The notes under the pieces are model-generated. The model was given only the letters and a program-made list of their open reading frames with translations. It had not been told where the DNA came from and did not search any database. This document shows positions 1 through 64,000 of a DNA stretch of 64,000 bases, piece after piece. Source of the stretch: Escherichia coli (GTDB lineage: Bacteria; Pseudomonadota; Gammaproteobacteria; Enterobacterales; Enterobacteriaceae); assembly GCF_024502345.1 (NCBI RefSeq), contig NZ_JALDNN010000001.1, one strand, 5' to 3'. The stretch's first letter is position 1. Each line of letters opens with the position of its first letter. Both the position numbers and the translations under genes were made by a program.

Positions 1-618
1 ATTCCATACGTTGAAAGCTTCCCGACCGGCACACCGCAAAGCCCTTACGGCAAAAGCAAGCTGATGGTGGAACAGATCCTCACCGATCTGCAAAAAGCCC
101 AGCCGGACTGGAGCATTGCCCTGCTGCGCTACTTCAACCCGGTTGGCGCGCATCCGTCGGGCGATATGGGCGAAGATCCGCAAGGCATTCCGAATAACCT
201 GATGCCATACATCGCCCAGGTTGCTGTAGGCCGTCGCGACTCGCTGGCGATTTTTGGTAACGATTATCCGACCGAAGACGGTACTGGCGTACGCGATTAC
301 ATCCACGTAATGGATCTGGCGGACGGTCACGTCGTGGCGATGGAAAAACTGGCGAACAAGCCAGGCGTACACATCTACAACCTCGGTGCTGGCGTAGGCA
401 GCAGCGTGCTGGACGTGGTTAATGCCTTCAGCAAAGCCTGCGGCAAACCAGTTAACTATCATTTTGCACCGCGTCGCGAGGGCGACCTTCCGGCCTACTG
501 GGCGGACGCCAGCAAAGCCGACCGTGAACTGAACTGGCGCGTAACGCGCACACTCGATGAAATGGCGCAGGACACCTGGCACTGGCAGTCACGCCATCCA
601 CAGGGATATCCCGATTAA
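1..618 (+). CDS. galE: UDP-glucose 4-epimerase, C-terminal part (5' end lies outside window)
   Basis: Frame open from window start to stop at 616-618; translation matches GalE C-terminus; immediately followed by galT-galK-galM. Confidence 0.9.
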   Translation: MPYVESFPTGTPQSPYGKSKLMVEQILTDLQKAQPDWSIALLRYFNPVGAHPSGDMGEDPQGIPNNLMPYIAQVAVGRRDSLAIFGNDYPTEDGTGVRDYIHVMDLADGHVVAMEKLANKPGVHIYNLGAGVGSSVLDVVNAFSKACGKPVNYHFAPRREGDLPAYWADASKADRELNWRVTRTLDEMAQDTWHWQSRHPQGYPD

Positions 619-627
619 GGAACGACC

Positions 628-1674
628 ATGACGCAATTTAATCCCGTTGATCATCCACATCGCCGCTACAACCCGCTCACCGGGCAATGGATTCTGGTTT
701 CACCGCACCGCGCTAAGCGCCCCTGGCAGGGGGCGCAGGAAACGCCAGCCAAACAGGTGTTACCTGCGCACGATCCAGATTGCTTCCTCTGCGCAGGTAA
801 TGTGCGGGTGACAGGCGATAAAAACCCCGATTACACCGGGACTTACGTTTTCACTAATGACTTTGCGGCCTTAATGTCTGACACGCCAGATGCGCCAGAA
901 AGCAACGATCCGCTGATGCGTTGCCAGAGCGCGCGCGGTACCAGCCGGGTGATCTGCTTTTCACCGGATCACAGTAAAACGCTGCCAGAGCTAAGTGTTG
1001 CGGCATTGACGGAAATCGTCAAAACCTGGCAGGAGCAAACCGCAGAACTGGGGAAAACGTACCCATGGGTGCAGGTCTTTGAAAACAAAGGCGCGGCGAT
1101 GGGCTGCTCTAACCCGCATCCGCACGGACAGGTTTGGGCAAATAGCTTCCTGCCTAACGAAGCTGAGCGCGAAGACCGCCTGCAAAAAGAATATTTTGCC
1201 GAGCAGAAATCACCAATGCTGGTGGATTATGTTCAGCGCGAGCTGGCAGACGGTAGCCGTACCGTTGTCGAAACCGAACACTGGTTAGCCGTAGTGCCTT
1301 ACTGGGCTGCCTGGCCGTTCGAAACGCTACTGCTGCCCAAAGCCCACGTTTTACGGATCACCGATTTGACCGACGCCCAGCGCAGCGATCTGGCGCTGGC
1401 GTTGAAAAAGCTGACCAGTCGTTATGACAACCTCTTCCAGTGCTCCTTCCCCTACTCTATGGGCTGGCACGGCGCGCCATTTAATGGCGAAGAGAATCAA
1501 CACTGGCAGCTGCACGCGCACTTTTATCCGCCTCTGTTGCGCTCCGCCACCGTACGTAAATTTATGGTTGGTTATGAAATGCTGGCAGAAACCCAGCGAG
1601 ACCTGACCGCAGAACAGGCAGCAGAGCGTTTGCGCGCAGTCAGCGATATCCATTTTCGCGAATCCGGAGTGTAA
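628..1674 (+). CDS. galT: Galactose-1-phosphate uridylyltransferase
   Basis: 348 aa ORF, typical GalT length, position in gal operon. Confidence 0.93.
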
Positions 1675-1677
1675 GAA

Positions 1678-2826
1678 ATGAGTCTGAAAGAAAAAACGCA
1701 ATCTCTGTTTGCCAACGCATTTGGCTACCCTGCCACTCACACCATTCAGGCGCCTGGCCGCGTGAATTTGATTGGTGAACACACCGACTACAACGACGGT
1801 TTCGTTCTGCCCTGCGCCATTGATTATCAAACCGTGATCAGTTGTGCGCCACGCGATGACCGTAAAGTTCGCGTAATGGCAGCCGATTATGAAAATCAGC
1901 TCGACGAGTTTTCCCTCGATGCGCCCATTGTCGCGCATGAAAACTATCAATGGGCGAACTACGTTCGTGGCGTGGTGAAACATCTGCAACTGCGTAACAA
2001 CAGCTTCGGCGGTGTGGACATGGTGATCAGCGGCAATGTGCCGCAGGGTGCCGGGTTAAGTTCTTCCGCTTCACTGGAAGTCGCGGTCGGAACCGTATTG
2101 CAGCAGCTTTATCATCTGCCGCTGGACGGCGCACAAATCGCGCTTAACGGTCAGGAAGCAGAAAACCAGTTTGTTGGCTGTAACTGCGGGATCATGGATC
2201 AGCTAATTTCCGCACTCGGCAAGAAAGATCATGCCTTGCTGATTGACTGTCGCTCACTGGGGACCAAAGCAGTTTCCATGCCGAAAGGTGTGGCTGTCGT
2301 CATCATCAACAGTAACTTCAAACGTACCCTGGTTGGCAGCGAATACAACACCCGTCGTGAACAGTGCGAAACCGGTGCGCGTTTCTTCCAGCAGCCAGCT
2401 CTGCGCGATGTCACCATTGAAGAGTTCAACGCTGTTGCACATGAGCTGGACCCAATCGTGGCGAAACGCGTGCGTCATATCCTGACTGAAAACGCCCGCA
2501 CCGTTGAAGCTGCCAGTGCGCTGGAGCAAGGCGACCTGAAACGTATGGGCGAGTTGATGGCGGAGTCTCATGCCTCTATGCGCGATGATTTCGAAATCAC
2601 CGTGCCGCAAATTGACACTCTGGTAGAAATCGTCAAAGCTGTGATTGGCGACAAAGGTGGCGTACGCATGACCGGCGGCGGATTTGGCGGCTGTATCGTC
2701 GCGCTGATCCCGGAAGAGCTGGTGCCTGCCGTACAGCAAGCTGTCGCTGAACAATATGAAGCAAAAACAGGTATTAAAGAGACTTTTTACGTTTGTAAAC
2801 CATCACAAGGAGCAGGACAGTGCTGA
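1678..2826 (+). CDS. galK: Galactokinase
   Basis: 382 aa; GHMP kinase motifs ([11 protein letters not shown]); 4 nt after galT stop. Confidence 0.93.
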
Positions 2827-3860
2827 ACGAAACTCCCGCACTGGCACCCGATGGTCAGCCGTACCGACTGTTAACTTTGCGTAACAACGCAGGGATGGTA
2901 GTCACGCTGATGGACTGGGGTGCGACTTTACTTTCAGCCCGTATTCCGCTTTCCGATGGCAGCGTCCGCGAGGCGCTGCTCGGCTGTGCCAGCCCGGAAT
3001 GCTATCAGGATCAGGCCGCGTTTCTGGGGGCCTCTATTGGTCGTTATGCCAACCGCATCGCCAATAGCCGTTATACCTTTGACGGTGAAACCGTGACGCT
3101 TTCGCCAAGTCAGGGCGTTAACCAGCTGCACGGCGGCCCGGAAGGGTTCGACAAACGTCGCTGGCAGATTGTGAACCAGAACGATCGTCAGGTGCTGTTT
3201 GCCCTGACTTCAGATGATGGCGATCAGGGCTTCCCGGGTAATCTCGGCGCGACGGTGCAATATCGTCTGACCGACGATAACCGTATCTCCATTACTTATC
3301 GCGCCACAGTTGATAAACCTTGCCCGGTGAATATGACTAATCACGTCTATTTCAATCTTGACGGCGAGCAGTCTGACGTGCGCAATCACAAGTTGCAGAT
3401 TCTGGCGGACGAATATCTGCCGGTTGATGAAGGCGGCATTCCGCACGACGGCCTGAAATCTGTCGCCGGAACGTCTTTTGATTTCCGCAGCGCCAAAATC
3501 ATCGCCAGTGAGTTTCTTGCCGACGACGATCAGCGCAAAGTGAAAGGTTACGATCACGCGTTCTTGTTACAGGCCAAAGGCGATGGCAAGAAAGTGGCGG
3601 CGCATGTCTGGTCAGCAGATGAAAAATTGCAGCTGAAGGTCTACACCACCGCTCCGGCTCTGCAATTCTACTCCGGCAACTTCCTCGGCGGCACACCGTC
3701 GCGGGGAACCGAACCTTACGCCGACTGGCAAGGGCTGGCGTTGGAAAGCGAGTTTCTGCCGGACAGCCCGAACCACCCTGAATGGCCGCAACCGGACTGC
3801 TTCCTGCATCCTGGTGAAGAGTATTCCAGCCTGACGGAATATCAGTTTATTGCTGAGTAA
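2820..3860 (+). CDS. galM: Aldose 1-epimerase (galactose mutarotase)
   Basis: 346 aa; overlaps galK stop; last gene of gal operon. Confidence 0.92.
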
Positions 3861-3864
3861 GTTT

Positions 3865-3890
3865 AAGCCCTCGCGATGAGGGCTTTCCCC
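3865..3890 (+). terminator. Putative stem-loop terminator downstream of galM
   Basis: Inverted repeat aagccctcgcgatgagggctt directly after the galM stop; weak T-tract. Confidence 0.4.
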
Positions 3891-4062
3891 TTGTATTGTT
3901 CAAATCACCAGCAAACACCGACATATTTGCAACTCAATATTCACAACAACCTTACACTGCGACACTATTTTCGCTATGGTTATGCGTAAGCATTGCTGTT
4001 GCTTCGTCACGGCAATATAATGAGAATTATTATCATTAAAAGATGATTTGAGGAGTAAGTAT

Positions 4063-4815
4063 ATGGCTGTAACTAAGCTGGTTCTGGTTCGTCATGGCGA
4101 AAGTCAGTGGAACAAAGAAAACCGTTTCACCGGTTGGTACGACGTGGATCTGTCTGAGAAAGGCGTAAGCGAAGCAAAAGCAGCAGGTAAGCTGCTGAAA
4201 GAGGAAGGTTACAGCTTTGACTTTGCTTACACCTCTGTGCTGAAACGTGCTATCCATACCCTGTGGAATGTGCTGGACGAACTGGATCAGGCATGGCTGC
4301 CCGTTGAGAAATCCTGGAAACTGAACGAACGTCACTACGGTGCGTTGCAGGGTCTGAACAAAGCGGAAACTGCTGAAAAGTATGGCGACGAGCAGGTGAA
4401 ACAGTGGCGTCGTGGTTTTGCAGTGACTCCGCCGGAACTGACCAAAGATGATGAGCGTTATCCGGGTCACGATCCGCGTTACGCGAAACTAAGCGAGAAA
4501 GAGCTGCCGCTGACTGAAAGCCTGGCGCTGACTATTGACCGCGTGATCCCTTACTGGAATGAAACCATTCTGCCGCGTATGAAGAGCGGTGAGCGCGTAA
4601 TCATCGCTGCACACGGTAACTCGTTACGTGCGCTGGTGAAATATCTCGATAACATGAGCGAAGAAGAGATTCTTGAGCTGAATATCCCGACCGGCGTGCC
4701 GCTGGTTTATGAGTTTGACGAGAACTTCAAACCGCTGAAACGCTATTATCTGGGTAATGCTGACGAGATCGCGGCGAAAGCAGCAGCCGTTGCGAACCAG
4801 GGTAAAGCGAAGTAA
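4063..4815 (+). CDS. gpmA: 2,3-bisphosphoglycerate-dependent phosphoglycerate mutase
   Basis: 250 aa from [17 protein letters not shown] (histidine phosphatase RHGE motif); ORF-track start at 4048 is an upstream extension. Confidence 0.93.
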
Positions 4816-4838
4816 ACGTCATTCGTTTAAAAATGAGA

Positions 4839-4868
4839 AAGCCGACTGCAAGTGAGTCGGCTTTTTTG
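4839..4868 (+). terminator. Rho-independent terminator after gpmA
   Basis: GC-rich hairpin aagccgactgcaagtgagtcggctt followed by TTTTTTGTTT. Confidence 0.75.
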
Positions 4869-4894
4869 TTTGTCGTCGCTAACAATGGAGCACA

Positions 4895-4975
4895 TTGCCT
4901 GATGCGACGCTGCGCGTCTTGTCAGGGCTACGGTGATTCATCGGATACGCCACTCTGACGGCGCATCCGACAATT
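4895..4975. repeat. REP-like palindromic element between gpmA and aroG
   Basis: gcctgatgcgacgc...ggcgcatccgac motifs typical of enterobacterial REP units. Confidence 0.5.
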
Positions 4976-4980
4976 AAACT

Positions 4981-6033
4981 TTACCCGCGACGCGCTTTCA
5001 CTGCGTTCGCCAGTTGACGTAACAGAGCATCGGTATCTTCCCAGCCGATGCAGGCATCGGTGATGCTCTTACCGTAGGCCAGCGGCTCCCCGCTCTCGAG
5101 GCTCTGATTGCCTTCCACCAGATGGCTTTCCACCATCACGCCAATAATGGCCTTTTCGCCACCGGCAATCTGCTGGCAAACGTCAGCACAAACATCCATC
5201 TGCTTTTTGAATTGTTTTGACGAGTTAGCATGGCTGAAATCGATCATCACCTGTGCTGGCAGGCCTGCTTTGTTCAGCCCTTCTTTCACTTCAGCAACGT
5301 GCTTCGCGCTGTAGTTAGGCTCTTTACCGCCGCGCAGAATGATATGGCAATCACCGTTACCGCTGGTATTCACAATCGCCGAATGCCCCCATTTCGTTAC
5401 GGACAGGAAGCAGTGCGGCGCACCGGCGGCATTAATGGCATCGATAGCCACTTTAATCGTACCGTCGGTGCCATTTTTGAAGCCGACCGGACAAGAAAGC
5501 CCTGATGCCAGTTCGCGGTGCACCTGCGATTCGGTGGTACGTGCGCCAATTGCGCCCCAGCTCATCAGGTCAGCGAGATATTGTGGGGTGATCATATCGA
5601 GAAACTCACCCGCCGCTGGCAGACCGCTGTCGTTAATATCAAGCAGCAATTTACGGGCTATACGCAGACCGTCGTTGATCTGGAAGCTGTTATCCATATG
5701 CGGATCGTTAATCAGCCCTTTCCAGCCCACCGTGGTACGCGGCTTTTCAAAATAGACGCGCATTACGATTTCCAGCTCATCTTTCAGCTCTTCACGCAGC
5801 GCCAGCAAGCGAGTGGCATACTCTTTAGCCGCGACAGGATCATGAATTGAGCACGGGCCAATCACCACCAACAGGCGATCATCATTCCCTTTCAGGATTT
5901 TATGGATCGCTTTTCGGACATGGGCAACCGTATTAGCGGCATTTTCAGTAGCGGGGAATTTTTCCAGCAATGCGACAGGAGGAAGTAACTCTTTGATTTC
6001 TTTGATGCGTAAATCGTCGTTCTGATAATTCAT
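4981..6033 (-). CDS. aroG: Phe-sensitive DAHP synthase (3-deoxy-7-phosphoheptulonate synthase)
   Basis: 350 aa; class I DAHP synthase sequence. Confidence 0.93.
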   Translation of the reverse strand: MNYQNDDLRIKEIKELLPPVALLEKFPATENAANTVAHVRKAIHKILKGNDDRLLVVIGPCSIHDPVAAKEYATRLLALREELKDELEIVMRVYFEKPRTTVGWKGLINDPHMDNSFQINDGLRIARKLLLDINDSGLPAAGEFLDMITPQYLADLMSWGAIGARTTESQVHRELASGLSCPVGFKNGTDGTIKVAIDAINAAGAPHCFLSVTKWGHSAIVNTSGNGDCHIILRGGKEPNYSAKHVAEVKEGLNKAGLPAQVMIDFSHANSSKQFKKQMDVCADVCQQIAGGEKAIIGVMVESHLVEGNQSLESGEPLAYGKSITDACIGWEDTDALLRQLANAVKARRG

Positions 6034-6103
6034 GTCTGTTCCAGTGTTGCCATACTTATCTTAGTGAATGCAATACCTCCAATCTATATCTTCCGTCAGA
6101 ATG

Positions 6104-6121
6104 TGTAAACGGGGTTTTACA
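6104..6121. promoter_or_regulatory. TyrR box upstream of aroG
   Basis: Exact TGTAAA-N6-TTTACA palindrome (tgtaaacggggttttaca) about 70-90 bp upstream of the aroG start. Confidence 0.6.
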
Positions 6122-6348
6122 CTATGAACGGATTAATCCTGGAATTAGCAAGAAAAACGCCAGATTGTCGCGAAAAACGAGATCTCTCCTACAATTTCTA
6201 ACTGTAACTCCTTTGTTTGTTAATTATTTCAAGATTCTCTGCTGGATTTCTTTGCCTGGCTGAAATCTTAAACCAATGCCTTATATTCACCTGCAAATGC
6301 ACTGTTGGAAGAGGTTATCCGACATAACGACCATAACAGGAGCATCCT

Positions 6349-6729
6349 ATGAAAATGACAAAACTGGCCACACTATTTCTGACTGCCACTCTAAGCCTTG
6401 CCAGCGGTGCCGCACTGGCTGCCGATAGCGGAGCGCAAACCAATAACGGCCAGGCAAACGCCGCAGCTGATGCGGGCCAGGTAGCCCCTGACGCCCGTGA
6501 AAATGTCGCGCCAAATAACGTCGACAATAACGGGGTAAATACCGGTTCTGGCGGCACTATGCTGCATCCGGATGGTTCTTCAATGAACAATGACGGCATG
6601 ACCAAAGATGAAGAGCACAAGAACACCATGTGCAAAGATGGTCGCTGCCCGGATATCAATAAAAAGGTACAAACCGGTGATGGCATCAATAATGATGTCG
6701 ATACCAAAACCGACGGTACCACGCAGTAA
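6349..6729 (+). CDS. ybgS: Small secreted Asn/Gly/Asp-rich protein YbgS
   Basis: 126 aa with N-terminal signal peptide ([24 protein letters not shown]); RBS aggag upstream. Confidence 0.85.
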
Positions 6730-6750
6730 CCCTGCAAAATAGCCAATAAT

Positions 6751-6780
6751 GGGAGAGCGGAGTCTCTCCCTTTTAATTTT
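6751..6780 (+). terminator. Rho-independent terminator after ybgS
   Basis: Hairpin gggagagcggagtctctccc followed by TTTTAATTTT. Confidence 0.65.
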
Positions 6781-6842
6781 TCACTTCTAAAAGCAGTATG
6801 ATGTCATAAAGTTAAGTGAGAATAATTAAGGGATGACTCGTC

Positions 6843-7784
6843 ATGGCGCACTCACACTCACACACGTCCTCACACCTGCCAGAAGATAATAATGCTCGTC
6901 GCTTGTTGTATGCTTTCGGCGTGACTGCCGGGTTTATGCTGGTAGAAGTCATTGGTGGTTTTCTTTCTGGTTCTCTGGCTTTGCTGGCCGATGCGGGTCA
7001 TATGTTGACCGATACTGCCGCCCTGCTTTTCGCTCTACTCGCCGTGCAATTTTCACGTCGTCCTCCCACCATTCGCCACACTTTCGGTTGGCTAAGACTG
7101 ACCACGCTCGCGGCGTTTGTGAATGCCATCGCCCTGGTGGTGATTACCATTTTGATTGTCTGGGAGGCGATAGAACGCTTCCGCACACCGCGTCCGGTCG
7201 AGGGCGGCATGATGATGGCAATTGCCGTGGCTGGGTTGCTGGCAAATCTACTTTCTTTCTGGTTACTTCATCACGGCAGCGAAGAGAAAAACCTCAACGT
7301 ACGAGCAGCGGCACTGCATGTGCTCGGGGACCTGCTGGGTTCGGTTGGGGCTATTATTGCCGCGTTGATTATTATCTGGACCGGCTGGACACCTGCTGAC
7401 CCCATTCTCTCGATACTGGTGTCGCTTCTGGTTCTGCGTAGCGCGTGGCGACTGTTGAAAGATAGCGTGAATGAATTACTTGAGGGTGCACCGGTATCGC
7501 TGGATATCGCTGAACTGAAGCGTCGTATGTGCCGGGAAATCCCGGAAGTCCGCAATGTGCACCATGTGCATGTATGGATGGTAGGCGAGAAGCCGGTGAT
7601 GACGTTGCATGTGCAGGTGATCCCGCCACACGATCACGATGCCTTGTTGGATCAGATCCAACACTACCTGATGGATCACTATCAGATTGAGCACGCCACC
7701 ATTCAGATGGAATATCAACCTTGTCATGGGCCAGACTGCCACCTGAATGAAGGGGTGTCTGGCCATTCACATCATCACCATTAA
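6843..7784 (+). CDS. zitB: Zn(II)/cation diffusion facilitator exporter
   Basis: 313 aa CDF-family membrane protein with His-rich N and C termini. Confidence 0.9.
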
Positions 7785-8500
7785 TGGGACAGCGCGCGTG
7801 AGCCTCTTTCACGTGCGCTGTTGATCCACATCCGGCTGCCGTTGAGCGCAATAAAGGTCAGGATGATGTACTCCAGAGACATGGCGTAAACGCCCTGAAG
7901 TGCAAAAATAACGACGCTAATCACGTTAATAATCACCCACAACAGCCAGTTTTCCACATACTTACGCGTCATCAGAATCATTGCCACGATAGATAACACC
8001 ATCATGCATGAATCCCAGAACGGGAAAGCGTCCGGTTGCAGTTCAGGCATCACAACCTGTAATCCTAATGCTTGCATGATCATGACTGCCACGCGGGTCA
8101 AAAATGCAAACACCGGATTGATAAATACCGTCATCAGACCAATCGAAACAACGCAAACCGCCAACCAGCTTAGCGCCTTCGGCAATGGCAACCAGCGAAT
8201 TTTCAACTCCGCCTCGTTCTGACTGGTTTGTCGCGACCACGCATACCAACCGTAAATATTCGCGGCAAAGAAAAACACCTGTAATAGCAGGCTGGCATAC
8301 AGCTGAATCTGAAAGAAAATAATGCCAAACAAGGTGACGTTGATCAGGCCAAAGAAGTAGTTGCTGATCTTCTCCAGACTGGCAAGGCCAATACACAGCA
8401 ACCCGGCGATCGTGCCTACCGCTTCGATCCATGAGAGATCATAACCGCCTGCTCCTATTGGTATATGTACCAGGATATTCTGCACACTAAAAAAATCCAT
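7781..8500 (-). CDS. pnuC: Nicotinamide riboside transporter
   Basis: 239 aa polytopic membrane protein directly downstream of nadA on the same strand. Confidence 0.9.
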
Positions 8501-8537
8501 CTTTCCCCCAAAGCGTAACGTTACGCCTTATTATTCG

Positions 8538-9581
8538 TTATCCACGTAGTGTAGCCGCAAAATCCAGCATACGATTGAGCGGCACCAGCGCCCTCTCTCG
8601 CAGCCTTTCATCAACATGAACCTCGTGATTGCTTCCTTCCTGTTCTAATGCCTCTGCGATGGCCTGAAGGCCATTCATGGCCATCCACGGACAATGCGCG
8701 CAGCTGCGGCAGGTTGCACCCTCACCCGCGGTTGGTGCTTCCAGTAACTCTTTATCTGGCACCGCCTGCTGCATTTTGTAGAAAATACCCCGATCGGTTG
8801 CCACAATAAGCCTCTGATGTGGCAATGTTTTCGCAGCAGCGATCAGTTGACTGGTGGAACCGACCGCATCCGCCATATCGACAATAGCTTGTGGTGATTC
8901 TGGATGCACCAGTATGGCAGCATCCGGGTATTCTTCTTGCAAGCGGGTTAACGCCTGAGTCTTAAATTCATCATGCACAATGCAGGCACCCTGCCAGCAT
9001 AAAATGTCTGCGCCCGTCTGTTTTTGCACGTAACGCCCCAGATGTTTGTCGGGTGCCCAGATGATTTTTTCACCCAAACTATCCAGATGATCAATAAGTT
9101 CGACGGCAATGCTTGAAGTTACCACCCAATCTGCCCGCGCTTTTACCGCAGCAGAAGTGTTGGCGTAGACGACGACAGTATGATCGGGATGGGCATCGCA
9201 AAATGCGTTAAATTCTTCAACAGGGCAGCCGAGATCCAGTGAACATTCAGCCTGAAGTGTCGGCATCAGAATTGTTTTTTCCGGACTGAGAATTTTGGCG
9301 GTTTCTCCCATAAATCTCACCCCAGCGACTAACAACGTAGAGGCGGGATGCTTTGCACCGAAGCGCGCCATTTCCAAAGAATCAGAAATGCAGCCACCGG
9401 TTTCTTCTGCCAGTTGTTGAATTTCGGGATCGGTATAGTAGTGGGCAACCATCACCGCATTACGTTCTTTTAGCAGACGTTTTATCTTCTCGCGGTAATA
9501 CGCTTTTTCATCAATGCTTAACGGCGTCGGCTTCGGGGGGAAAGGATAAATCGCCGTGTCTGGATCAAACATCACGCTCAT
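8538..9581 (-). CDS. nadA: Quinolinate synthase
   Basis: 347 aa; NadA family sequence. Confidence 0.93.
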
Positions 9582-9824
9582 CTTACCATCTCGTTTTACA
9601 GGCTTAACGTTAAAACCGACATTAGCGTGATATTCGCTGTTATCGGTGTGATTTGTTTTATATGCTAAACAAGATAGTCGAATGGTGGGGAAAAGTCACT
9701 CGAATTACGTATGAGATGCCGAATGCCACACTTTGCGTCTTATTCCTCCGACGTAAAGTTGTTTACGCAGCAAGCGCGGAGTATGTCATCAGGGTCAAGA
9801 ATTGAAATTGAGAGATGCCTGAAT

Positions 9825-9860
9825 AGCAAAAAAGCGCCTTTAGGGCGCTTTTTTACATTG
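9825..9860 (-). terminator. Distal copy of the lysT-operon terminator
   Basis: Hairpin aaaaaagcgccctaaaggcgctttttt (minus-strand sense); second copy of a ~55 bp direct repeat. Confidence 0.6.
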
Positions 9861-9978
9861 GTGGGTCGTGCAGGATGACTCGCTTCGCTCGCCCTTCGGG
9901 CCGTCGCCGCGAGCGGCTCCGTTGTTTCGCTGCGCTCAACTCAAACCTGCTGCAGGTTCGAATCTTTGAGTATCGCAG

Positions 9979-10012
9979 ATAGCAAAAAAGCGCCTTTAGG
10001 GCGCTTTTTTAC
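9979..10012 (-). terminator. Rho-independent terminator immediately after lysQ
   Basis: Same GC hairpin plus T-tract directly 3' of the last tRNA. Confidence 0.75.
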
Positions 10013-10014
10013 AT

Positions 10015-10090
10015 TGGTGGGTCGTGCAGGATTCGAACCTGCGACCAATTGATTAAAAGTCAACTGCTCTACCAACTGAGCTAACGACCC
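10015..10090 (-). tRNA. lysQ: tRNA-Lys (anticodon UUU)
   Basis: 76 nt; reverse complement reads GGGTCGTTAGCTCAGTTGGTAGAGCAGTTGACTTTTAATCAATTGGTCGCAGGTTCGAATCCTGCACGACCCACCA. Confidence 0.95.
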
Positions 10091-10123
10091 CTTGCGGGAT
10101 TATGCTGCTTTAATCATTCAGGA

Positions 10124-10199
10124 TGGTGGGTCGTGCAGGATTCGAACCTGCGACCAATTGATTAAAAGTCAACTGCTCTACCAACTGAGCTAACGACCC
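10124..10199 (-). tRNA. lysZ: tRNA-Lys (UUU)
   Basis: Identical 76 nt tRNA-Lys copy. Confidence 0.95.
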
Positions 10200-10247
10200 A
10201 TACGGGTGTTACCTGAAAGATTTTTACTCGGGGCCAATCTTTAAGAT

Positions 10248-10323
10248 TGGTGGGTCGTGCAGGATTCGAACCTGCGACCAATTGATTAAAAGTCAACTGC
10301 TCTACCAACTGAGCTAACGACCC
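10248..10323 (-). tRNA. lysY: tRNA-Lys (UUU)
   Basis: Identical 76 nt tRNA-Lys copy. Confidence 0.95.
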
Positions 10324-10326
10324 GAG

Positions 10327-10402
10327 TGGTGGGTGATGACGGGATCGAACCGCCGACCCCCTCCTTGTAAGGGAGGTGCTCTCCCAGCTGAGCTAATCAC
10401 CC
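10327..10402 (-). tRNA. valZ: tRNA-Val (UAC)
   Basis: 76 nt; reverse complement reads GGGTGATTAGCTCAGCTGGGAGAGCACCTCCCTTACAAGGAGGGGGTCGGCGGTTCGATCCCGTCATCACCCACCA. Confidence 0.95.
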
Positions 10403-10453
10403 GATACTGCGCTAGATACTACAAACTACTTCCACCGAACCCACCGTAATTAG

Positions 10454-10529
10454 TGGTGGGTCGTGCAGGATTCGAACCTGCGACCAATTGATTAAAAGTC
10501 AACTGCTCTACCAACTGAGCTAACGACCC
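10454..10529 (-). tRNA. lysW: tRNA-Lys (UUU)
   Basis: Identical 76 nt tRNA-Lys copy. Confidence 0.95.
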
Positions 10530-10531
10530 GG

Positions 10532-10607
10532 TGGTGGGTGATGACGGGATCGAACCGCCGACCCCCTCCTTGTAAGGGAGGTGCTCTCCCAGCTGAGCTA
10601 ATCACCC
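10532..10607 (-). tRNA. valT: tRNA-Val (UAC)
   Basis: Identical 76 nt tRNA-Val copy. Confidence 0.95.
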
Positions 10608-10742
10608 GATACTACGCTGGATACTACAACTAACTATGTTAGTGGTGGGTCGTGCAGGATGACTCGACTTCGTCTCGCCCTTCGGGCCGTTGCTGATGCA
10701 ACGTTATCCTTCACGTTTTACTACCGCTTCCACCTTAGCGAT

Positions 10743-10818
10743 TGGTGGGTCGTGCAGGATTCGAACCTGCGACCAATTGATTAAAAGTCAACTGCTCTAC
10801 CAACTGAGCTAACGACCC
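10743..10818 (-). tRNA. lysT: tRNA-Lys (UUU)
   Basis: Identical 76 nt tRNA-Lys copy; first gene of the operon. Confidence 0.95.
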
Positions 10819-10982
10819 ACTTTTTCGTTGCTTTCGGTTTGTTTGATATCCCGTGGCAACGGCGGCATATATTACTGATTTCAGACTTGAGCGCAACAAA
10901 AATTTCGATGTAGATCACTCAACTGCTTATGATTCGCACGACACGACCAGAAATAATGCGACTTCTGGTCGTGTGTTATGCA

Positions 10983-11774
10983 TTACATCGCGTTCAGACG
11001 TTTTTGTGCCTGTTTAGCGCCATCAGTACCAGGGTATTTACTGATAACCTGCTGGTATACGGCTTTCGCTTTTGCGGTGTCACCTTTGTCCTGCATGATG
11101 ACGCCGACTTTAAACATCGCATCTGCAGCCTTTGGTGACTTCGGATAGTTTTTCACTACCGAAGCAAAATAGTACGCCGCATCATCTTTTTTACCCTTGT
11201 TGTAGTTTAACTGACCCAGCCAATAATTGGCGTTTGGCAGGTAAGTTGAATCAGGGTAATTTTTGATGAAATTCTGAAATGCCACCATTGCGTCATCCTG
11301 GCGGGATTTATCCTGCACCAGCGCAATAGCTGCATTGTAATCCGTGTTTGCATCACCGCTTTTCACCGGCGCGCCAGCATTCGCAGTACCAGCATCAGCT
11401 GTCGGCGTCGTTGATGCCGCCGCACCGCTTTGATCGACGCTGGTTGATTGCGCCGCTGCACCACCGCTGCTGAGGCTATCGATCTGCAACAGGATCTGCT
11501 TTTGCCGCTCCACGACCTGATTCAGTTGATACTGATTTTCCTGAATCTGACCACGCAGGGAATCAATATCGGATTGATTATCAGAGAGTTGTTGCTGGAG
11601 TTGGGTTAAAAGCTGGCTGTGAGCATTAGAAATACGCTCAAGTTGAGTGACGCGGTCTTCGACCGAGCCTGAGCCGACACTACTGATTGGTGCCTGAGCA
11701 AAAGCGGCCCAGGGGGCCGCTATACCAACCAGTAACGACAGACTCAATAGTTGATGTCTGAAGTTACTGCTCAT
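10983..11774 (-). CDS. cpoB: Cell division coordinator CpoB (TPR protein, Tol-Pal associated)
   Basis: 263 aa; signal peptide, coiled-coil region, TPR repeats; downstream of pal. Confidence 0.9.
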   Translation of the reverse strand: MSSNFRHQLLSLSLLVGIAAPWAAFAQAPISSVGSGSVEDRVTQLERISNAHSQLLTQLQQQLSDNQSDIDSLRGQIQENQYQLNQVVERQKQILLQIDSLSSGGAAAQSTSVDQSGAAASTTPTADAGTANAGAPVKSGDANTDYNAAIALVQDKSRQDDAMVAFQNFIKNYPDSTYLPNANYWLGQLNYNKGKKDDAAYYFASVVKNYPKSPKAADAMFKVGVIMQDKGDTAKAKAVYQQVISKYPGTDGAKQAQKRLNAM

Positions 11775-11783
11775 GCAATTCTC

Positions 11784-12329
<546 letters not shown>

Positions 12330-12339
12330 TTAATTATTA

Positions 12340-13632
12340 TCACAGATACGGCGACCAGGCAGGGAATTTGACCTGTCCATCAGTTGCCGGAAGACGCGCT
12401 TTGAAACGCCCATCTGTAGAAACCAAATTCAGCACGGCTCCCATCCCCTGAGAAGAGCTGTAGATTACCATAGTGCCGTTAGGTGCCAGACTTGGCGTTT
12501 CATCCAGGAACGTGGACGACAGAACTTGTACGCCTCCCGTTGCCAGATCTTGTTTGGCAATGTGCTGCTGCCCACCATTGGAGCTGACCATTACCATAAA
12601 TTTACCGTCGCTGCTGACATCCGCATCCTGGTTCTGCGAACCTTCCCAGGTAATACGTTGTGGCGCACCGCCGTTGATATTCACTTTATAAACCTGGGGA
12701 CGACCGGCCTGGTCAGAAGTAAATGCCAGGTTCTGGCTGTCCGGGAACCAGGTCGGTTCGGTATTGTTACTGCGACCATCAGTCACCTGGCGGATCTGAC
12801 CAGAAGCCAAATCCATTACGTACAGGTTCAGGCTACCGGTTTTCGACAAGGCGAATGCCAGTTTGCTGCCGTCTGGCGAGAATGCAGGTGCACCGTTGTG
12901 ACGCGGGAATGAAGCCACCTGGCGTACAGCGCCATTTGCCAGCGTTTGGATGACCAGCGCGGAACGACCGCTTTCGAAGGTCACATAAGCCAGTTTAGAA
13001 CCGTCTGGTGACCACGCCGGAGACATCAGCGGCTGTGGTGAACGGTGAACGACAAACTGGTTGTAACCGTCATAGTCAGATACGCGCAGTTCATACGGGA
13101 ACTGACCGCCGTTGGTCTGAACAACGTAGGCAATACGGGTACGGAACGCACCTTTAATGCCGGTCAGTTTTTCAAACACTTCATCACTGGCGGTATGACC
13201 AGCATAACGCAGCCACTGCTTGTTCACTTTGTACGAGTTCTGAGCAAGTACAGTACCCGGTGCGCCGCCAGTGTCAACAAGTTGATAAGCAACATTGTAA
13301 GAACCATCCGGATTCGGAGTGACCTGACCGACAACTACAGCGTCAATGCCCAGTGCGGACCATGCAGCTGGTTGTACTTCCTGCGCACTACCCGGCTGCT
13401 GTGGCAGACGAGCGCGATCTAACGGATTAAATTTACCGCTGTTACGCAAGTCAGCAGCAACGATGCCGCCAATATCTTCAGGTGCTGCACCAGGACCCGC
13501 CCACTGGAAAGGAACAACGCCAATAGGACGACCGGAATCTACACCGCTGTCGATCACAATGCGGACTTCAGCATGCAGAACTGATGCCCACAGTATGAGA
13601 AAACCAAATGCTACTCGTAATGCCTGCTTCAT
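12340..13632 (-). CDS. tolB: Tol-Pal system periplasmic beta-propeller protein TolB
   Basis: 430 aa; signal peptide plus WD40-like repeats. Confidence 0.92.
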
Positions 13633-13764
13633 CATATCTCCCTTATCTGGACCGATGGCCCACGATAATTTAGCAGAATGTTAACAAACTAAAATACACA
13701 AAACTACCAGAACCCTGTGGCAACCGGTGCCTGATGTTGACCGTCGGAACAGTCACCATCACGA

Positions 13765-15030
13765 TTACGGTTTGAAGTCCAATGGCGCGTTTTTGAACAC
13801 TTCATATACTGCCTGGCTTGGTGGTTTCGGGATCTTCGCAAGTTTAGCTGCTGCCAACGCAGCCTGACAAAGTGCGGGATCGCCACCTTCAGGTTTGATA
13901 TCCAGTAACATACCATCGGGTGCCAGTTTTATGCGCAGCGTACAGGTTTTGCCTGCATAGGACGATGCGTCATAGAACTTACTTTCGATAGCAGATTTAA
14001 TCTGTCCGGCATAGTTATTGATATCGGCCCCTGATGCGCCATTGTTTTTAGTATTACCACTCCCGGCAGGCGAAGCATTGTTCCCTTTCGCCCCTCCCCC
14101 CGTTTTCGGTGCATTCTTACCAGAGCTTAGCTCACCGAAAATATCATCTGCCTCTGCGGCCGCTTTTGCTGCAGCGGCTTTTTCAGCTGCAGCTTTTGCC
14201 GCTGCCGCTTTTTTGTCTGCGGCGGCTTTTTCTGCCGCTGCTTTCTTATCAGCTGCTGCCTTTTCAGCAGCCGCTTTTTCTGCTGCTTTTTTGTCGGCTG
14301 CAGCTTTCTCTGCTGCCGCTTTCTTATCAGCTGCAGCCTTTTCAGCAGCCGCTTTCTTCTCAGCTTCTGCTTTGGCTTTTTCAGCAGCTTCAGTTGCCGC
14401 TTTCTTTCTTGCTTCAGCTGCAGCTGCTTCTGCCGCTTCCGCTTTCTTCTTCAGTGCCGCAGCGGCTGCCTCGGCTTTTTTCTGCGCTTCGGCTGCGGCT
14501 TTGGCGGCTTCTGCTTCTGCTTTTTTCTTTGCGTCTGCAGCCGCTTTCTTCGCTGCTTCTTCCGCAGCTTTAGCATCTGCTTCGGCCTTCGCTTTAGCAT
14601 CTGCCGCCGCTTTCGCTGCCGCCTCTTCAGCTTGCTTCTGCTTTAACTCGGCCTGTTTTGCGGCTTCTTCAGCCTGCTTTTTCTGCTCCTGAGCCGCTAA
14701 CCGCTCTTTCTCAAGTTGCTTCAGGCGTTCCTGTTCAGCCGCTTGTTTCTCACGCAGTTCTTCAGCAGCCTGCTGTTCCTTCATCTTGCGCTGTTCATCA
14801 GAACGCTTCGCGCTTGATTCCTGGCTTTGCATGCGTTTGTACTGCTCAACTACCGCACCTGAATCAACCATGACAGCGTCGATGGACGAACCACCGCCGC
14901 CTCCGGCTGAAGCTTCTATATTCTCATCGAACGAACTCCAGATCAGCGCCGCAAATAAGATGACATGCAGCACTGCTGAAATAATTATCGCCCGCTTGAG
15001 CTTGTCGTTTTGTTCGGTTGCCTTTGACAC
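13765..15030 (-). CDS. tolA: Tol-Pal system protein TolA
   Basis: 421 aa; N-terminal TM anchor, long Ala/Lys/Glu-rich helical domain II, C-terminal domain. Confidence 0.92.
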   Translation of the reverse strand: MSKATEQNDKLKRAIIISAVLHVILFAALIWSSFDENIEASAGGGGGSSIDAVMVDSGAVVEQYKRMQSQESSAKRSDEQRKMKEQQAAEELREKQAAEQERLKQLEKERLAAQEQKKQAEEAAKQAELKQKQAEEAAAKAAADAKAKAEADAKAAEEAAKKAAADAKKKAEAEAAKAAAEAQKKAEAAAAALKKKAEAAEAAAAEARKKAATEAAEKAKAEAEKKAAAEKAAADKKAAAEKAAADKKAAEKAAAEKAAADKKAAAEKAAADKKAAAAKAAAEKAAAAKAAAEADDIFGELSSGKNAPKTGGGAKGNNASPAGSGNTKNNGASGADINNYAGQIKSAIESKFYDASSYAGKTCTLRIKLAPDGMLLDIKPEGGDPALCQAALAAAKLAKIPKPPSQAVYEVFKNAPLDFKP

Positions 15031-15094
15031 TCTCGGTTTCCAAAAACTGTTCGCCTGTTACCCGCTCTCTTTCAAGCAAGGGAAACGCAGATGT

Positions 15095-15523
15095 TTAGAT
15101 AGGCTGCGTCATTAAACCAACCGATTTCACACCCGCACTATGTAACAAGTTCAGTGCTTTAATTATTTCATCGTAAGGCACATCTTTTGCGCCACCGATC
15201 AGAAAGACCGTTTTCGGGTTGGCCTTGAAACGGCTGGACACTTCCGCCACCACCTGCTCTGGTGGTAAACGCTCCAGGCGATCTTTCTCAACCACCACGG
15301 TGTACTGACCAATACCAGACACTTCAACAATCACTGGCGGATTATCGTTACTGCTCACCGCCTGTGATTCAGTAGCGTCTGGCAGATCGACCTCCACGCT
15401 CTGGGTGATGATGGGCGCTGTCGCCATAAAGATCAGCAACAGCACCAGCAGTACGTCCAGCAACGGTACAATGTTGATTTCGGACTTGAGATCGCGACGA
15501 CCTCGTCCACGCGCTCTGGCCAT
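15095..15523 (-). CDS. tolR: Tol-Pal system protein TolR
   Basis: 142 aa ExbD/TolR family. Confidence 0.92.
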   Translation of the reverse strand: MARARGRGRRDLKSEINIVPLLDVLLVLLLIFMATAPIITQSVEVDLPDATESQAVSSNDNPPVIVEVSGIGQYTVVVEKDRLERLPPEQVVAEVSSRFKANPKTVFLIGGAKDVPYDEIIKALNLLHSAGVKSVGLMTQPI

Positions 15524-15526
15524 GGC

Positions 15527-16620
<1,094 letters not shown>

Positions 16621-16769
16621 TTTACATCCCGGTAATGCAACAAAAGTTAGAGCTTTTAAACGCTGCTACTATACGCGCGCGATTGAGGTTTGGGAATGAG
16701 GGCAAGTTAAGGGAGCGTAAAAATTTATGGGCCTGGAGCGGCCCATAATTTTTTAAAGAGAATTCTGAT

Positions 16770-17063
16770 TTAAAAGAAGAAGAAAATCAGCCCGACAATG
16801 AGAACAATATCGGCAAGCAATGGGCAAAAAATCCCTTGCCAAAGAACCTTCTGCGGACGAAAGCCCACGCCGTGAATCACACCAGCACAGACGGCCCACA
16901 TCAGCAATAAACCATGCCAGATTTCCAGTTCACTGGTCTTCGCGGCAAAACGAGATGGGTCCCAAAACATACATCCTGCTAACAGAAGCGCCATCACGAA
17001 GGAAAGCGCCCGCAGGGGGCGCTTGTCCATTACCGCATACAAAGTCGCGATAATCTTACTCAT
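16770..17063 (-). CDS. ybgE: Small inner-membrane protein of the cyd operon
   Basis: 97 aa hydrophobic protein immediately downstream of cydX. Confidence 0.85.
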   Translation of the reverse strand: MSKIIATLYAVMDKRPLRALSFVMALLLAGCMFWDPSRFAAKTSELEIWHGLLLMWAVCAGVIHGVGFRPQKVLWQGIFCPLLADIVLIVGLIFFFF

Positions 17064-17176
17064 CAGATGTCTTCTTGACCGGCTTTGCCTGATTCGACGT
17101 GTTCAAGCGCCAGCGCGGTGATTACCCCAAACGAACAGGCAAGAAGCGTTCCCAGAATCCATGCGAAATACCACAT
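17063..17176 (-). CDS. cydX: Cytochrome bd-I oxidase accessory subunit CydX (37 aa)
   Basis: Manual translation of minus strand gives MWYFAWILGTLLACSFGVITALALEHVESGKAGQEDI; its stop overlaps the ybgE start; too short to appear in the ORF track. Confidence 0.85.
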   Translation of the reverse strand: MWYFAWILGTLLACSFGVITALALEHVESGKAGQEDI

Positions 17177-17190
17177 TTTTAGCTCCTTAC

Positions 17191-18330
17191 TTAGTACAGA
17201 GAGTGGGTGTTACGTTCAATATCTTCTTTGGTGATACGACCGAACATTTTCCAGTAACACCAGGCGGTGTAGAGCAGAATGATCGGTACCAGAACCACCG
17301 CAACCCAGGTCATGACGTTAAGCGTCAGCTGGCTGGAAGTTGCATCCCACATTGTCAGACTTGCGTTCATCATGGTGCTGGACGGCATCACAAACGGGAA
17401 CATTGCGATACCGGCTGTCAGGATGATGCAGGCCAGCGCCAGGGAGGAGAACACAAACGCCCACGCGGCTTTATCCATACGTGCAGTCAGGATGGTCAGC
17501 AGCGGCAGAACCACACCCAGTGCCGGAATAGCCCACAGAATTGGCGTGTTGTTGAAGTTAACCAGCCATGCGCCAGCTTCACGAACCACTTCTTTATTCA
17601 GTGGGTTAGAGGCTGCGTAATGGTCCATTGTCGATTTCACGACATAACCATCGATACCGTACATCACCCATACGCCAGCCAGTGCGAAACAGACCAGTGT
17701 CACCAGCGCAGCCACCTGAGCCGTTGCACGGGTACGCAGGTGCAGTTCGCCCACGGTACGCATTTGCAGATAGGTTGCGCCCTGAGTAATGATCATCCCT
17801 ACGCTCACCACGCCTGCCAGCAGGCCGAACGGGTTAAGCAACTGGAAGAAGTTACCGGTGTAGTACAGACGCAGATATTCATCAACGTTGAACGGTACGC
17901 CCTGCAACAGGTTACCGAACGCTACACCAATTACCAGCGGCGGAACGAAGCTACCAATGAAGATGCCCCAGTCCCACATGTTACGCCAGCGGGTTTCTTC
18001 AATCTTGGAGCGGTAGTCAAAACCGACCGGACGGAAGAACAAAGACGCCAGCACGAGGATCATCGCCACATAGAAGCCGGAGAACGCAGCGGCATAGACC
18101 ATCGGCCAGGCAGCAAAGAGTGCGCCGCCCGCGGTGATCAGCCAAACCTGGTTACCGTCCCAGTGTGGTGCAATGGAGTTAATCATAATTCGACGCTCGG
18201 TGTCGTTACGACCGAGGAAACGGGTGAGCATGCCCACCCCCATGTCGAAACCGTCAGTGACTGCAAAACCAATCAGCAGAACGCCAACCAGCAGCCACCA
18301 GATAAAACGCAATACTTCATAATCGATCAT
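17191..18330 (-). CDS. cydB: Cytochrome bd-I ubiquinol oxidase subunit II
   Basis: 379 aa polytopic membrane protein. Confidence 0.93.
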   Translation of the reverse strand: MIDYEVLRFIWWLLVGVLLIGFAVTDGFDMGVGMLTRFLGRNDTERRIMINSIAPHWDGNQVWLITAGGALFAAWPMVYAAAFSGFYVAMILVLASLFFRPVGFDYRSKIEETRWRNMWDWGIFIGSFVPPLVIGVAFGNLLQGVPFNVDEYLRLYYTGNFFQLLNPFGLLAGVVSVGMIITQGATYLQMRTVGELHLRTRATAQVAALVTLVCFALAGVWVMYGIDGYVVKSTMDHYAASNPLNKEVVREAGAWLVNFNNTPILWAIPALGVVLPLLTILTARMDKAAWAFVFSSLALACIILTAGIAMFPFVMPSSTMMNASLTMWDATSSQLTLNVMTWVAVVLVPIILLYTAWCYWKMFGRITKEDIERNTHSLY

Positions 18331-18345
18331 TTGACGACTCCTGTC

Positions 18346-19914
18346 TTAGCGTGCCGGCTGAGTAGTCGTGGAAGACTGCTCAAAGTGATAGCGACCGGTT
18401 TTCAGGCTGCTTGGGCCGAGGCGTGCAAACTTGAACATTAAGAACAATTCTGCCACCAGGAACAGGGTATACAGGCCGCAAATCAGCACCATTGAGAAGA
18501 TGAGATCGCCTGCGGTCAGTGACGAGTTCGCCACAGCTGTCGGCAGCACTTCACCGATAGCCCACGGTTGGCGGCCATATTCAGCCACGAACCAGCCCGC
18601 TTCTACAGCAATCCACGGCAGCGGAATACCGTACAGCGCGGCGCGCAGCAGCCATTTTTTCTCGCCAATGCGGTTGCGGATGACACTCCAGAAAGAGAGC
18701 GCGATGATTGCCAGCAGCAGGAAGCCACACGCCACCATGATACGGAACGCGAAGTACAGCGGCGCTACACGCGGAATGGAGTCTTTGGTTGCCTGTTGAA
18801 TCTGCGCTTCAGTCGCATCAGCCACGTTTGGCGTATAGCGTTTCAGCAGCAGACCGTAACCGAGGTCTTTCTTCATGCTATTGAACTGGTCACGAACTGC
18901 CTGGTCGGTAGAACCAGAACGCAGTTGCTCGAGCAGAGAGTACGCCTTCATCCCGTTACGAATGCGTTCTTCATGCTGCACCATCAGTTCTTTCAGGCCG
19001 ATAACTGGAGTATCCACGGAACGCGTTGCAATGATGCCCAGCGCGTAAGGGATCTGGATCGCAAATTTGTTCGTCTCCTCTTCCTGATCAGGAATGCCGA
19101 ACAGAGTAAAGGCAGCAGGCGCAGGTTGCGTTTCCCACTCGGCTTCAATAGCAGCCAGTTTGGTTTTCTGCACGTCGCCCATTTCGTAACCAGATTCATC
19201 ACCCAGAACAATAACAGACAGAACGGCAGCCATACCGAAGCTGGCAGCGATAGCAAAGGAGCGTTTAGCGAAGGCGAAGTCACGACCTTTCAGCATATAC
19301 CATGCGCTGATACCGAGGATGAACATCGCGCCAGTCACATAACCAGACGCTACAGTGTGAACGAATTTCACCTGAGCAACCGGGTTAAGCACCAGCTCGG
19401 AGAAGCTCACCATCTCCATACGCATAGTTTCAAAGTTGAAATCGGACGCGATTGGGTTTTGCATCCAGCCGTTCGCAACCAGAATCCACAGTGCGGACAG
19501 GTTTGAACCGAGCGCCACCAGCCAGGTGACACACATATGCTGAACTTTACCCAGACGATCCCAACCGAAGAAGAACAGACCTACAAAGGTGGATTCGAGG
19601 AAGAAGGCCATCAGACCTTCGATTGCCAGCGGCGCACCGAAGATATCCCCTACATAGTGGGAATAGTAAGACCAGTTAGTCCCGAACTGGAACTCCATGG
19701 TCAGACCGGTAGCCACACCCAGAGCGAAGTTGATACCAAACAACTTGCCCCAGAACTTGGTCATATCTTTATAAATCTGTTTGCCGGAAAGGACGTAGAC
19801 CGTTTCCATAATGGCCAGCAGGAACGCCATACCGAGCGTCAGTGGCACAAAAAGGAAGTGGTACATCGCGGTCAAGGCAAACTGTAAGCGCGACAGTTCG
19901 ACTATATCTAACAT
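18346..19914 (-). CDS. cydA: Cytochrome bd-I ubiquinol oxidase subunit I
   Basis: 522 aa from [12 protein letters not shown]; ORF-track start is one codon upstream. Confidence 0.93.
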
Positions 19915-20251
19915 CATGACTCCTTGCTCATCGCATGAAGACTCCGAGAGTGAACCCCGTTAGAAAGGGTCACACGCATGCCCCAATACAAAATTATTTG
20001 CTCGCCTCTATCGTTGCCATTTCATCAAAAGAGGAAAAGACAATGATAAAAAAGTTACAAATATGTTAATGAATAAACCAAATTGATCCCGTAATTATAT
20101 TACGCCGCAAAATCCTTACAATAAACAGGTTTTTATTGAGCAAATTTGCATTTTTCGACAGTGATCAATTTATAGCGAAATTGTCACGATCTCACCAATT
20201 TGATCTACGACAATTTATCGTGTTTTGCAGATTTTTTTCAAGAATTAAAAA

Positions 20252-20265
20252 TTGATTTATATCAA
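20252..20265. promoter_or_regulatory. FNR-type palindrome in the long AT-rich cydA upstream region
   Basis: Perfect TTGAT-N4-ATCAA (ttgatttatatcaa) about 340 bp upstream of the cydA start codon. Confidence 0.5.
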
Positions 20266-20719
20266 AACCAACCAAATATGTTAATTATGTATAAACCATA
20301 GATCATTGGTGATTTTATTGTTAATTTATTGTGAAATATTTATGCAACACAATTATTACAATGAAAAGGTATAGATAAAAAACCAGTGTTTTATTTAACA
20401 GAACCGCCCAATCAACTTTTTATAATACCAATTGATTAGAGTAGCCAATTTGTTGCTATTTTACATAACATATTTTTATCAAAGTTAATTGATTGTTGCC
20501 TTTATGAGCACCGACCGTAAGCCCGTTATGTTATTGTTTCATTAGTAATAATCACTTAAATGTATCGATGAAACAGGTATGACTTACCGGGAGTGATTGT
20601 TTCTGAGTGAACAGAGGCCACTTTCGCCTGATAAATGAAAAATGAGCGATTTTTGCAAGTTAGTTTTTCTATAGCCGAGTACGCTCAGCGCCTCGCTTGA
20701 TTACAATGAGGTTGCTGCT

Positions 20720-21664
20720 ATGAGTCCTGATAATATCGGTTCGGCTGTCAATCGCTTCTCAGGTTGGCCATCTAATGATCCTCTAAAAACAGATGAAGAA
20801 TCAATGAAATCACCCGTGACTGTGCAAGTAATAAAGATGATTGCCGCCATCCTTGACCCACATCGGATAGTCGTTGGAATTGATACACTTTATACAACGC
20901 AGCGCGAAACATTTACCTCAGAGAGTCAACAGCTCATTGAATCAGCATTGCAAACACTTCATGTGATGAATTTAAATAATCTGGAAACAAATCGCGATGA
21001 AGAAGGTCACTATCTGGCTTTTGAATATAACGTTGACACCTCTGACAGAATAACCGTTTCTGCTTATAATGAAAAAAAGCCTGGCTGCTATGGCCAATGT
21101 CTTTTAATACAGGATGACGAAACAGACTTATTTAACCTGATAAAAATTAAAATTTTCGAAGCCAGGCATAATTATGTCGCTCAATTGATGAGCGATCCGG
21201 AATTTATGTTCAAATTCAGTTATAGCGCTCAACAAAATAGATTAGAACCTCATCTTCTGGTTCCCGCTTATTTCCCTCTAAAAACAAACGAACCGGTTAC
21301 GCAAGAGGATGTACTGTTACTTTATCGTTTCTTTAAAATGAATGATGATTTTAATAAATTAACATCAGAGGAATACATGAGTATCATGACTCCTCTGATG
21401 AAGTGTGAGCGTAGCGTCCACGACAACAACAGGTATGTGACGGGCAAAGATACCCATCTTCTGGACTATCCTCCTTCTGGTAACCAGATACATTTCCATA
21501 TTTTTCCTGACGAATCAGCAACACTAGTCCTTTATTTTTCAAACAATGACCTTGAATGTTTCGTCTTTGAAAGAGATATTCCTAGCCAGTATCGCTTTTT
21601 CAAAATGTTTACCAATCTGGCACTGGTTATAGATCAGTTAACCGAAGCCAATAAAATACTTTAA
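20720..21664 (+). CDS. Hypothetical protein, 314 aa, low-GC, no recognisable domain
   Basis: Long ORF with GAGG RBS 9 nt upstream; GC visibly lower than flanking core genes; polar Ser/Thr/Asn-rich N-terminus; absent from the K-12 arrangement. Confidence 0.6.
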   Translation: MSPDNIGSAVNRFSGWPSNDPLKTDEESMKSPVTVQVIKMIAAILDPHRIVVGIDTLYTTQRETFTSESQQLIESALQTLHVMNLNNLETNRDEEGHYLAFEYNVDTSDRITVSAYNEKKPGCYGQCLLIQDDETDLFNLIKIKIFEARHNYVAQLMSDPEFMFKFSYSAQQNRLEPHLLVPAYFPLKTNEPVTQEDVLLLYRFFKMNDDFNKLTSEEYMSIMTPLMKCERSVHDNNRYVTGKDTHLLDYPPSGNQIHFHIFPDESATLVLYFSNNDLECFVFERDIPSQYRFFKMFTNLALVIDQLTEANKIL

Positions 21665-21744
21665 TTTTCTATATATCCCTATGGCAAATATTGCTAAACA
21701 ATGCCTGGGGATTAATTTTTATTACTCACGGAAAGATTTAAATA

Positions 21745-22167
21745 ATGATACCATCTCAGATCTCTTTCAATACCCTTCCAGTCAATGCAACATACGCTTC
21801 AGAGACAACAGTTGACACACAAAAATTCTCTGACATCCTCTACTCAGCGGGGTGTTCCCTAAAGGATATGGCTTATCTGAGCAGATGTCTGGCATCAATA
21901 CACCCGACTCTCGCCAAAAACATTTATGAAACAGAAAATCTCAGCGATCAAAAATTACTGCATATTGATTGCCGTAGTACAAATGACATCAAGATAAATA
22001 TCTTTTTTGGTCAGCAACGAGAAGGATTAATTGAAATTAGTTCTGACACAGTTATTTTTTCGATACTGTCTTCATTGATTGACTCCGCCATTTCTAAATT
22101 TCAACATCAAAACCCCGTTAACGGTTCAGTTAATCCTGAACTATTGTATAAGGATTATACTGATTAA
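21745..22167 (+). CDS. Hypothetical protein, 140 aa, low-GC
   Basis: ORF 80 bp downstream of the 314 aa ORF, same strand and same composition; Ser/Thr/Ile-rich N-terminus. Confidence 0.5.
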   Translation: MIPSQISFNTLPVNATYASETTVDTQKFSDILYSAGCSLKDMAYLSRCLASIHPTLAKNIYETENLSDQKLLHIDCRSTNDIKINIFFGQQREGLIEISSDTVIFSILSSLIDSAISKFQHQNPVNGSVNPELLYKDYTD

Positions 22168-22714
22168 ACCCACCCAGTCGCGAAAAATGGCCTGCGTTAT
22201 TGCCAGACGTAATAAAACCGTTGATTAACGTTACTCATACTGGTAGCACCTTCATGTACCTCTCTTTTTTACGAAAAATCAAAAGAGCTAACTAAGGTCA
22301 TAATTCGCATGAATCATTAACCATTTGTTATTTTCAACATTATTTTTACATTAAGCAGAAATGAATTGCAGTGAAATTCGACTTAAATCTTATGAAATGC
22401 ATTTACTCATGGCTAAAACCACGTCACAAAAATGCAAATTAGAAGTAGATCACAATTATCTCAATACATTAAATCAAGTTAATTTTAAAAATTTAACATT
22501 CATGTCATTAGTTGACATAACACACTGAATTAACATGGAAATTTAAAAACACACTTTAAACAATCATTTCCCGAAAGACATTTTGAAAATAGATCAATTG
22601 CAACATTACGGTCAGATAAAGACACTCCTGTGATATTAAACCTGTGCCGTTATGAACGGCCATAAATACGACGTGTGTAACTTATTTTACTCTCTGTCTT
22701 ACAAAGGATTACCC

Positions 22715-23164
22715 ATGAAGAAAGCAACACTTGTGATTGGCGTTATTGGCGCGGACTGCCATGCAGTAGGCAATAAAGTTCTGGACCGCGTTTTTAGCAA
22801 CCACGACTTCAGAGTCATTAATCTGGGCGTAATGGTCAGCCAGGACGAATATATTGATGCTGCCATCGAAACTGGCGCTGACGCGATTATCGTCTCCTCT
22901 ATCTATGGGCATGGCGATATCGACTGTCTGGGCATGCGCGAACGCTGCATCGAGCGTGGACTGGGTGACATCCTCCTCTATGTGGGCGGTAACCTGGTGG
23001 TCGGAAAACATGACTTCGCTGACGTGGAAACCAAGTTCAAAGAGATGGGATTTGATCGCGTCTTTGCCCCAAGTCATGACTTAGAAGATGTTTGTCAGCT
23101 GATGGCCCACGATATCAATCAACGTCATGACGTTGATACTCGTATTCTTGAAGAGGCTATCTGA
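22715..23164 (+). CDS. glmS: Glutamate mutase (methylaspartate mutase) S subunit, B12-binding
   Basis: 149 aa from [22 protein letters not shown] (cobalamin-binding DxHxxG-type motif); RBS aagga upstream; ORF-track start at 22652 is an extension. Confidence 0.85.
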
Positions 23165-24552
23165 TGCAAATCGTCTCTGTCGATATTGGATCGACGTGGA
23201 CCAAAGCTGCCCTCTTCACCCGGGAGGGGGACGCGTTAACGTTGGTTAACCACGTACTGACCCCAACCACCACCCATCATCTGGCGAAGGGGTTTTTCTC
23301 CAGCCTGAACCAGGTGTTAAACGTAGATAATGCCCTCCCCCTGTTAAACAGCGGTGAGGTTGCATTGAAGTATTCCTCCTCTGCCAAAGGTGGGCTGGCG
23401 GTTGCCGCAATGGGATTGGTGCCTTCTATCACCCTGGAAACCGCGAAAGTAACCGCTCACTCTGCGGGGGCTAAAATTGCGCAATATTACGCCTACAAGC
23501 TGAACCGCCGTGATATCCAGGCACTGGAAGAAACGCAGCCCGATATTCTCTTGTTCACCGGCGGCACCGACGGCGGAGAAGAAAGCTACGGACTGAATAA
23601 CGCCCGTGTGCTGGCAGAATCCAAACTCGACTGCGCCATTATTTATGCCGGAAACCGGGATATTCAGGACGAGGTGCAGGAGATCCTCGGGCATAAAGAC
23701 CTGACCATCGTCGACAATGTTCTGCCCGATCTTGACCATCCGAACCCTTTAGCCGCACGCCAGGCTATTTGCGACATATTCCTTAAACGCATCGTTAAAG
23801 GGAAAGGGCTGGATGTCATTGTTGATAAAACAGGCGAAGAACCAATGCCGACACCATGGACGGTCTTTGAACTGGTCAAGGCAATCAGTAACGTCGATCA
23901 CAGCTGGAAAGAGTTCATGCTGATCGACATGGGCGGCGCAACCACCGATGTTTATTCCGCCGGTGCCAACACGCTCTCGCCCGACACCGTTTTACACGGC
24001 GTACCGGAACCCTTCGTAAAACGGACGGTGGAAGGCGATCTGGGAATGCGCGTCTCGGCAGTGGTGGTTGGTGAAAGTGCGAAAGAGTTAGTCAATGTGA
24101 ATTTTGCTCAGCAACCCGCACAGCTGGACGCTTTTTATCATTACCTCCGTCATCTAGTCGCTCATCCCGACTACTTACCCGCAAATGCAGAAGAGAAATA
24201 TTTCGATACCGTCCTGGCCGGACTGTGTGTGGGTTATGCCACCGAAAGACATGCGGGCACCAAAAAAGAGGTCTGCACCTGCGTCGGCAATGTCGATTTA
24301 CAGATGGGACGTGACCTGACAACCGTGCGTAAAGTCGTCGGATCCGGCGGATGGCTCTCGCGTGCCAGTCAGTTCGATATGCATCACTGGTTGAAATACC
24401 GCGAGTTAAACGACGACGGTAAACGCATTCTCTTACCGACCGAATTTGAATATTACCGCGATTCCCGGGGGCTATTACCACTGCTGGCAAACGTCGCCAG
24501 AGTCGATCCGCTGGCCGCCGCGCGCACCAGTATTCAATGCTTAACCCTATAA
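23164..24552 (+). CDS. glmL: Glutamate mutase-associated protein GlmL (MutL-like)
   Basis: 462 aa; start overlaps the glmS stop (ATGA); sits between the S and E subunits as in clostridial glutamate mutase operons. Confidence 0.8.
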   Translation: MQIVSVDIGSTWTKAALFTREGDALTLVNHVLTPTTTHHLAKGFFSSLNQVLNVDNALPLLNSGEVALKYSSSAKGGLAVAAMGLVPSITLETAKVTAHSAGAKIAQYYAYKLNRRDIQALEETQPDILLFTGGTDGGEESYGLNNARVLAESKLDCAIIYAGNRDIQDEVQEILGHKDLTIVDNVLPDLDHPNPLAARQAICDIFLKRIVKGKGLDVIVDKTGEEPMPTPWTVFELVKAISNVDHSWKEFMLIDMGGATTDVYSAGANTLSPDTVLHGVPEPFVKRTVEGDLGMRVSAVVVGESAKELVNVNFAQQPAQLDAFYHYLRHLVAHPDYLPANAEEKYFDTVLAGLCVGYATERHAGTKKEVCTCVGNVDLQMGRDLTTVRKVVGSGGWLSRASQFDMHHWLKYRELNDDGKRILLPTEFEYYRDSRGLLPLLANVARVDPLAAARTSIQCLTL

Positions 24553-24570
24553 CAATTAAGGCTGCAATCA

Positions 24571-26016
24571 ATGGAACTTCGAAATAAGAAATTAACCCAT
24601 GACGAATTCATGACCGAGCGGCAACAGGTACTGAAAACCTGGGAAACCGGCAAGGATGTTGAAAACTTTGAAGATGGCGTTAAATACCAACAAAACATTC
24701 CTGAGCATAAACGCTTCTCTCATGCCCTGCTGAAAGCAGACAAGGAAGGTAAAACCCTTAGCCAACCGCGCGCAGGTGTGGCGCTGATGGACGAACACAT
24801 CGAACTGCTGAAAACACTACAAGAAGAGTGCGATCTGCTGCCAAGCACCATCGATGCATATACCCGTCTGAATCGGTACGAAGAAGCGGCTGTAGGGATT
24901 AAAAAATCCATCGAAGCCGGAACCTCTAAACTGAACGGTTTACCGGTAGTTAACCATGGTGTCGCAGCTTGCCGTCGCCTCACCGAAACCCTGCAAAAAC
25001 CGCTACAGATCCGCCACGGCACGCCAGATGCGCGTCTGCTGGCTGAAATCTCAATGGCCAGCGGCTTTACCAGTTATGAAGGCGGTGGCATTTCCTACAA
25101 CATTCCGTATGCCAAACGTGTAACGCTGGAAAAATCGATCCGCGACTGGCAGTACTGCGACCGTTTAATGGGGATGTACGAAGAACACGGGATCCGCATC
25201 AACCGCGAACCGTTTGGCCCACTAACGGGTACGCTGATCCCGCCGTTTATCTCGCACTCTATCGCGATAATCGAAGGCTTGCTGGCGCTGGAACAGGGTG
25301 TGAAATCTATCACCGTTGGTTATGGCCAGGTCGGCAGCCTGACGCAGGATGTTGCGGCGATCCAGTCTCTGCGTGAACTTGCACACGAATACTTTCAGAG
25401 CTATGGCTATACCGACTATGAATTAAGTACCGTGTTTCACCAGTGGATGGGCGGCTTTCCGGAAGACGAATCGAAAGCGTTCGCTATTATCTCCTGGGGC
25501 GCAGCCGTCGCGGGGATGTCTGGTGCCACCAAACTCATCACCAAAAGTCCGCACGAAGCCTGGGGCATTCCGACTGCCGCTGCCAACATTCAGGGGCTGA
25601 AAGCCTCCCGCCAGATGCTCAACATGGTCAATGAGCAGAAATTCCCGCCGTGCCCTGCGGTTGAACTGGAAATTGAACTGATTAAGAGCGAGGTTCGCGC
25701 AGTACTGAATAAAGTGTTCGAACTGGGTAATGGTGATATTGCGCGCGGAACGGTGCTGGCATTTGAAGCGGGCGTACTGGATGTGCCGTTTGCGCCAGCC
25801 GCCTGCAACGCGGGCAAAATTCTTCCGGTCCGTGACAACACCGGCGCGATACGCGTACTGGAAGCCGGAGCCGTTCCATTGCCAAAAGATATTCTCGACC
25901 TCCACCACGATTACGTTGCGGAACGCGCACGCTGTGAAGGACGCCAACCGACATTCCAGATGGTTGTAGATGACATCAATGCTGTATCCCACAGTAAATT
26001 AATAGGAAGACCATAA
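24571..26016 (+). CDS. glmE: Glutamate mutase (methylaspartate mutase) E subunit
   Basis: 481 aa, typical E-subunit size and operon position. Confidence 0.85.
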   Translation: MELRNKKLTHDEFMTERQQVLKTWETGKDVENFEDGVKYQQNIPEHKRFSHALLKADKEGKTLSQPRAGVALMDEHIELLKTLQEECDLLPSTIDAYTRLNRYEEAAVGIKKSIEAGTSKLNGLPVVNHGVAACRRLTETLQKPLQIRHGTPDARLLAEISMASGFTSYEGGGISYNIPYAKRVTLEKSIRDWQYCDRLMGMYEEHGIRINREPFGPLTGTLIPPFISHSIAIIEGLLALEQGVKSITVGYGQVGSLTQDVAAIQSLRELAHEYFQSYGYTDYELSTVFHQWMGGFPEDESKAFAIISWGAAVAGMSGATKLITKSPHEAWGIPTAAANIQGLKASRQMLNMVNEQKFPPCPAVELEIELIKSEVRAVLNKVFELGNGDIARGTVLAFEAGVLDVPFAPAACNAGKILPVRDNTGAIRVLEAGAVPLPKDILDLHHDYVAERARCEGRQPTFQMVVDDINAVSHSKLIGRP

Positions 26017-27257
26017 TGAAAATAAAACAGGCCCTGTTCACCGCTGGCTATTCCTCATTCTATTTCGATGACCAGCAGGCGATAAAAAACGGAGCGGGTC
26101 ATGACGGCTTTTTTTATACCGGGGAGCCGGTAACACAGGGGTTTAACGCCGTTCGTCAGGCCGGGGAGTGCGTATCGGTACAGTTGATTCTGGAAAACGG
26201 CGCGGTCGCCGTAGGTGACTGTACTGCCGTACAGTATTCCGGGGCAGGCGGTCGCGATCCACTGTTCCTCGCAGAGCACTTTATTCCGTTCCTCAACGAC
26301 CATATCAAGCCATTACTGGTAGGCCGCGATGTGGATGCTTTCCTGCCGAATGCCCGTTTCTTCGACAAATTGCGTATTGACGGCAACTTGCTGCATACCG
26401 CCGTGCGCTACGGATTATCACAGGCGCTGCTTGATGCTACCGCGCTGGCAACCGGCCGTCTGAAAACTGAAGTGGTCTGTGATGAATGGCAGTTGCCACG
26501 CGTGGCGGAATCCATTCCATTATTTGGTCAGAGCGGCGACGATCGATATATCGCCGTCGATAAGATGATCCTTAAAGGCATCGACGTGCTGCCCCATGCG
26601 CTGATTAATAACGTCGAAGAGAAGCTGGGCTTTAAAGGTGAAAAACTGCGCGAATATGTCCACTGGCTGTCGGATCGCATTCTGAGCAAGCGCACCAGCG
26701 CACGCTACCACCCAACCCTGCACATCGATGTATACGGCACTATCGGTCTGATCTTCGATATGGATCCGCTTCGCTGTGCGCAATACATCGCCAGCCTGGA
26801 AAAAGAAGCGCAAGGCCTGCCGCTCTACATCGAAGGGCCGGTCGATGCCGGTAACAAGCCCGATCAAATTCGCCTGCTGACCGCGATTACCAAAGAGCTG
26901 ACGCGCCTCGGTTCCGGCGTGAAAATTGTGGCCGATGAATGGTGTAACACCTACCAGGATATTGTTGATTTCACTGATGCTGCCAGTTGTCACATGGTGC
27001 AAATCAAAACCCCGGATCTGGGCAGTATTCACAACATCGTCGATGCGGTTCTTTACTGCAACAGCCACAGCATGGAAGCGTACCAGGGCGGCACCTGCAA
27101 TGAAACTGATGTCAGTGCCCGCACCTGTGTCCACGTCGCCCTTGCCGCTCGCCCTATGCGTATGCTGGTAAAACCAGGGATGGGCTTTGACGAAGGCCTC
27201 GATATCGTCTTCAACGAAATGAATCGTACTATCGCGCTGTTGCAGGCTAAGGATTAA
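26016..27257 (+). CDS. mal: 3-Methylaspartate ammonia-lyase (methylaspartase)
   Basis: 413 aa; N-terminus (FYFDDQ.AIK.GAGHDGF.YTG ... AVQYSGAGGRDPLFLA) closely resembles clostridial methylaspartase (enolase superfamily). Confidence 0.9.
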   Translation: MKIKQALFTAGYSSFYFDDQQAIKNGAGHDGFFYTGEPVTQGFNAVRQAGECVSVQLILENGAVAVGDCTAVQYSGAGGRDPLFLAEHFIPFLNDHIKPLLVGRDVDAFLPNARFFDKLRIDGNLLHTAVRYGLSQALLDATALATGRLKTEVVCDEWQLPRVAESIPLFGQSGDDRYIAVDKMILKGIDVLPHALINNVEEKLGFKGEKLREYVHWLSDRILSKRTSARYHPTLHIDVYGTIGLIFDMDPLRCAQYIASLEKEAQGLPLYIEGPVDAGNKPDQIRLLTAITKELTRLGSGVKIVADEWCNTYQDIVDFTDAASCHMVQIKTPDLGSIHNIVDAVLYCNSHSMEAYQGGTCNETDVSARTCVHVALAARPMRMLVKPGMGFDEGLDIVFNEMNRTIALLQAKD

Positions 27258-27260
27258 CAA

Positions 27261-28631
27261 ATGGCTCGTTCTTTTAAAGTCTTATCGCCAACGGCAATCC
27301 TCGGGTATGGATTCCCGGAAGAGAGCTTCCGCAAAGCGATGGCAGAATCGCCCGATCTGATCGCCGTTGATGCAGGCTCTTCCGATCCAGGCCCCCACTA
27401 CCTCGGGGCAGGCAAACCGTTTACCGATCGCGCAGGGGTCAAGCGCGATCTGCGCTATATGATCACCGCAGGCGTGCAAAATAATATACCGGTGGTGATC
27501 GGAACGGCTGGCGGTTCTGGTGCCGCACCACACCTGGAGTGGTGCCGAGAAATAATTCATGAGATTGCCCGGGAAGAGCACCTCTCGTTCTCGATGGCGC
27601 TGATCCCGGCAGACGTTGACAAAGCCATCGTCCACCAGGCGCTGGATAACGGCAAAATCACGGCGCTGGAGTTTGTCCCGCCGTTAACCCACGACGCGAT
27701 TGACGAAAGTACGTATATCGTCGCGCAAATGGGCATCGAACCCTTCCAGCGTGCGCTAAAAGAAGGCGCGCAAGTGGTGCTGGGTGGGCGCGCTTACGAC
27801 CCGGCCTGCTTTGCTGCGCTACCGATCATGCAAGGCTTTGATGAAGGTCTGGCGCTGCATTGTGGGAAAATCCTTGAGTGCGCAGCAATCGCCGCAACGC
27901 CCGGCTCAGGCTCTGACTGTGCGATGGGCATCATTGATGACAACGGCTTTACGCTGAAGACATTTAATCCGAAGCGTAAATTTACCGAAACGTCAGCAGC
28001 TGCACACACACTGTATGAGAAATCCGATCCTTACTTCCTGCCAGGACCTGGCGGCGTGTTGAATCTGAAAGGCTGCACATTTAAAGCGGTCAATAACGGC
28101 GAAGTGTACGTCAGCGGTTCTAAGCATGAAGAAACGCCGTATGCCCTGAAACTGGAAGGTGCACGACGGGTGGGCTTCCGCTGTCTGACCATCGCCGGAA
28201 CGCGCGACCCGATTATGATCGCCGGGATCGATAAAATCATCGATGAAGTCAAAACCAGCGTTTCGCGTAACCTGTCGCTCGACGATGACAGCATTCGCAT
28301 CAATTTCCACCTGTACGGCAAAAACGGGGTGATGGGAGACCATGAACCGATGCAAACTGCCGGGCATGAGCTGGGGATTGTCCTTGATGTAGTTGCACCG
28401 ACCCAGGAAATTGCCAACAGCGTTTGCTCGCTGGTGCGCTCTACCATGCTGCACTACGGCTATGAAAACCGCATCGCTACCGCAGGCAATCTGGCGTTCC
28501 CGTTCTCCCCTTCTGATATCCAGGGCGGGCCGGTATACGAATTTTCCATATATCACCTGATTGAAGCCAACGACGCTCTGCGTTTTGATTTCCATATTGA
28601 ACAGGTGACGCCAGAAGGAGTTCAGGCATGA
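27261..28631 (+). CDS. Uncharacterised conserved protein (tentatively AtuA-like/DUF1446 type), translationally coupled to mal
   Basis: 456 aa ORF starting 3 nt after the mal stop; normal GC; family assignment is from memory and needs an HMM search. Confidence 0.7.
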   Translation: MARSFKVLSPTAILGYGFPEESFRKAMAESPDLIAVDAGSSDPGPHYLGAGKPFTDRAGVKRDLRYMITAGVQNNIPVVIGTAGGSGAAPHLEWCREIIHEIAREEHLSFSMALIPADVDKAIVHQALDNGKITALEFVPPLTHDAIDESTYIVAQMGIEPFQRALKEGAQVVLGGRAYDPACFAALPIMQGFDEGLALHCGKILECAAIAATPGSGSDCAMGIIDDNGFTLKTFNPKRKFTETSAAAHTLYEKSDPYFLPGPGGVLNLKGCTFKAVNNGEVYVSGSKHEETPYALKLEGARRVGFRCLTIAGTRDPIMIAGIDKIIDEVKTSVSRNLSLDDDSIRINFHLYGKNGVMGDHEPMQTAGHELGIVLDVVAPTQEIANSVCSLVRSTMLHYGYENRIATAGNLAFPFSPSDIQGGPVYEFSIYHLIEANDALRFDFHIEQVTPEGVQA

Positions 28632-28945
28632 AACAGTCAATTGTCTCACTGGCGCAAGTCATTCGTTCGAAAAATGCCGGACCTTACGAACTGGTTTTAG
28701 ATATTTTATTTAAAACGAAAGAAAACTATGAGCGAGTTAAATCATCAGGGCAATTAACCCCAGAACTGATTGCGCGCTTATATCATGTTGAACCTGACTT
28801 TATTCATCGTATTGTCTGGTTTGATCCTTCTAACGCAGTAAAAATCGTCATGCCACGAGATATTATCTCCGGGAATGTAGGTGACAATGATGTCTATGGT
28901 GCACAGCAACATGCACCTTTATTAAATATGAGTTTCGATTTGTAA
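28628..28945 (+). CDS. Small uncharacterised protein (tentatively DUF4387 type), overlaps upstream gene by 4 nt
   Basis: 105 aa ORF with ATGA overlap to the 456 aa ORF; last gene of the operon. Confidence 0.6.
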   Translation: MKQSIVSLAQVIRSKNAGPYELVLDILFKTKENYERVKSSGQLTPELIARLYHVEPDFIHRIVWFDPSNAVKIVMPRDIISGNVGDNDVYGAQQHAPLLNMSFDL

Positions 28946-29084
28946 AAATCCGAATACTTTTAGCCAACTGACATCCCGTCACTTATTACAGTTCAACACT
29001 TCAGCTATTTGTAAGGTTGTAATAGCAGGTAGATGCCTGAATCTCTATTCAGGCATCTACTTCTCCTGATTCTGATTTATCGCC

Positions 29085-29378
29085 GTGCACCTGATGGAGG
29101 AAAAAATGAAGAAAATAAGTTTAACCACGATGATTCTTTTGGCGCTGGTACTTGGAATGATTATCGGCGTAGTGCTCAATAACACTGTTTCACCGGAAAC
29201 AGCAAAACTCTATGCGCAAGAAATATCGATATTCACGACGATTTTCTTACGACTGATAAAAATGATTATCGCTCCGTTAGTGGTCTCTACCCTGGTGGTA
29301 GGTATTGCTAAAATGGGAGATGCCAAAGCCCTTGGTCGTATTTTTTCTAAAACACTCTTTTTATTTATTTGCGCCTCA
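29085..29378 (+). pseudogene. 5' fragment (about 98 codons) of a GltP/DctA-family dicarboxylate/amino-acid:cation symporter, truncated by IS1
   Basis: N-terminus [23 protein letters not shown]...[30 protein letters not shown] matches the conserved first TM segments of GltP-type symporters; frame runs into the IS1 left end and stops at 29405. Confidence 0.8.
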
Positions 29379-29433
29379 GGTGATGCTGCCAACTTACTGA
29401 TTTAGTGTATGATGGTGTTTTTGAGGTGCTCCA

Positions 29434-29709
29434 GTGGCTTCTGTTTCTATCAGCTGTCCCTCCTGTTCAGCTACTGACGGGGTGGTGCGTAACGGCAAAA
29501 GCACCGCCGGACATCAGCGCTATCTCTGCTCTCACTGCCGTAAAACATGGCAACTGCAGTTCACTTACACCGCTTCTCAACCCGGTACGCACCAGAAAAT
29601 CATTGATATGGCCATGAATGGCGTTGGATGCCGGGCAACCGCCCGCATTATGGGCGTTGGCCTCAACACGATTTTCCGCCATTTAAAAAACTCAGGCCGC
29701 AGTCGGTAA
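29434..29709 (+). CDS. insA: IS1 InsA protein
   Basis: 91 aa [43 protein letters not shown]... Confidence 0.95.
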
Positions 29710-30131
29710 CCTCGCGCATACAGCCGGGCAGTGACGTCATCGTCTGCGCGGAAATGGACGAACAGTGGGGATACGTCGGGGCTAAATCGCGCCAGCGCTG
29801 GCTGTTTTACGCGTATGACAGGCTCCGGAAGACGGTTGTTGCGCACGTATTCGGTGAACGCACTATGGCGACGCTGGGGCGTCTTATGAGCCTGCTGTCA
29901 CCCTTTGACGTGGTGATATGGATGACGGATGGCTGGCCGCTGTATGAATCCCGCCTGAAGGGAAAGCTGCACGTAATCAGCAAGCGATATACGCAGCGAA
30001 TTGAGCGGCATAACCTGAATCTGAGGCAGCACCTGGCACGGCTGGGACGGAAGTCGCTGTCGTTCTCAAAATCGGTGGAGCTGCATGACAAAGTCATCGG
30101 GCATTATCTGAACATAAAACACTATCAATAA
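29628..30131 (+). CDS. insB: IS1 InsB reading frame (expressed as InsAB' transposase by -1 frameshift)
   Basis: 167 aa ORF in the -1 frame overlapping the insA 3' end; classic IS1 organisation. Confidence 0.9.
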
Positions 30132-30146
30132 GTTGGAGTCATTACC

Positions 30147-30555
30147 AATCGCCGTTATTAGCTAAAGAATGAATATTAACAATAATATCGGGATGTAACT
30201 TTGTGAATTCATGTAAATTTGGGATTAACCAGTGGGTACTAAAAGTAGGATTAACGGCAAGTTCAATAACCTGAACCGTAGGCTGCCAGGTCATAATGGT
30301 ATTGGTATCGCGTTCCAGCTTATTTAATGTTTCTTTTACTATCCCCAGGTAATACTTCCCTGCATCATTAAGAAAAATGCGTTTTTTAGAGTGTGAAAAT
30401 AACGGAGTACGTAAAAATTCCTCCAGCGCACTTACTTGTCTGAATACTGCACTTTGGGTTAACGCTAACTCCTCTGCCGCTCTGGTATAACTTTCATGAC
30501 GTGCGACGACCTCAAAAGTCACCAGCAGTTCCGTTTTAGGTATTTTCCCTCGCAT
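30147..30555 (-). pseudogene. 5' fragment (about 136 codons) of a LysR-family transcriptional regulator, truncated by IS1
   Basis: N-terminal HTH typical of LysR (TFEVVARHESYTRAAEELALTQSAVFRQVSALEEFL); reading frame runs into the IS1 right end. Confidence 0.8.
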
Positions 30556-31107
30556 AATGCCGTCCCTTAAAAATAGTTTAAACCATCAAAAATACATTAC
30601 TTATTACGAAGTAATGGTAACAAAGCAGCAATAAATAATTTATAAGAATCATGATTGACATTTATAAACCAGTAAGGCTGGCGTGACAAATATCTTAATC
30701 AGATAATAATAATCCGAAAAGCACAGCGCCTTTCGAATTATCCGGAATCACATTAAGTGAAAATTATTAAATTGATATCATTTATCATATCTGTGGATAT
30801 TATGATAAACAATCAACAAAGATTTTATTTTTGATTTATAGCATATCCATCTAAGAATTTTTGCGATGCTGCAATATCCGGGGTAAAGACCCGATCCTGG
30901 CTGACAAATGGCACGACTTGACGAAAAGCGGTGAACATCGCTTTTGTTGATTTACTTAACGCTACGGTCAAACGCTGGGAAGCCAGTGCATCAGGTAACG
31001 ATTCGAAATTCGCCGTCGTTCTTATTCGTGGCTTGCGGTCGGTCGCGGCAATCCACAGTGGCTGTGGTCATGCAGTCAAGCCTGCAGTCAGATTTCGACC
31101 GTGGTTA

Positions 31108-31140
31108 ACCGTTTAAGGTATAAAAAAGGCCATCATACGA
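31108..31140 (-). terminator. Rho-independent terminator downstream of sucD
   Basis: Minus-strand hairpin ggccatcgtatgatggcc followed by TTTTTTAT. Confidence 0.65.
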
Positions 31141-31220
31141 TGGCCAACCATGTCGAAACCGACAGCCCTTCGCCATTCCTGTAGAGGGAAGCGGCGAGGG
31201 CTATTTCTTATTACAGATAT
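31110..31220 (-). ncRNA. sdhX: Possible SdhX (RybD) sRNA from the sucD 3' UTR
   Basis: About 100 nt between the sucD stop and the terminator, the position where the 3'-UTR-derived sRNA lies in K-12; sequence identity not verified. Confidence 0.4.
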
Positions 31221-32090
31221 TTATTTCAGAACAGTTTTCAGTGCTTCACCGATATCCGCCAGGCTGCGAACGGTTTTCACGCCTGCGGCTTCCAGAGCAG
31301 CGAATTTCTCATCCGCAGTCCCTTTCCCACCGGCAATGATGGCACCCGCGTGGCCCATACGTTTGCCTTTCGGCGCAGTCACACCAGCGATGTAACCCAC
31401 AACTGGCTTGGTAACGTGCTCTTTGATGTACGCAGCTGCTTCTTCTTCAGCGCTACCGCCGATCTCACCGATCATCACGATCGCTTCGGTCTGCGGATCT
31501 TTTTCGAACATTTCGAGAATGTCGATAAAGTTAGAGCCAGGGATCGGGTCACCGCCGATACCGACACAGGTCGACTGACCGAAACCGTAATCCGTGGTCT
31601 GTTTAACCGCTTCATAGGTCAGTGTACCGGAACGGGAAACGATACCCACTTTACCCGGTTTGTGAATGTGACCCGGCTGGATACCGATTTTGCATTCACC
31701 CGGAGTGATAACGCCCGGGCAGTTCGGGCCGATCATACGAACGCCGGCTTCGTCCAGTTTCACTTTCACAGTCAGCATATCCAGCGTCGGGATGCCTTCA
31801 GTGATGGTGATAATCAGTTTGATGCCTGCATCAATAGCTTCCAGAATGGAGTCTTTGCAGAACGGTGCTGGTACGTAGATAACAGAAGCGGTAGCGCCAG
31901 TAGCAGCAACAGCTTCACGCACGGTGTTGAACACCGGCAGGCCGAGGTGGGTAGTACCGCCTTTACCTGGGGTTACGCCGCCAACCATTTTAGTGCCGTA
32001 TGCAATGGCCTGTTCTGAGTGGAAAGTCCCCTGGCTACCAGTAAAGCCCTGGCAGATAACCTTGGTGTTTTTATCAATTAAAATGGACAT
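31221..32090 (-). CDS. sucD: Succinyl-CoA synthetase alpha subunit
   Basis: 289 aa. Confidence 0.95.
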
Positions 32091-33256
32091 TATTTCCCCT
32101 CCACTGCGGCAACAACCTGCTGAGCTGCATCCGTCAGACCTTTTGCTGCAATAATATTCAGGCCGCTGTCAGCCAGTTTCTTCGCGCCGAGTTCGGCGTT
32201 GTTACCTTCCAGACGTACCACGACCGGTACGTTAACACCCACTTCTGCTACCGCGCCGATGATACCGTCAGCGATCAGGTCGCAACGAACGATACCGCCG
32301 AAGATGTTAACCAGAACGGCTTTCACTTTGTCGTCAGAGAGGATGATTTTGAACGCTTCGGTTACACGTTCTTTGGTTGCGCCGCCGCCAACGTCAAGGA
32401 AGTTAGCCGGTTCGCCGCCGTGCAGTTTAACGATGTCCATCGTACCCATCGCCAGACCTGCGCCGTTAACCATACAACCGATGTTACCGTCCAGCGCAAC
32501 GTAGTTCAGTTCCCACTGTGCAGCCTGTGCTTCACGCGGATCTTCCTGCGACTGGTCACGCATTTCGCGCAGATCAGGCTGGCGGAACAGTGCGTTGCCA
32601 TCAGCGCCCAGTTTGCCGTCGAGGCAAATCAGATCGCCCTGTTTGGTAATGACCAGCGGGTTGATTTCGATCAGCGCCAGGTCACGCTCCAGGAAAATGG
32701 TCGCCAGGCCCATGAAGATTTTGGTGAACTGCTGAACCAGTTTACCTTCCAGACCCAGTTTGAACGCCAGCTCGCGTCCCTGATACGGCATCGGGCCAGT
32801 CAGCGGATCAAGCGCAACTTTGTGGATCAGGTGCGGAGTTTCTTCCGCCACTTTTTCGATTTCCACGCCGCCTTCGGTAGAGGCCATAAAGACCACGCGA
32901 CGTGAACTACGGTCTACAACGGCACCGAGATACAGCTCTTTAGCGATATCGGTCGCCGCTTCAACCAGAATCTGGTTAACCGGTTGGCCATTGGCATCTG
33001 TTTGATACGTTACCAGACGCTTGCCCAGCCAGTTTTCTGCAAAAGCACGGATGTCTTCTTTACTGTTTACAACTTTCACACCGCCCGCTTTACCGCGGCC
33101 ACCAGCGTGAACCTGACATTTCACTACCCACGGACCGGCACCGATTTTTGAAGCGGCTTCTTCTGCTTCGCGCGGAGTAGTACAGGCATAACCCACCGGT
33201 GCTGGTAAGCCATAGCGGGCAAAAAGTTGTTTTGCCTGATATTCATGTAAGTTCAT
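32090..33256 (-). CDS. sucC: Succinyl-CoA synthetase beta subunit
   Basis: 388 aa ([16 protein letters not shown]...); stop overlaps the sucD start. Confidence 0.95.
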
Positions 33257-33329
33257 GTGTTCTGTCCATCCTTCAGTAATCGTTATCTTTTAAACCGTAG
33301 ACCGAATATTTCGTATCGCTTCCGGGTAT

Positions 33330-33525
33330 TGTCGGTCACCCGTAGGCCTGATAAGACGTGTAAGCGTCGCATCTGGCATCGCTTGTCGGATGCGGCGCGA
33401 GCGCCTTATCCGACCTACATCGGTGCTTCCCGTAGGCCTGATAAGACGCGTTAAGCGTCGCATCAGGCTTCAATTGCCGGAGAAGGCGATAATGTCTTAT
33501 CCGGTCTACAGTGCAGGTGAAACTT
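33330..33525. repeat. BIME/REP cluster in the sucB-sucC intergenic region
   Basis: Repeated gcctgataagacg...cgcatc palindromic units. Confidence 0.6.
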
Positions 33526-33531
33526 AAACTA

Positions 33532-34749
33532 CTACACGTCCAGCAGCAGACGCGTCGGATCTTCCAGCAACTCTTTGATTGTTAACAGGAAGCCAACGGA
33601 TTCGCGACCATCGATCAGACGGTGATCGTAGGACAGCGCCAGGTACATCATCGGCAGGATCTCAACCTGACCATTCACAGCCATCGGACGATCTTTGATA
33701 GCGTGCATACCCAGAATTGCGCTCTGCGGCGGGTTGATGATAGGCGTAGACATCAGGGAACCGAACACACCACCGTTGGTGATGGTGAAGTTACCACCGG
33801 TCAGATCTTCAACCGTCAGCTTGCCGTCACGGCCTTTAACTGCCAGCTCTTTGATTTTCTTCTCGATGTCTGCCATGCCGAGGGTATCGACATCACGCAG
33901 TACCGGCGTCACCAGGCCGCGCGGCGTAGAAACCGCCATGCTGACGTCGAAATAGTTGTGGTAAACCACGTCATCGCCGTCGATAGAAGCATTCACTTCC
34001 GGGTAACGTTTCAGGGCTTCAACCACCGCTTTCACGTAGAAGGACATAAAGCCCAGACGGATGCCGTGGCGTTTTTCAAATGCTTCACCGTACTGCTTAC
34101 GCAGATCCATAATCGGCTTCATGTTGACTTCGTTGAACGTGGTCAGCATGGCGGTGGAGTTTTTCGCTTCCAGCAGACGCTCTGCCACACGCTTACGCAG
34201 GCGAGTCATCGGGACACGTTTTTCGCTACGTGCAGCCAGAGCCGGTTGCGCCGCCGGAGCAGCCGCTGCCGGAGCAGACTCTTTCGCCGGAGCTTTCGCC
34301 AGATGTTTTTCCACATCTTCACGGGTCAGACGACCACCCACACCGGTGCCTTTAATGGCGCTGGCGTCGAGGTTATGTTCAGCCAGCAGGCGACGGATCG
34401 CCGGGCTTAACGCATCGTTGTTTTGCTCTTCCAGAGACGCCTGCTGGCGTTGCGCCGGAGTGGACGCTTTCTCTTCAGATTTGGCGCTGGTTTCTTTACC
34501 GGCGCTGTTGCCTTCACGCAGGCGACCAAGGATCTGACGAGACGTTACCGTTGTACCTTCATCTTCCAGAACCGCATCCAGAATGCCATCTGCTGATGCC
34601 GGTACTTCCAGTACCACTTTGTCAGTTTCGATTTCTACCAGCACTTCATCACGTACGACTGCGTCGCCGGGTTTTTTATGCCAGGTTGCGACGGTGGCAT
34701 CGGCTACGGATTCAGGCAGGTCAGGGACCAGAATATCTACGCTACTCAT
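33532..34749 (-). CDS. sucB: 2-Oxoglutarate dehydrogenase E2 (dihydrolipoyllysine succinyltransferase)
   Basis: 405 aa; lipoyl domain, Ala/Pro linker, catalytic domain. Confidence 0.95.
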
Positions 34750-34763
34750 TGTGTATCCTTTAT

Positions 34764-37565
34764 TTATTCGACGTTCAGCGCGTCATTAACCAGATCTTGT
34801 TGCTGTTTCTGGTGAACGGACATATACCCTACCGCCGGAGAGGCGGAGGCCGGGCGGCCTGCATAACGCAGAGAAGCCCCAAACGGAATCACTTCACGGA
34901 AATGATGCTGGCTGCAGTACCATGCGCCCTGGTTGAGCGGCTCTTCCTGGCACCAGACAAAATCCTTGACGTGAGCAAACTGCTGCAACACTTCCTGCAT
35001 CGCTTTATGCGGGAACGGGTAGAGTTGCTCGATACGCACAATGGCGACATCATGTTGATTGTTCTTACGACGCTGTTCCAGCAGGTCGTAATAAACCTTA
35101 CCAGAACACATCACTACGCGCTTCACGCCCTTCGGATCAAGCTCGTCGATTTCACCGATGGCTGGCAGGAAGGTGCCGTTCGCCAGTTCTTCGAGGCTGG
35201 AAACCGCCAGCGGATGACGCAGCAGGGATTTCGGCGACATCACTACCAGCGGACGACGCATCCCGCGCAGCGCCTGACGACGCAGCATGTGGTAAACCTG
35301 TGCCGGGGTAGACGGAACGCAAACCTGCATGTTTTGCTCAGCACAAAGTTGCAGATAACGTTCCAGACGCGCGGAGGAGTGCTCCGGCCCCTGCCCTTCG
35401 TAACCGTGCGGCAGCAACATCACCAGACCACACATCCGGCCCCATTTCTGTTCGCCAGAAGAGATGAACTGGTCGATAACCACCTGCGCACCGTTGGCGA
35501 AGTCACCGAACTGCGCTTCCCAGATGGTCAGAGTGCGTGGTTCTGCGGTGGCATAACCGTATTCAAACGCCAGCACTGCTTCTTCAGACAGTACGGAGTC
35601 CCAGACGCGGAACGCGCCCTGCCCGTTATGGATGTGTTGCAACGGCGTGTAAGTGGAACCGTTAGACTGGTTGTGGATCACCGCGTGGCGGTGGAAGAAG
35701 GTACCGCGACCGGAGTCTTCACCCGACAGGCGAACCGGAATGCCTTCGTCAACCAGCGTGGCGTAAGCGAGGTTTTCCGCACCGCCCCAGTCGAACAGTT
35801 TTTCACCGGCAGCCATCGCCTGGCGATCGCCATAAATCTTGGCAACGCGAGACTGCATTTCAACTGCTTCCGGCACCGTGCTGATGCGTTTCGCCAGCTC
35901 CTGCAGGCGCTTCATCTCAACTTTGTTCGGGTACTCTTCGTCCCATTCGTGGTTGAGGTACGGCGACCAGGTGAAAGAGTGCATGTTCATCGGACGCCAC
36001 TCTGCCACTACGCAATCGCCAGCATCCAGCGCATCGCGGTACAGGTTAACCATCTCGGTGGCATCTTCCAGCGTCGCCACTTTTTCCTGCTCCAGCTTGT
36101 CAGCGTAGATTTTGCGCGGTGTCGGATGTTTTTTGATTTTCTGATACATCAGCGGCTGGGTTGCGCTCGGCTCGTCGGCTTCGTTGTGGCCGTGACGGCG
36201 GTAGCACACCAGGTCGATGAAGACATCACGTTTAAAGGTGTTACGGAAATCGAGCGCCAGACGGGTCACAAAGGCAACGGCTTCCGGATCATCCGCGTTA
36301 ACGTGGAAAATCGGTGCCTGAACCATCTTACCGATATCAGTACAGTACGGTGTAGAACGAGCATCCAGCGGATTAGAGGTGGTGAAACCAACCTGGTTGT
36401 TGATAACGATACGTACCGTACCGCCAACTTCATAACCACGCGCTTTCGACATGTTCAGAGTTTCCTGAACCACGCCCTGCCCGGTCACTGCGGCGTCACC
36501 GTGGATGGTGATTGGCAGCACTTTGTTGCTGCTCGGCTCATCAAGTCTGTCCAGACGGGCACGAACAGAACCGATAACTACCGGGCTTACAATCTCAAGG
36601 TGAGACGGGTTAAACGCCAGCGCCAGGTGCACCAGGCCGCCATCGGTCTGGAAGTCAGACGAGAAGCCCATGTGGTATTTCACGTCACCCGTGCCGAGGT
36701 GTTCTTTATGTTTACCGGCAAACTCGTCGAACAAGTCTTGCGGTTTTTTACCCAGCACGTTCACCAGCACGTTCAGACGACCACGGTGCGCCATCCCAAG
36801 AACCACTTCGCGGGTGCCGCTGTTGCCAGCGTGGCGGATCATCTCTTTAAGCATCGGGATTAACGCGTCACCGCCTTCCAGCGAGAAGCGTTTTGCGCCA
36901 GGGAATTTTGCGCCGAGGTAACGTTCAAGGCCTTCAGCGGCGGTCAGTTCGCTTAAGAAGCGTTTTTTCTCTTCGCTATTGAAAGTCGCGCGACCAGACT
37001 CGATACGCTGTTGGATCCAGCGTTTTTCTTCGGTGCTGGTAATGTGCATATACTCGGCACCAATCGGGCCACAGTAGGTTTGCTTGAGTGCTTCCAGCAG
37101 CTCGCCGAGTTTCATGGTTTCTTTGCCGCTGGCAAATGAACCGACGTTGAAGGTTTCCTGGAAGTCTGCTTCGGTCAGATCGTGGAAAGACGGATCCAGA
37201 TCGGCCACTTTATCTTGCTGCCACAGTCCCAGCGGATCGAGATTCGCATGCTGGTGACCACGGAAGCGGTATGCGTTAATGAGCTGCAGGACTTTAACCT
37301 GCTTCACATTGGTGTCAGGGTCGGAGATCGTTGAAGAGTAACGTGAAGCGTCTTTCGCCAGGCGGCGGAAATATTCACGCGTTTGAGAGTGGAATTGATC
37401 CGGTTTGACTCCCGTACCAGGTAACTGCTGGAACGTCGAACGCCAGTTAGCGTCAACCGAGTCAGGATCGGTTAAGAAGTCTTCATAGAGCTGTTCTATC
37501 CAGCTCTGGTTTGCGCCAGAGAGGTAAGAAGAGTCCAACCAGGCTTTCAAAGCGCTGTTCTGCAT
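34764..37565 (-). CDS. sucA: 2-Oxoglutarate dehydrogenase E1 component
   Basis: 933 aa. Confidence 0.95.
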
Positions 37566-37739
37566 CGTGATCCCTTAAGCATCTTTTTTATGCTTACTTC
37601 GCCGTGGATACTACCACGCACAGTGATGTGCGTGCCGGGGTTCACTTGCGAGCTCTTGTCTACGTAGTGGCTCGCGAAGGAACCTTTAAAAACTGTCTTA
37701 GTGTCAGGGGCAGTTTTTAAAGATTTCCTGCATTTCTTT

Positions 37740-37865
37740 GTTACGCCTGATGCGCTGCGCTTATCAGGCCTACGGGTAATGACTTGTAGGCCGGATAAGG
37801 CGTTCACGCCGCATCCGGCACTGGTTGCCTGATGCGACGCTTGCGCGTCTTATCAGGCCTACGGT
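37740..37865. repeat. REP elements in the sdhB-sucA intergenic region
   Basis: gcctgatgcgctgcgcttatcaggcctac and repeated copies. Confidence 0.6.
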
Positions 37866-38582
37866 TTACGCATTACGTTGCAACAACATCGACTTGATAT
37901 GGCCGATGGCGCGCGTCGGGTTCAGCCCCTTCGGACATACACTGACGCAGTTCATGATGCTGTGACAGCGGAATACGCTGAATGCATCGCTCAAACCGTC
38001 GAGGCGGCTGTCAGTCTCGGTATCACGGCTATCGATCAGGAAACGATATGCCGCTAACAAGCCTGCCGGGCCGATAAACTTATCGGGATTCCACCAGAAA
38101 GACGGACAAGAGGTTGAACAACATGCGCAGAGAATACATTCATACAGCCCGTCGAGTTTTTCGCGCTGCTCTGGCATCTGTAAATGCTCGCGAGCTGGCG
38201 GATTTTGTCCATTATTCAACAGGTAAGGCTTAATTTTCTCATATTGCGCATAGAATTGTCCCATGTCTACCACCAAATCGCGGATCACCGGTAAACCTGG
38301 CAGCGGGCGAATCACAATCTTCTTGCCCGGCTGGTTGAGTGCCGAAATCGGGGTAATACAGGCCAGACCATTCTTGCCGTTCATGTTCAGACCGTCGGAA
38401 CCGCACACACCTTCACGACAGGAGCGGCGGAACGACAGGCTGGGATCTTTCTCTTTCAGCTGGATAAGCGCATCCAGCAGCATCATGTCGCGACCTTCTT
38501 CCGCTTCCAGGGTGTAATCCTGCATACGCGGAGCATCATCAACATCCGGGTTATAGCGATAAATTGAAAACTCGAGTCTCAT
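37866..38582 (-). CDS. sdhB: Succinate dehydrogenase iron-sulfur subunit
   Basis: 238 aa; Cys clusters for 2Fe-2S/4Fe-4S/3Fe-4S centres. Confidence 0.95.
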   Translation of the reverse strand: MRLEFSIYRYNPDVDDAPRMQDYTLEAEEGRDMMLLDALIQLKEKDPSLSFRRSCREGVCGSDGLNMNGKNGLACITPISALNQPGKKIVIRPLPGLPVIRDLVVDMGQFYAQYEKIKPYLLNNGQNPPAREHLQMPEQREKLDGLYECILCACCSTSCPSFWWNPDKFIGPAGLLAAYRFLIDSRDTETDSRLDGLSDAFSVFRCHSIMNCVSVCPKGLNPTRAIGHIKSMLLQRNA

Positions 38583-38597
38583 TTTCCTGTCTCCGCA

Positions 38598-40364
38598 TTA
38601 GTAAGTACGAATCTTCGGCGGGAATGCCGGGCGCAGTTTCGGTTCCATGTTGACGCTTCGGCGCGTCATGGATTCCGACTCTGGCAGATACAGGGAGTGG
38701 CACAGCCAGTTTTCATCATCACGATCCGGGAAGTCGAAGCGGCTATGTGCGCCACGGCTTTCGGTACGGAAGTTGGCAGAAACAGCCGTTGCATACGCCG
38801 TTTCCATCAGGTTATCCAGTTCCAGGCACTCAACGCGCTGGGTGTTGAACTCGCTGGAAGTGTCATCCAGACGGGCATTTTTCAGACGCTCGCGGATAAC
38901 TTTCAACTGCTCAAGCCCTTTCGCCATCGCATCACCTTCACGGAAGACCGAGAAGTTATGCTGCATACATTCTTGCAGCGCTTTACGAATCGCCACCGGA
39001 TCTTCACCGTTACGATTATTGTTCCAGCGGTTCAGACGATCCAGAGATGCTTCAACATCAGACTCGCTGGCATCGCGCAATGCGCCCTGTTCGGCGATAG
39101 ACTCTTGCAGATGCAGACCTGCCGCACGACCAAAGACCACCAGGTCCAGCAGCGAGTTGCCGCCCAGACGGTTAGCGCCGTGTACCGATACACAAGCGAT
39201 TTCACCAACGGCAAACAGCCCCGGAACAACCACATCTTCGCCTTTCTCGTTCACCGTCAGCGCCTGACCGGTCACTTTGGTCGGAATACCGCCCATCATG
39301 TAGTGACAGGTTGGGATAACCGGAATCGGCTCTTTCACCGGATCGACGTGAGCGAAGGTACGGGAAAGCTCCAGGATACCCGGCAGACGGGATTCGAGAA
39401 CTTCTTTACCCAGGTGATCGAGTTTCAGTTTCGCGTGTGGCCCCCACGGACCATCACAGCCGCGACCTTCACGGATTTCAATCATGATGGAACGCGCCAC
39501 CACATCACGGCCCGCCAGGTCTTTGGCGTTCGGCGCATAACGCTCCATAAAGCGTTCGCCATGTTTGTTCAGCAGATAACCGCCTTCACCACGGCAACCT
39601 TCGGTGACCAGTACGCCCGCACCGGCAATGCCGGTCGGGTGGAATTGCCACATTTCCATATCCTGCACCGGTACGCCTGCGCGGATAGCCATGCCGACAC
39701 CGTCGCCAGTGTTAATGTGGGCGTTAGTGGTGGACTGATAAATACGCCCTGCCCCGCCAGTCGCCAGCACGGTAGCGCGGGCTTTGAAATAAACCACTTC
39801 ACCGGTTTCGATGCACAGTGCGGTACAACCCACCACCGCGCCATCCTGGTTTTTCACCAGATCCAGCGCATACCACTCGGAGAAAATGGTGGTGTGGTTT
39901 TTCAGGTTCTGCTGATAAAGCGTGTGCAACAGTGCGTGACCGGTACGGTCAGCCGCCGCCGCAGTGCGTGCCGCCTGCTCGCCGCCGAAGTTTTTCGACT
40001 GACCGCCAAACGGACGTTGATAGATACGACCATCATCAAGACGCGAGAACGGCAGGCCCATGTGTTCGAGTTCCAGAATCGCTTCCGGCCCGGTTTTACA
40101 CATATATTCAATCGCGTCCTGGTCACCGATATAGTCCGACCCTTTTACGGTGTCGTACATATGCCATTCCCAGTTATCTTCATGGGTATTACCCAGCGCA
40201 ACGGTAATGCCGCCTTGCGCAGAAACGGTATGGGAACGGGTCGGGAAGACTTTAGAGAGCAGCGCACAGGTCTGGCCGCTCTGGGAAATTTGCAGCGCCG
40301 CGCGCATACCTGCGCCACCGGCACCAATCACAACTGCATCAAATTCTCTGACTGGCAATTTCAT
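38598..40364 (-). CDS. sdhA: Succinate dehydrogenase flavoprotein subunit
   Basis: 588 aa from [19 protein letters not shown] (FAD-binding); ORF-track start is 4 codons upstream. Confidence 0.95.
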
Positions 40365-40711
40365 CACACACCCCACACCACAACGAATCCATAAATCACG
40401 TAAACCACCAGTGCAACGACAATCACCAGTTGCAGCATCAGGCGCAAAGCCAGCGGTTTAACGTAGTCGGTCAACACCTGCCACATGCCGATCCAGGCAT
40501 GGATCAAGATAGAAAACAGCGCCAGCAGGGTGAACACTTTGGTGAACGCAGAGGCGAAGAAACCGATCCAGACTTCATATGTCAGCTCGCCACTGGTGGC
40601 GAAAAAACCGACCATATAAATGATGTAGAGCGTCAGGACGATAGCGGTAGCGCGAACGAGGATGAAATCATGTACGCCATTGCGTCCTAATGCGGAGGCG
40701 TTGCTTACCAT
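40364..40711 (-). CDS. sdhD: Succinate dehydrogenase membrane anchor subunit
   Basis: 115 aa hydrophobic. Confidence 0.93.
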
Positions 40712-41094
40712 ACGAGGACTCCTGCGAGAAGTGAAAGCACGACAGTAATAACAAAGGAGATTTTGGCGGAGCGTTTACCCGCTTCGAATGTTTCTTCCAG
40801 ATAGCCAAAATCCATCATCATGTGGCGAATACCTACGACGACGTGATACGCCATAGCGGTAAGGATGCCCCACATGATAAATTTGACGAAAAAGCTGCCC
40901 ATAATCGCGGAAGCTTGCTCGAAACCTTCAGGGGAAGAGAGGCTGGTACCCAGAAGCCACAGCAGGATACCCACTGCAACAAAGGTGATCACACCGGAAA
41001 CGCGATGGAGAATGGACGCTATCGCCGTGATGGGGAACCGGATGGTCTGTAGGTCCAGATTAACAGGTCTTTGTTTTTTCACATTTCTTATCAT
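40705..41094 (-). CDS. sdhC: Succinate dehydrogenase cytochrome b556 subunit
   Basis: 129 aa from [15 protein letters not shown]; ORF-track start is 5 codons upstream. Confidence 0.9.
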
Positions 41095-41802
41095 GAATAA
41101 CGCCCACATGCTGTTCTTATTATTCCCTGGGGACTACGGGCACAGAGGTTAACTTTCTGTTACCTGGAGACGTCGGGATTTCCTTCCTCCGGTCTGCTTG
41201 CGGGTCAGACAGCGTCCTTTCTATAACTGCGCGTCATGCAAAACACTGCTTCCAGATGCGAAAACGACACGTTACAACGCTGGGTGGCTCGGGATTGCAG
41301 GGTGTTCCGGAGACCTGGCGGCAGTATAGGCCGTTCACAAAATCATTACAATTAACCTACATATAGTTTGTCGGGTTTTATCCTGAACAGTGATCCAGGT
41401 CACGATAACAACATTTATTTAATTTTTAATCATCTAATTTGACAATCATTCAACAAAGTTGTTACAAACATTACCAGGAAAAGCATATAATGCGTAAAAG
41501 TTATGAAGTCGGTATTTCACCTAAGATTAACTTATGTAACAGTGTGGAAGTATTGACCAATTCATTCGGGACAGTTATTAGTGGTAGACAAGTTTAATAA
41601 TTCGGATTGCTAAGTACTTGATTCGCCATTTATTCGTCATCAATGGATCCTTTACCTGCAAGCGCCCAGAGCTCTGTACCCAGGTTTTCCCCTCTTTCAC
41701 AGAGCGGCGAGCCAAATAACAAACGGGTAAAGCCAGGTTGATGTGCGAAGGCAAATTTAAGTTCCGGCAGTCTTACGCAATAAGGCGCTAAGGAGACCTT
41801 AA

Positions 41803-43086
41803 ATGGCTGATACAAAAGCAAAACTCACCCTCAACGGGGACACAGCTGTTGAACTGGATGTGCTGAAAGGCACGCTGGGTCAAGATGTTATTGATATCCG
41901 TACTCTCGGTTCAAAAGGTGTGTTCACCTTTGACCCTGGCTTCACTTCAACCGCATCCTGCGAATCTAAAATTACTTTTATTGATGGTGATGAAGGTATT
42001 TTGCTGCACCGCGGTTTCCCGATCGATCAGCTGGCGACCGATTCTAACTACCTGGAAGTTTGTTACATCCTGCTGAATGGTGAAAAACCGACTCAGGAAC
42101 AGTATGACGAATTTAAAACTACGGTGACCCGTCATACCATGATCCACGAGCAGATTACCCGTCTGTTCCACGCTTTCCGTCGCGACTCACATCCAATGGC
42201 AGTCATGTGTGGTATTACCGGCGCGCTGGCGGCGTTCTATCACGACTCGCTGGATGTTAACAATCCTCGTCATCGTGAAATTGCCGCGTTCCGCCTGCTG
42301 TCGAAAATGCCGACCATGGCAGCGATGTGTTACAAGTATTCCATTGGTCAGCCATTTGTTTATCCGCGCAACGATCTCTCCTATGCCGGTAACTTCCTGA
42401 ATATGATGTTCTCCACGCCGTGCGAACCGTATGAAGTTAATCCGATTCTGGAACGTGCTATGGACCGTATTCTGATCCTGCACGCTGACCATGAACAGAA
42501 CGCCTCTACCTCCACCGTGCGTACCGCTGGCTCTTCGGGTGCGAACCCGTTTGCCTGTATCGCAGCAGGTATTGCTTCACTGTGGGGACCTGCGCACGGG
42601 GGTGCTAACGAAGCGGCGCTGAAAATGCTGGAAGAAATTAGCTCCGTTAAACACATTCCGGAATTTGTTCGTCGTGCGAAAGATAAAAATGATTCTTTCC
42701 GCCTGATGGGCTTCGGTCACCGCGTGTACAATAATTACGACCCGCGCGCCACCGTAATGCGTGAAACTTGCCATGAAGTTCTGAAAGAGCTGGGCACCAA
42801 AGATGACCTGCTGGAAGTGGCTATGGAGCTGGAAAACATCGCGCTGAACGACCCGTACTTTATCGAGAAGAAACTGTACCCGAACGTCGATTTCTACTCT
42901 GGTATCATCCTGAAAGCGATGGGTATTCCGTCTTCCATGTTCACTGTCATTTTCGCAATGGCACGTACCGTTGGCTGGATCGCCCACTGGAGCGAAATGC
43001 ACAGTGACGGTATGAAGATTGCCCGTCCGCGTCAGCTGTATACAGGATATGAAAAACGCGACTTTAAAAGCGATATCAAGCGTTAA
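41803..43086 (+). CDS. gltA: Citrate synthase
   Basis: 427 aa ([13 protein letters not shown]...), divergent from sdhCDAB. Confidence 0.95.
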
Positions 43087-43113
43087 TGGTTGATTGCTAA
43101 GTTGTAAATATTT

Positions 43114-43146
43114 TAACCCGCCGTTCAAATGGCGGGTTAATTTTTA
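43114..43146 (+). terminator. Rho-independent terminator after gltA
   Basis: Hairpin aacccgccgttcaaatggcgggtt followed by aatttttat. Confidence 0.75.
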
Positions 43147-43476
43147 TATGCCTAAACACAAAAAATTGTAAAAATAAAATCCACTATCGGACATTCATAT
43201 ATTCTAAAAAAAAATATATCGGTATAAATTATAAACAAATCGATGATTTTTAATCATGTATCTTCCTCTCAGTTACATGAATAAACCACCAAATATAGCG
43301 CCCCCCTATAATTTCCAATACTTTATTCATCAAACATTTAATTCATACCATCAATTAATTACTTTTACATTTAATAAAATTAATAATATTTTTAAGAAAA
43401 ACTAAAAACATTCGACAATCAAATAAGATATTCTTGCACCGATATACTTTTTTCTTTTCTGTTAAAGGACTCCGTT

Positions 43477-44043
43477 ATGTTTAAAGGACAAAAAACATTG
43501 GCCGCACTGGCCGTATCTCTGTTGTTCACTGCACCTGTTTATGCGGCTGATGAAGGATGCGGTGCAATTCATTTTAAAGGTGAGGTTATTGAAGCGCCTT
43601 GTGAAATACATCAGGATGATATTGATAAAGAAGTTGAACTTGGTCAGGTGACCACCAGCCACATTAATCAGTCACATCACAGCGATGCCGTTGCTGTCGA
43701 CCTGCGCTTAGTCAACTGTGATCTGGAAAACTCCAGCAACGGTTCCGGTGGCAAGATTTCTAAAGTTGCAGTCACCTTTGATAGCTCAGCGAAAACCACC
43801 GGCGCAGATCCGATTCTCAACAACACCAGCACGGGTGAAGCCACCGGCGTCGGCGTGCGTTTATTGAATAAAGATCAAACCAATATCGTTTTAGGCACTG
43901 CTGCTCCAGACATCGACCTGGCACCGACCTCCAGCGAACAAATGCTGAATTTCTTTGCCTGGATGGAACAAATTGATCAGGCTACACCTGTAACGCCAGG
44001 CGCAGTTACAGCGAATGCTACCTACGTGCTGGATTATAAATAA
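43477..44043 (+). CDS. ybgD: Fimbrial major subunit-like protein (chaperone-usher pilus)
   Basis: 188 aa with signal peptide and fimbrial subunit features. Confidence 0.85.
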   Translation: MFKGQKTLAALAVSLLFTAPVYAADEGCGAIHFKGEVIEAPCEIHQDDIDKEVELGQVTTSHINQSHHSDAVAVDLRLVNCDLENSSNGSGGKISKVAVTFDSSAKTTGADPILNNTSTGEATGVGVRLLNKDQTNIVLGTAAPDIDLAPTSSEQMLNFFAWMEQIDQATPVTPGAVTANATYVLDYK

Positions 44044-44093
44044 GTATTACTTTGGCGGCGCTATCGCCGCCTTTCTTCAAATATTTATCAGGT

Positions 44094-46553
44094 ATGGACA
44101 CCGTGAATATTTATCGACTCTCTTTTGTATCCTGCCTGGTTATCGCGATGCCTTGCGCATTGGCGGTCGAATTCAACCTTAATGTTCTCGATAAATCAAT
44201 GCGCGACCGCATTGATATTTCATTATTAAAGGAAAAAGGAGTCATTGCTCCCGGTGAGTATTTTGTTAGCGTTGCGGTAAATAATAACCAAATCAGTAAC
44301 GGGCAAAAGATTAACTGGCACAAAAATGACGATAAAACCATTCCGTGCATCAATGATTTACTGGTCGATAAATTTGGCTTAAAACCTGAAGTCCGTCAGT
44401 CGTTACCATTGATAAATCAGTGCGTCGATTTTAGCTCCCGACCTGAAATGCTCTTCAATTTCGATCAAGCCAATCAGCAACTGAATATTAGTATTCCGCA
44501 AGCCTGGCTGGCGTGGCACTCAGAAAACTGGACCCCACCGTCCACATGGAAAGAAGGTGTCGCCGGTGTCCTGATGGATTACAACTTGTTTGCCAGCAGC
44601 TACCGCCCACAGGATGGCAGCAGCAGCACTAATCTTAACGCCTATGGAACAGCCGGAATCAACACGGGGGCATGGCGCTTACGCAGTGATTATCAGTTGA
44701 ATCAGACTGATAGCGATGATAACCATGAACAGTCAGGCGAAATATCACGTACCTATCTTTTTCGCCCGTTACCGCAATTAGGTTCAAAATTAACCCTCGG
44801 CGAAACGGATTTTAGTTCCAATATTTTCGACGGTTTTTCTTATACCGGCGCGGCACTGGCAAGTGACGATCGAATGTTGCCATGGGAACTACGCGGCTAC
44901 GCCCTACAAATTAGCGGTATTGCACAGACCAATGCCACGGTGACGATCAGTCAATCAGGCCGCGTCATTTACCAGAAAAAAGTCCCACCAGGCCCATTTA
45001 TCATTGACGACCTTAATCAGTCTGTTCAGGGCACACTGGATGTCAAAGTGACGGAAGAAGATGGTCGGGTGAACAATTTCCAGGTTTCGGCAGCATCGAC
45101 GTCCTTCCTGACTCGTCAGGGACAGGTTCGCTATAAACTGGCCGCGGGTCAGCCACGGCCCTCCATGTCACATCAAACTGAAAATGAAACCTTTTTTAGC
45201 AATGAAGTTTCCTGGGGGATGCTGTCAAACACCTCGCTGTACGGCGGCCTGCTGCTTTCTGGTGATGACTACCATTCTGCCGCAATGGGTATTGGGCAAA
45301 ATATGCTGTGGCTTGGTGCGCTGTCGTTTGATGTCGCGTGGGCCAGTAGCCATTTTGATACTCAGCAGGACGAGCGGGGCTTAAGCTACCGTTTTAATTA
45401 CAGCAAACAAGTGGATGCCACTAACAGCACGATTTCCCTCGCCGCTTATCGTTTCTCCGATCGTCATTTTCACAGCTACGCCAACTATCTGGATCACAAA
45501 TACAACGACAGCGATGCGCAGGACGAAAAACAGACGATCAGCTTATCCGTGGGCCAACCGATTACCCCACTAAACCTCAATCTTTACGCCAACCTGTTGC
45601 ATCAAACCTGGTGGAATGCAGACGCCTCCACGACCGCCAACATCACAGCAGGTTTTAATGTTGATATTGGTGACTGGAGAGATATCTCTATTTCGACGTC
45701 ATTCAATACAACCCATTACGAAGATAAAGATCGCGACAACCAGATTTACCTGTCGATTTCGCTCCCCTTCGGTAATGGTGGTCGGGTTGGTTATGACATG
45801 CAAAACAGTAGCCACAGCACCACACACCGCATGTCGTGGAACGATACACTGGATGAACGTAATAGCTGGGGCATGTCTGCCGGACTGCAATCCGACCGTC
45901 CTGACAATGGAGCCCAGGTGAGCGGTAACTATCAGCACCTGAGTTCAGCGGGTGAGTGGGATATTTCTGGTACCTATGCCGCCAATGATTACAGTTCCGT
46001 CAGCAGCAACTGGAGCGGTTCTTTCACCGCAACCCAATATGGTGCAGCGTTTCATCGCCGCAGCTCCACCAATGAACCACGCCTGATGGTCAGTACCGAT
46101 GGCGTGGCAGATATTCCGGTTCAGGGCAATCTCGACTACACCAACCATTTTGGCATTGCGGTGGTGCCGTTGATTTCCAGTTACCAGCCTTCCACCGTGG
46201 CGGTGAACATGAATGGCTTACCCGACGGCGTAACAGTTGCAGAAAACGTTATCAAAGAAACGTGGATTGAAGGCGCGATAGGTTACAAATCACTGGCTTC
46301 CCGTTCCGGTAAAGACGTTAACGTCATCATTCGCAACGCCAGCGGTCAGTTCCCTCCCCTCGGAGCGGATATCCGCCAGGATGACAGCGGCATTAGCGTG
46401 GGGATGGTTGGCGAGGAAGGACATGCCTGGTTAAGCGGAGTCGCTGAAAATCAAAAGTTTACCGTGGTCTGGGGTGATAGCCAGCATTGCTCGCTCCATC
46501 TTCCTGAACATATGGAAGACACCGAAAATCGCCTGATTTTACCTTGTCATTAA
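44094..46553 (+). CDS. ybgQ: Fimbrial outer-membrane usher
   Basis: About 819 aa usher-family protein; start codon choice uncertain (ORF track begins at 44052). Confidence 0.85.
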   Translation: MDTVNIYRLSFVSCLVIAMPCALAVEFNLNVLDKSMRDRIDISLLKEKGVIAPGEYFVSVAVNNNQISNGQKINWHKNDDKTIPCINDLLVDKFGLKPEVRQSLPLINQCVDFSSRPEMLFNFDQANQQLNISIPQAWLAWHSENWTPPSTWKEGVAGVLMDYNLFASSYRPQDGSSSTNLNAYGTAGINTGAWRLRSDYQLNQTDSDDNHEQSGEISRTYLFRPLPQLGSKLTLGETDFSSNIFDGFSYTGAALASDDRMLPWELRGYALQISGIAQTNATVTISQSGRVIYQKKVPPGPFIIDDLNQSVQGTLDVKVTEEDGRVNNFQVSAASTSFLTRQGQVRYKLAAGQPRPSMSHQTENETFFSNEVSWGMLSNTSLYGGLLLSGDDYHSAAMGIGQNMLWLGALSFDVAWASSHFDTQQDERGLSYRFNYSKQVDATNSTISLAAYRFSDRHFHSYANYLDHKYNDSDAQDEKQTISLSVGQPITPLNLNLYANLLHQTWWNADASTTANITAGFNVDIGDWRDISISTSFNTTHYEDKDRDNQIYLSISLPFGNGGRVGYDMQNSSHSTTHRMSWNDTLDERNSWGMSAGLQSDRPDNGAQVSGNYQHLSSAGEWDISGTYAANDYSSVSSNWSGSFTATQYGAAFHRRSSTNEPRLMVSTDGVADIPVQGNLDYTNHFGIAVVPLISSYQPSTVAVNMNGLPDGVTVAENVIKETWIEGAIGYKSLASRSGKDVNVIIRNASGQFPPLGADIRQDDSGISVGMVGEEGHAWLSGVAENQKFTVVWGDSQHCSLHLPEHMEDTENRLILPCH

Positions 46554-46567
46554 TTAAGGAAATGAAA

Positions 46568-47299
46568 ATGACATTTATGAAAGGACTACCCCTTTTGTTG
46601 TTGGTTGCCAGTCTGTGCAGCCACGCTGCACTACAACCCGATCGCACTCGTATTGTGTTTAACGCTAATGATAAAGCTACCAGTCTGCGCGTGGATAATC
46701 GTAGCGATAAACTCCCCTACCTCGCTTATTCCTGGCTCGAAAATGAAAAAGGGGAGAAAAGCGATGATCTTCTGGTCGCCCTGCCACCGATACAACGTCT
46801 GGAACCGAAAGCAACAACGCAGGTACGGATAGTAAAGCAAGCCTCGACCACAAAATTACCGGGCGATCGCGAAACGCTATTTTTCTACAATATGCGTGAA
46901 ATTCCTCCCGCCCCGGAAAAAAACAGCGACCATGCCGTTCTGCAAGTCGCCATTCAGAGTCGTATCAAGGTGTTCTGGCGACCGGCTGCATTACGCAAGA
47001 AAGCAGGAGAAAAGGTCGAACTGCAGTTACAGGTCAGCCAGCAGGGCAACCAACTGACACTGAAAAATCCTACCGCGTATTATCTGACCATTGCCTACCT
47101 GGGACGAAATGAAAAAGGCGTTCTCCCCGGCTTCAAAACCGTGATGGTTGCGCCTTTTAGTACGGTCAACACAAACACCGGAAATTATAGCGGCAGCCAG
47201 TTTTATCTCGGTTATATGGATGATTACGGCGCGTTACGCATGACGACACTCAACTGCAGCGGACAATGCCGTTTACAAGCCGTGGAGGCGAAGAAATGA
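46568..47299 (+). CDS. ybgP: Fimbrial periplasmic chaperone (PapD-like)
   Basis: About 243 aa; signal peptide; start uncertain within 46544-46568. Confidence 0.85.
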
Positions 47300-48357
47300 G
47301 TGCTGGCAAGGGAGTGTTGCTCGTCATCTGTCTGTTATTTCTGCCGTTGAAGTCTGCGCTTGCCCTGAACTGCTACTTTGGTTCATCCGGTGGTTCGGTA
47401 GAAAAATCAGAAGTGATTCAACCTTTTGCTGTACCAGGCAATGCCAAACCCGGCGATAAGATTTGGGAATCTGACGATATTAAAATTCCCGTCTATTGTG
47501 ACAACAATACCAACGGCAATTTTGAAAGTGAGCATGTTTACGACTGGGTAAACCCCTACCCGGGGGTGCAAGATCGCTATTATCAACTCGGCGTAACTTA
47601 CAATGGCGTTGATTATGACGCCAACCAGGGAAAAAGCCGCATCGACACTAACCAGTGTATCGACAGTAAGAACATTGACATTTATACCCCTGAGCAGATT
47701 ATCGCGATGGGATGGCAGAACAAAATTTGCTCGGGTGATCCCGCTAATATTCACATGTCGCGTACCTTTCTCGCTCGCATGCGGTTATACGTCAAAATAC
47801 GAGAAATGCCGCCGCATGATTATCAAAGTACGCTTAGCGACTATATCGTCGTGCAATTTGACGGTGCCGGTAGCGTTAACGAAGATCCTACTGCCCAAAA
47901 CCTGAAATATCATATTACCGGTCTGGAAAACATTCGCGTGCTGGATTGCAGCGTCAATTTTTCCATTTCACCGGAAACACAGGTGATTGATTTTGGTAAA
48001 TTTAATTTGCTGGATATTCGTCGCCACACAATGTCGAAAACATTCAGTATTAAGACGACAAAATCACAAAATGACCAATGCACCGACGGATTTAAAGTCA
48101 GTTCCTCCTTTTATACCGAAGAAACGTTGGTTGAAGAAGATAAAGCATTGTTGATTGGTAATGGTCTGAAGCTACGTTTGCTGGATGAAAACGCCTCGCC
48201 TTATACATTCAATAAATATACTGAATACGCCGATTTCACCAGCGATATGCTGATCTACGAAAAAACCTATACGGCTGAACTTTCGTCCATTGCAGGCACC
48301 CCCATCGAGGCTGGCCCCTTCGATACAGTGGTGCTTTTTAAGATTAACTATAACTGA
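47296..48357 (+). CDS. ybgO: Fimbrial adhesin-like protein
   Basis: About 353 aa with signal peptide; last gene of the operon; start uncertain (ORF track 47266). Confidence 0.8.
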
Positions 48358-48508
48358 CTTGCCATGATGCCCTTTGCAGCCGGAAAGGGCATCTCTTTCA
48401 GAAAATTGCTGATTTTCCCCTTTTCCTTGATTGCTGTTATTTTTTCCTGGCCCGGCTTTCTTTATGCTGTATCGATACACCAAAGAGAAAATAATGAGGG
48501 AGCAAAGG

Positions 48509-49555
48509 ATGCCAGTTTTGCAGTGGGGAATGTTATGTGTGCTATCACTTCTCCTTTCTATTGGTTTCCTCGCGGTACATCTCCCGGCGGCATTATTACT
48601 TGGGCCGATGATCGCCGGGATCATCTTTAGTATGCGCGGGGTTACCCTGCAACTCCCCCGCTCCGCTTTTCTCGCCGCGCAGGCCATTCTTGGCTGCATG
48701 ATTGCGCAAAACTTGACCGGTTCGATCCTGACCACGCTGGCGGTTAACTGGCCGATTGTGTTAGCTATTTTACTGGTGACGTTGCTTTCCAGCGCTATCG
48801 TGGGATGGCTACTGGTGCGCTATAGCTCACTGCCCGGAAATACTGGTGCCTGGGGCTCCTCGCCTGGCGGGGCGGCGGCAATGGTCGCGATGGCGCAGGA
48901 TTACGGCGCAGATATCCGCCTGGTGGCGTTTATGCAGTATCTGCGAGTGCTGTTTGTCGCGGGGGCCGCAGTTCTGGTCACGCGAATGATGCTGGGCGAT
49001 AACGCTGAAGCGGTTAACCAGCATATCGTCTGGTTCCCGCCAGTGAGCATTAATCTCCTGCTTACTATTTTGCTCGCGGTCGTTGCCGGTACAGTGGGAT
49101 GCCTGCTGCGTCTTCCTTCCGGCACGATGCTCATCCCGATGCTGGCGGGCGCAGTGCTCCAGTCTGGTCAGCTCATCACCATCGAACTACCGGAATGGCT
49201 GCTGGCGATGGCGTATATGGCAATTGGCTGGCGGATTGGTCTTGGTTTCGATAAACAAATCTTACAGCGGGCACTACGCCCGCTACCACAAATCCTGCTG
49301 TCGATTTTTGCTCTGCTGGCTATTTGTGCGGGTATGGCGTGGGGACTGACCCGGTTTATGCACATTGATTTTATGACTGCCTACCTCGCCACCAGCCCCG
49401 GCGGGCTTGATACCGTGGCGGTCATCGCCGCAGGGAGCAATGCCGATATGGCGCTCATTATGGCGATGCAAACCCTGCGCCTGTTCAGTATTTTGCTGAC
49501 AGGGCCTGCCATTGCGCGGTTTATTTCAACCTATGCGCCGAAACGTACGGCCTAG
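48509..49555 (+). CDS. abrB: AbrB-family putative membrane transporter/regulator (AidB regulator)
   Basis: 348 aa polytopic membrane protein from MPVLQWGML; ORF-track start is an extension. Confidence 0.85.
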
Positions 49556-50343
49556 TGCTGGCAGCCCGAACACCAGTAAAACGGGCGAGATGACAGCGTG
49601 GTTTTCTCAATGATGCCGCCACAGCGTTCGCACAGTTCGCCATCACGATGAAAAACCTTAAAGCGAAACAGCGCCCCATGATGCTTATTCTCATCCACCT
49701 GCCCCCGCGTAGCGTAAGAAAACCGAGGAATATCCAGTAACGCGTGTGCGAGTGCATCCAGTTGCGCCGCATTGAGGTCTTTCGCTTTATGATTTCCAGT
49801 CAACCCAACCTGCCAGAGGATCTCCACACGCAAATAATTGCCAAGCCCAGCCAGAAACGCCTGATCGAGCAGTAATCCAGCAAACTGACGGTTACGAAAG
49901 CGCGGCGACAATAACCGTTCTTTCACCACCTCCGGCGTCAGATTCGGATCCAGCACATCGGGACCAACGCGTTGTAAAAACGGATGCGTGGTCAGTTGTT
50001 CCGGGGTCAACATCTCAATATCCGAGGCGCTATAAAGCAGAATGGTTTTGTCAGCCGTTTGCAGTTTTACCCGCAATACTCGCGTGGTCTGCGGCTCTTC
50101 GCCGGTATCAACCACGCGCCAGACGCCATAAAGCTGATTATGGCTGTAGAGCGTTAAGTCGTTGGAAAAATGAGTTAACAACGCCTTACCACGCGTTTCC
50201 ACATGGGTAACGTGTTGACCGATAAGTTGTGATTGATAAGTTTTTAACTGCGGGAAGGCAAACCAGACATCAGTTAGTGGTTTGCCTTTGATCGCCGCCT
50301 CCAGGTTATCCGCTGCACGGCGGATCTCCGGGCCTTCAGGCAT
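49552..50343 (-). CDS. nei: Endonuclease VIII (DNA glycosylase/AP lyase)
   Basis: 263 aa; N-terminal MPEGPEI and C-terminal zinc finger (CxxC...CxxC). Confidence 0.93.
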
Positions 50344-50378
50344 GGTGATATCCTTTTTTCATTCTTTATTAATCGGGG

Positions 50379-51113
50379 TTATGCTGCGACAACAATCCCC
50401 TTTTCGGCAAATGCAGAGCGTAGTCGGCGGGCGAACGCCAGTGCGTGCTCGCCGTCGCCATGCAGGCAGACCGTTTGCGCCGTGACCGTTGCCCATTCGC
50501 CGGTGATACTTTTGACTCTGCCGTGTTGCACCATCTCCAGCGTTTGCGCCAACGCCTGTTCTTCGTTTTCAATCAACGCGCCTGGCTGATTTCGCGGCAC
50601 CAGCGAGCCGTCAGCCTGATAACCGCGATCGGCAAACACTTCCTCGCGCGTTGTCAGGCCATATTGCTTGCCTGCACGAATCAGCTCGCTTCCTGCCAGC
50701 CCAACTAGAACCAATGCTGGATCGCAAGCGTATACCGCTCTGGCGATGGCGTCTGCCAGTTGTGCTTCTTTCGCCGCCTGGTTGTACAACATGCCGTGCG
50801 GTTTGACATGACACATTACGCCGCCTTGCGCACGGGCAATCGTTGCCAGCGCGCCAATTTGATACAGCGTCTGGGCGTAAACGGTTTCTGGCGGCAGCTG
50901 CATAGCGCTGCGACCAAAATTTTCCCTGTCGGGAAAACTCGGATGAGCGCCAATCGCGACACCATTTTTTATTGCTTCACGCACGCAAGCCTGCATGGTT
51001 TGCGCATCGCCTGCATGAAATCCACAGGCAATATTGGCAGAGGAAACCAGCGTTAATAGCTCTGCGTCGCTGGTGCAGCCTTCGCCCAGATCGGCGTTCA
51101 GGTCAATTTTCAT
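50379..51113 (-). CDS. pxpA: 5-Oxoprolinase subunit A (LamB/YcsF family)
   Basis: 244 aa. Confidence 0.88.
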
Positions 51114-52035
51114 TGTGCAGCCGCCACGCTAATTGTTCGAAATAACGTTGCTGATCTTGCCGCGCTTTCAGTGCCTCTTCCAATGAACACTGGACAAAAT
51201 GAATCGGCTGACCGAGCGGAATTTGCGCCAGATGGTACATATCAGCCTCAATGATACAGGCAATACGCGGGTAACCACCGGTGGTCTGTGCGTCGTTCAT
51301 CAACACAATGGGCTGCCCGTTATGCGGCACCTGCACCACGCCCGGTAACAAACCGTGAGATAACAGTTCGCGATCGGTGGTGCGTTTTAAAATTTGCCCC
51401 TGTAAGCGATAGCCCATGCGGTTACTTTGCGAGCTAAGCTGCCAGGGCGAACGCCAGAATGCATCCTGCGAGGCGCGATCGAACTCATGATATTCCGGCC
51501 CCGGCAAGGCGCGAATGCGGTTGCCCCACAGCAGCTGTTTAACGCCCTGCGCTTCCATAAAATCACGCTTCGATTTGCCAATCGGGAGTCGGTCACCATC
51601 CTTCAGTAAACGGCCTTCCAGCCCGCCAATCCCCACTTTGAGATCGGTGCTGCATGACCCCATTACCGGCGGAACATCAATACCACCCGCGACCGCCAGA
51701 TAACTGCGCATCCCGTGCTGCGGGCGTTTAAGCGTTAAACGCTGGCCTGCTTTCATCGGCAATCGCCAGCCGGTCCAGACGGCATTATCATCCAGCCGCG
51801 CTTCGCAACCGGCACCCGTCAGAGCAAACCACCCATCAGTTTCGAACTCAACCGTTAACTGACCGAGCGTGATCTCCAGCGCGGGGGCATTGGCGTCATT
51901 ACCCACCAGTAGGTTAGCAATGCGTAACGCGGGCATATCCAGTGCGCCGCAGTGGCTGATACCCGACTGGCGAAAACCGTGACGACCGCCATCCTGCACA
52001 GTGGTATACATGCCCGCACGAATAATCTTCAGCAT
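51103..52035 (-). CDS. pxpC: 5-Oxoprolinase subunit C
   Basis: 310 aa; overlaps pxpA and pxpB. Confidence 0.88.
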
Positions 52036-52685
52036 ACCCCCTCCTTTTGCGGTACAAAGCGCACGCTGTCTCCCGGACGTAATAAGATGGGTTTGTCACG
52101 CGCCGGATCAAACAGGCTGAGAGAGGTATGACCAATCAACTGCCAGCCACCCGGCGTTGCCAGCGGATAAACACCAGTCTGCGGCCCGCCGATCCCGACA
52201 GAACCTGCCGGAACGAGCAAGCGCGGTTCAGCGCGCCGTGGCGTGTGTAGTTGTTCCGGCAAACTCCCGAGATACGGGAAGCCCGGTTGAAAACCTAAAA
52301 ACCAGACCACGTATTCCACGGAGGAGTGCAATTCAACAACCTGTTTTTCGCTCAACCCGCAATGCGCCGCGACCACCGCCAAATCCGGTCCGCCTGCACC
52401 ACCGTAAACCACCGGAATTTCAATAAAGCGAGACTCAGGTTCCAGGGCCTCGCTCTCCTCCCACCAGCGTTGCAAACGCTCTATGGCATCCAGCGCCAGC
52501 GACTCAGGATTACGCAAAATCACCGTGATATTGTTCATGCCGGGAATGGCTTCAACCACATTCGGCATATCCACCAGACGCTGCGCCAGTCGCCAGATCC
52601 GTTTCTGGCTAGCCAGCGTCACCGGCGGTTCCAGTTCCAGCACTACCGCCGTTTCACCTATCAGATAACAACGCGCTCGTTGCAC
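52029..52685 (-). CDS. pxpB: 5-Oxoprolinase subunit B
   Basis: 218 aa. Confidence 0.88.
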
Positions 52686-52707
52686 TTTCGATCCCTCTGA
52701 TTATTCG

Positions 52708-53451
52708 TTATGCAGGATTAGGAATATCAATAAAGGTCACATCAAGATCGGTATTTTCATTCAGCCACTCGCTCAACGCGCGAATACCACCGCGTTCAGT
52801 GGCATGGTGACCCGCAGCATAAAAATGCAATCCCTGCTCGCGGGCTGAATGAATGGTCTGTTCAGAAACTTCGCCAGTAATAAAAGCATCCACGCCAAAA
52901 CGCGCGGCGCTATCGATAAAACTTTGCCCGCCGCCCGTGCACCAGGCAACACGCTGGACCACCTCAGGTCCGGTATCGCCACACCATAACGGCTTACGTC
53001 CCAGGCGCGCTTCAATCCAGGAAGCCAGCTCCAGTCCCGGCACAGGCATGGTCAGCTCACCCCACGGCACCAACGGCTCAATTTCGCCCATGACCGTGAT
53101 CCCCAGTAACGCCGCCAGCTGTGCGTTATTGCCCAGCTCAGGATGTGCGTCAAGCGGCAAATGCCAGCCATACAGGTTGATATCATTCGCCAGCAACGTT
53201 TTTAAACGGTTACGCTTCATTCCGCGAATGACCGGAGACTCTCCTTTCCAGAAGTAGCCATGATGCACAATGACCGCATCCGCGCCCAGACGCACTGCCT
53301 CATCGAGCAAAGCCTGGCTGGCGGTGACACCGGTAACAATTTTTTGCACCGTCTCTTTGCCTTCCACCTGCAAACCATTCGGCGCGTAATCACTAATCGC
53401 CGCGCTGTTCAGTTTTTCGTTAATCAGTTGTTCCAGTTCGGTGTTTTTCAT
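52708..53451 (-). CDS. ybgI: GTP cyclohydrolase 1 type 2 homologue (NIF3/YbgI family metal-binding protein)
   Basis: 247 aa. Confidence 0.88.
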   Translation of the reverse strand: MKNTELEQLINEKLNSAAISDYAPNGLQVEGKETVQKIVTGVTASQALLDEAVRLGADAVIVHHGYFWKGESPVIRGMKRNRLKTLLANDINLYGWHLPLDAHPELGNNAQLAALLGITVMGEIEPLVPWGELTMPVPGLELASWIEARLGRKPLWCGDTGPEVVQRVAWCTGGGQSFIDSAARFGVDAFITGEVSEQTIHSAREQGLHFYAAGHHATERGGIRALSEWLNENTDLDVTFIDIPNPA

Positions 53452-53538
53452 CTTCGCGCCTTCCGTATTCTGATAGCTACACCGTTAACATAGCGTTACC
53501 TCGCCTGTTCGTCGATAGCCAATCTTTTGACATATTAA

Positions 53539-55203
<1,665 letters not shown>

Positions 55204-55209
55204 TAGGCC

Positions 55210-55345
55210 AGCACCGATGCCTGATGCGACGCTTGACGCGTCTTATCAGGCCTACGCATTTCCTGCAATTTATTGAATTTGCACAAATTTGTAGGCTGGA
55301 TAAGGCGTTCACGCCGCATCCGGCATCTGGGCTCGATTGCCTGAC
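55210..55345. repeat. REP elements between dtpD and phrB
   Basis: gcctgatgcgacgcttgacgcgtcttatcaggcctac and a second copy. Confidence 0.6.
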
Positions 55346-55352
55346 GCGTCTG

Positions 55353-56771
55353 TTATTTCCCCTTCCGCGCCGCCTCATACGCTGCCAACGTTTGTACTCT
55401 CGCCTCTTTGTGCTCGACTATCGGTTGCGGATAATCCAGCTTCACACCTGCTTTCTCAGCCCACTTCCACGGCTCATGCACCGATTTCCCCGGTACATTG
55501 CGTAGTTCCGGTAGCCACTGGCGGATAAACTCGCCTTCGCGGTCAAATTTCTCGCCCTGGGTTGTCGGGTTGAAAATACGAAAATACGGCGCTGCATCAG
55601 TACCCGTAGAAGCCGCCCACTGCCAGCCACCGTTATTGGCTGCCAAATCACCATCAATCAGCTGCGACATGAAATATCGCTCGCCTTCGCGCCAGTCGAT
55701 CAATAAATCTTTCACCAGAAAACTGGCTGTAATCATCCGTAGCCTGTTATGCATCCAGCCAGTGCTGTTAAGCTGACGCATGGCAGCATCGACAATCGGG
55801 TATCCCGTTTTGCCTTCCTGCCAGGCCTGTAAATGTGCGGGATTGCTCTGCCACTGTACACGATCCGTCCAGGCAATAAATGGACGATGTTTACACAACG
55901 AGGGGTGATACGTTATCAGGTGACGGTAAAACTCGCGCCAGATCAGCTCATTAAGCCAGACACTACCGGCCCCACCGTCCAGCGCCTGCGGCTGTTCAGC
56001 CAACAAGCGATGCAAGCACTGGCGAGGCGATAACCCGCCCGTTGCCAGGCTGGCCGACAAACGGCTGGTGCCTTCCACTGCCGGAAAATCTCGTTGTTGC
56101 TCATATTCTCCGGCACCGTTCTGGCAAAACTGGCGTAATTGCGCAATCGCCGCTTTTTCTTCCACCGGAAAATGCGCAGTATCGAAAGACTGACGAGGAT
56201 AATTCAGCGTAATGGATGGCGAGGGCTCTATCGATCCGCTACTACGAACTTTTGGCGCAGCGACGCACTCCGGCATCCCTTCCCGCAGCCGTTTCAGCCA
56301 GGCATTCTTAAAAGGCGTAAAGACTTTGTACATCTCGTGATTACCGGTCATCACCGCGCCAGGCGGCAGGATCACGCTGTCATCAAATCCTTCACACACC
56401 ACGTTACGCAGCGCTCTTTCAACTTCCACATCCCGCGCCCGCTCATTCACCTCATACTGATAGTTATAAAAAAGATGAGTAACGCTGTTTTCCGCGCACA
56501 CCTGTTTAATTATTTCGACGCTGGCGGCAAAGTCATCCACTTCACGGAACAATAAAGGAATACCTTTTTCCGCAAGCGCGATTTGTAGCCCATTCAGTTG
56601 AGCATTGATAAGTTCAGCCTGACGCGGCGACATGTTATGCGTCGCCCACTGGCGTGGTGTAGCGATATATAACGCCAGCACGCGTGCAGACGAATTGCGG
56701 CAGGCGGCAGCCAGTGCGAGATTATCGTGCAGACGTAAATCCTGGCGAAACCAGACCAGATGAGTAGTCAT
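55353..56771 (-). CDS. phrB: Deoxyribodipyrimidine photolyase
   Basis: 472 aa photolyase sequence. Confidence 0.93.
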   Translation of the reverse strand: MTTHLVWFRQDLRLHDNLALAAACRNSSARVLALYIATPRQWATHNMSPRQAELINAQLNGLQIALAEKGIPLLFREVDDFAASVEIIKQVCAENSVTHLFYNYQYEVNERARDVEVERALRNVVCEGFDDSVILPPGAVMTGNHEMYKVFTPFKNAWLKRLREGMPECVAAPKVRSSGSIEPSPSITLNYPRQSFDTAHFPVEEKAAIAQLRQFCQNGAGEYEQQRDFPAVEGTSRLSASLATGGLSPRQCLHRLLAEQPQALDGGAGSVWLNELIWREFYRHLITYHPSLCKHRPFIAWTDRVQWQSNPAHLQAWQEGKTGYPIVDAAMRQLNSTGWMHNRLRMITASFLVKDLLIDWREGERYFMSQLIDGDLAANNGGWQWAASTGTDAAPYFRIFNPTTQGEKFDREGEFIRQWLPELRNVPGKSVHEPWKWAEKAGVKLDYPQPIVEHKEARVQTLAAYEAARKGK

Positions 56772-57277
56772 AAAACTCCTGAATGGCGCAAGTTAATCAC
56801 ACGCGGCCAAAGTTCGAAATAACGCTGCCCTGAAAGCCAGGCGTCAGGATAAAGCGCCATATAGTGTTTGATACGCATCAGCGGCGCAAGAAGTGGTTGC
56901 TCGCCACGGCGATAACTGTCGATAAGCGCCGCCAACTGCTGGCGTTCTGTGGAATCAATATGCGGGCGAAAATAACCCTGAACGTGCATCAAAACGTTGG
57001 TGTGATCGCGCGGGTTGGCGGGATGAGAAAGCAAAACAATTACGCGTTGGCGGTACTGGTTGTAATAGTCATCCAGATTTTGCCACTGGTGAATATCAGC
57101 CACAAACGGGCCAAGTTTGCGGTATTCCGGCTGGGAATGAGCCAGAAAGACGAGTTTATAGCGGCTGTGATAATCGAGAAGCGCCCCGCGCGTTAAGCCA
57201 TGTTCTTTCAGTCGATGTAACTCATGAAGGGCGAAGATACGGATTAGGGTGCTGTCATCAAATCGTTGCTGATTCAT
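56768..57277 (-). CDS. ybgA: DUF1722-family protein upstream of phrB
   Basis: About 169 aa from MNQQRFDD; ORF-track start is an extension; stop overlaps the phrB start. Confidence 0.8.
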   Translation of the reverse strand: MNQQRFDDSTLIRIFALHELHRLKEHGLTRGALLDYHSRYKLVFLAHSQPEYRKLGPFVADIHQWQNLDDYYNQYRQRVIVLLSHPANPRDHTNVLMHVQGYFRPHIDSTERQQLAALIDSYRRGEQPLLAPLMRIKHYMALYPDAWLSGQRYFELWPRVINLRHSGVL

Positions 57278-57378
57278 TACTGCTCCTGAACGGTTTACAG
57301 GAGTAAGTGTAGACGGCGATAAGAAAAAAACCGCCAGCGTTTCCACTAGCGGTTTTCAATGTATTCAAAACTCAGCAA

Positions 57379-57585
57379 TCAGTAAAAATCACCGGTTGCC
57401 TTTTCGGCCTGATCCATCCACACCGGTTTGTCGCTGGTTTTCGACCAGACGCGGTGCAGGTAGCTGTAAAAGCGGGCGCGGTCTTTCCAGAAAAGCATGA
57501 AAGGCAGCGCCAGAACGCCCGCTGCAACCGCATAAGTACGGCGTAAAAAGATAAGCCATGCAGGATATTCTCTGTAGAGTTCCAT
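57379..57585 (-). CDS. ybfA: Small membrane protein YbfA
   Basis: 68 aa with one hydrophobic segment. Confidence 0.75.
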
Positions 57586-57794
57586 ACTTTTCTCCCCCTT
57601 TTGTATCTACCCGGTGAATAGCACCGGAAAAATGAATTTGTTTATCTGATGAAAATAGTACCGCCTTTTGTGTAATTTTACTACTCATCCGACCACTTAT
57701 TTTTGCTTATTGATGGTTTATTTACATTCACCCTGTAATTAAGTTACACAAAAGTTAAATTAATACTAAACATTAGTTAAATCATGGCTTTTGC

Positions 57795-57820
57795 CATTTT
57801 TATACTTTTTTTACACCCCG
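57795..57820 (+). promoter_or_regulatory. KdpE operator upstream of the kdpFABC promoter
   Basis: T-rich catttttatactttttttacacccc element about 80-100 bp upstream of kdpF, matching the remembered KdpE binding region. Confidence 0.5.
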
Positions 57821-57897
57821 TCCGCAGATTTTTGCGAAATCTTTGCAGCCAGAATTCTACCCTTCCGGTATCACTTTTAGGCCACTGGAGGTGCACT

Positions 57898-57987
57898 GTG
57901 AGTGCAGGCGTGATAACCGGCGTATTGCTGGTGTTTTTATTACTGGGTTATCTGGTTTATGCCCTGATCAATGCGGAGGCGTTCTGA
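57898..57987 (+). CDS. kdpF: Kdp ATPase small subunit KdpF (29 aa, GTG start)
   Basis: GTG-initiated [29 protein letters not shown]; stop overlaps the kdpA ATG. Confidence 0.85.
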
Positions 57988-59660
57988 TGGCTGCGCAAGG
58001 GTTCTTACTGATCGCCACGTTTTTACTGGTGTTAATGGTGCTGGCGCGTCCTTTAGGCAGCGGGCTGGCGCGGCTGATTAATGACATTCCTCTTCCAGGT
58101 ACAGCGGGCGTTGAACGTATACTCTTTCGTTTACCTGGCGTCTCTGACCGTGAGATGAACTGGAAGCAATATCTCTGTGCCATTCTCGGCCTGAACATGC
58201 TGGGGCTGGCGGTGCTGTTTTTTATGTTGCTCGGTCAGCACTATCTGCCGCTTAATCCACAGCAGTTGCCGGGGCTGTCGTGGGATCTGGCGCTGAATAC
58301 CGCCGTCAGCTTTGTCACGAATACCAACTGGCAATCTTACAGCGGTGAAACCACGTTGAGCTATTTCATCCAGATGGCTGGCTTAACGGTGCAAAACTTT
58401 CTTTCTGCCGCCAGCGGGATTGCGGTGATTTTTGCCCTCATCCGTGCGTTTACCCGCCAGAGCATGAGCACACTCGGGAATGCCTGGGTCGATCTGCTAC
58501 GCATCACGTTATGGGTGCTCGTCCCTGTGGCGTTGTTGATCGCACTGTTTTTTATTCAACAAGGTGCGCTGCAAAACTTTCTGCCCTATCAGGCAGTGAA
58601 TACCGTTGAAGGAGCGCAACAGCTGTTACCCATGGGGCCAGTAGCTTCTCAGGAAGCGATCAAGATGCTCGGTACTAACGGCGGTGGCTTCTTTAATGCC
58701 AACTCGTCGCATCCGTTTGAAAACCCAACCGCACTGACCAACTTCGTGCAGATGCTGGCGATCTTCTTGATCCCAACAGCGCTGTGCTTTGCCTTTGGTG
58801 AAGTGACGGGCGATCGCCGCCAGGGGCGCATGTTGCTGTGGGCGATGTCGGTGATTTTTGTCATCTGCGTAGGCGTGGTGATGTGGGCAGAAGTTCAGGG
58901 TAATCCTCATCTGCTGGCGCTCGGCGCAGACAGCAGCATCAATATGGAAGGTAAAGAGAGCCGTTTCGGCGTGCTGGTCAGTAGCCTGTTTGCGGTCGTG
59001 ACTACGGCGGCGTCCTGTGGCGCGGTGATTGCGATGCATGATTCGTTTACCGCTCTCGGTGGCATGGTGCCGATGTGGCTGATGCAAATTGGTGAAGTGG
59101 TATTCGGCGGTGTCGGCTCTGGTCTTTACGGCATGATGCTGTTTGTCCTGCTGGCGGTGTTTATTGCCGGGCTGATGATTGGTCGTACACCGGAATATCT
59201 GGGTAAAAAAATCGACGTACGTGAGATGAAACTGACTGCACTGGCGATTCTGGTCACCCCGACGCTGGTGCTGATGGGCGCGGCGCTGGCAATGATGACC
59301 GACGCCGGACGTAGCGCCATGCTCAACCCTGGCCCGCATGATTTTAGCGAAGTGCTGTACGCCGTGTCATCCGCCGCTAACAACAACGGCAGCGCCTTTG
59401 CCGGATTAAGCGCCAACTCTCCGTTCTGGAACTGTTTACTGGCGTTCTGCATGTTTGTCGGTCGCTTCGGGGTGATTATCCCGGTGATGGCAATTGCCGG
59501 TTCGCTGGTGAGTAAAAAGAGCCAACCCGCCAGCTCCGGCACGCTGCCAACGCACGGCCCGCTGTTTGTTGGCCTGTTAATCGGCACCGTGTTGCTGGTT
59601 GGCGCACTGACCTTTATCCCTGCCCTGGCGCTTGGTCCGGTGGCGGAATATCTCTCCTGA
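57987..59660 (+). CDS. kdpA: K+-transporting ATPase subunit A
   Basis: 557 aa from [14 protein letters not shown]. Confidence 0.95.
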
Positions 59661-59682
59661 TGATATTGAGTGAGCACTGAAT

Positions 59683-61731
59683 ATGAGTCGTAAACAACTG
59701 GCGCTATTCGAACCAACACTTGTCGTTCAGGCGCTGAAAGAAGCGGTGAAAAAATTAAACCCGCAGGCGCAATGGCGCAATCCGGTGATGTTTATCGTCT
59801 GGATCGGCAGTCTGCTGACCACCTGTATTAGCATCGCGATGGCAAGCGGCGCGATGCCTGGCAATGCGCTGTTTAGCGTGGCCATTAGCGGCTGGCTGTG
59901 GGTCACCGTACTGTTCGCTAATTTCGCCGAGGCGCTGGCAGAAGGCCGCAGTAAAGCGCAGGCCAACAGCCTGAAAGGGGTGAAAAAAACGGCCTTTGCC
60001 CGCAAGCTGCGTGAGCCGAAATATGGCGCTGCGGCGGACAAAGTTCCCGCCGATCAACTGCGTAAAGGCGATATCGTACTGGTAGAAGCAGGCGATATTA
60101 TCCCCTGCGATGGTGAAGTTATTGAAGGCGGCGCATCGGTCGATGAAAGCGCCATCACCGGGGAATCGGCACCGGTGATCCGTGAATCCGGCGGCGATTT
60201 TGCCTCCGTCACCGGCGGCACGCGTATTCTTTCTGACTGGCTGGTGATTGAGTGTAGCGTTAACCCCGGCGAGACATTTCTGGATCGGATGATCGCGATG
60301 GTGGAAGGCGCACAGCGACGCAAAACGCCGAACGAGATTGCCCTGACCATCCTGCTGATTGCCCTGACTATCGTCTTTTTACTGGCAACCGCCACGCTGT
60401 GGCCGTTTTCCGCGTGGGGCGGTAATGCAGTCAGCGTAACGGTACTGGTGGCGCTGCTGGTCTGTCTGATCCCAACCACTATTGGCGGCCTGTTGTCAGC
60501 GATCGGCGTCGCCGGGATGAGTCGGATGCTGGGCGCGAATGTGATTGCCACCAGCGGACGTGCAGTTGAAGCGGCAGGTGACGTTGACGTTCTGCTGCTG
60601 GATAAAACCGGCACCATCACACTCGGTAACCGTCAGGCATCGGAGTTTATCCCTGCGCAGGGCGTGGATGAAAAAACGCTGGCTGACGCCGCACAACTGG
60701 CTTCGCTGGCTGATGAAACGCCGGAAGGCCGCAGTATTGTGATCCTCGCCAAGCAGCGTTTTAACCTGCGCGAGCGCGATGTGCAGTCGCTCCATGCCAC
60801 CTTTGTACCGTTTACTGCGCAAAGCCGGATGAGCGGGATCAACATCGACAACCGTATGATCCGTAAAGGCTCTGTCGATGCCATTCGCCGCCATGTTGAG
60901 GCTAACGGTGGTCACTTCCCTGCCGATGTCGATCAAAAAGTCGATCAGGTTGCGCGTCAGGGAGCCACGCCGCTGGTGGTGGTGGAAGGTTCCCGTGTGC
61001 TGGGCGTTATTGCGCTGAAAGATATCGTTAAAGGCGGCATTAAAGAACGCTTCGCGCAACTGCGCCAAATGGGCATTAAAACGGTGATGATTACTGGCGA
61101 TAACCGTCTGACTGCCGCCGCGATAGCTGCGGAAGCGGGCGTCGATGATTTCCTCGCCGAAGCGACACCGGAGGCCAAGCTGGCATTGATTCGTCAGTAT
61201 CAGGCGGAAGGCCGTTTGGTAGCGATGACTGGCGACGGCACCAATGATGCTCCGGCGCTGGCGCAGGCAGATGTCGCGGTGGCGATGAACTCCGGTACTC
61301 AGGCGGCGAAAGAAGCGGGCAATATGGTGGATCTCGACTCTAACCCGACCAAGTTGATCGAGGTGGTGCATATTGGCAAACAGATGCTGATTACCCGTGG
61401 CTCGCTGACCACCTTCAGCATTGCCAACGATGTGGCGAAATATTTCGCCATTATTCCGGCGGCGTTCGCGGCAACGTATCCGCAGTTAAATGCGCTGAAC
61501 ATCATGCGCCTGCATTCGCCCGACTCCGCCATTCTCAGTGCGGTGATTTTCAACGCCTTGATTATCGTCTTTTTGATTCCCCTGGCGTTAAAAGGCGTGA
61601 GTTATAAACCGCTTACCGCTTCTGCCATGTTGCGCCGTAACTTATGGATTTACGGTCTGGGTGGGCTGCTGGTGCCGTTTATTGGTATCAAAGTCATTGA
61701 TTTACTGCTGACCGTTTGCGGTCTGGTGTGA
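59683..61731 (+). CDS. kdpB: K+-transporting P-type ATPase subunit B
   Basis: 682 aa; P-type ATPase motifs DKTGT and TGDGTND. Confidence 0.95.
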
Positions 61732-61739
61732 GGTTTACC

Positions 61740-62312
61740 ATGCGTGGATTACGTCCGGCATTATCGACATTTATCTTTCTGTTATTGATTACTGGCGGCG
61801 TTTACCCGCTGCTGACCACCGCGCTGGGGCAATGGTGGTTTCCCTGGCAGGCCAACGGTTCGTTGATCCGTGAAGGTGATACGGTGCGCGGTTCGGCATT
61901 AATCGGGCAGAATTTTACCGGCAACGGCTATTTTCATGGTCGCCCGTCGGCAACGGCAGAAATGCCTTATAATCCACAGGCTTCTGGCGGGAGCAATCTG
62001 GCGGTCAGTAACCCTGAGCTGGATAAACTAATAGCCGCACGCGTTGCTGCATTACGGGCCGCTAACCCGAATGCCAGCACGAGCGTTCCGGTTGAACTGG
62101 TGACGGCGTCGGCAAGCGGGCTGGACAATAACATCACCCCGCAAGCGGCGGCCTGGCAGATCCCACGCGTAGCGAAAGCGCGTAATCTCAGCGTTGAACA
62201 GCTCACGCAACTGATCGCAAAATACAGCCAACAACCACTGGTGAAATATATCGGCCAGCCGGTCGTCAACATTGTCGAACTCAATCTGGCGCTGGATAAA
62301 CTTGATGAATAA
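61740..62312 (+). CDS. kdpC: K+-transporting ATPase subunit C
   Basis: 190 aa from [15 protein letters not shown]; ORF-track start is an extension into kdpB. Confidence 0.92.
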
Positions 62313-64000
62313 CGAACCCTTACGTCCCGACCCCGATCGTCTGCTGGAACAAACTGCCGCGCCGCATCGGGGGAAGCTGAAAGTTTTCTTCGGTGCCTGC
62401 GCAGGCGTCGGGAAGACCTGGGCGATGCTGGCAGAAGCCCAGCGACTGCGGGCGCAAGGGCTGGATATTGTGGTTGGCGTGGTAGAAACCCACGGGCGGA
62501 AAGATACTGCAGCAATGCTCGAAGGGCTGGCTGTTCTACCGCCAAAACGCCAGGCGTACCGTGGGCGGCACATCAGCGAGTTTGATCTCGATGCCGCCCT
62601 CGCCCGCCGTCCGGCGCTGATCTTAATGGACGAACTGGCGCACAGTAATGCACCTGGTTCTCGTCATCCCAAACGCTGGCAGGATATTGAAGAGCTGCTG
62701 GAAGCAGGCATTGATGTTTTTACTACCGTCAACGTTCAACATCTGGAAAGCCTGAATGATGTGGTCAGCGGCGTCACCGGAATTCAGGTACGGGAAACCG
62801 TGCCCGATCCTTTTTTCGATGCCGCCGACGACGTGGTGCTGGTGGACTTGCCCCCGGACGATCTGCGCCAGCGGCTGAAAGAAGGCAAAGTCTATATTGC
62901 CGGGCAGGCGGAGCGCGCCATTGAACATTTTTTCCGCAAAGGCAATCTGATCGCCCTGCGCGAACTGGCACTGCGCCGTACTGCCGATCGCGTAGATGAG
63001 CAAATGCGCGCCTGGCGGGGGCATCCTGCCGAAGAGAAAGTCTGGCACACGCGCGACGCGATCCTTTTATGCATCGGCCATAACACCGGCAGTGAGAAAC
63101 TGGTCCGCGCGGCGTCGCGGCTGGCGTCGCGGCTGGGGAGCGTCTGGCACGCGGTGTATGTTGAAACCCCTGCCCTGCATCGCTTACCGGAGAAAAAACG
63201 TCGGGCAATTCTCAGCGCCTTACGTCTGGCGCAGGAGCTGGGCGCGGAGACGGCAACACTTTCTGATCCAGCGGAAGAGAAAGCGGTAGTGCGTTATGCC
63301 CGTGAACATAATCTCGGCAAGATTATTCTCGGTCGCCCAGCCTCGCGCCGCTGGTGGCGTCGGGAAACGTTTGCTGACCGACTGGCGCGCATCGCCCCCG
63401 ATCTCGATCAGGTGCTGGTCGCGCTTGATGAACCACCCGCCCGCACGATTAACAACGCGCCGGATAGCCGCTCTTTTAAAGACAAGTGGCGGGTACAGAT
63501 TCAGGGATGCGTGGTTGCCGCCGCGTTATGCGCCGTTATCACCTTAATTGCCATGCAGTGGCTGATGGCGTTTGATGCCGCCAACCTGGTGATGCTGTAT
63601 CTACTTGGCGTGGTGGTGGTGGCGCTATTTTATGGACGCTGGCCTTCGGTGGTTGCTACCGTCATTAATGTGGTGAGTTTCGATCTCTTTTTTATCGCCC
63701 CACGCGGCACGCTCGCCGTCTCTGATGTGCAATATCTGCTGACCTTCGCGGTGATGTTAACCGTCGGGCTGGTGATCGGGAATCTTACTGCGGGTGTGCG
63801 TTATCAGGCGCGGGTAGCCCGTTACCGCGAGCAACGCACACGGCACTTATATGAAATGTCGAAAGCTCTGGCGGTGGGCCGCAGTCCGCAGGACATCGCC
63901 GCCACCAGCGAACAATTTATTGCCTCCACGTTTCATGCCCGCAGTCAGGTGTTGTTGCCCGATGACAACGGTAAATTGCAGCCGTTAACACATCCGCAAG
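62305..64000 (+). CDS. kdpD: Sensor histidine kinase KdpD, N-terminal part (3' end outside window)
   Basis: ATG at 62305 overlapping the kdpC stop; [16 protein letters not shown]... with Walker-A-like GVGKT; frame open to window end. Confidence 0.9.

Follow-up and report, generated by a model that had tools for sequence, protein, structure and literature searches.

Positions 30825–31121 of the window, by which we mean the whole 64,000-nucleotide stretch of E. coli DNA analyzed here, are very probably a non-functional composite deletion scar, put together as a four-piece mosaic from the remnants of a lyase gene and an RtcB gene. The scar measures 297 bp, reaches from a stop codon to the SdhX terminator, and comprises two lyase pieces on the minus strand and two pieces of an RtcB 3' end on the plus strand. 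The unannotated "ORF" at this site is best understood as a pseudogene scar of chimeric make-up; such scars are familiar, and this one is newly resolved here.

Four gene remnants next to the SdhX terminator

A sensitive blastn search with positions 30825–31121 against 5426 complete E. coli genomes yielded three groups of matches. The 297 bp are matched in 1134 genomes, 832 of them over the full length. In a second group, positions 1–194 of the 297 bp align at ~86% under an annotated full-length "HAL/PAL/TAL family ammonia-lyase", and in a third, positions 198–294 lie under an "RtcB family protein". The intact lyase gene occurs in 145 of the 5426 genomes (~2.7%), among them IAI39 and ST648. Only this comparison at the nucleotide level led to the full-length gene; word-indexed protein searches with the 80-aa frame or with the remnant from E. 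whittamii described below did not find a full-length relative.

According to the RefSeq annotation of E67 (locus L005) and IAI39 (locus L007, NC_011750.1), the intact order in window orientation is cobO (+), LysR (–), lyase (–, 556 aa), hutG, hutI, hutD, an NCS1 "cytosine permease", hutU (–), RtcB (+), and SdhX/sucD (–). The hut/lyase operon covers positions 11001–18742 of the IAI39 locus and is also present in E67. In intact strains, the RtcB gene is convergent with the SdhX terminator side, and in IAI39 its stop codon abuts the terminator. The window segments and their counterparts are listed in Table 1.

Table 1. Features around the scar in the window and their counterparts in E. coli IAI39 (coordinates of locus L007, NC_011750.1, unless stated otherwise)
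Feature	Window position	Strand	Counterpart and remarks
IS1 copy, 768 bp	29379–30146	+	replaces 3.9 kb of the island (6412–10321)
LysR 5' fragment	30147–30555	–	10322–10730, 99.0%
Lyase–LysR spacer	30556–30824	none	10731–11000, 85.6%
Lyase 3' remnant, last 45 codons and TAA	30825–30962	–	11001–11138, blastn 85.5%; residues 511/512–556 of 556
Lyase internal piece, residues 378–397, TANFESLPDALASQRLTVAL	30958–31018	–	11482–11542, blastn 86.9%
3-bp filler, junction of the ~9.08 kb deletion	31019–31021	none	without IAI39 counterpart
RtcB internal remnant	31022–31078	+	20624–20680, 89.5%; 6EVA (L006) 5001–5057, 88%; tblastn E 3.8e-8
2-bp filler	31079–31080	none	without IAI39 counterpart
RtcB 3' terminal remnant	31081–31121	+	20856–20897 (matched to window 31122), ~84%
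SdhX region / sucD 3' UTR	31122–31220	–	20898–20995 vs window 31123–31220, 98%
sucD	31221–32090	–	20996–21865, 97.9%

Between the two lyase pieces, 348 bp (116 codons) are deleted in frame, and the break lies at ~5 bp of imperfect microhomology, AACGC. Compared with the intact lyases WP_012602238.1 (IAI39, gene ECIAI39_RS03515) and WP_001361287.1 (E67), positions 30825–31018 retain 85–90% amino-acid identity, and the remnant occupies the same place, upstream of the same LysR gene with the same spacer in between. Its nucleotide sequence, however, is ~14% diverged from every intact copy found. Homology to the HAL/PAL/TAL family (PF00221) was found for the window remnant by tblastn and for the orthologous remnant of E. 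whittamii by Pfam. The adjoining ~9.08 kb deletion took the 5' part of the lyase, hutG, hutI, hutD, the NCS1 permease, hutU, and ~1.1 kb of the RtcB gene (IAI39 L007 11543–20623).

On the other side of this deletion, positions 31022–31121 (+) correspond to residues ~375–394 and ~451–466 of the intact RtcB-family RNA ligase paralogue of IAI39, WP_000546469.1. The internal piece translates to YSWLAVGRGNPQWLWSCSQ compared with YSWLAVGCGNPEWLWSCSH in the intact protein, and the C-terminal piece to KPAVRFRPWLTV compared with HPAVRFRPWLTFKA, each running into a stop codon. A 175-bp deletion inside the RtcB gene precedes the 3' terminal remnant, in which a 1-nt insertion shifts the stop forward to 31114–31116. 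Altogether, ~1.3 kb of the 1.4-kb gene is gone, yet the RtcB C-terminus adjoins the SdhX terminator exactly as in IAI39. Both homology and colinearity with the intact locus identify these pieces as an RtcB-family remnant; the intact neighbor itself matches RtcB NCBIfam models (E 1.8e-59) below the equivalog cut-off. A MAFFT alignment with E. whittamii had suggested a hutU vestige at 31022–31078, but blastn and tblastn against the intact loci assign this segment to RtcB, and the hutU piece exists only in E. whittamii.

The 80-codon reading frame

The preliminary description had reported a stop-free minus-strand frame of about 80 codons ending at 30825–30827. Translation of 30825–31118 gives exactly 80 sense codons (31067 to 30828, stop TAA at 30825–30827) with the sequence PQPLWIAATDRKPRIRTTANFESLPDALASQRLTVALSKSTKAMFTAFRQVVPFVSQDRVFTPDIAASQKFLDGYAINQK, whose C-terminal peptide is exactly the one quoted there. 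Upstream of these codons, a TGA at 31068–31070 closes the frame. The claim that no plausible start exists except an internal Met likewise stands, apart from a TTG at 30971, which defines a 48-aa ORF (30825–30971). No Shine–Dalgarno motif is visible by eye before the TTG or the internal ATG.

The length of the frame does not exceed chance, since 234 stop-free runs of at least 80 codons were counted in the six frames of the window; hence, the case for the frame rests on homology. Its first 16 codons are antisense RtcB sequence and the following 64 derive from the lyase. In tblastn with the IAI39 lyase, residues 511–556 match window positions 30965–30828 (E 5.5e-23) and residues 378–397 match 31016–30957 (E 5e-7). 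The absence of protein homology had been named beforehand as grounds for giving up the idea of a gene remnant, and these matches remove that objection. Thus, the frame can be regarded as what is left of the 3' end of a gene that lost its 5' part, but only for its C-terminal ~64 codons, which come from two separate pieces of the lyase; the N-terminal 16 codons belong to another gene, read in antisense. The many runs of similar length and the lack of a significant Pfam match for the 80-aa translation of the window would both suit a chance open frame in non-coding DNA. Set against the specific homology to the lyase and RtcB, colinear with the intact loci, this explanation retains virtually no probability.

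A word-indexed search of the 80-aa translation against 5.8 billion proteins matched only short Escherichia ORFs. Some of these bear the name "histidine ammonia-lyase", and a 99-aa entry of E. whittamii is called "aromatic amino acid lyase". All catalytic regions of the lyase are absent from the window, where ~64–65 of 556 codons are left, with neither a complete ~500-aa domain nor a proper start.

In some of six aligned E. coli, TGG replaces the TGA, and PGAP then calls an 84-aa hypothetical protein (WP_001309348.1, strain PK8261). Together with the openness of the frame over 80 codons in the window and NCBI entries of 48, 64, and 84 aa, this call could point to a genuine small protein-coding gene of ~48–84 aa. 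We consider such a gene very unlikely: the TGA closes the ATG-started version in the window, the TTG and the internal ATG lack a visible Shine–Dalgarno motif, and the frame, a fusion of sense lyase and antisense RtcB sequence, begins ~50 nt past the strong SdhX terminator, directly downstream of it. Further, the frame carries a 1-nt frameshift in strain STN0717-11 and has lost its stop codon in other database records, and most RefSeq annotations leave it unannotated. The six aligned E. coli also differ by the amino-acid replacements F>Y, D>E, and A>E. Neither a start with a ribosome-binding site nor a frame kept among strains, as would mark a small ORF, was found. In all likelihood, the frame is not expressed as a protein, although it is possible that the scar keeps a residual role as a small protein or regulatory RNA.

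The lyase lost from the window

The character of the lost enzyme may be gathered from its intact relatives. The N-terminus of the intact 556-aa lyase, MKGLIRRVTVTVVLWSVCSIAMA followed by KS, is signal-peptide-like and ends in AMA. In place of the MIO-forming G-ASG-D motif (GASGD) of HAL, the protein carries GSIGAADIML; the window has lost the segment in question. Among solved structures, the closest relative of the intact lyase is the ergothionase of T. denticola (6s7j, E 5.5e-85), while P. putida HAL follows at ~1e-49. The intact lyase fails the HutH equivalog TIGR01225 with 278.9 bits vs a cut-off of 539.15 bits. In the same operon, hutU, hutI, and hutG pass their equivalog cut-offs, the thiourocanate hydratase model fails (670 vs 930 bits), and a canonical hutH is absent.

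The genuine hutU, hutI, and hutG, the shared family PF00221, and the name "histidine ammonia-lyase" given to some NCBI entries would also be expected if the remnant came from a canonical HutH in an ordinary histidine-utilization operon, as in Salmonella or Klebsiella. This origin is improbable given that the intact relative reaches 279 instead of 539 bits, has no Ala-Ser-Gly MIO motif, begins with a signal-peptide-like segment, and is much closer to ergothionase than to HAL. Moreover, its periplasmic MIO-less relatives in Shewanella have been shown to be trimethylammonia-lyases, with histidine betaine, ergothioneine, or N(pi)-methyl histidine betaine as substrate (bioRxiv 10.1101/2025.08.13.670108, 10.64898/2026.04.22.720169). 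Judged from these sequence features, the lost lyase was probably a periplasmic MIO-less trimethylammonia-lyase.

Such enzymes differ in substrate according to the residue that stands in place of ergothionase Lys384, which is itself essential for the thiolate (bioRxiv 10.1101/2025.08.13.670108, 10.64898/2026.04.22.720169). At this position, the intact E. coli lyase has Ile/His (SLHIPF vs TIQKTF), where the only nearby Lys in 6s7j was counted at 383, one off the published 384. Like Swoo_3913, SO_3057, and SO_3299, the periplasmic histidine-betaine trimethylammonia-lyases of Shewanella, the E. coli protein is MIO-less and has a predicted N-terminal export signal. In contrast to these Shewanella-type enzymes, which cluster with a periplasmic urocanate reductase, it clusters with cytoplasmic hutU, hutI, and hutG and an NCS1 permease. 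The lack of the MIO motif, the predicted export, and the neutral residue at the Lys384 position are compatible with a lyase of the histidine-betaine type. The most economical reading is that such a lyase would yield urocanate and trimethylamine, and that the urocanate pathway would then lead to glutamate beside the fermentation island.

On this basis, we tentatively propose that the scar may be the footprint of a lost pathway that is still alive in ~2.7% of E. coli. In this pathway, trimethylamine and urocanate would arise in the periplasm from histidine betaine (hercynine), or from a related trimethylated histidine, through an exported MIO-less lyase of the HAL family. The urocanate would enter the cell via the NCS1 permease and be turned into glutamate by HutU, HutI, and HutG, to be fermented by the methylaspartate island; as a whole, this scheme has somewhat less than even chances of being correct. 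An operon for urocanate degradation, with an ergothionase-like, MIO-less lyase of predicted export at its head, would once have been linked to the O157:H7-type glutamate-fermentation island; phylogroup-F-type strains, IAI39 and ST648 among them, still possess this operon intact. The intact E. coli lyase is a concrete candidate for the release of trimethylamine from histidine betaine or ergothioneine. If this assignment is true, E. coli gains a genetically defined trimethylamine-producing betaine lyase, and most island-bearing strains, including O157:H7 and the strain of the window, lost the upstream half of a two-module route from histidine betaine to pyruvate and acetate. According to a 2026 review, E. 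coli has no annotated ergothionase homologue, and the 1962 report of this activity is open to doubt (PMC13405746).

Among GTDB species representatives, the intact lyase was matched only in a Citrobacter MAG (98%), Sutterella/Turicimonas (57%), Serratia (~44%), and the E. whittamii scar. With the 99-aa remnant as query of an exhaustive HMMER search, the HAL-family proteins retrieved did not exceed 56% identity.

Boundary, ancestry, and neighborhood of the scar

From 33000 down to 31122, the window is colinear with K-12 in blastn, and position 31122 corresponds to K-12 765148, at the 3' end of the annotated sdhX (765050–765150). Homology to K-12 resumes only at 20290, upstream of cydA. With K-12 as the reference, homology starting at 31122 puts the sucD-side limit of the accessory segment at 31121/31122; the scar has its right edge here, at the base of the SdhX terminator. 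This intrinsic terminator consists of a hairpin at 31128–31145 (–) and a T-tract down to ~31119 (terminator scan). An Rfam scan of 30400–31400 returned no family at E ≤ 1, SdhX included, and the SdhX assignment accordingly relies on the K-12 annotation and the alignment.

The preliminary description had sought the sucD-side junction within 30556–31107 and proposed the frame, together with the AT-rich spacer at 30556–30824, as its possible mark. The composition was described correctly (28.3% GC vs 51.2% for the whole window), but the junction lies beyond the 31107 limit. As the spacer is colinear with the lyase–LysR intergenic region of intact strains, it is native island sequence and not a junction. 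The hairpin it contains at 30708–30742 (–), with a 15-bp stem and a fold z-score of –4.2, possibly served to terminate transcription of the former operon, and the LysR promoter presumably lies in the spacer as well. At ~30611, the window has a private 1-nt deletion compared with five other E. coli (GCTTT-GTTACC).

MngR had also been put forward as a source of the frame. In K-12, mngR directly follows SdhX, and the region could in principle be a remnant of MngR or of the K-12 sequence downstream of sucD. However, tblastn with K-12 MngR gave no match at E ≤ 10 in 30400–31300, blastn homology to K-12 ends at 31122, mngRAB is absent from 14000–33000, and mngR would be on the other strand. We therefore discount a K-12-type remnant almost completely and retain the lyase–RtcB mosaic as the explanation of the segment.

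Several other arrangements exist at the same locus. K-12 and E. coli W, the latter possibly a historical ergothionase strain, carry only mngRAB and no island. Strain 6EVA (NZ_CP138428.1) carries mngRAB, an intact RtcB gene, 464 bp, and then LysR, without hut genes. The 464 bp between LysR and RtcB (L006 3305–3768) show no match to the IAI39 hut region or the window and could be an "empty site" or another scar. In E. whittamii, this site is occupied by a scar (JAINCF010000042.1 7522–8300) of different make-up: 115 bp of the RtcB 3' end, ~130 bp (7723–7852) that matched nothing among the sequences compared, a 134-bp internal piece of hutU, and 315 bp of the lyase 3' end. The hutU fragment (GKWILTAGLGGMG..., IDFRLRTRYL) is fused to the lyase 3' end, and the resulting lyase remnant of 99 aa, longer than that of the window, matches Pfam PF00221 at positions 402–466 of 466 (E 5e-10). 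This scar arose independently of the one in the window. Thus, at least five structural variants plus two independent scars coexist at the sucD–cydA locus of Escherichia.

The ancestral state of the window locus would have consisted of the SdhX terminator followed by RtcB, the hutU–permease–hutD–hutI–hutG–lyase operon (–), LysR, and the glutamate-fermentation island. Three deletions would have shrunk ~9.9 kb between the RtcB gene start and the lyase stop codon to 297 bp: an in-frame loss of 348 bp from the lyase gene, one of ~9.08 kb reaching from there into RtcB, and one of 175 bp in RtcB itself. By chance, the surviving lyase pieces are in frame and the adjoining antisense RtcB sequence is free of stops, which leaves the 80-codon frame. 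The scar junctions are identical in the six aligned E. coli, including O157:H7, which suggests a single origin of the scar and subsequent inheritance or spread.

The scar block differs from its surroundings in its degree of divergence. Compared with intact E. coli alleles, positions 30556–31121 are 85–89% identical, whereas the flanks reach 98–99% (LysR 99%, SdhX/sucD 98%). The 64 lyase-derived codons show 17 synonymous and 12 non-synonymous differences (dS 0.52, dN 0.087), while dS in the flanking sucD, AtuA, and LysR is 0.03–0.09. In the scar segments, identity is 92–100% among the intact E. coli alleles and the E. whittamii remnant but ~86% between each of them and the window, placing the scar block as an outgroup even to the E. 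whittamii copy. Based on the ~86% identity in the block vs 98–99% in the flanks and the corresponding dS values, the scar would descend from a deeply diverged allele of the operon. Most of the divergence of this allele appears to have built up under purifying selection (dN/dS about 0.17), and the locus reads as a recombination mosaic with breakpoints at gene boundaries, namely, the LysR start codon and the SdhX terminator. Neither the 5426 E. coli genomes nor the GTDB species representatives nor the protein searches yielded an intact copy of the scar's own allele, and for this reason we infer the order and timing of the deletions as well as the source of the allele. The LysR gene of E. whittamii is only 85% identical to that of E. 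coli.

In place of the mngR–mngA–mngB of K-12, the window carries ~10.8 kb of accessory DNA (20291–31121) with glmS/L/E, mal, an AtuA-family gene (DUF1446), a DUF4387 gene, a gltP-like symporter gene, fumD, cobO, and a LysR-type regulator. The scar lies at the LysR (LTTR) end of the glutamate-fermentation cluster (methylaspartate pathway) that was described for O157:H7 (Kronen & Berg, 2015; PMC4682846). Histidine does not occur in that paper (PMC4682846), which thus appears not to describe a hut-type operon or remnant at the LysR end. O157:H7 genomes carry the same 665-bp sucD–LysR interval as the window.

Unlike the published O157:H7 cluster, that of the window is additionally cut by IS1. In place of the symporter 3' part, fumD, cobO, and the 3' half of LysR, the IS1 copy stands directly between the first 273 bp of the gltP-like symporter gene and LysR codon ~137. 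The broken regulator is left as a 5' fragment in a 137-codon ORF (30142–30555; Pfam HTH_1, E 1.6e-17). IS1 lacks a target-site duplication, its 9-bp flanks at 29370–29378 and 30147–30155 being different (TGCGCCTCA and AATCGCCGT), which points to an IS1-mediated deletion or to IS1–IS1 recombination. The IS1/LysR junction occurs in none of the 5426 complete E. coli genomes, and the strain may belong to a Shigella-like, IS1-rich lineage.

Beyond sucD, the sucB–sucC gap (33257–33531) varies in length, with ~275 bp in the window, 94 bp in O157:H7 PV15-279, and 366 bp in XH990. Short ORFs in this gap read like translated REP/BIME repeats (…LIRPTG…).

Follow-up and report, generated by a model that had tools for sequence, protein, structure and literature searches.

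The window analysed here is a stretch of 64,000 nucleotides of Escherichia coli DNA, composed of E. coli-type sequence in reversed orientation relative to K-12. It contains the distal end of the TCA-cycle operon, with the ORFs of sucC, sucB (odhB), and sucA located upstream of sucD on the same strand. The product of sucD is 100% identical to K-12 SucD over 289 aa, and the gene carries the label sucD in matching genomes. On the minus strand, the sequence 3′ of the sucD stop codon reads AUAUCUGUAAUAAGAAAUAGCCCUCGCCGCUUCCCUCUACAGGAAUGGCGAAGGGCUGUCGGUUUCGACAUGGUUGGCCAUCGUAUGAUGGCCUUUUUUAU. By its sequence, this stretch can be assigned with high confidence to sdhX, the gene segment for the Hfq-dependent, 3′-UTR-derived small RNA (sRNA) SdhX, formerly named RybD. 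The K-12 MG1655 annotation places the ncRNA sdhX (b4764) at 765050..765150, beginning at the first base after sucD. Positions 31220..31122 of the window, which begin at the edge of the stop codon and close with the final U of the U6 tract, match the first 99 nt of K-12 sdhX at 99 of 99 bases. The first difference is found at sdhX position 100, just past the U-tract, which is A in the window and G in K-12; the two bases following the tract are thus AU in the window and GU in K-12.

These observations agree with the original prediction that a sucD 3′ UTR of about 100 nt ends in a strong terminator and may correspond to SdhX. The alignment with K-12 proposed there as a check reveals no divergence in the seed, as UUCGACAUGGU and its core CGACAU are intact. 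The predicted span (31110–31220) covers the right region and is about 10 nt too long at the 3′ side, and the strand of the sRNA, which had been left unstated, is minus. The Rfam search suggested as a second check returned no SdhX match in the sdhX interval with Rfam 15, either at the gathering threshold or at E<=10. The sole match overlapping sdhX is a sub-threshold, terminator-like isrD hit (17.3 bits vs a gathering score of 37), and tmRNA and RsaOG appear as further sub-threshold noise. Because the sequence is identical to the characterised K-12 SdhX, the silence of Rfam most likely reflects a library without an SdhX model, not the absence of the RNA. The features of the locus are listed in Table 1.

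Table 1 Features at the sdhX locus and in the adjoining accessory segment (coordinates refer to the window).
Feature	Position	Strand	Basis or remark
sdhX (SdhX/RybD)	31120..31220	-	101 nt; identity to K-12 b4764, genome survey, variability
sucD, succinyl-CoA synthetase alpha subunit	31221..32090	-	ORF; parental mRNA of the sRNA; terminal gene of sdhCDAB-sucABCD
SdhX 5′ hairpin (sRNA positions 19-57)	31164..31202	-	MFE and centroid folds; genus-variable part
SdhX seed UUCGACAUGGU (core CGACAU)	31147..31157	-	single-stranded; directly 5′ of the terminator
Rho-independent terminator hairpin GGCCAUC-GUAU-GAUGGCC	31128..31145	-	terminator scan
U6 tract	31122..31127	-	transcript 3′ end and expected Hfq-binding tail; final bases shared with K-12
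Accessory segment replacing K-12 mngR-mngA-mngB	~20291..31121	.	blastn vs K-12 and PapM-32-1; Pfam; tblastn
Convergent rtcB-family remnant, degraded, ~100 bp	31022..31121	+	first element of the segment; blastx, DNA matches
LysR-family regulator, cut at residue 137/301 by IS1	30142..30555	-	Pfam, tblastn
IS1, 768 bp	29379..30146	+	insA 29434..29709, insB 29628..30131
Dicarboxylate symporter, N-terminal stub	29085..29405		Pfam, tblastn
DUF4387 protein	28628..28945		Pfam, tblastn
AtuA-family protein	27261..28631		Pfam, tblastn
Methylaspartate ammonia-lyase	26016..27257		Pfam, tblastn
GlmE	24571..26016		Pfam, tblastn
GlmL/MutL	23164..24552		Pfam, tblastn
GlmS	22652..23164		Pfam, tblastn
Hypothetical ORF, 140 aa	21745..22167	+	between cydA and glmS
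Hypothetical ORF, 314 aa	20720..21664	+	between cydA and glmS

Elsewhere in the window, Rfam matches of the naRNA4 (REP/BIME-type) family are located in the sucB-sucC intergenic region (33345..33415, minus strand) and in the sdhB-sucA intergenic region (37789..37859, plus strand). The sucB-sucC spacer measures about 93 nt in UPEC129 and AVS0744 vs about 275 nt, so the first naRNA4 element is variably present. In addition, the CpoB/ybgF thermometer (11745..11883, minus strand) and ES036 (55248..55290) are matched at the gathering score. Seven tRNA matches with RtT elements lie at 9859..10818 on the minus strand, where the annotated UPEC129 counterpart is a Lys/Val tRNA cluster. The thermometer, tRNA/RtT, and ES036 matches fit the K-12 tol-pal / lysT neighbourhood.

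SdhX is predicted to fold into a 5′ hairpin, a single-stranded seed, and a terminator hairpin. The full 101-nt sequence has a folding energy of −41.3 kcal/mol (z = −4.67), a stability reached by none of 200 shuffled sequences. The terminator scan identifies a stem of 7 bp, five of them G-C pairs, closed by a 4-nt loop and followed by T6, and this hairpin by itself contributes a folding energy of −11.5 kcal/mol. The seed, whose experimental definition comes from Miyakoshi et al. 2019 (PMC6393394), is unpaired in both the MFE and the centroid folds except for a weak local helix of 4 bp. It can pair over about 10 bp with CCAUGUCGAG of K-12 ackA, spanning the AUG and including the second codon; this complementarity refers to the K-12 gene only, the strain's own ackA, fdoG, and katG being located outside the window. 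The GG|UUU context of sRNA positions 61-65 is compatible with a cleavage by RNase E that would give rise to the form of about 38 nt.

The sdhX locus is nearly universal in the species and is found beyond it. A 161-nt query comprising the end of sucD and the UTR was matched in 5425 of the 5426 complete E. coli genomes. A scan with the exact 19-nt seed pattern retrieved the locus in E. albertii, E. whittamii, Escherichia sp. E1V33, an Escherichia-like MAG, E. coli strain E69, and Citrobacter amalonaticus, together with three unrelated chance matches. When 10 Escherichia sequences are compared, 7 of the 99 sdhX columns vary, vs 110 of 290 at the third codon positions of sucD (Fisher p = 4.6e-10). 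Within the 3′ 45 nt, which hold the seed and the terminator, a single column varies (1/45), and it belongs to the terminator loop. The seed is invariant in the eight aligned Escherichia sequences, and the terminator keeps all seven of its pairs unchanged in the Escherichia alignment, with variation confined to the loop. The 5′ hairpin has 14 pairs, with 99% of cells paired across the eight sequences. It shows one compensatory change (C-G to U-A, in E. albertii), which is not significant (reached by 66 of 500 shuffles); covariation is nearly absent because the Escherichia sequences hardly vary. Judged from these alignments, the non-coding sdhX stretch is under purifying selection.

The identity, position, structure, and conservation of the sRNA, its complementarity to ackA, and the breakpoint described below come from our own analysis. 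Processing, Hfq binding, and target repression have been established in K-12 and Salmonella (PMC6393394; PMC9438474). In those studies SdhX binds Hfq, its seed represses ackA translation, and E. coli SdhX additionally represses fdoG and katG (PMC6393394; PMC9438474). Since the window copy equals the K-12 RNA base for base, the K-12 mechanism is expected to operate in this strain as well. SdhX would have no promoter of its own and would form the final 101 nt of the roughly 10-kb sdhCDAB-sucABCD transcript, ending at the hairpin and U6; a search of the minus strand upstream of the UTR (within 31150..31500) gave no sigma-70-like site. RNase E would then release SdhX in forms of about 101 nt and about 38 nt. 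The single-stranded seed would pair over the start codon of the ackA mRNA and block translation of acetate kinase. In this way, expression of the TCA-cycle operon would be coupled to acetate / acetyl-phosphate metabolism. The account of processing, Hfq binding, and repression is thus drawn from the literature or from inference, as is the reason given below for the border position.

In comparison with K-12 SdhX (b4764), the window copy shares the position after sucD, the length of 101 nt, the seed, the E. coli-specific 5′ part, and the terminator. Apart from the base after the U6 tract, the difference lies in the downstream neighbour, which is the convergent mngR in K-12, whereas the window has the rtcB remnant and a glutamate-mutase cluster. 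Salmonella SdhX, described as the 87-nt SdhX1 and the 38-nt SdhX2 (PMC6393394), resembles it in the locus, the CGACAU motif, the terminator with its U-tail, and the primary target ackA. The 5′ part of the Salmonella RNA is different and lacks the katG-pairing region, while the window has the E. coli version. More generally, CpxQ, SroC, NarS, and GlnZ (PMC9438474) are likewise mRNA 3′ ends cut by RNase E, in which the parental terminator serves as the Hfq module and the seed is located just upstream of the terminator. They derive from other parental operons and use other seeds, and SdhX belongs to none of these families.

Downstream of sdhX, the 5.9-kb mngR-mngA-mngB region of K-12 is exchanged for about 10.8 kb of accessory DNA. 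Its limit at the cydA side is approximate, as weak K-12 similarity fades across ~20290..20340. The first element is the rtcB remnant, of which blastx recovers fragments corresponding to aa 451-462 and 375-398 of the 465-aa RtcB of strain E200086, and its DNA matches the full-length rtcB loci L003 (16138..17535) and L007. PapM-32-1 carries the same remnant allele as the window. Escherichia sp. E1V33 has a shorter remnant (aa 375-401) with related flanking DNA, and flanks of the rtcB type are seen in three other Escherichia-like genomes. The LysR-family regulator follows 565 nt downstream of sdhX in the direction of sucD.

The genes for GlmS, GlmL/MutL, GlmE, and methylaspartate ammonia-lyase are co-located at 22652..27257, and Pfam assigns B12-binding, MutL, Met_asp_mut_E, MAAL_N, and MAAL_C domains to their ORFs. 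The proteins of this glutamate-mutase cluster are 98.7-99.5% identical to those of PapM-32-1. The arrangement is that of the known glutamate mutase / methylaspartate ammonia-lyase / FumD cluster of O157:H7 (Kronen & Berg 2015, PMC4682846), sharing the order glmS, glmL (mutL), glmE, mal and, again in the same order, the genes of the AtuA-family protein, the DUF4387 protein, and the LysR-type regulator. In addition, the 975 bp adjoining sdhX are 99.5-99.6% identical to O157:H7 and O55:H7. The two hypothetical ORFs of 314 and 140 aa have no Pfam match. E. albertii, which is without the rest of the cluster, has a homologue of the 314-aa ORF beside cydA that is degraded, broken into two parts, and 54-68% identical.

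Where the O157:H7 cluster (PMC4682846) is complete, the window has an IS1 element in place of about 3.9 kb, with the result that cobO, fumD, and the bulk of the gltP-like symporter are missing and the regulator has lost its 3′ half. The element is 99% identical to the IS1A copies in L003, encodes ORFs of 91 and 167 aa, and is bounded by GGTGATGCTGCC... and ...GGAGTCATTACC, so that the terminal inverted repeats are present. A target-site duplication of about 9 bp is absent at the IS1 ends (flanking 9-mers tgcgcctca vs aatcgccgt), as would be seen if IS1 had caused an adjacent deletion or if two IS1 copies had recombined. A tblastn search of the window gave no match to the class I fumarase/mesaconase FumD (fumarate hydratase) or to CobO; with fumD lost to IS1, the mesaconate-to-citramalate route is therefore missing. 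The IS1/LysR junction occurs in 0 of the 5426 complete E. coli RefSeq genomes. The exact truncated regulator of 137 aa is present in 18 public contigs, most of them short and ending at IS1; GCA_050022275.1 and gut metagenomes are among their sources.

The adjoining DNA varies widely among E. coli strains. Among the 5426 complete genomes, mngR DNA was detected in 3884, the window-type flank (rtcB remnant plus LysR regulator) in 1127, of which 979 are full length, and a TPR-protein region in 1113; these counts sum to more than 5426 because the modules combine. AVS0744, for instance, carries mngRAB followed by the TPR gene. The 2022H047 genome has the order mngRAB, full rtcB, hut cluster, HAL/PAL lyase, and glutamate-mutase cluster; mngRAB is located between sdhX and an rtcB whose last codon differs, so that it ends K-G-* instead of K-A-*. 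The sucD-cydA interval is thus a modular, stackable variable region, and the accessory block represents a module replacement, not an insertion into the sRNA.

Similarity to K-12 ends at 31122/31121, with zero bases shared past the U-tract. In the blastn comparison, 32770..31122 is collinear with sucC-sucD-sdhX of K-12, and the next match is 20290..18872, upstream of cydA. The accessory segment therefore begins directly downstream of the sRNA as originally suggested, and the distance given there as a few tens of bp shrinks to 0-2 nt from the sRNA 3′ end. When the window, K-12, PapM-32-1, E200086, and UPEC129 are aligned, all flanks diverge right after the U-tract. The same holds for the six genomes retrieved with the seed pattern, of which five are Escherichia-type and one is C. 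amalonaticus. The breakpoint is thereby common to flanks with mngR, the rtcB remnant, full rtcB, and two TPR-protein variants, and to those of E. albertii and C. amalonaticus. The genes beyond it leave little room. In K-12, the convergent mngR has its stop codon 5 nt past the U-tract, and its CDS ends 2 nt past the annotated sdhX. In E200086, the convergent 465-aa RtcB-family CDS is annotated with a TAA stop that reaches into the U-tract and takes in its final two T's.

We infer that the border position is best explained by the absence of a spacer, with convergent genes abutting the terminator: the border falls at the U-tract because no dispensable DNA separates the terminator from the next module. 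Most likely, modules in the sucD-cydA interval would be reshuffled by deletions and by homologous exchange via the conserved flanks, and purifying selection would preserve everything through the last U. A breakpoint at one and the same nucleotide in all alleles might also be expected if the sdhX terminator were an att-like site for site-specific integration, comparable to tRNA/tmRNA 3′ ends, into which a recombinase had inserted the accessory segment. An 18-nt inverted near-copy of the seed and left terminator arm at 20762..20779 (plus strand, 2 mismatches), near the far end of the segment, could be cited for such an event, as only 0.04 copies are expected by chance in shuffles. However, this near-copy is located within the CDS of the 314-aa hypothetical ORF, has neither a hairpin nor a U-tract, and is inverted instead of direct. 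L002 and L003 retain it within conserved coding sequence, and the E. albertii locus L006 lacks it; we therefore rejected it as the mark of a mobile element, and it is probably a chance resemblance. Pfam, tblastn, and repeat searches of the segment gave no gene for an integrase or recombinase and neither a target duplication nor an att-like direct repeat, and the terminator is not repeated directly at the segment's other end. Apart from the 18-nt near-copy, the search for direct and inverted repeats at the segment ends yielded only short families at chance level. Moreover, the cydA-side limits vary by allele (20290 vs K-12, 20555 vs UPEC129), as does the order in which modules are stacked, and spacerless convergent genes suffice for a shared breakpoint. 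Insertion by a recombinase at the terminator is accordingly the least probable of the readings considered here.

A further alternative concerns the function of the stretch, which in this strain might be a mere sucD 3′ UTR and operon terminator, sdhX-like in sequence and without regulatory use, for example if the altered downstream context changes termination or processing. Such a loss could be suspected from the AU following the U-tract in place of the K-12 GU, and from the different downstream genes. But the seed, the RNase E-susceptible single-stranded region, the hairpin, and U6 are all the same as in K-12, and the RNA is retained next to five or more distinct flanks and between Escherichia species, with a variability roughly five-fold below that of synonymous sites. 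Since conservation of this kind is unexpected for a plain terminator with a free 5′ half, we consider it very improbable that the stretch has been reduced to a terminator, and retain the assignment to an SdhX sRNA that is expected to have its K-12 role.

The length of the U-tract differs with the flanking module, being U6 in K-12 and the window, U7 in E. whittamii, U8 in Escherichia sp. E1V33, and U9 in C. amalonaticus, and in E. coli E69 the tract after the SdhX hairpin is U6-G-U5. It may be speculated, with a small chance of being right, that the sdhX terminator forms the fixed hinge of a modular region whose flank is not neutral for the sRNA, either because the module sets the length of the U-tail or because convergent antisense transcription modulates SdhX. 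Without a terminator of their own before the hairpin, mngR and rtcB could be transcribed antisense across the SdhX seed. If this speculation were true, SdhX termination efficiency, Hfq binding, or abundance would vary among E. coli lineages according to the adjoining module, and the control of acetate / acetyl-phosphate metabolism would be tied to accessory-gene content.

Taken as it stands, SdhX is an already known and characterised sRNA whose sequence is unaltered in this strain. The sRNA is untouched, and therefore a regulatory consequence of the neighbouring exchange is not expected. In the inspected genomes, automated RefSeq annotation lists only sucD at this sequence, and Rfam is blind to sdhX. 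Recognition of sdhX by alignment with K-12 thus fills a routine annotation gap and has little importance beyond that. The adjacency of sdhX and an accessory block is ordinary for this variable region, and the breakpoint at 31122/31121 provides a clean left border for the variable region between sucD and cydA.
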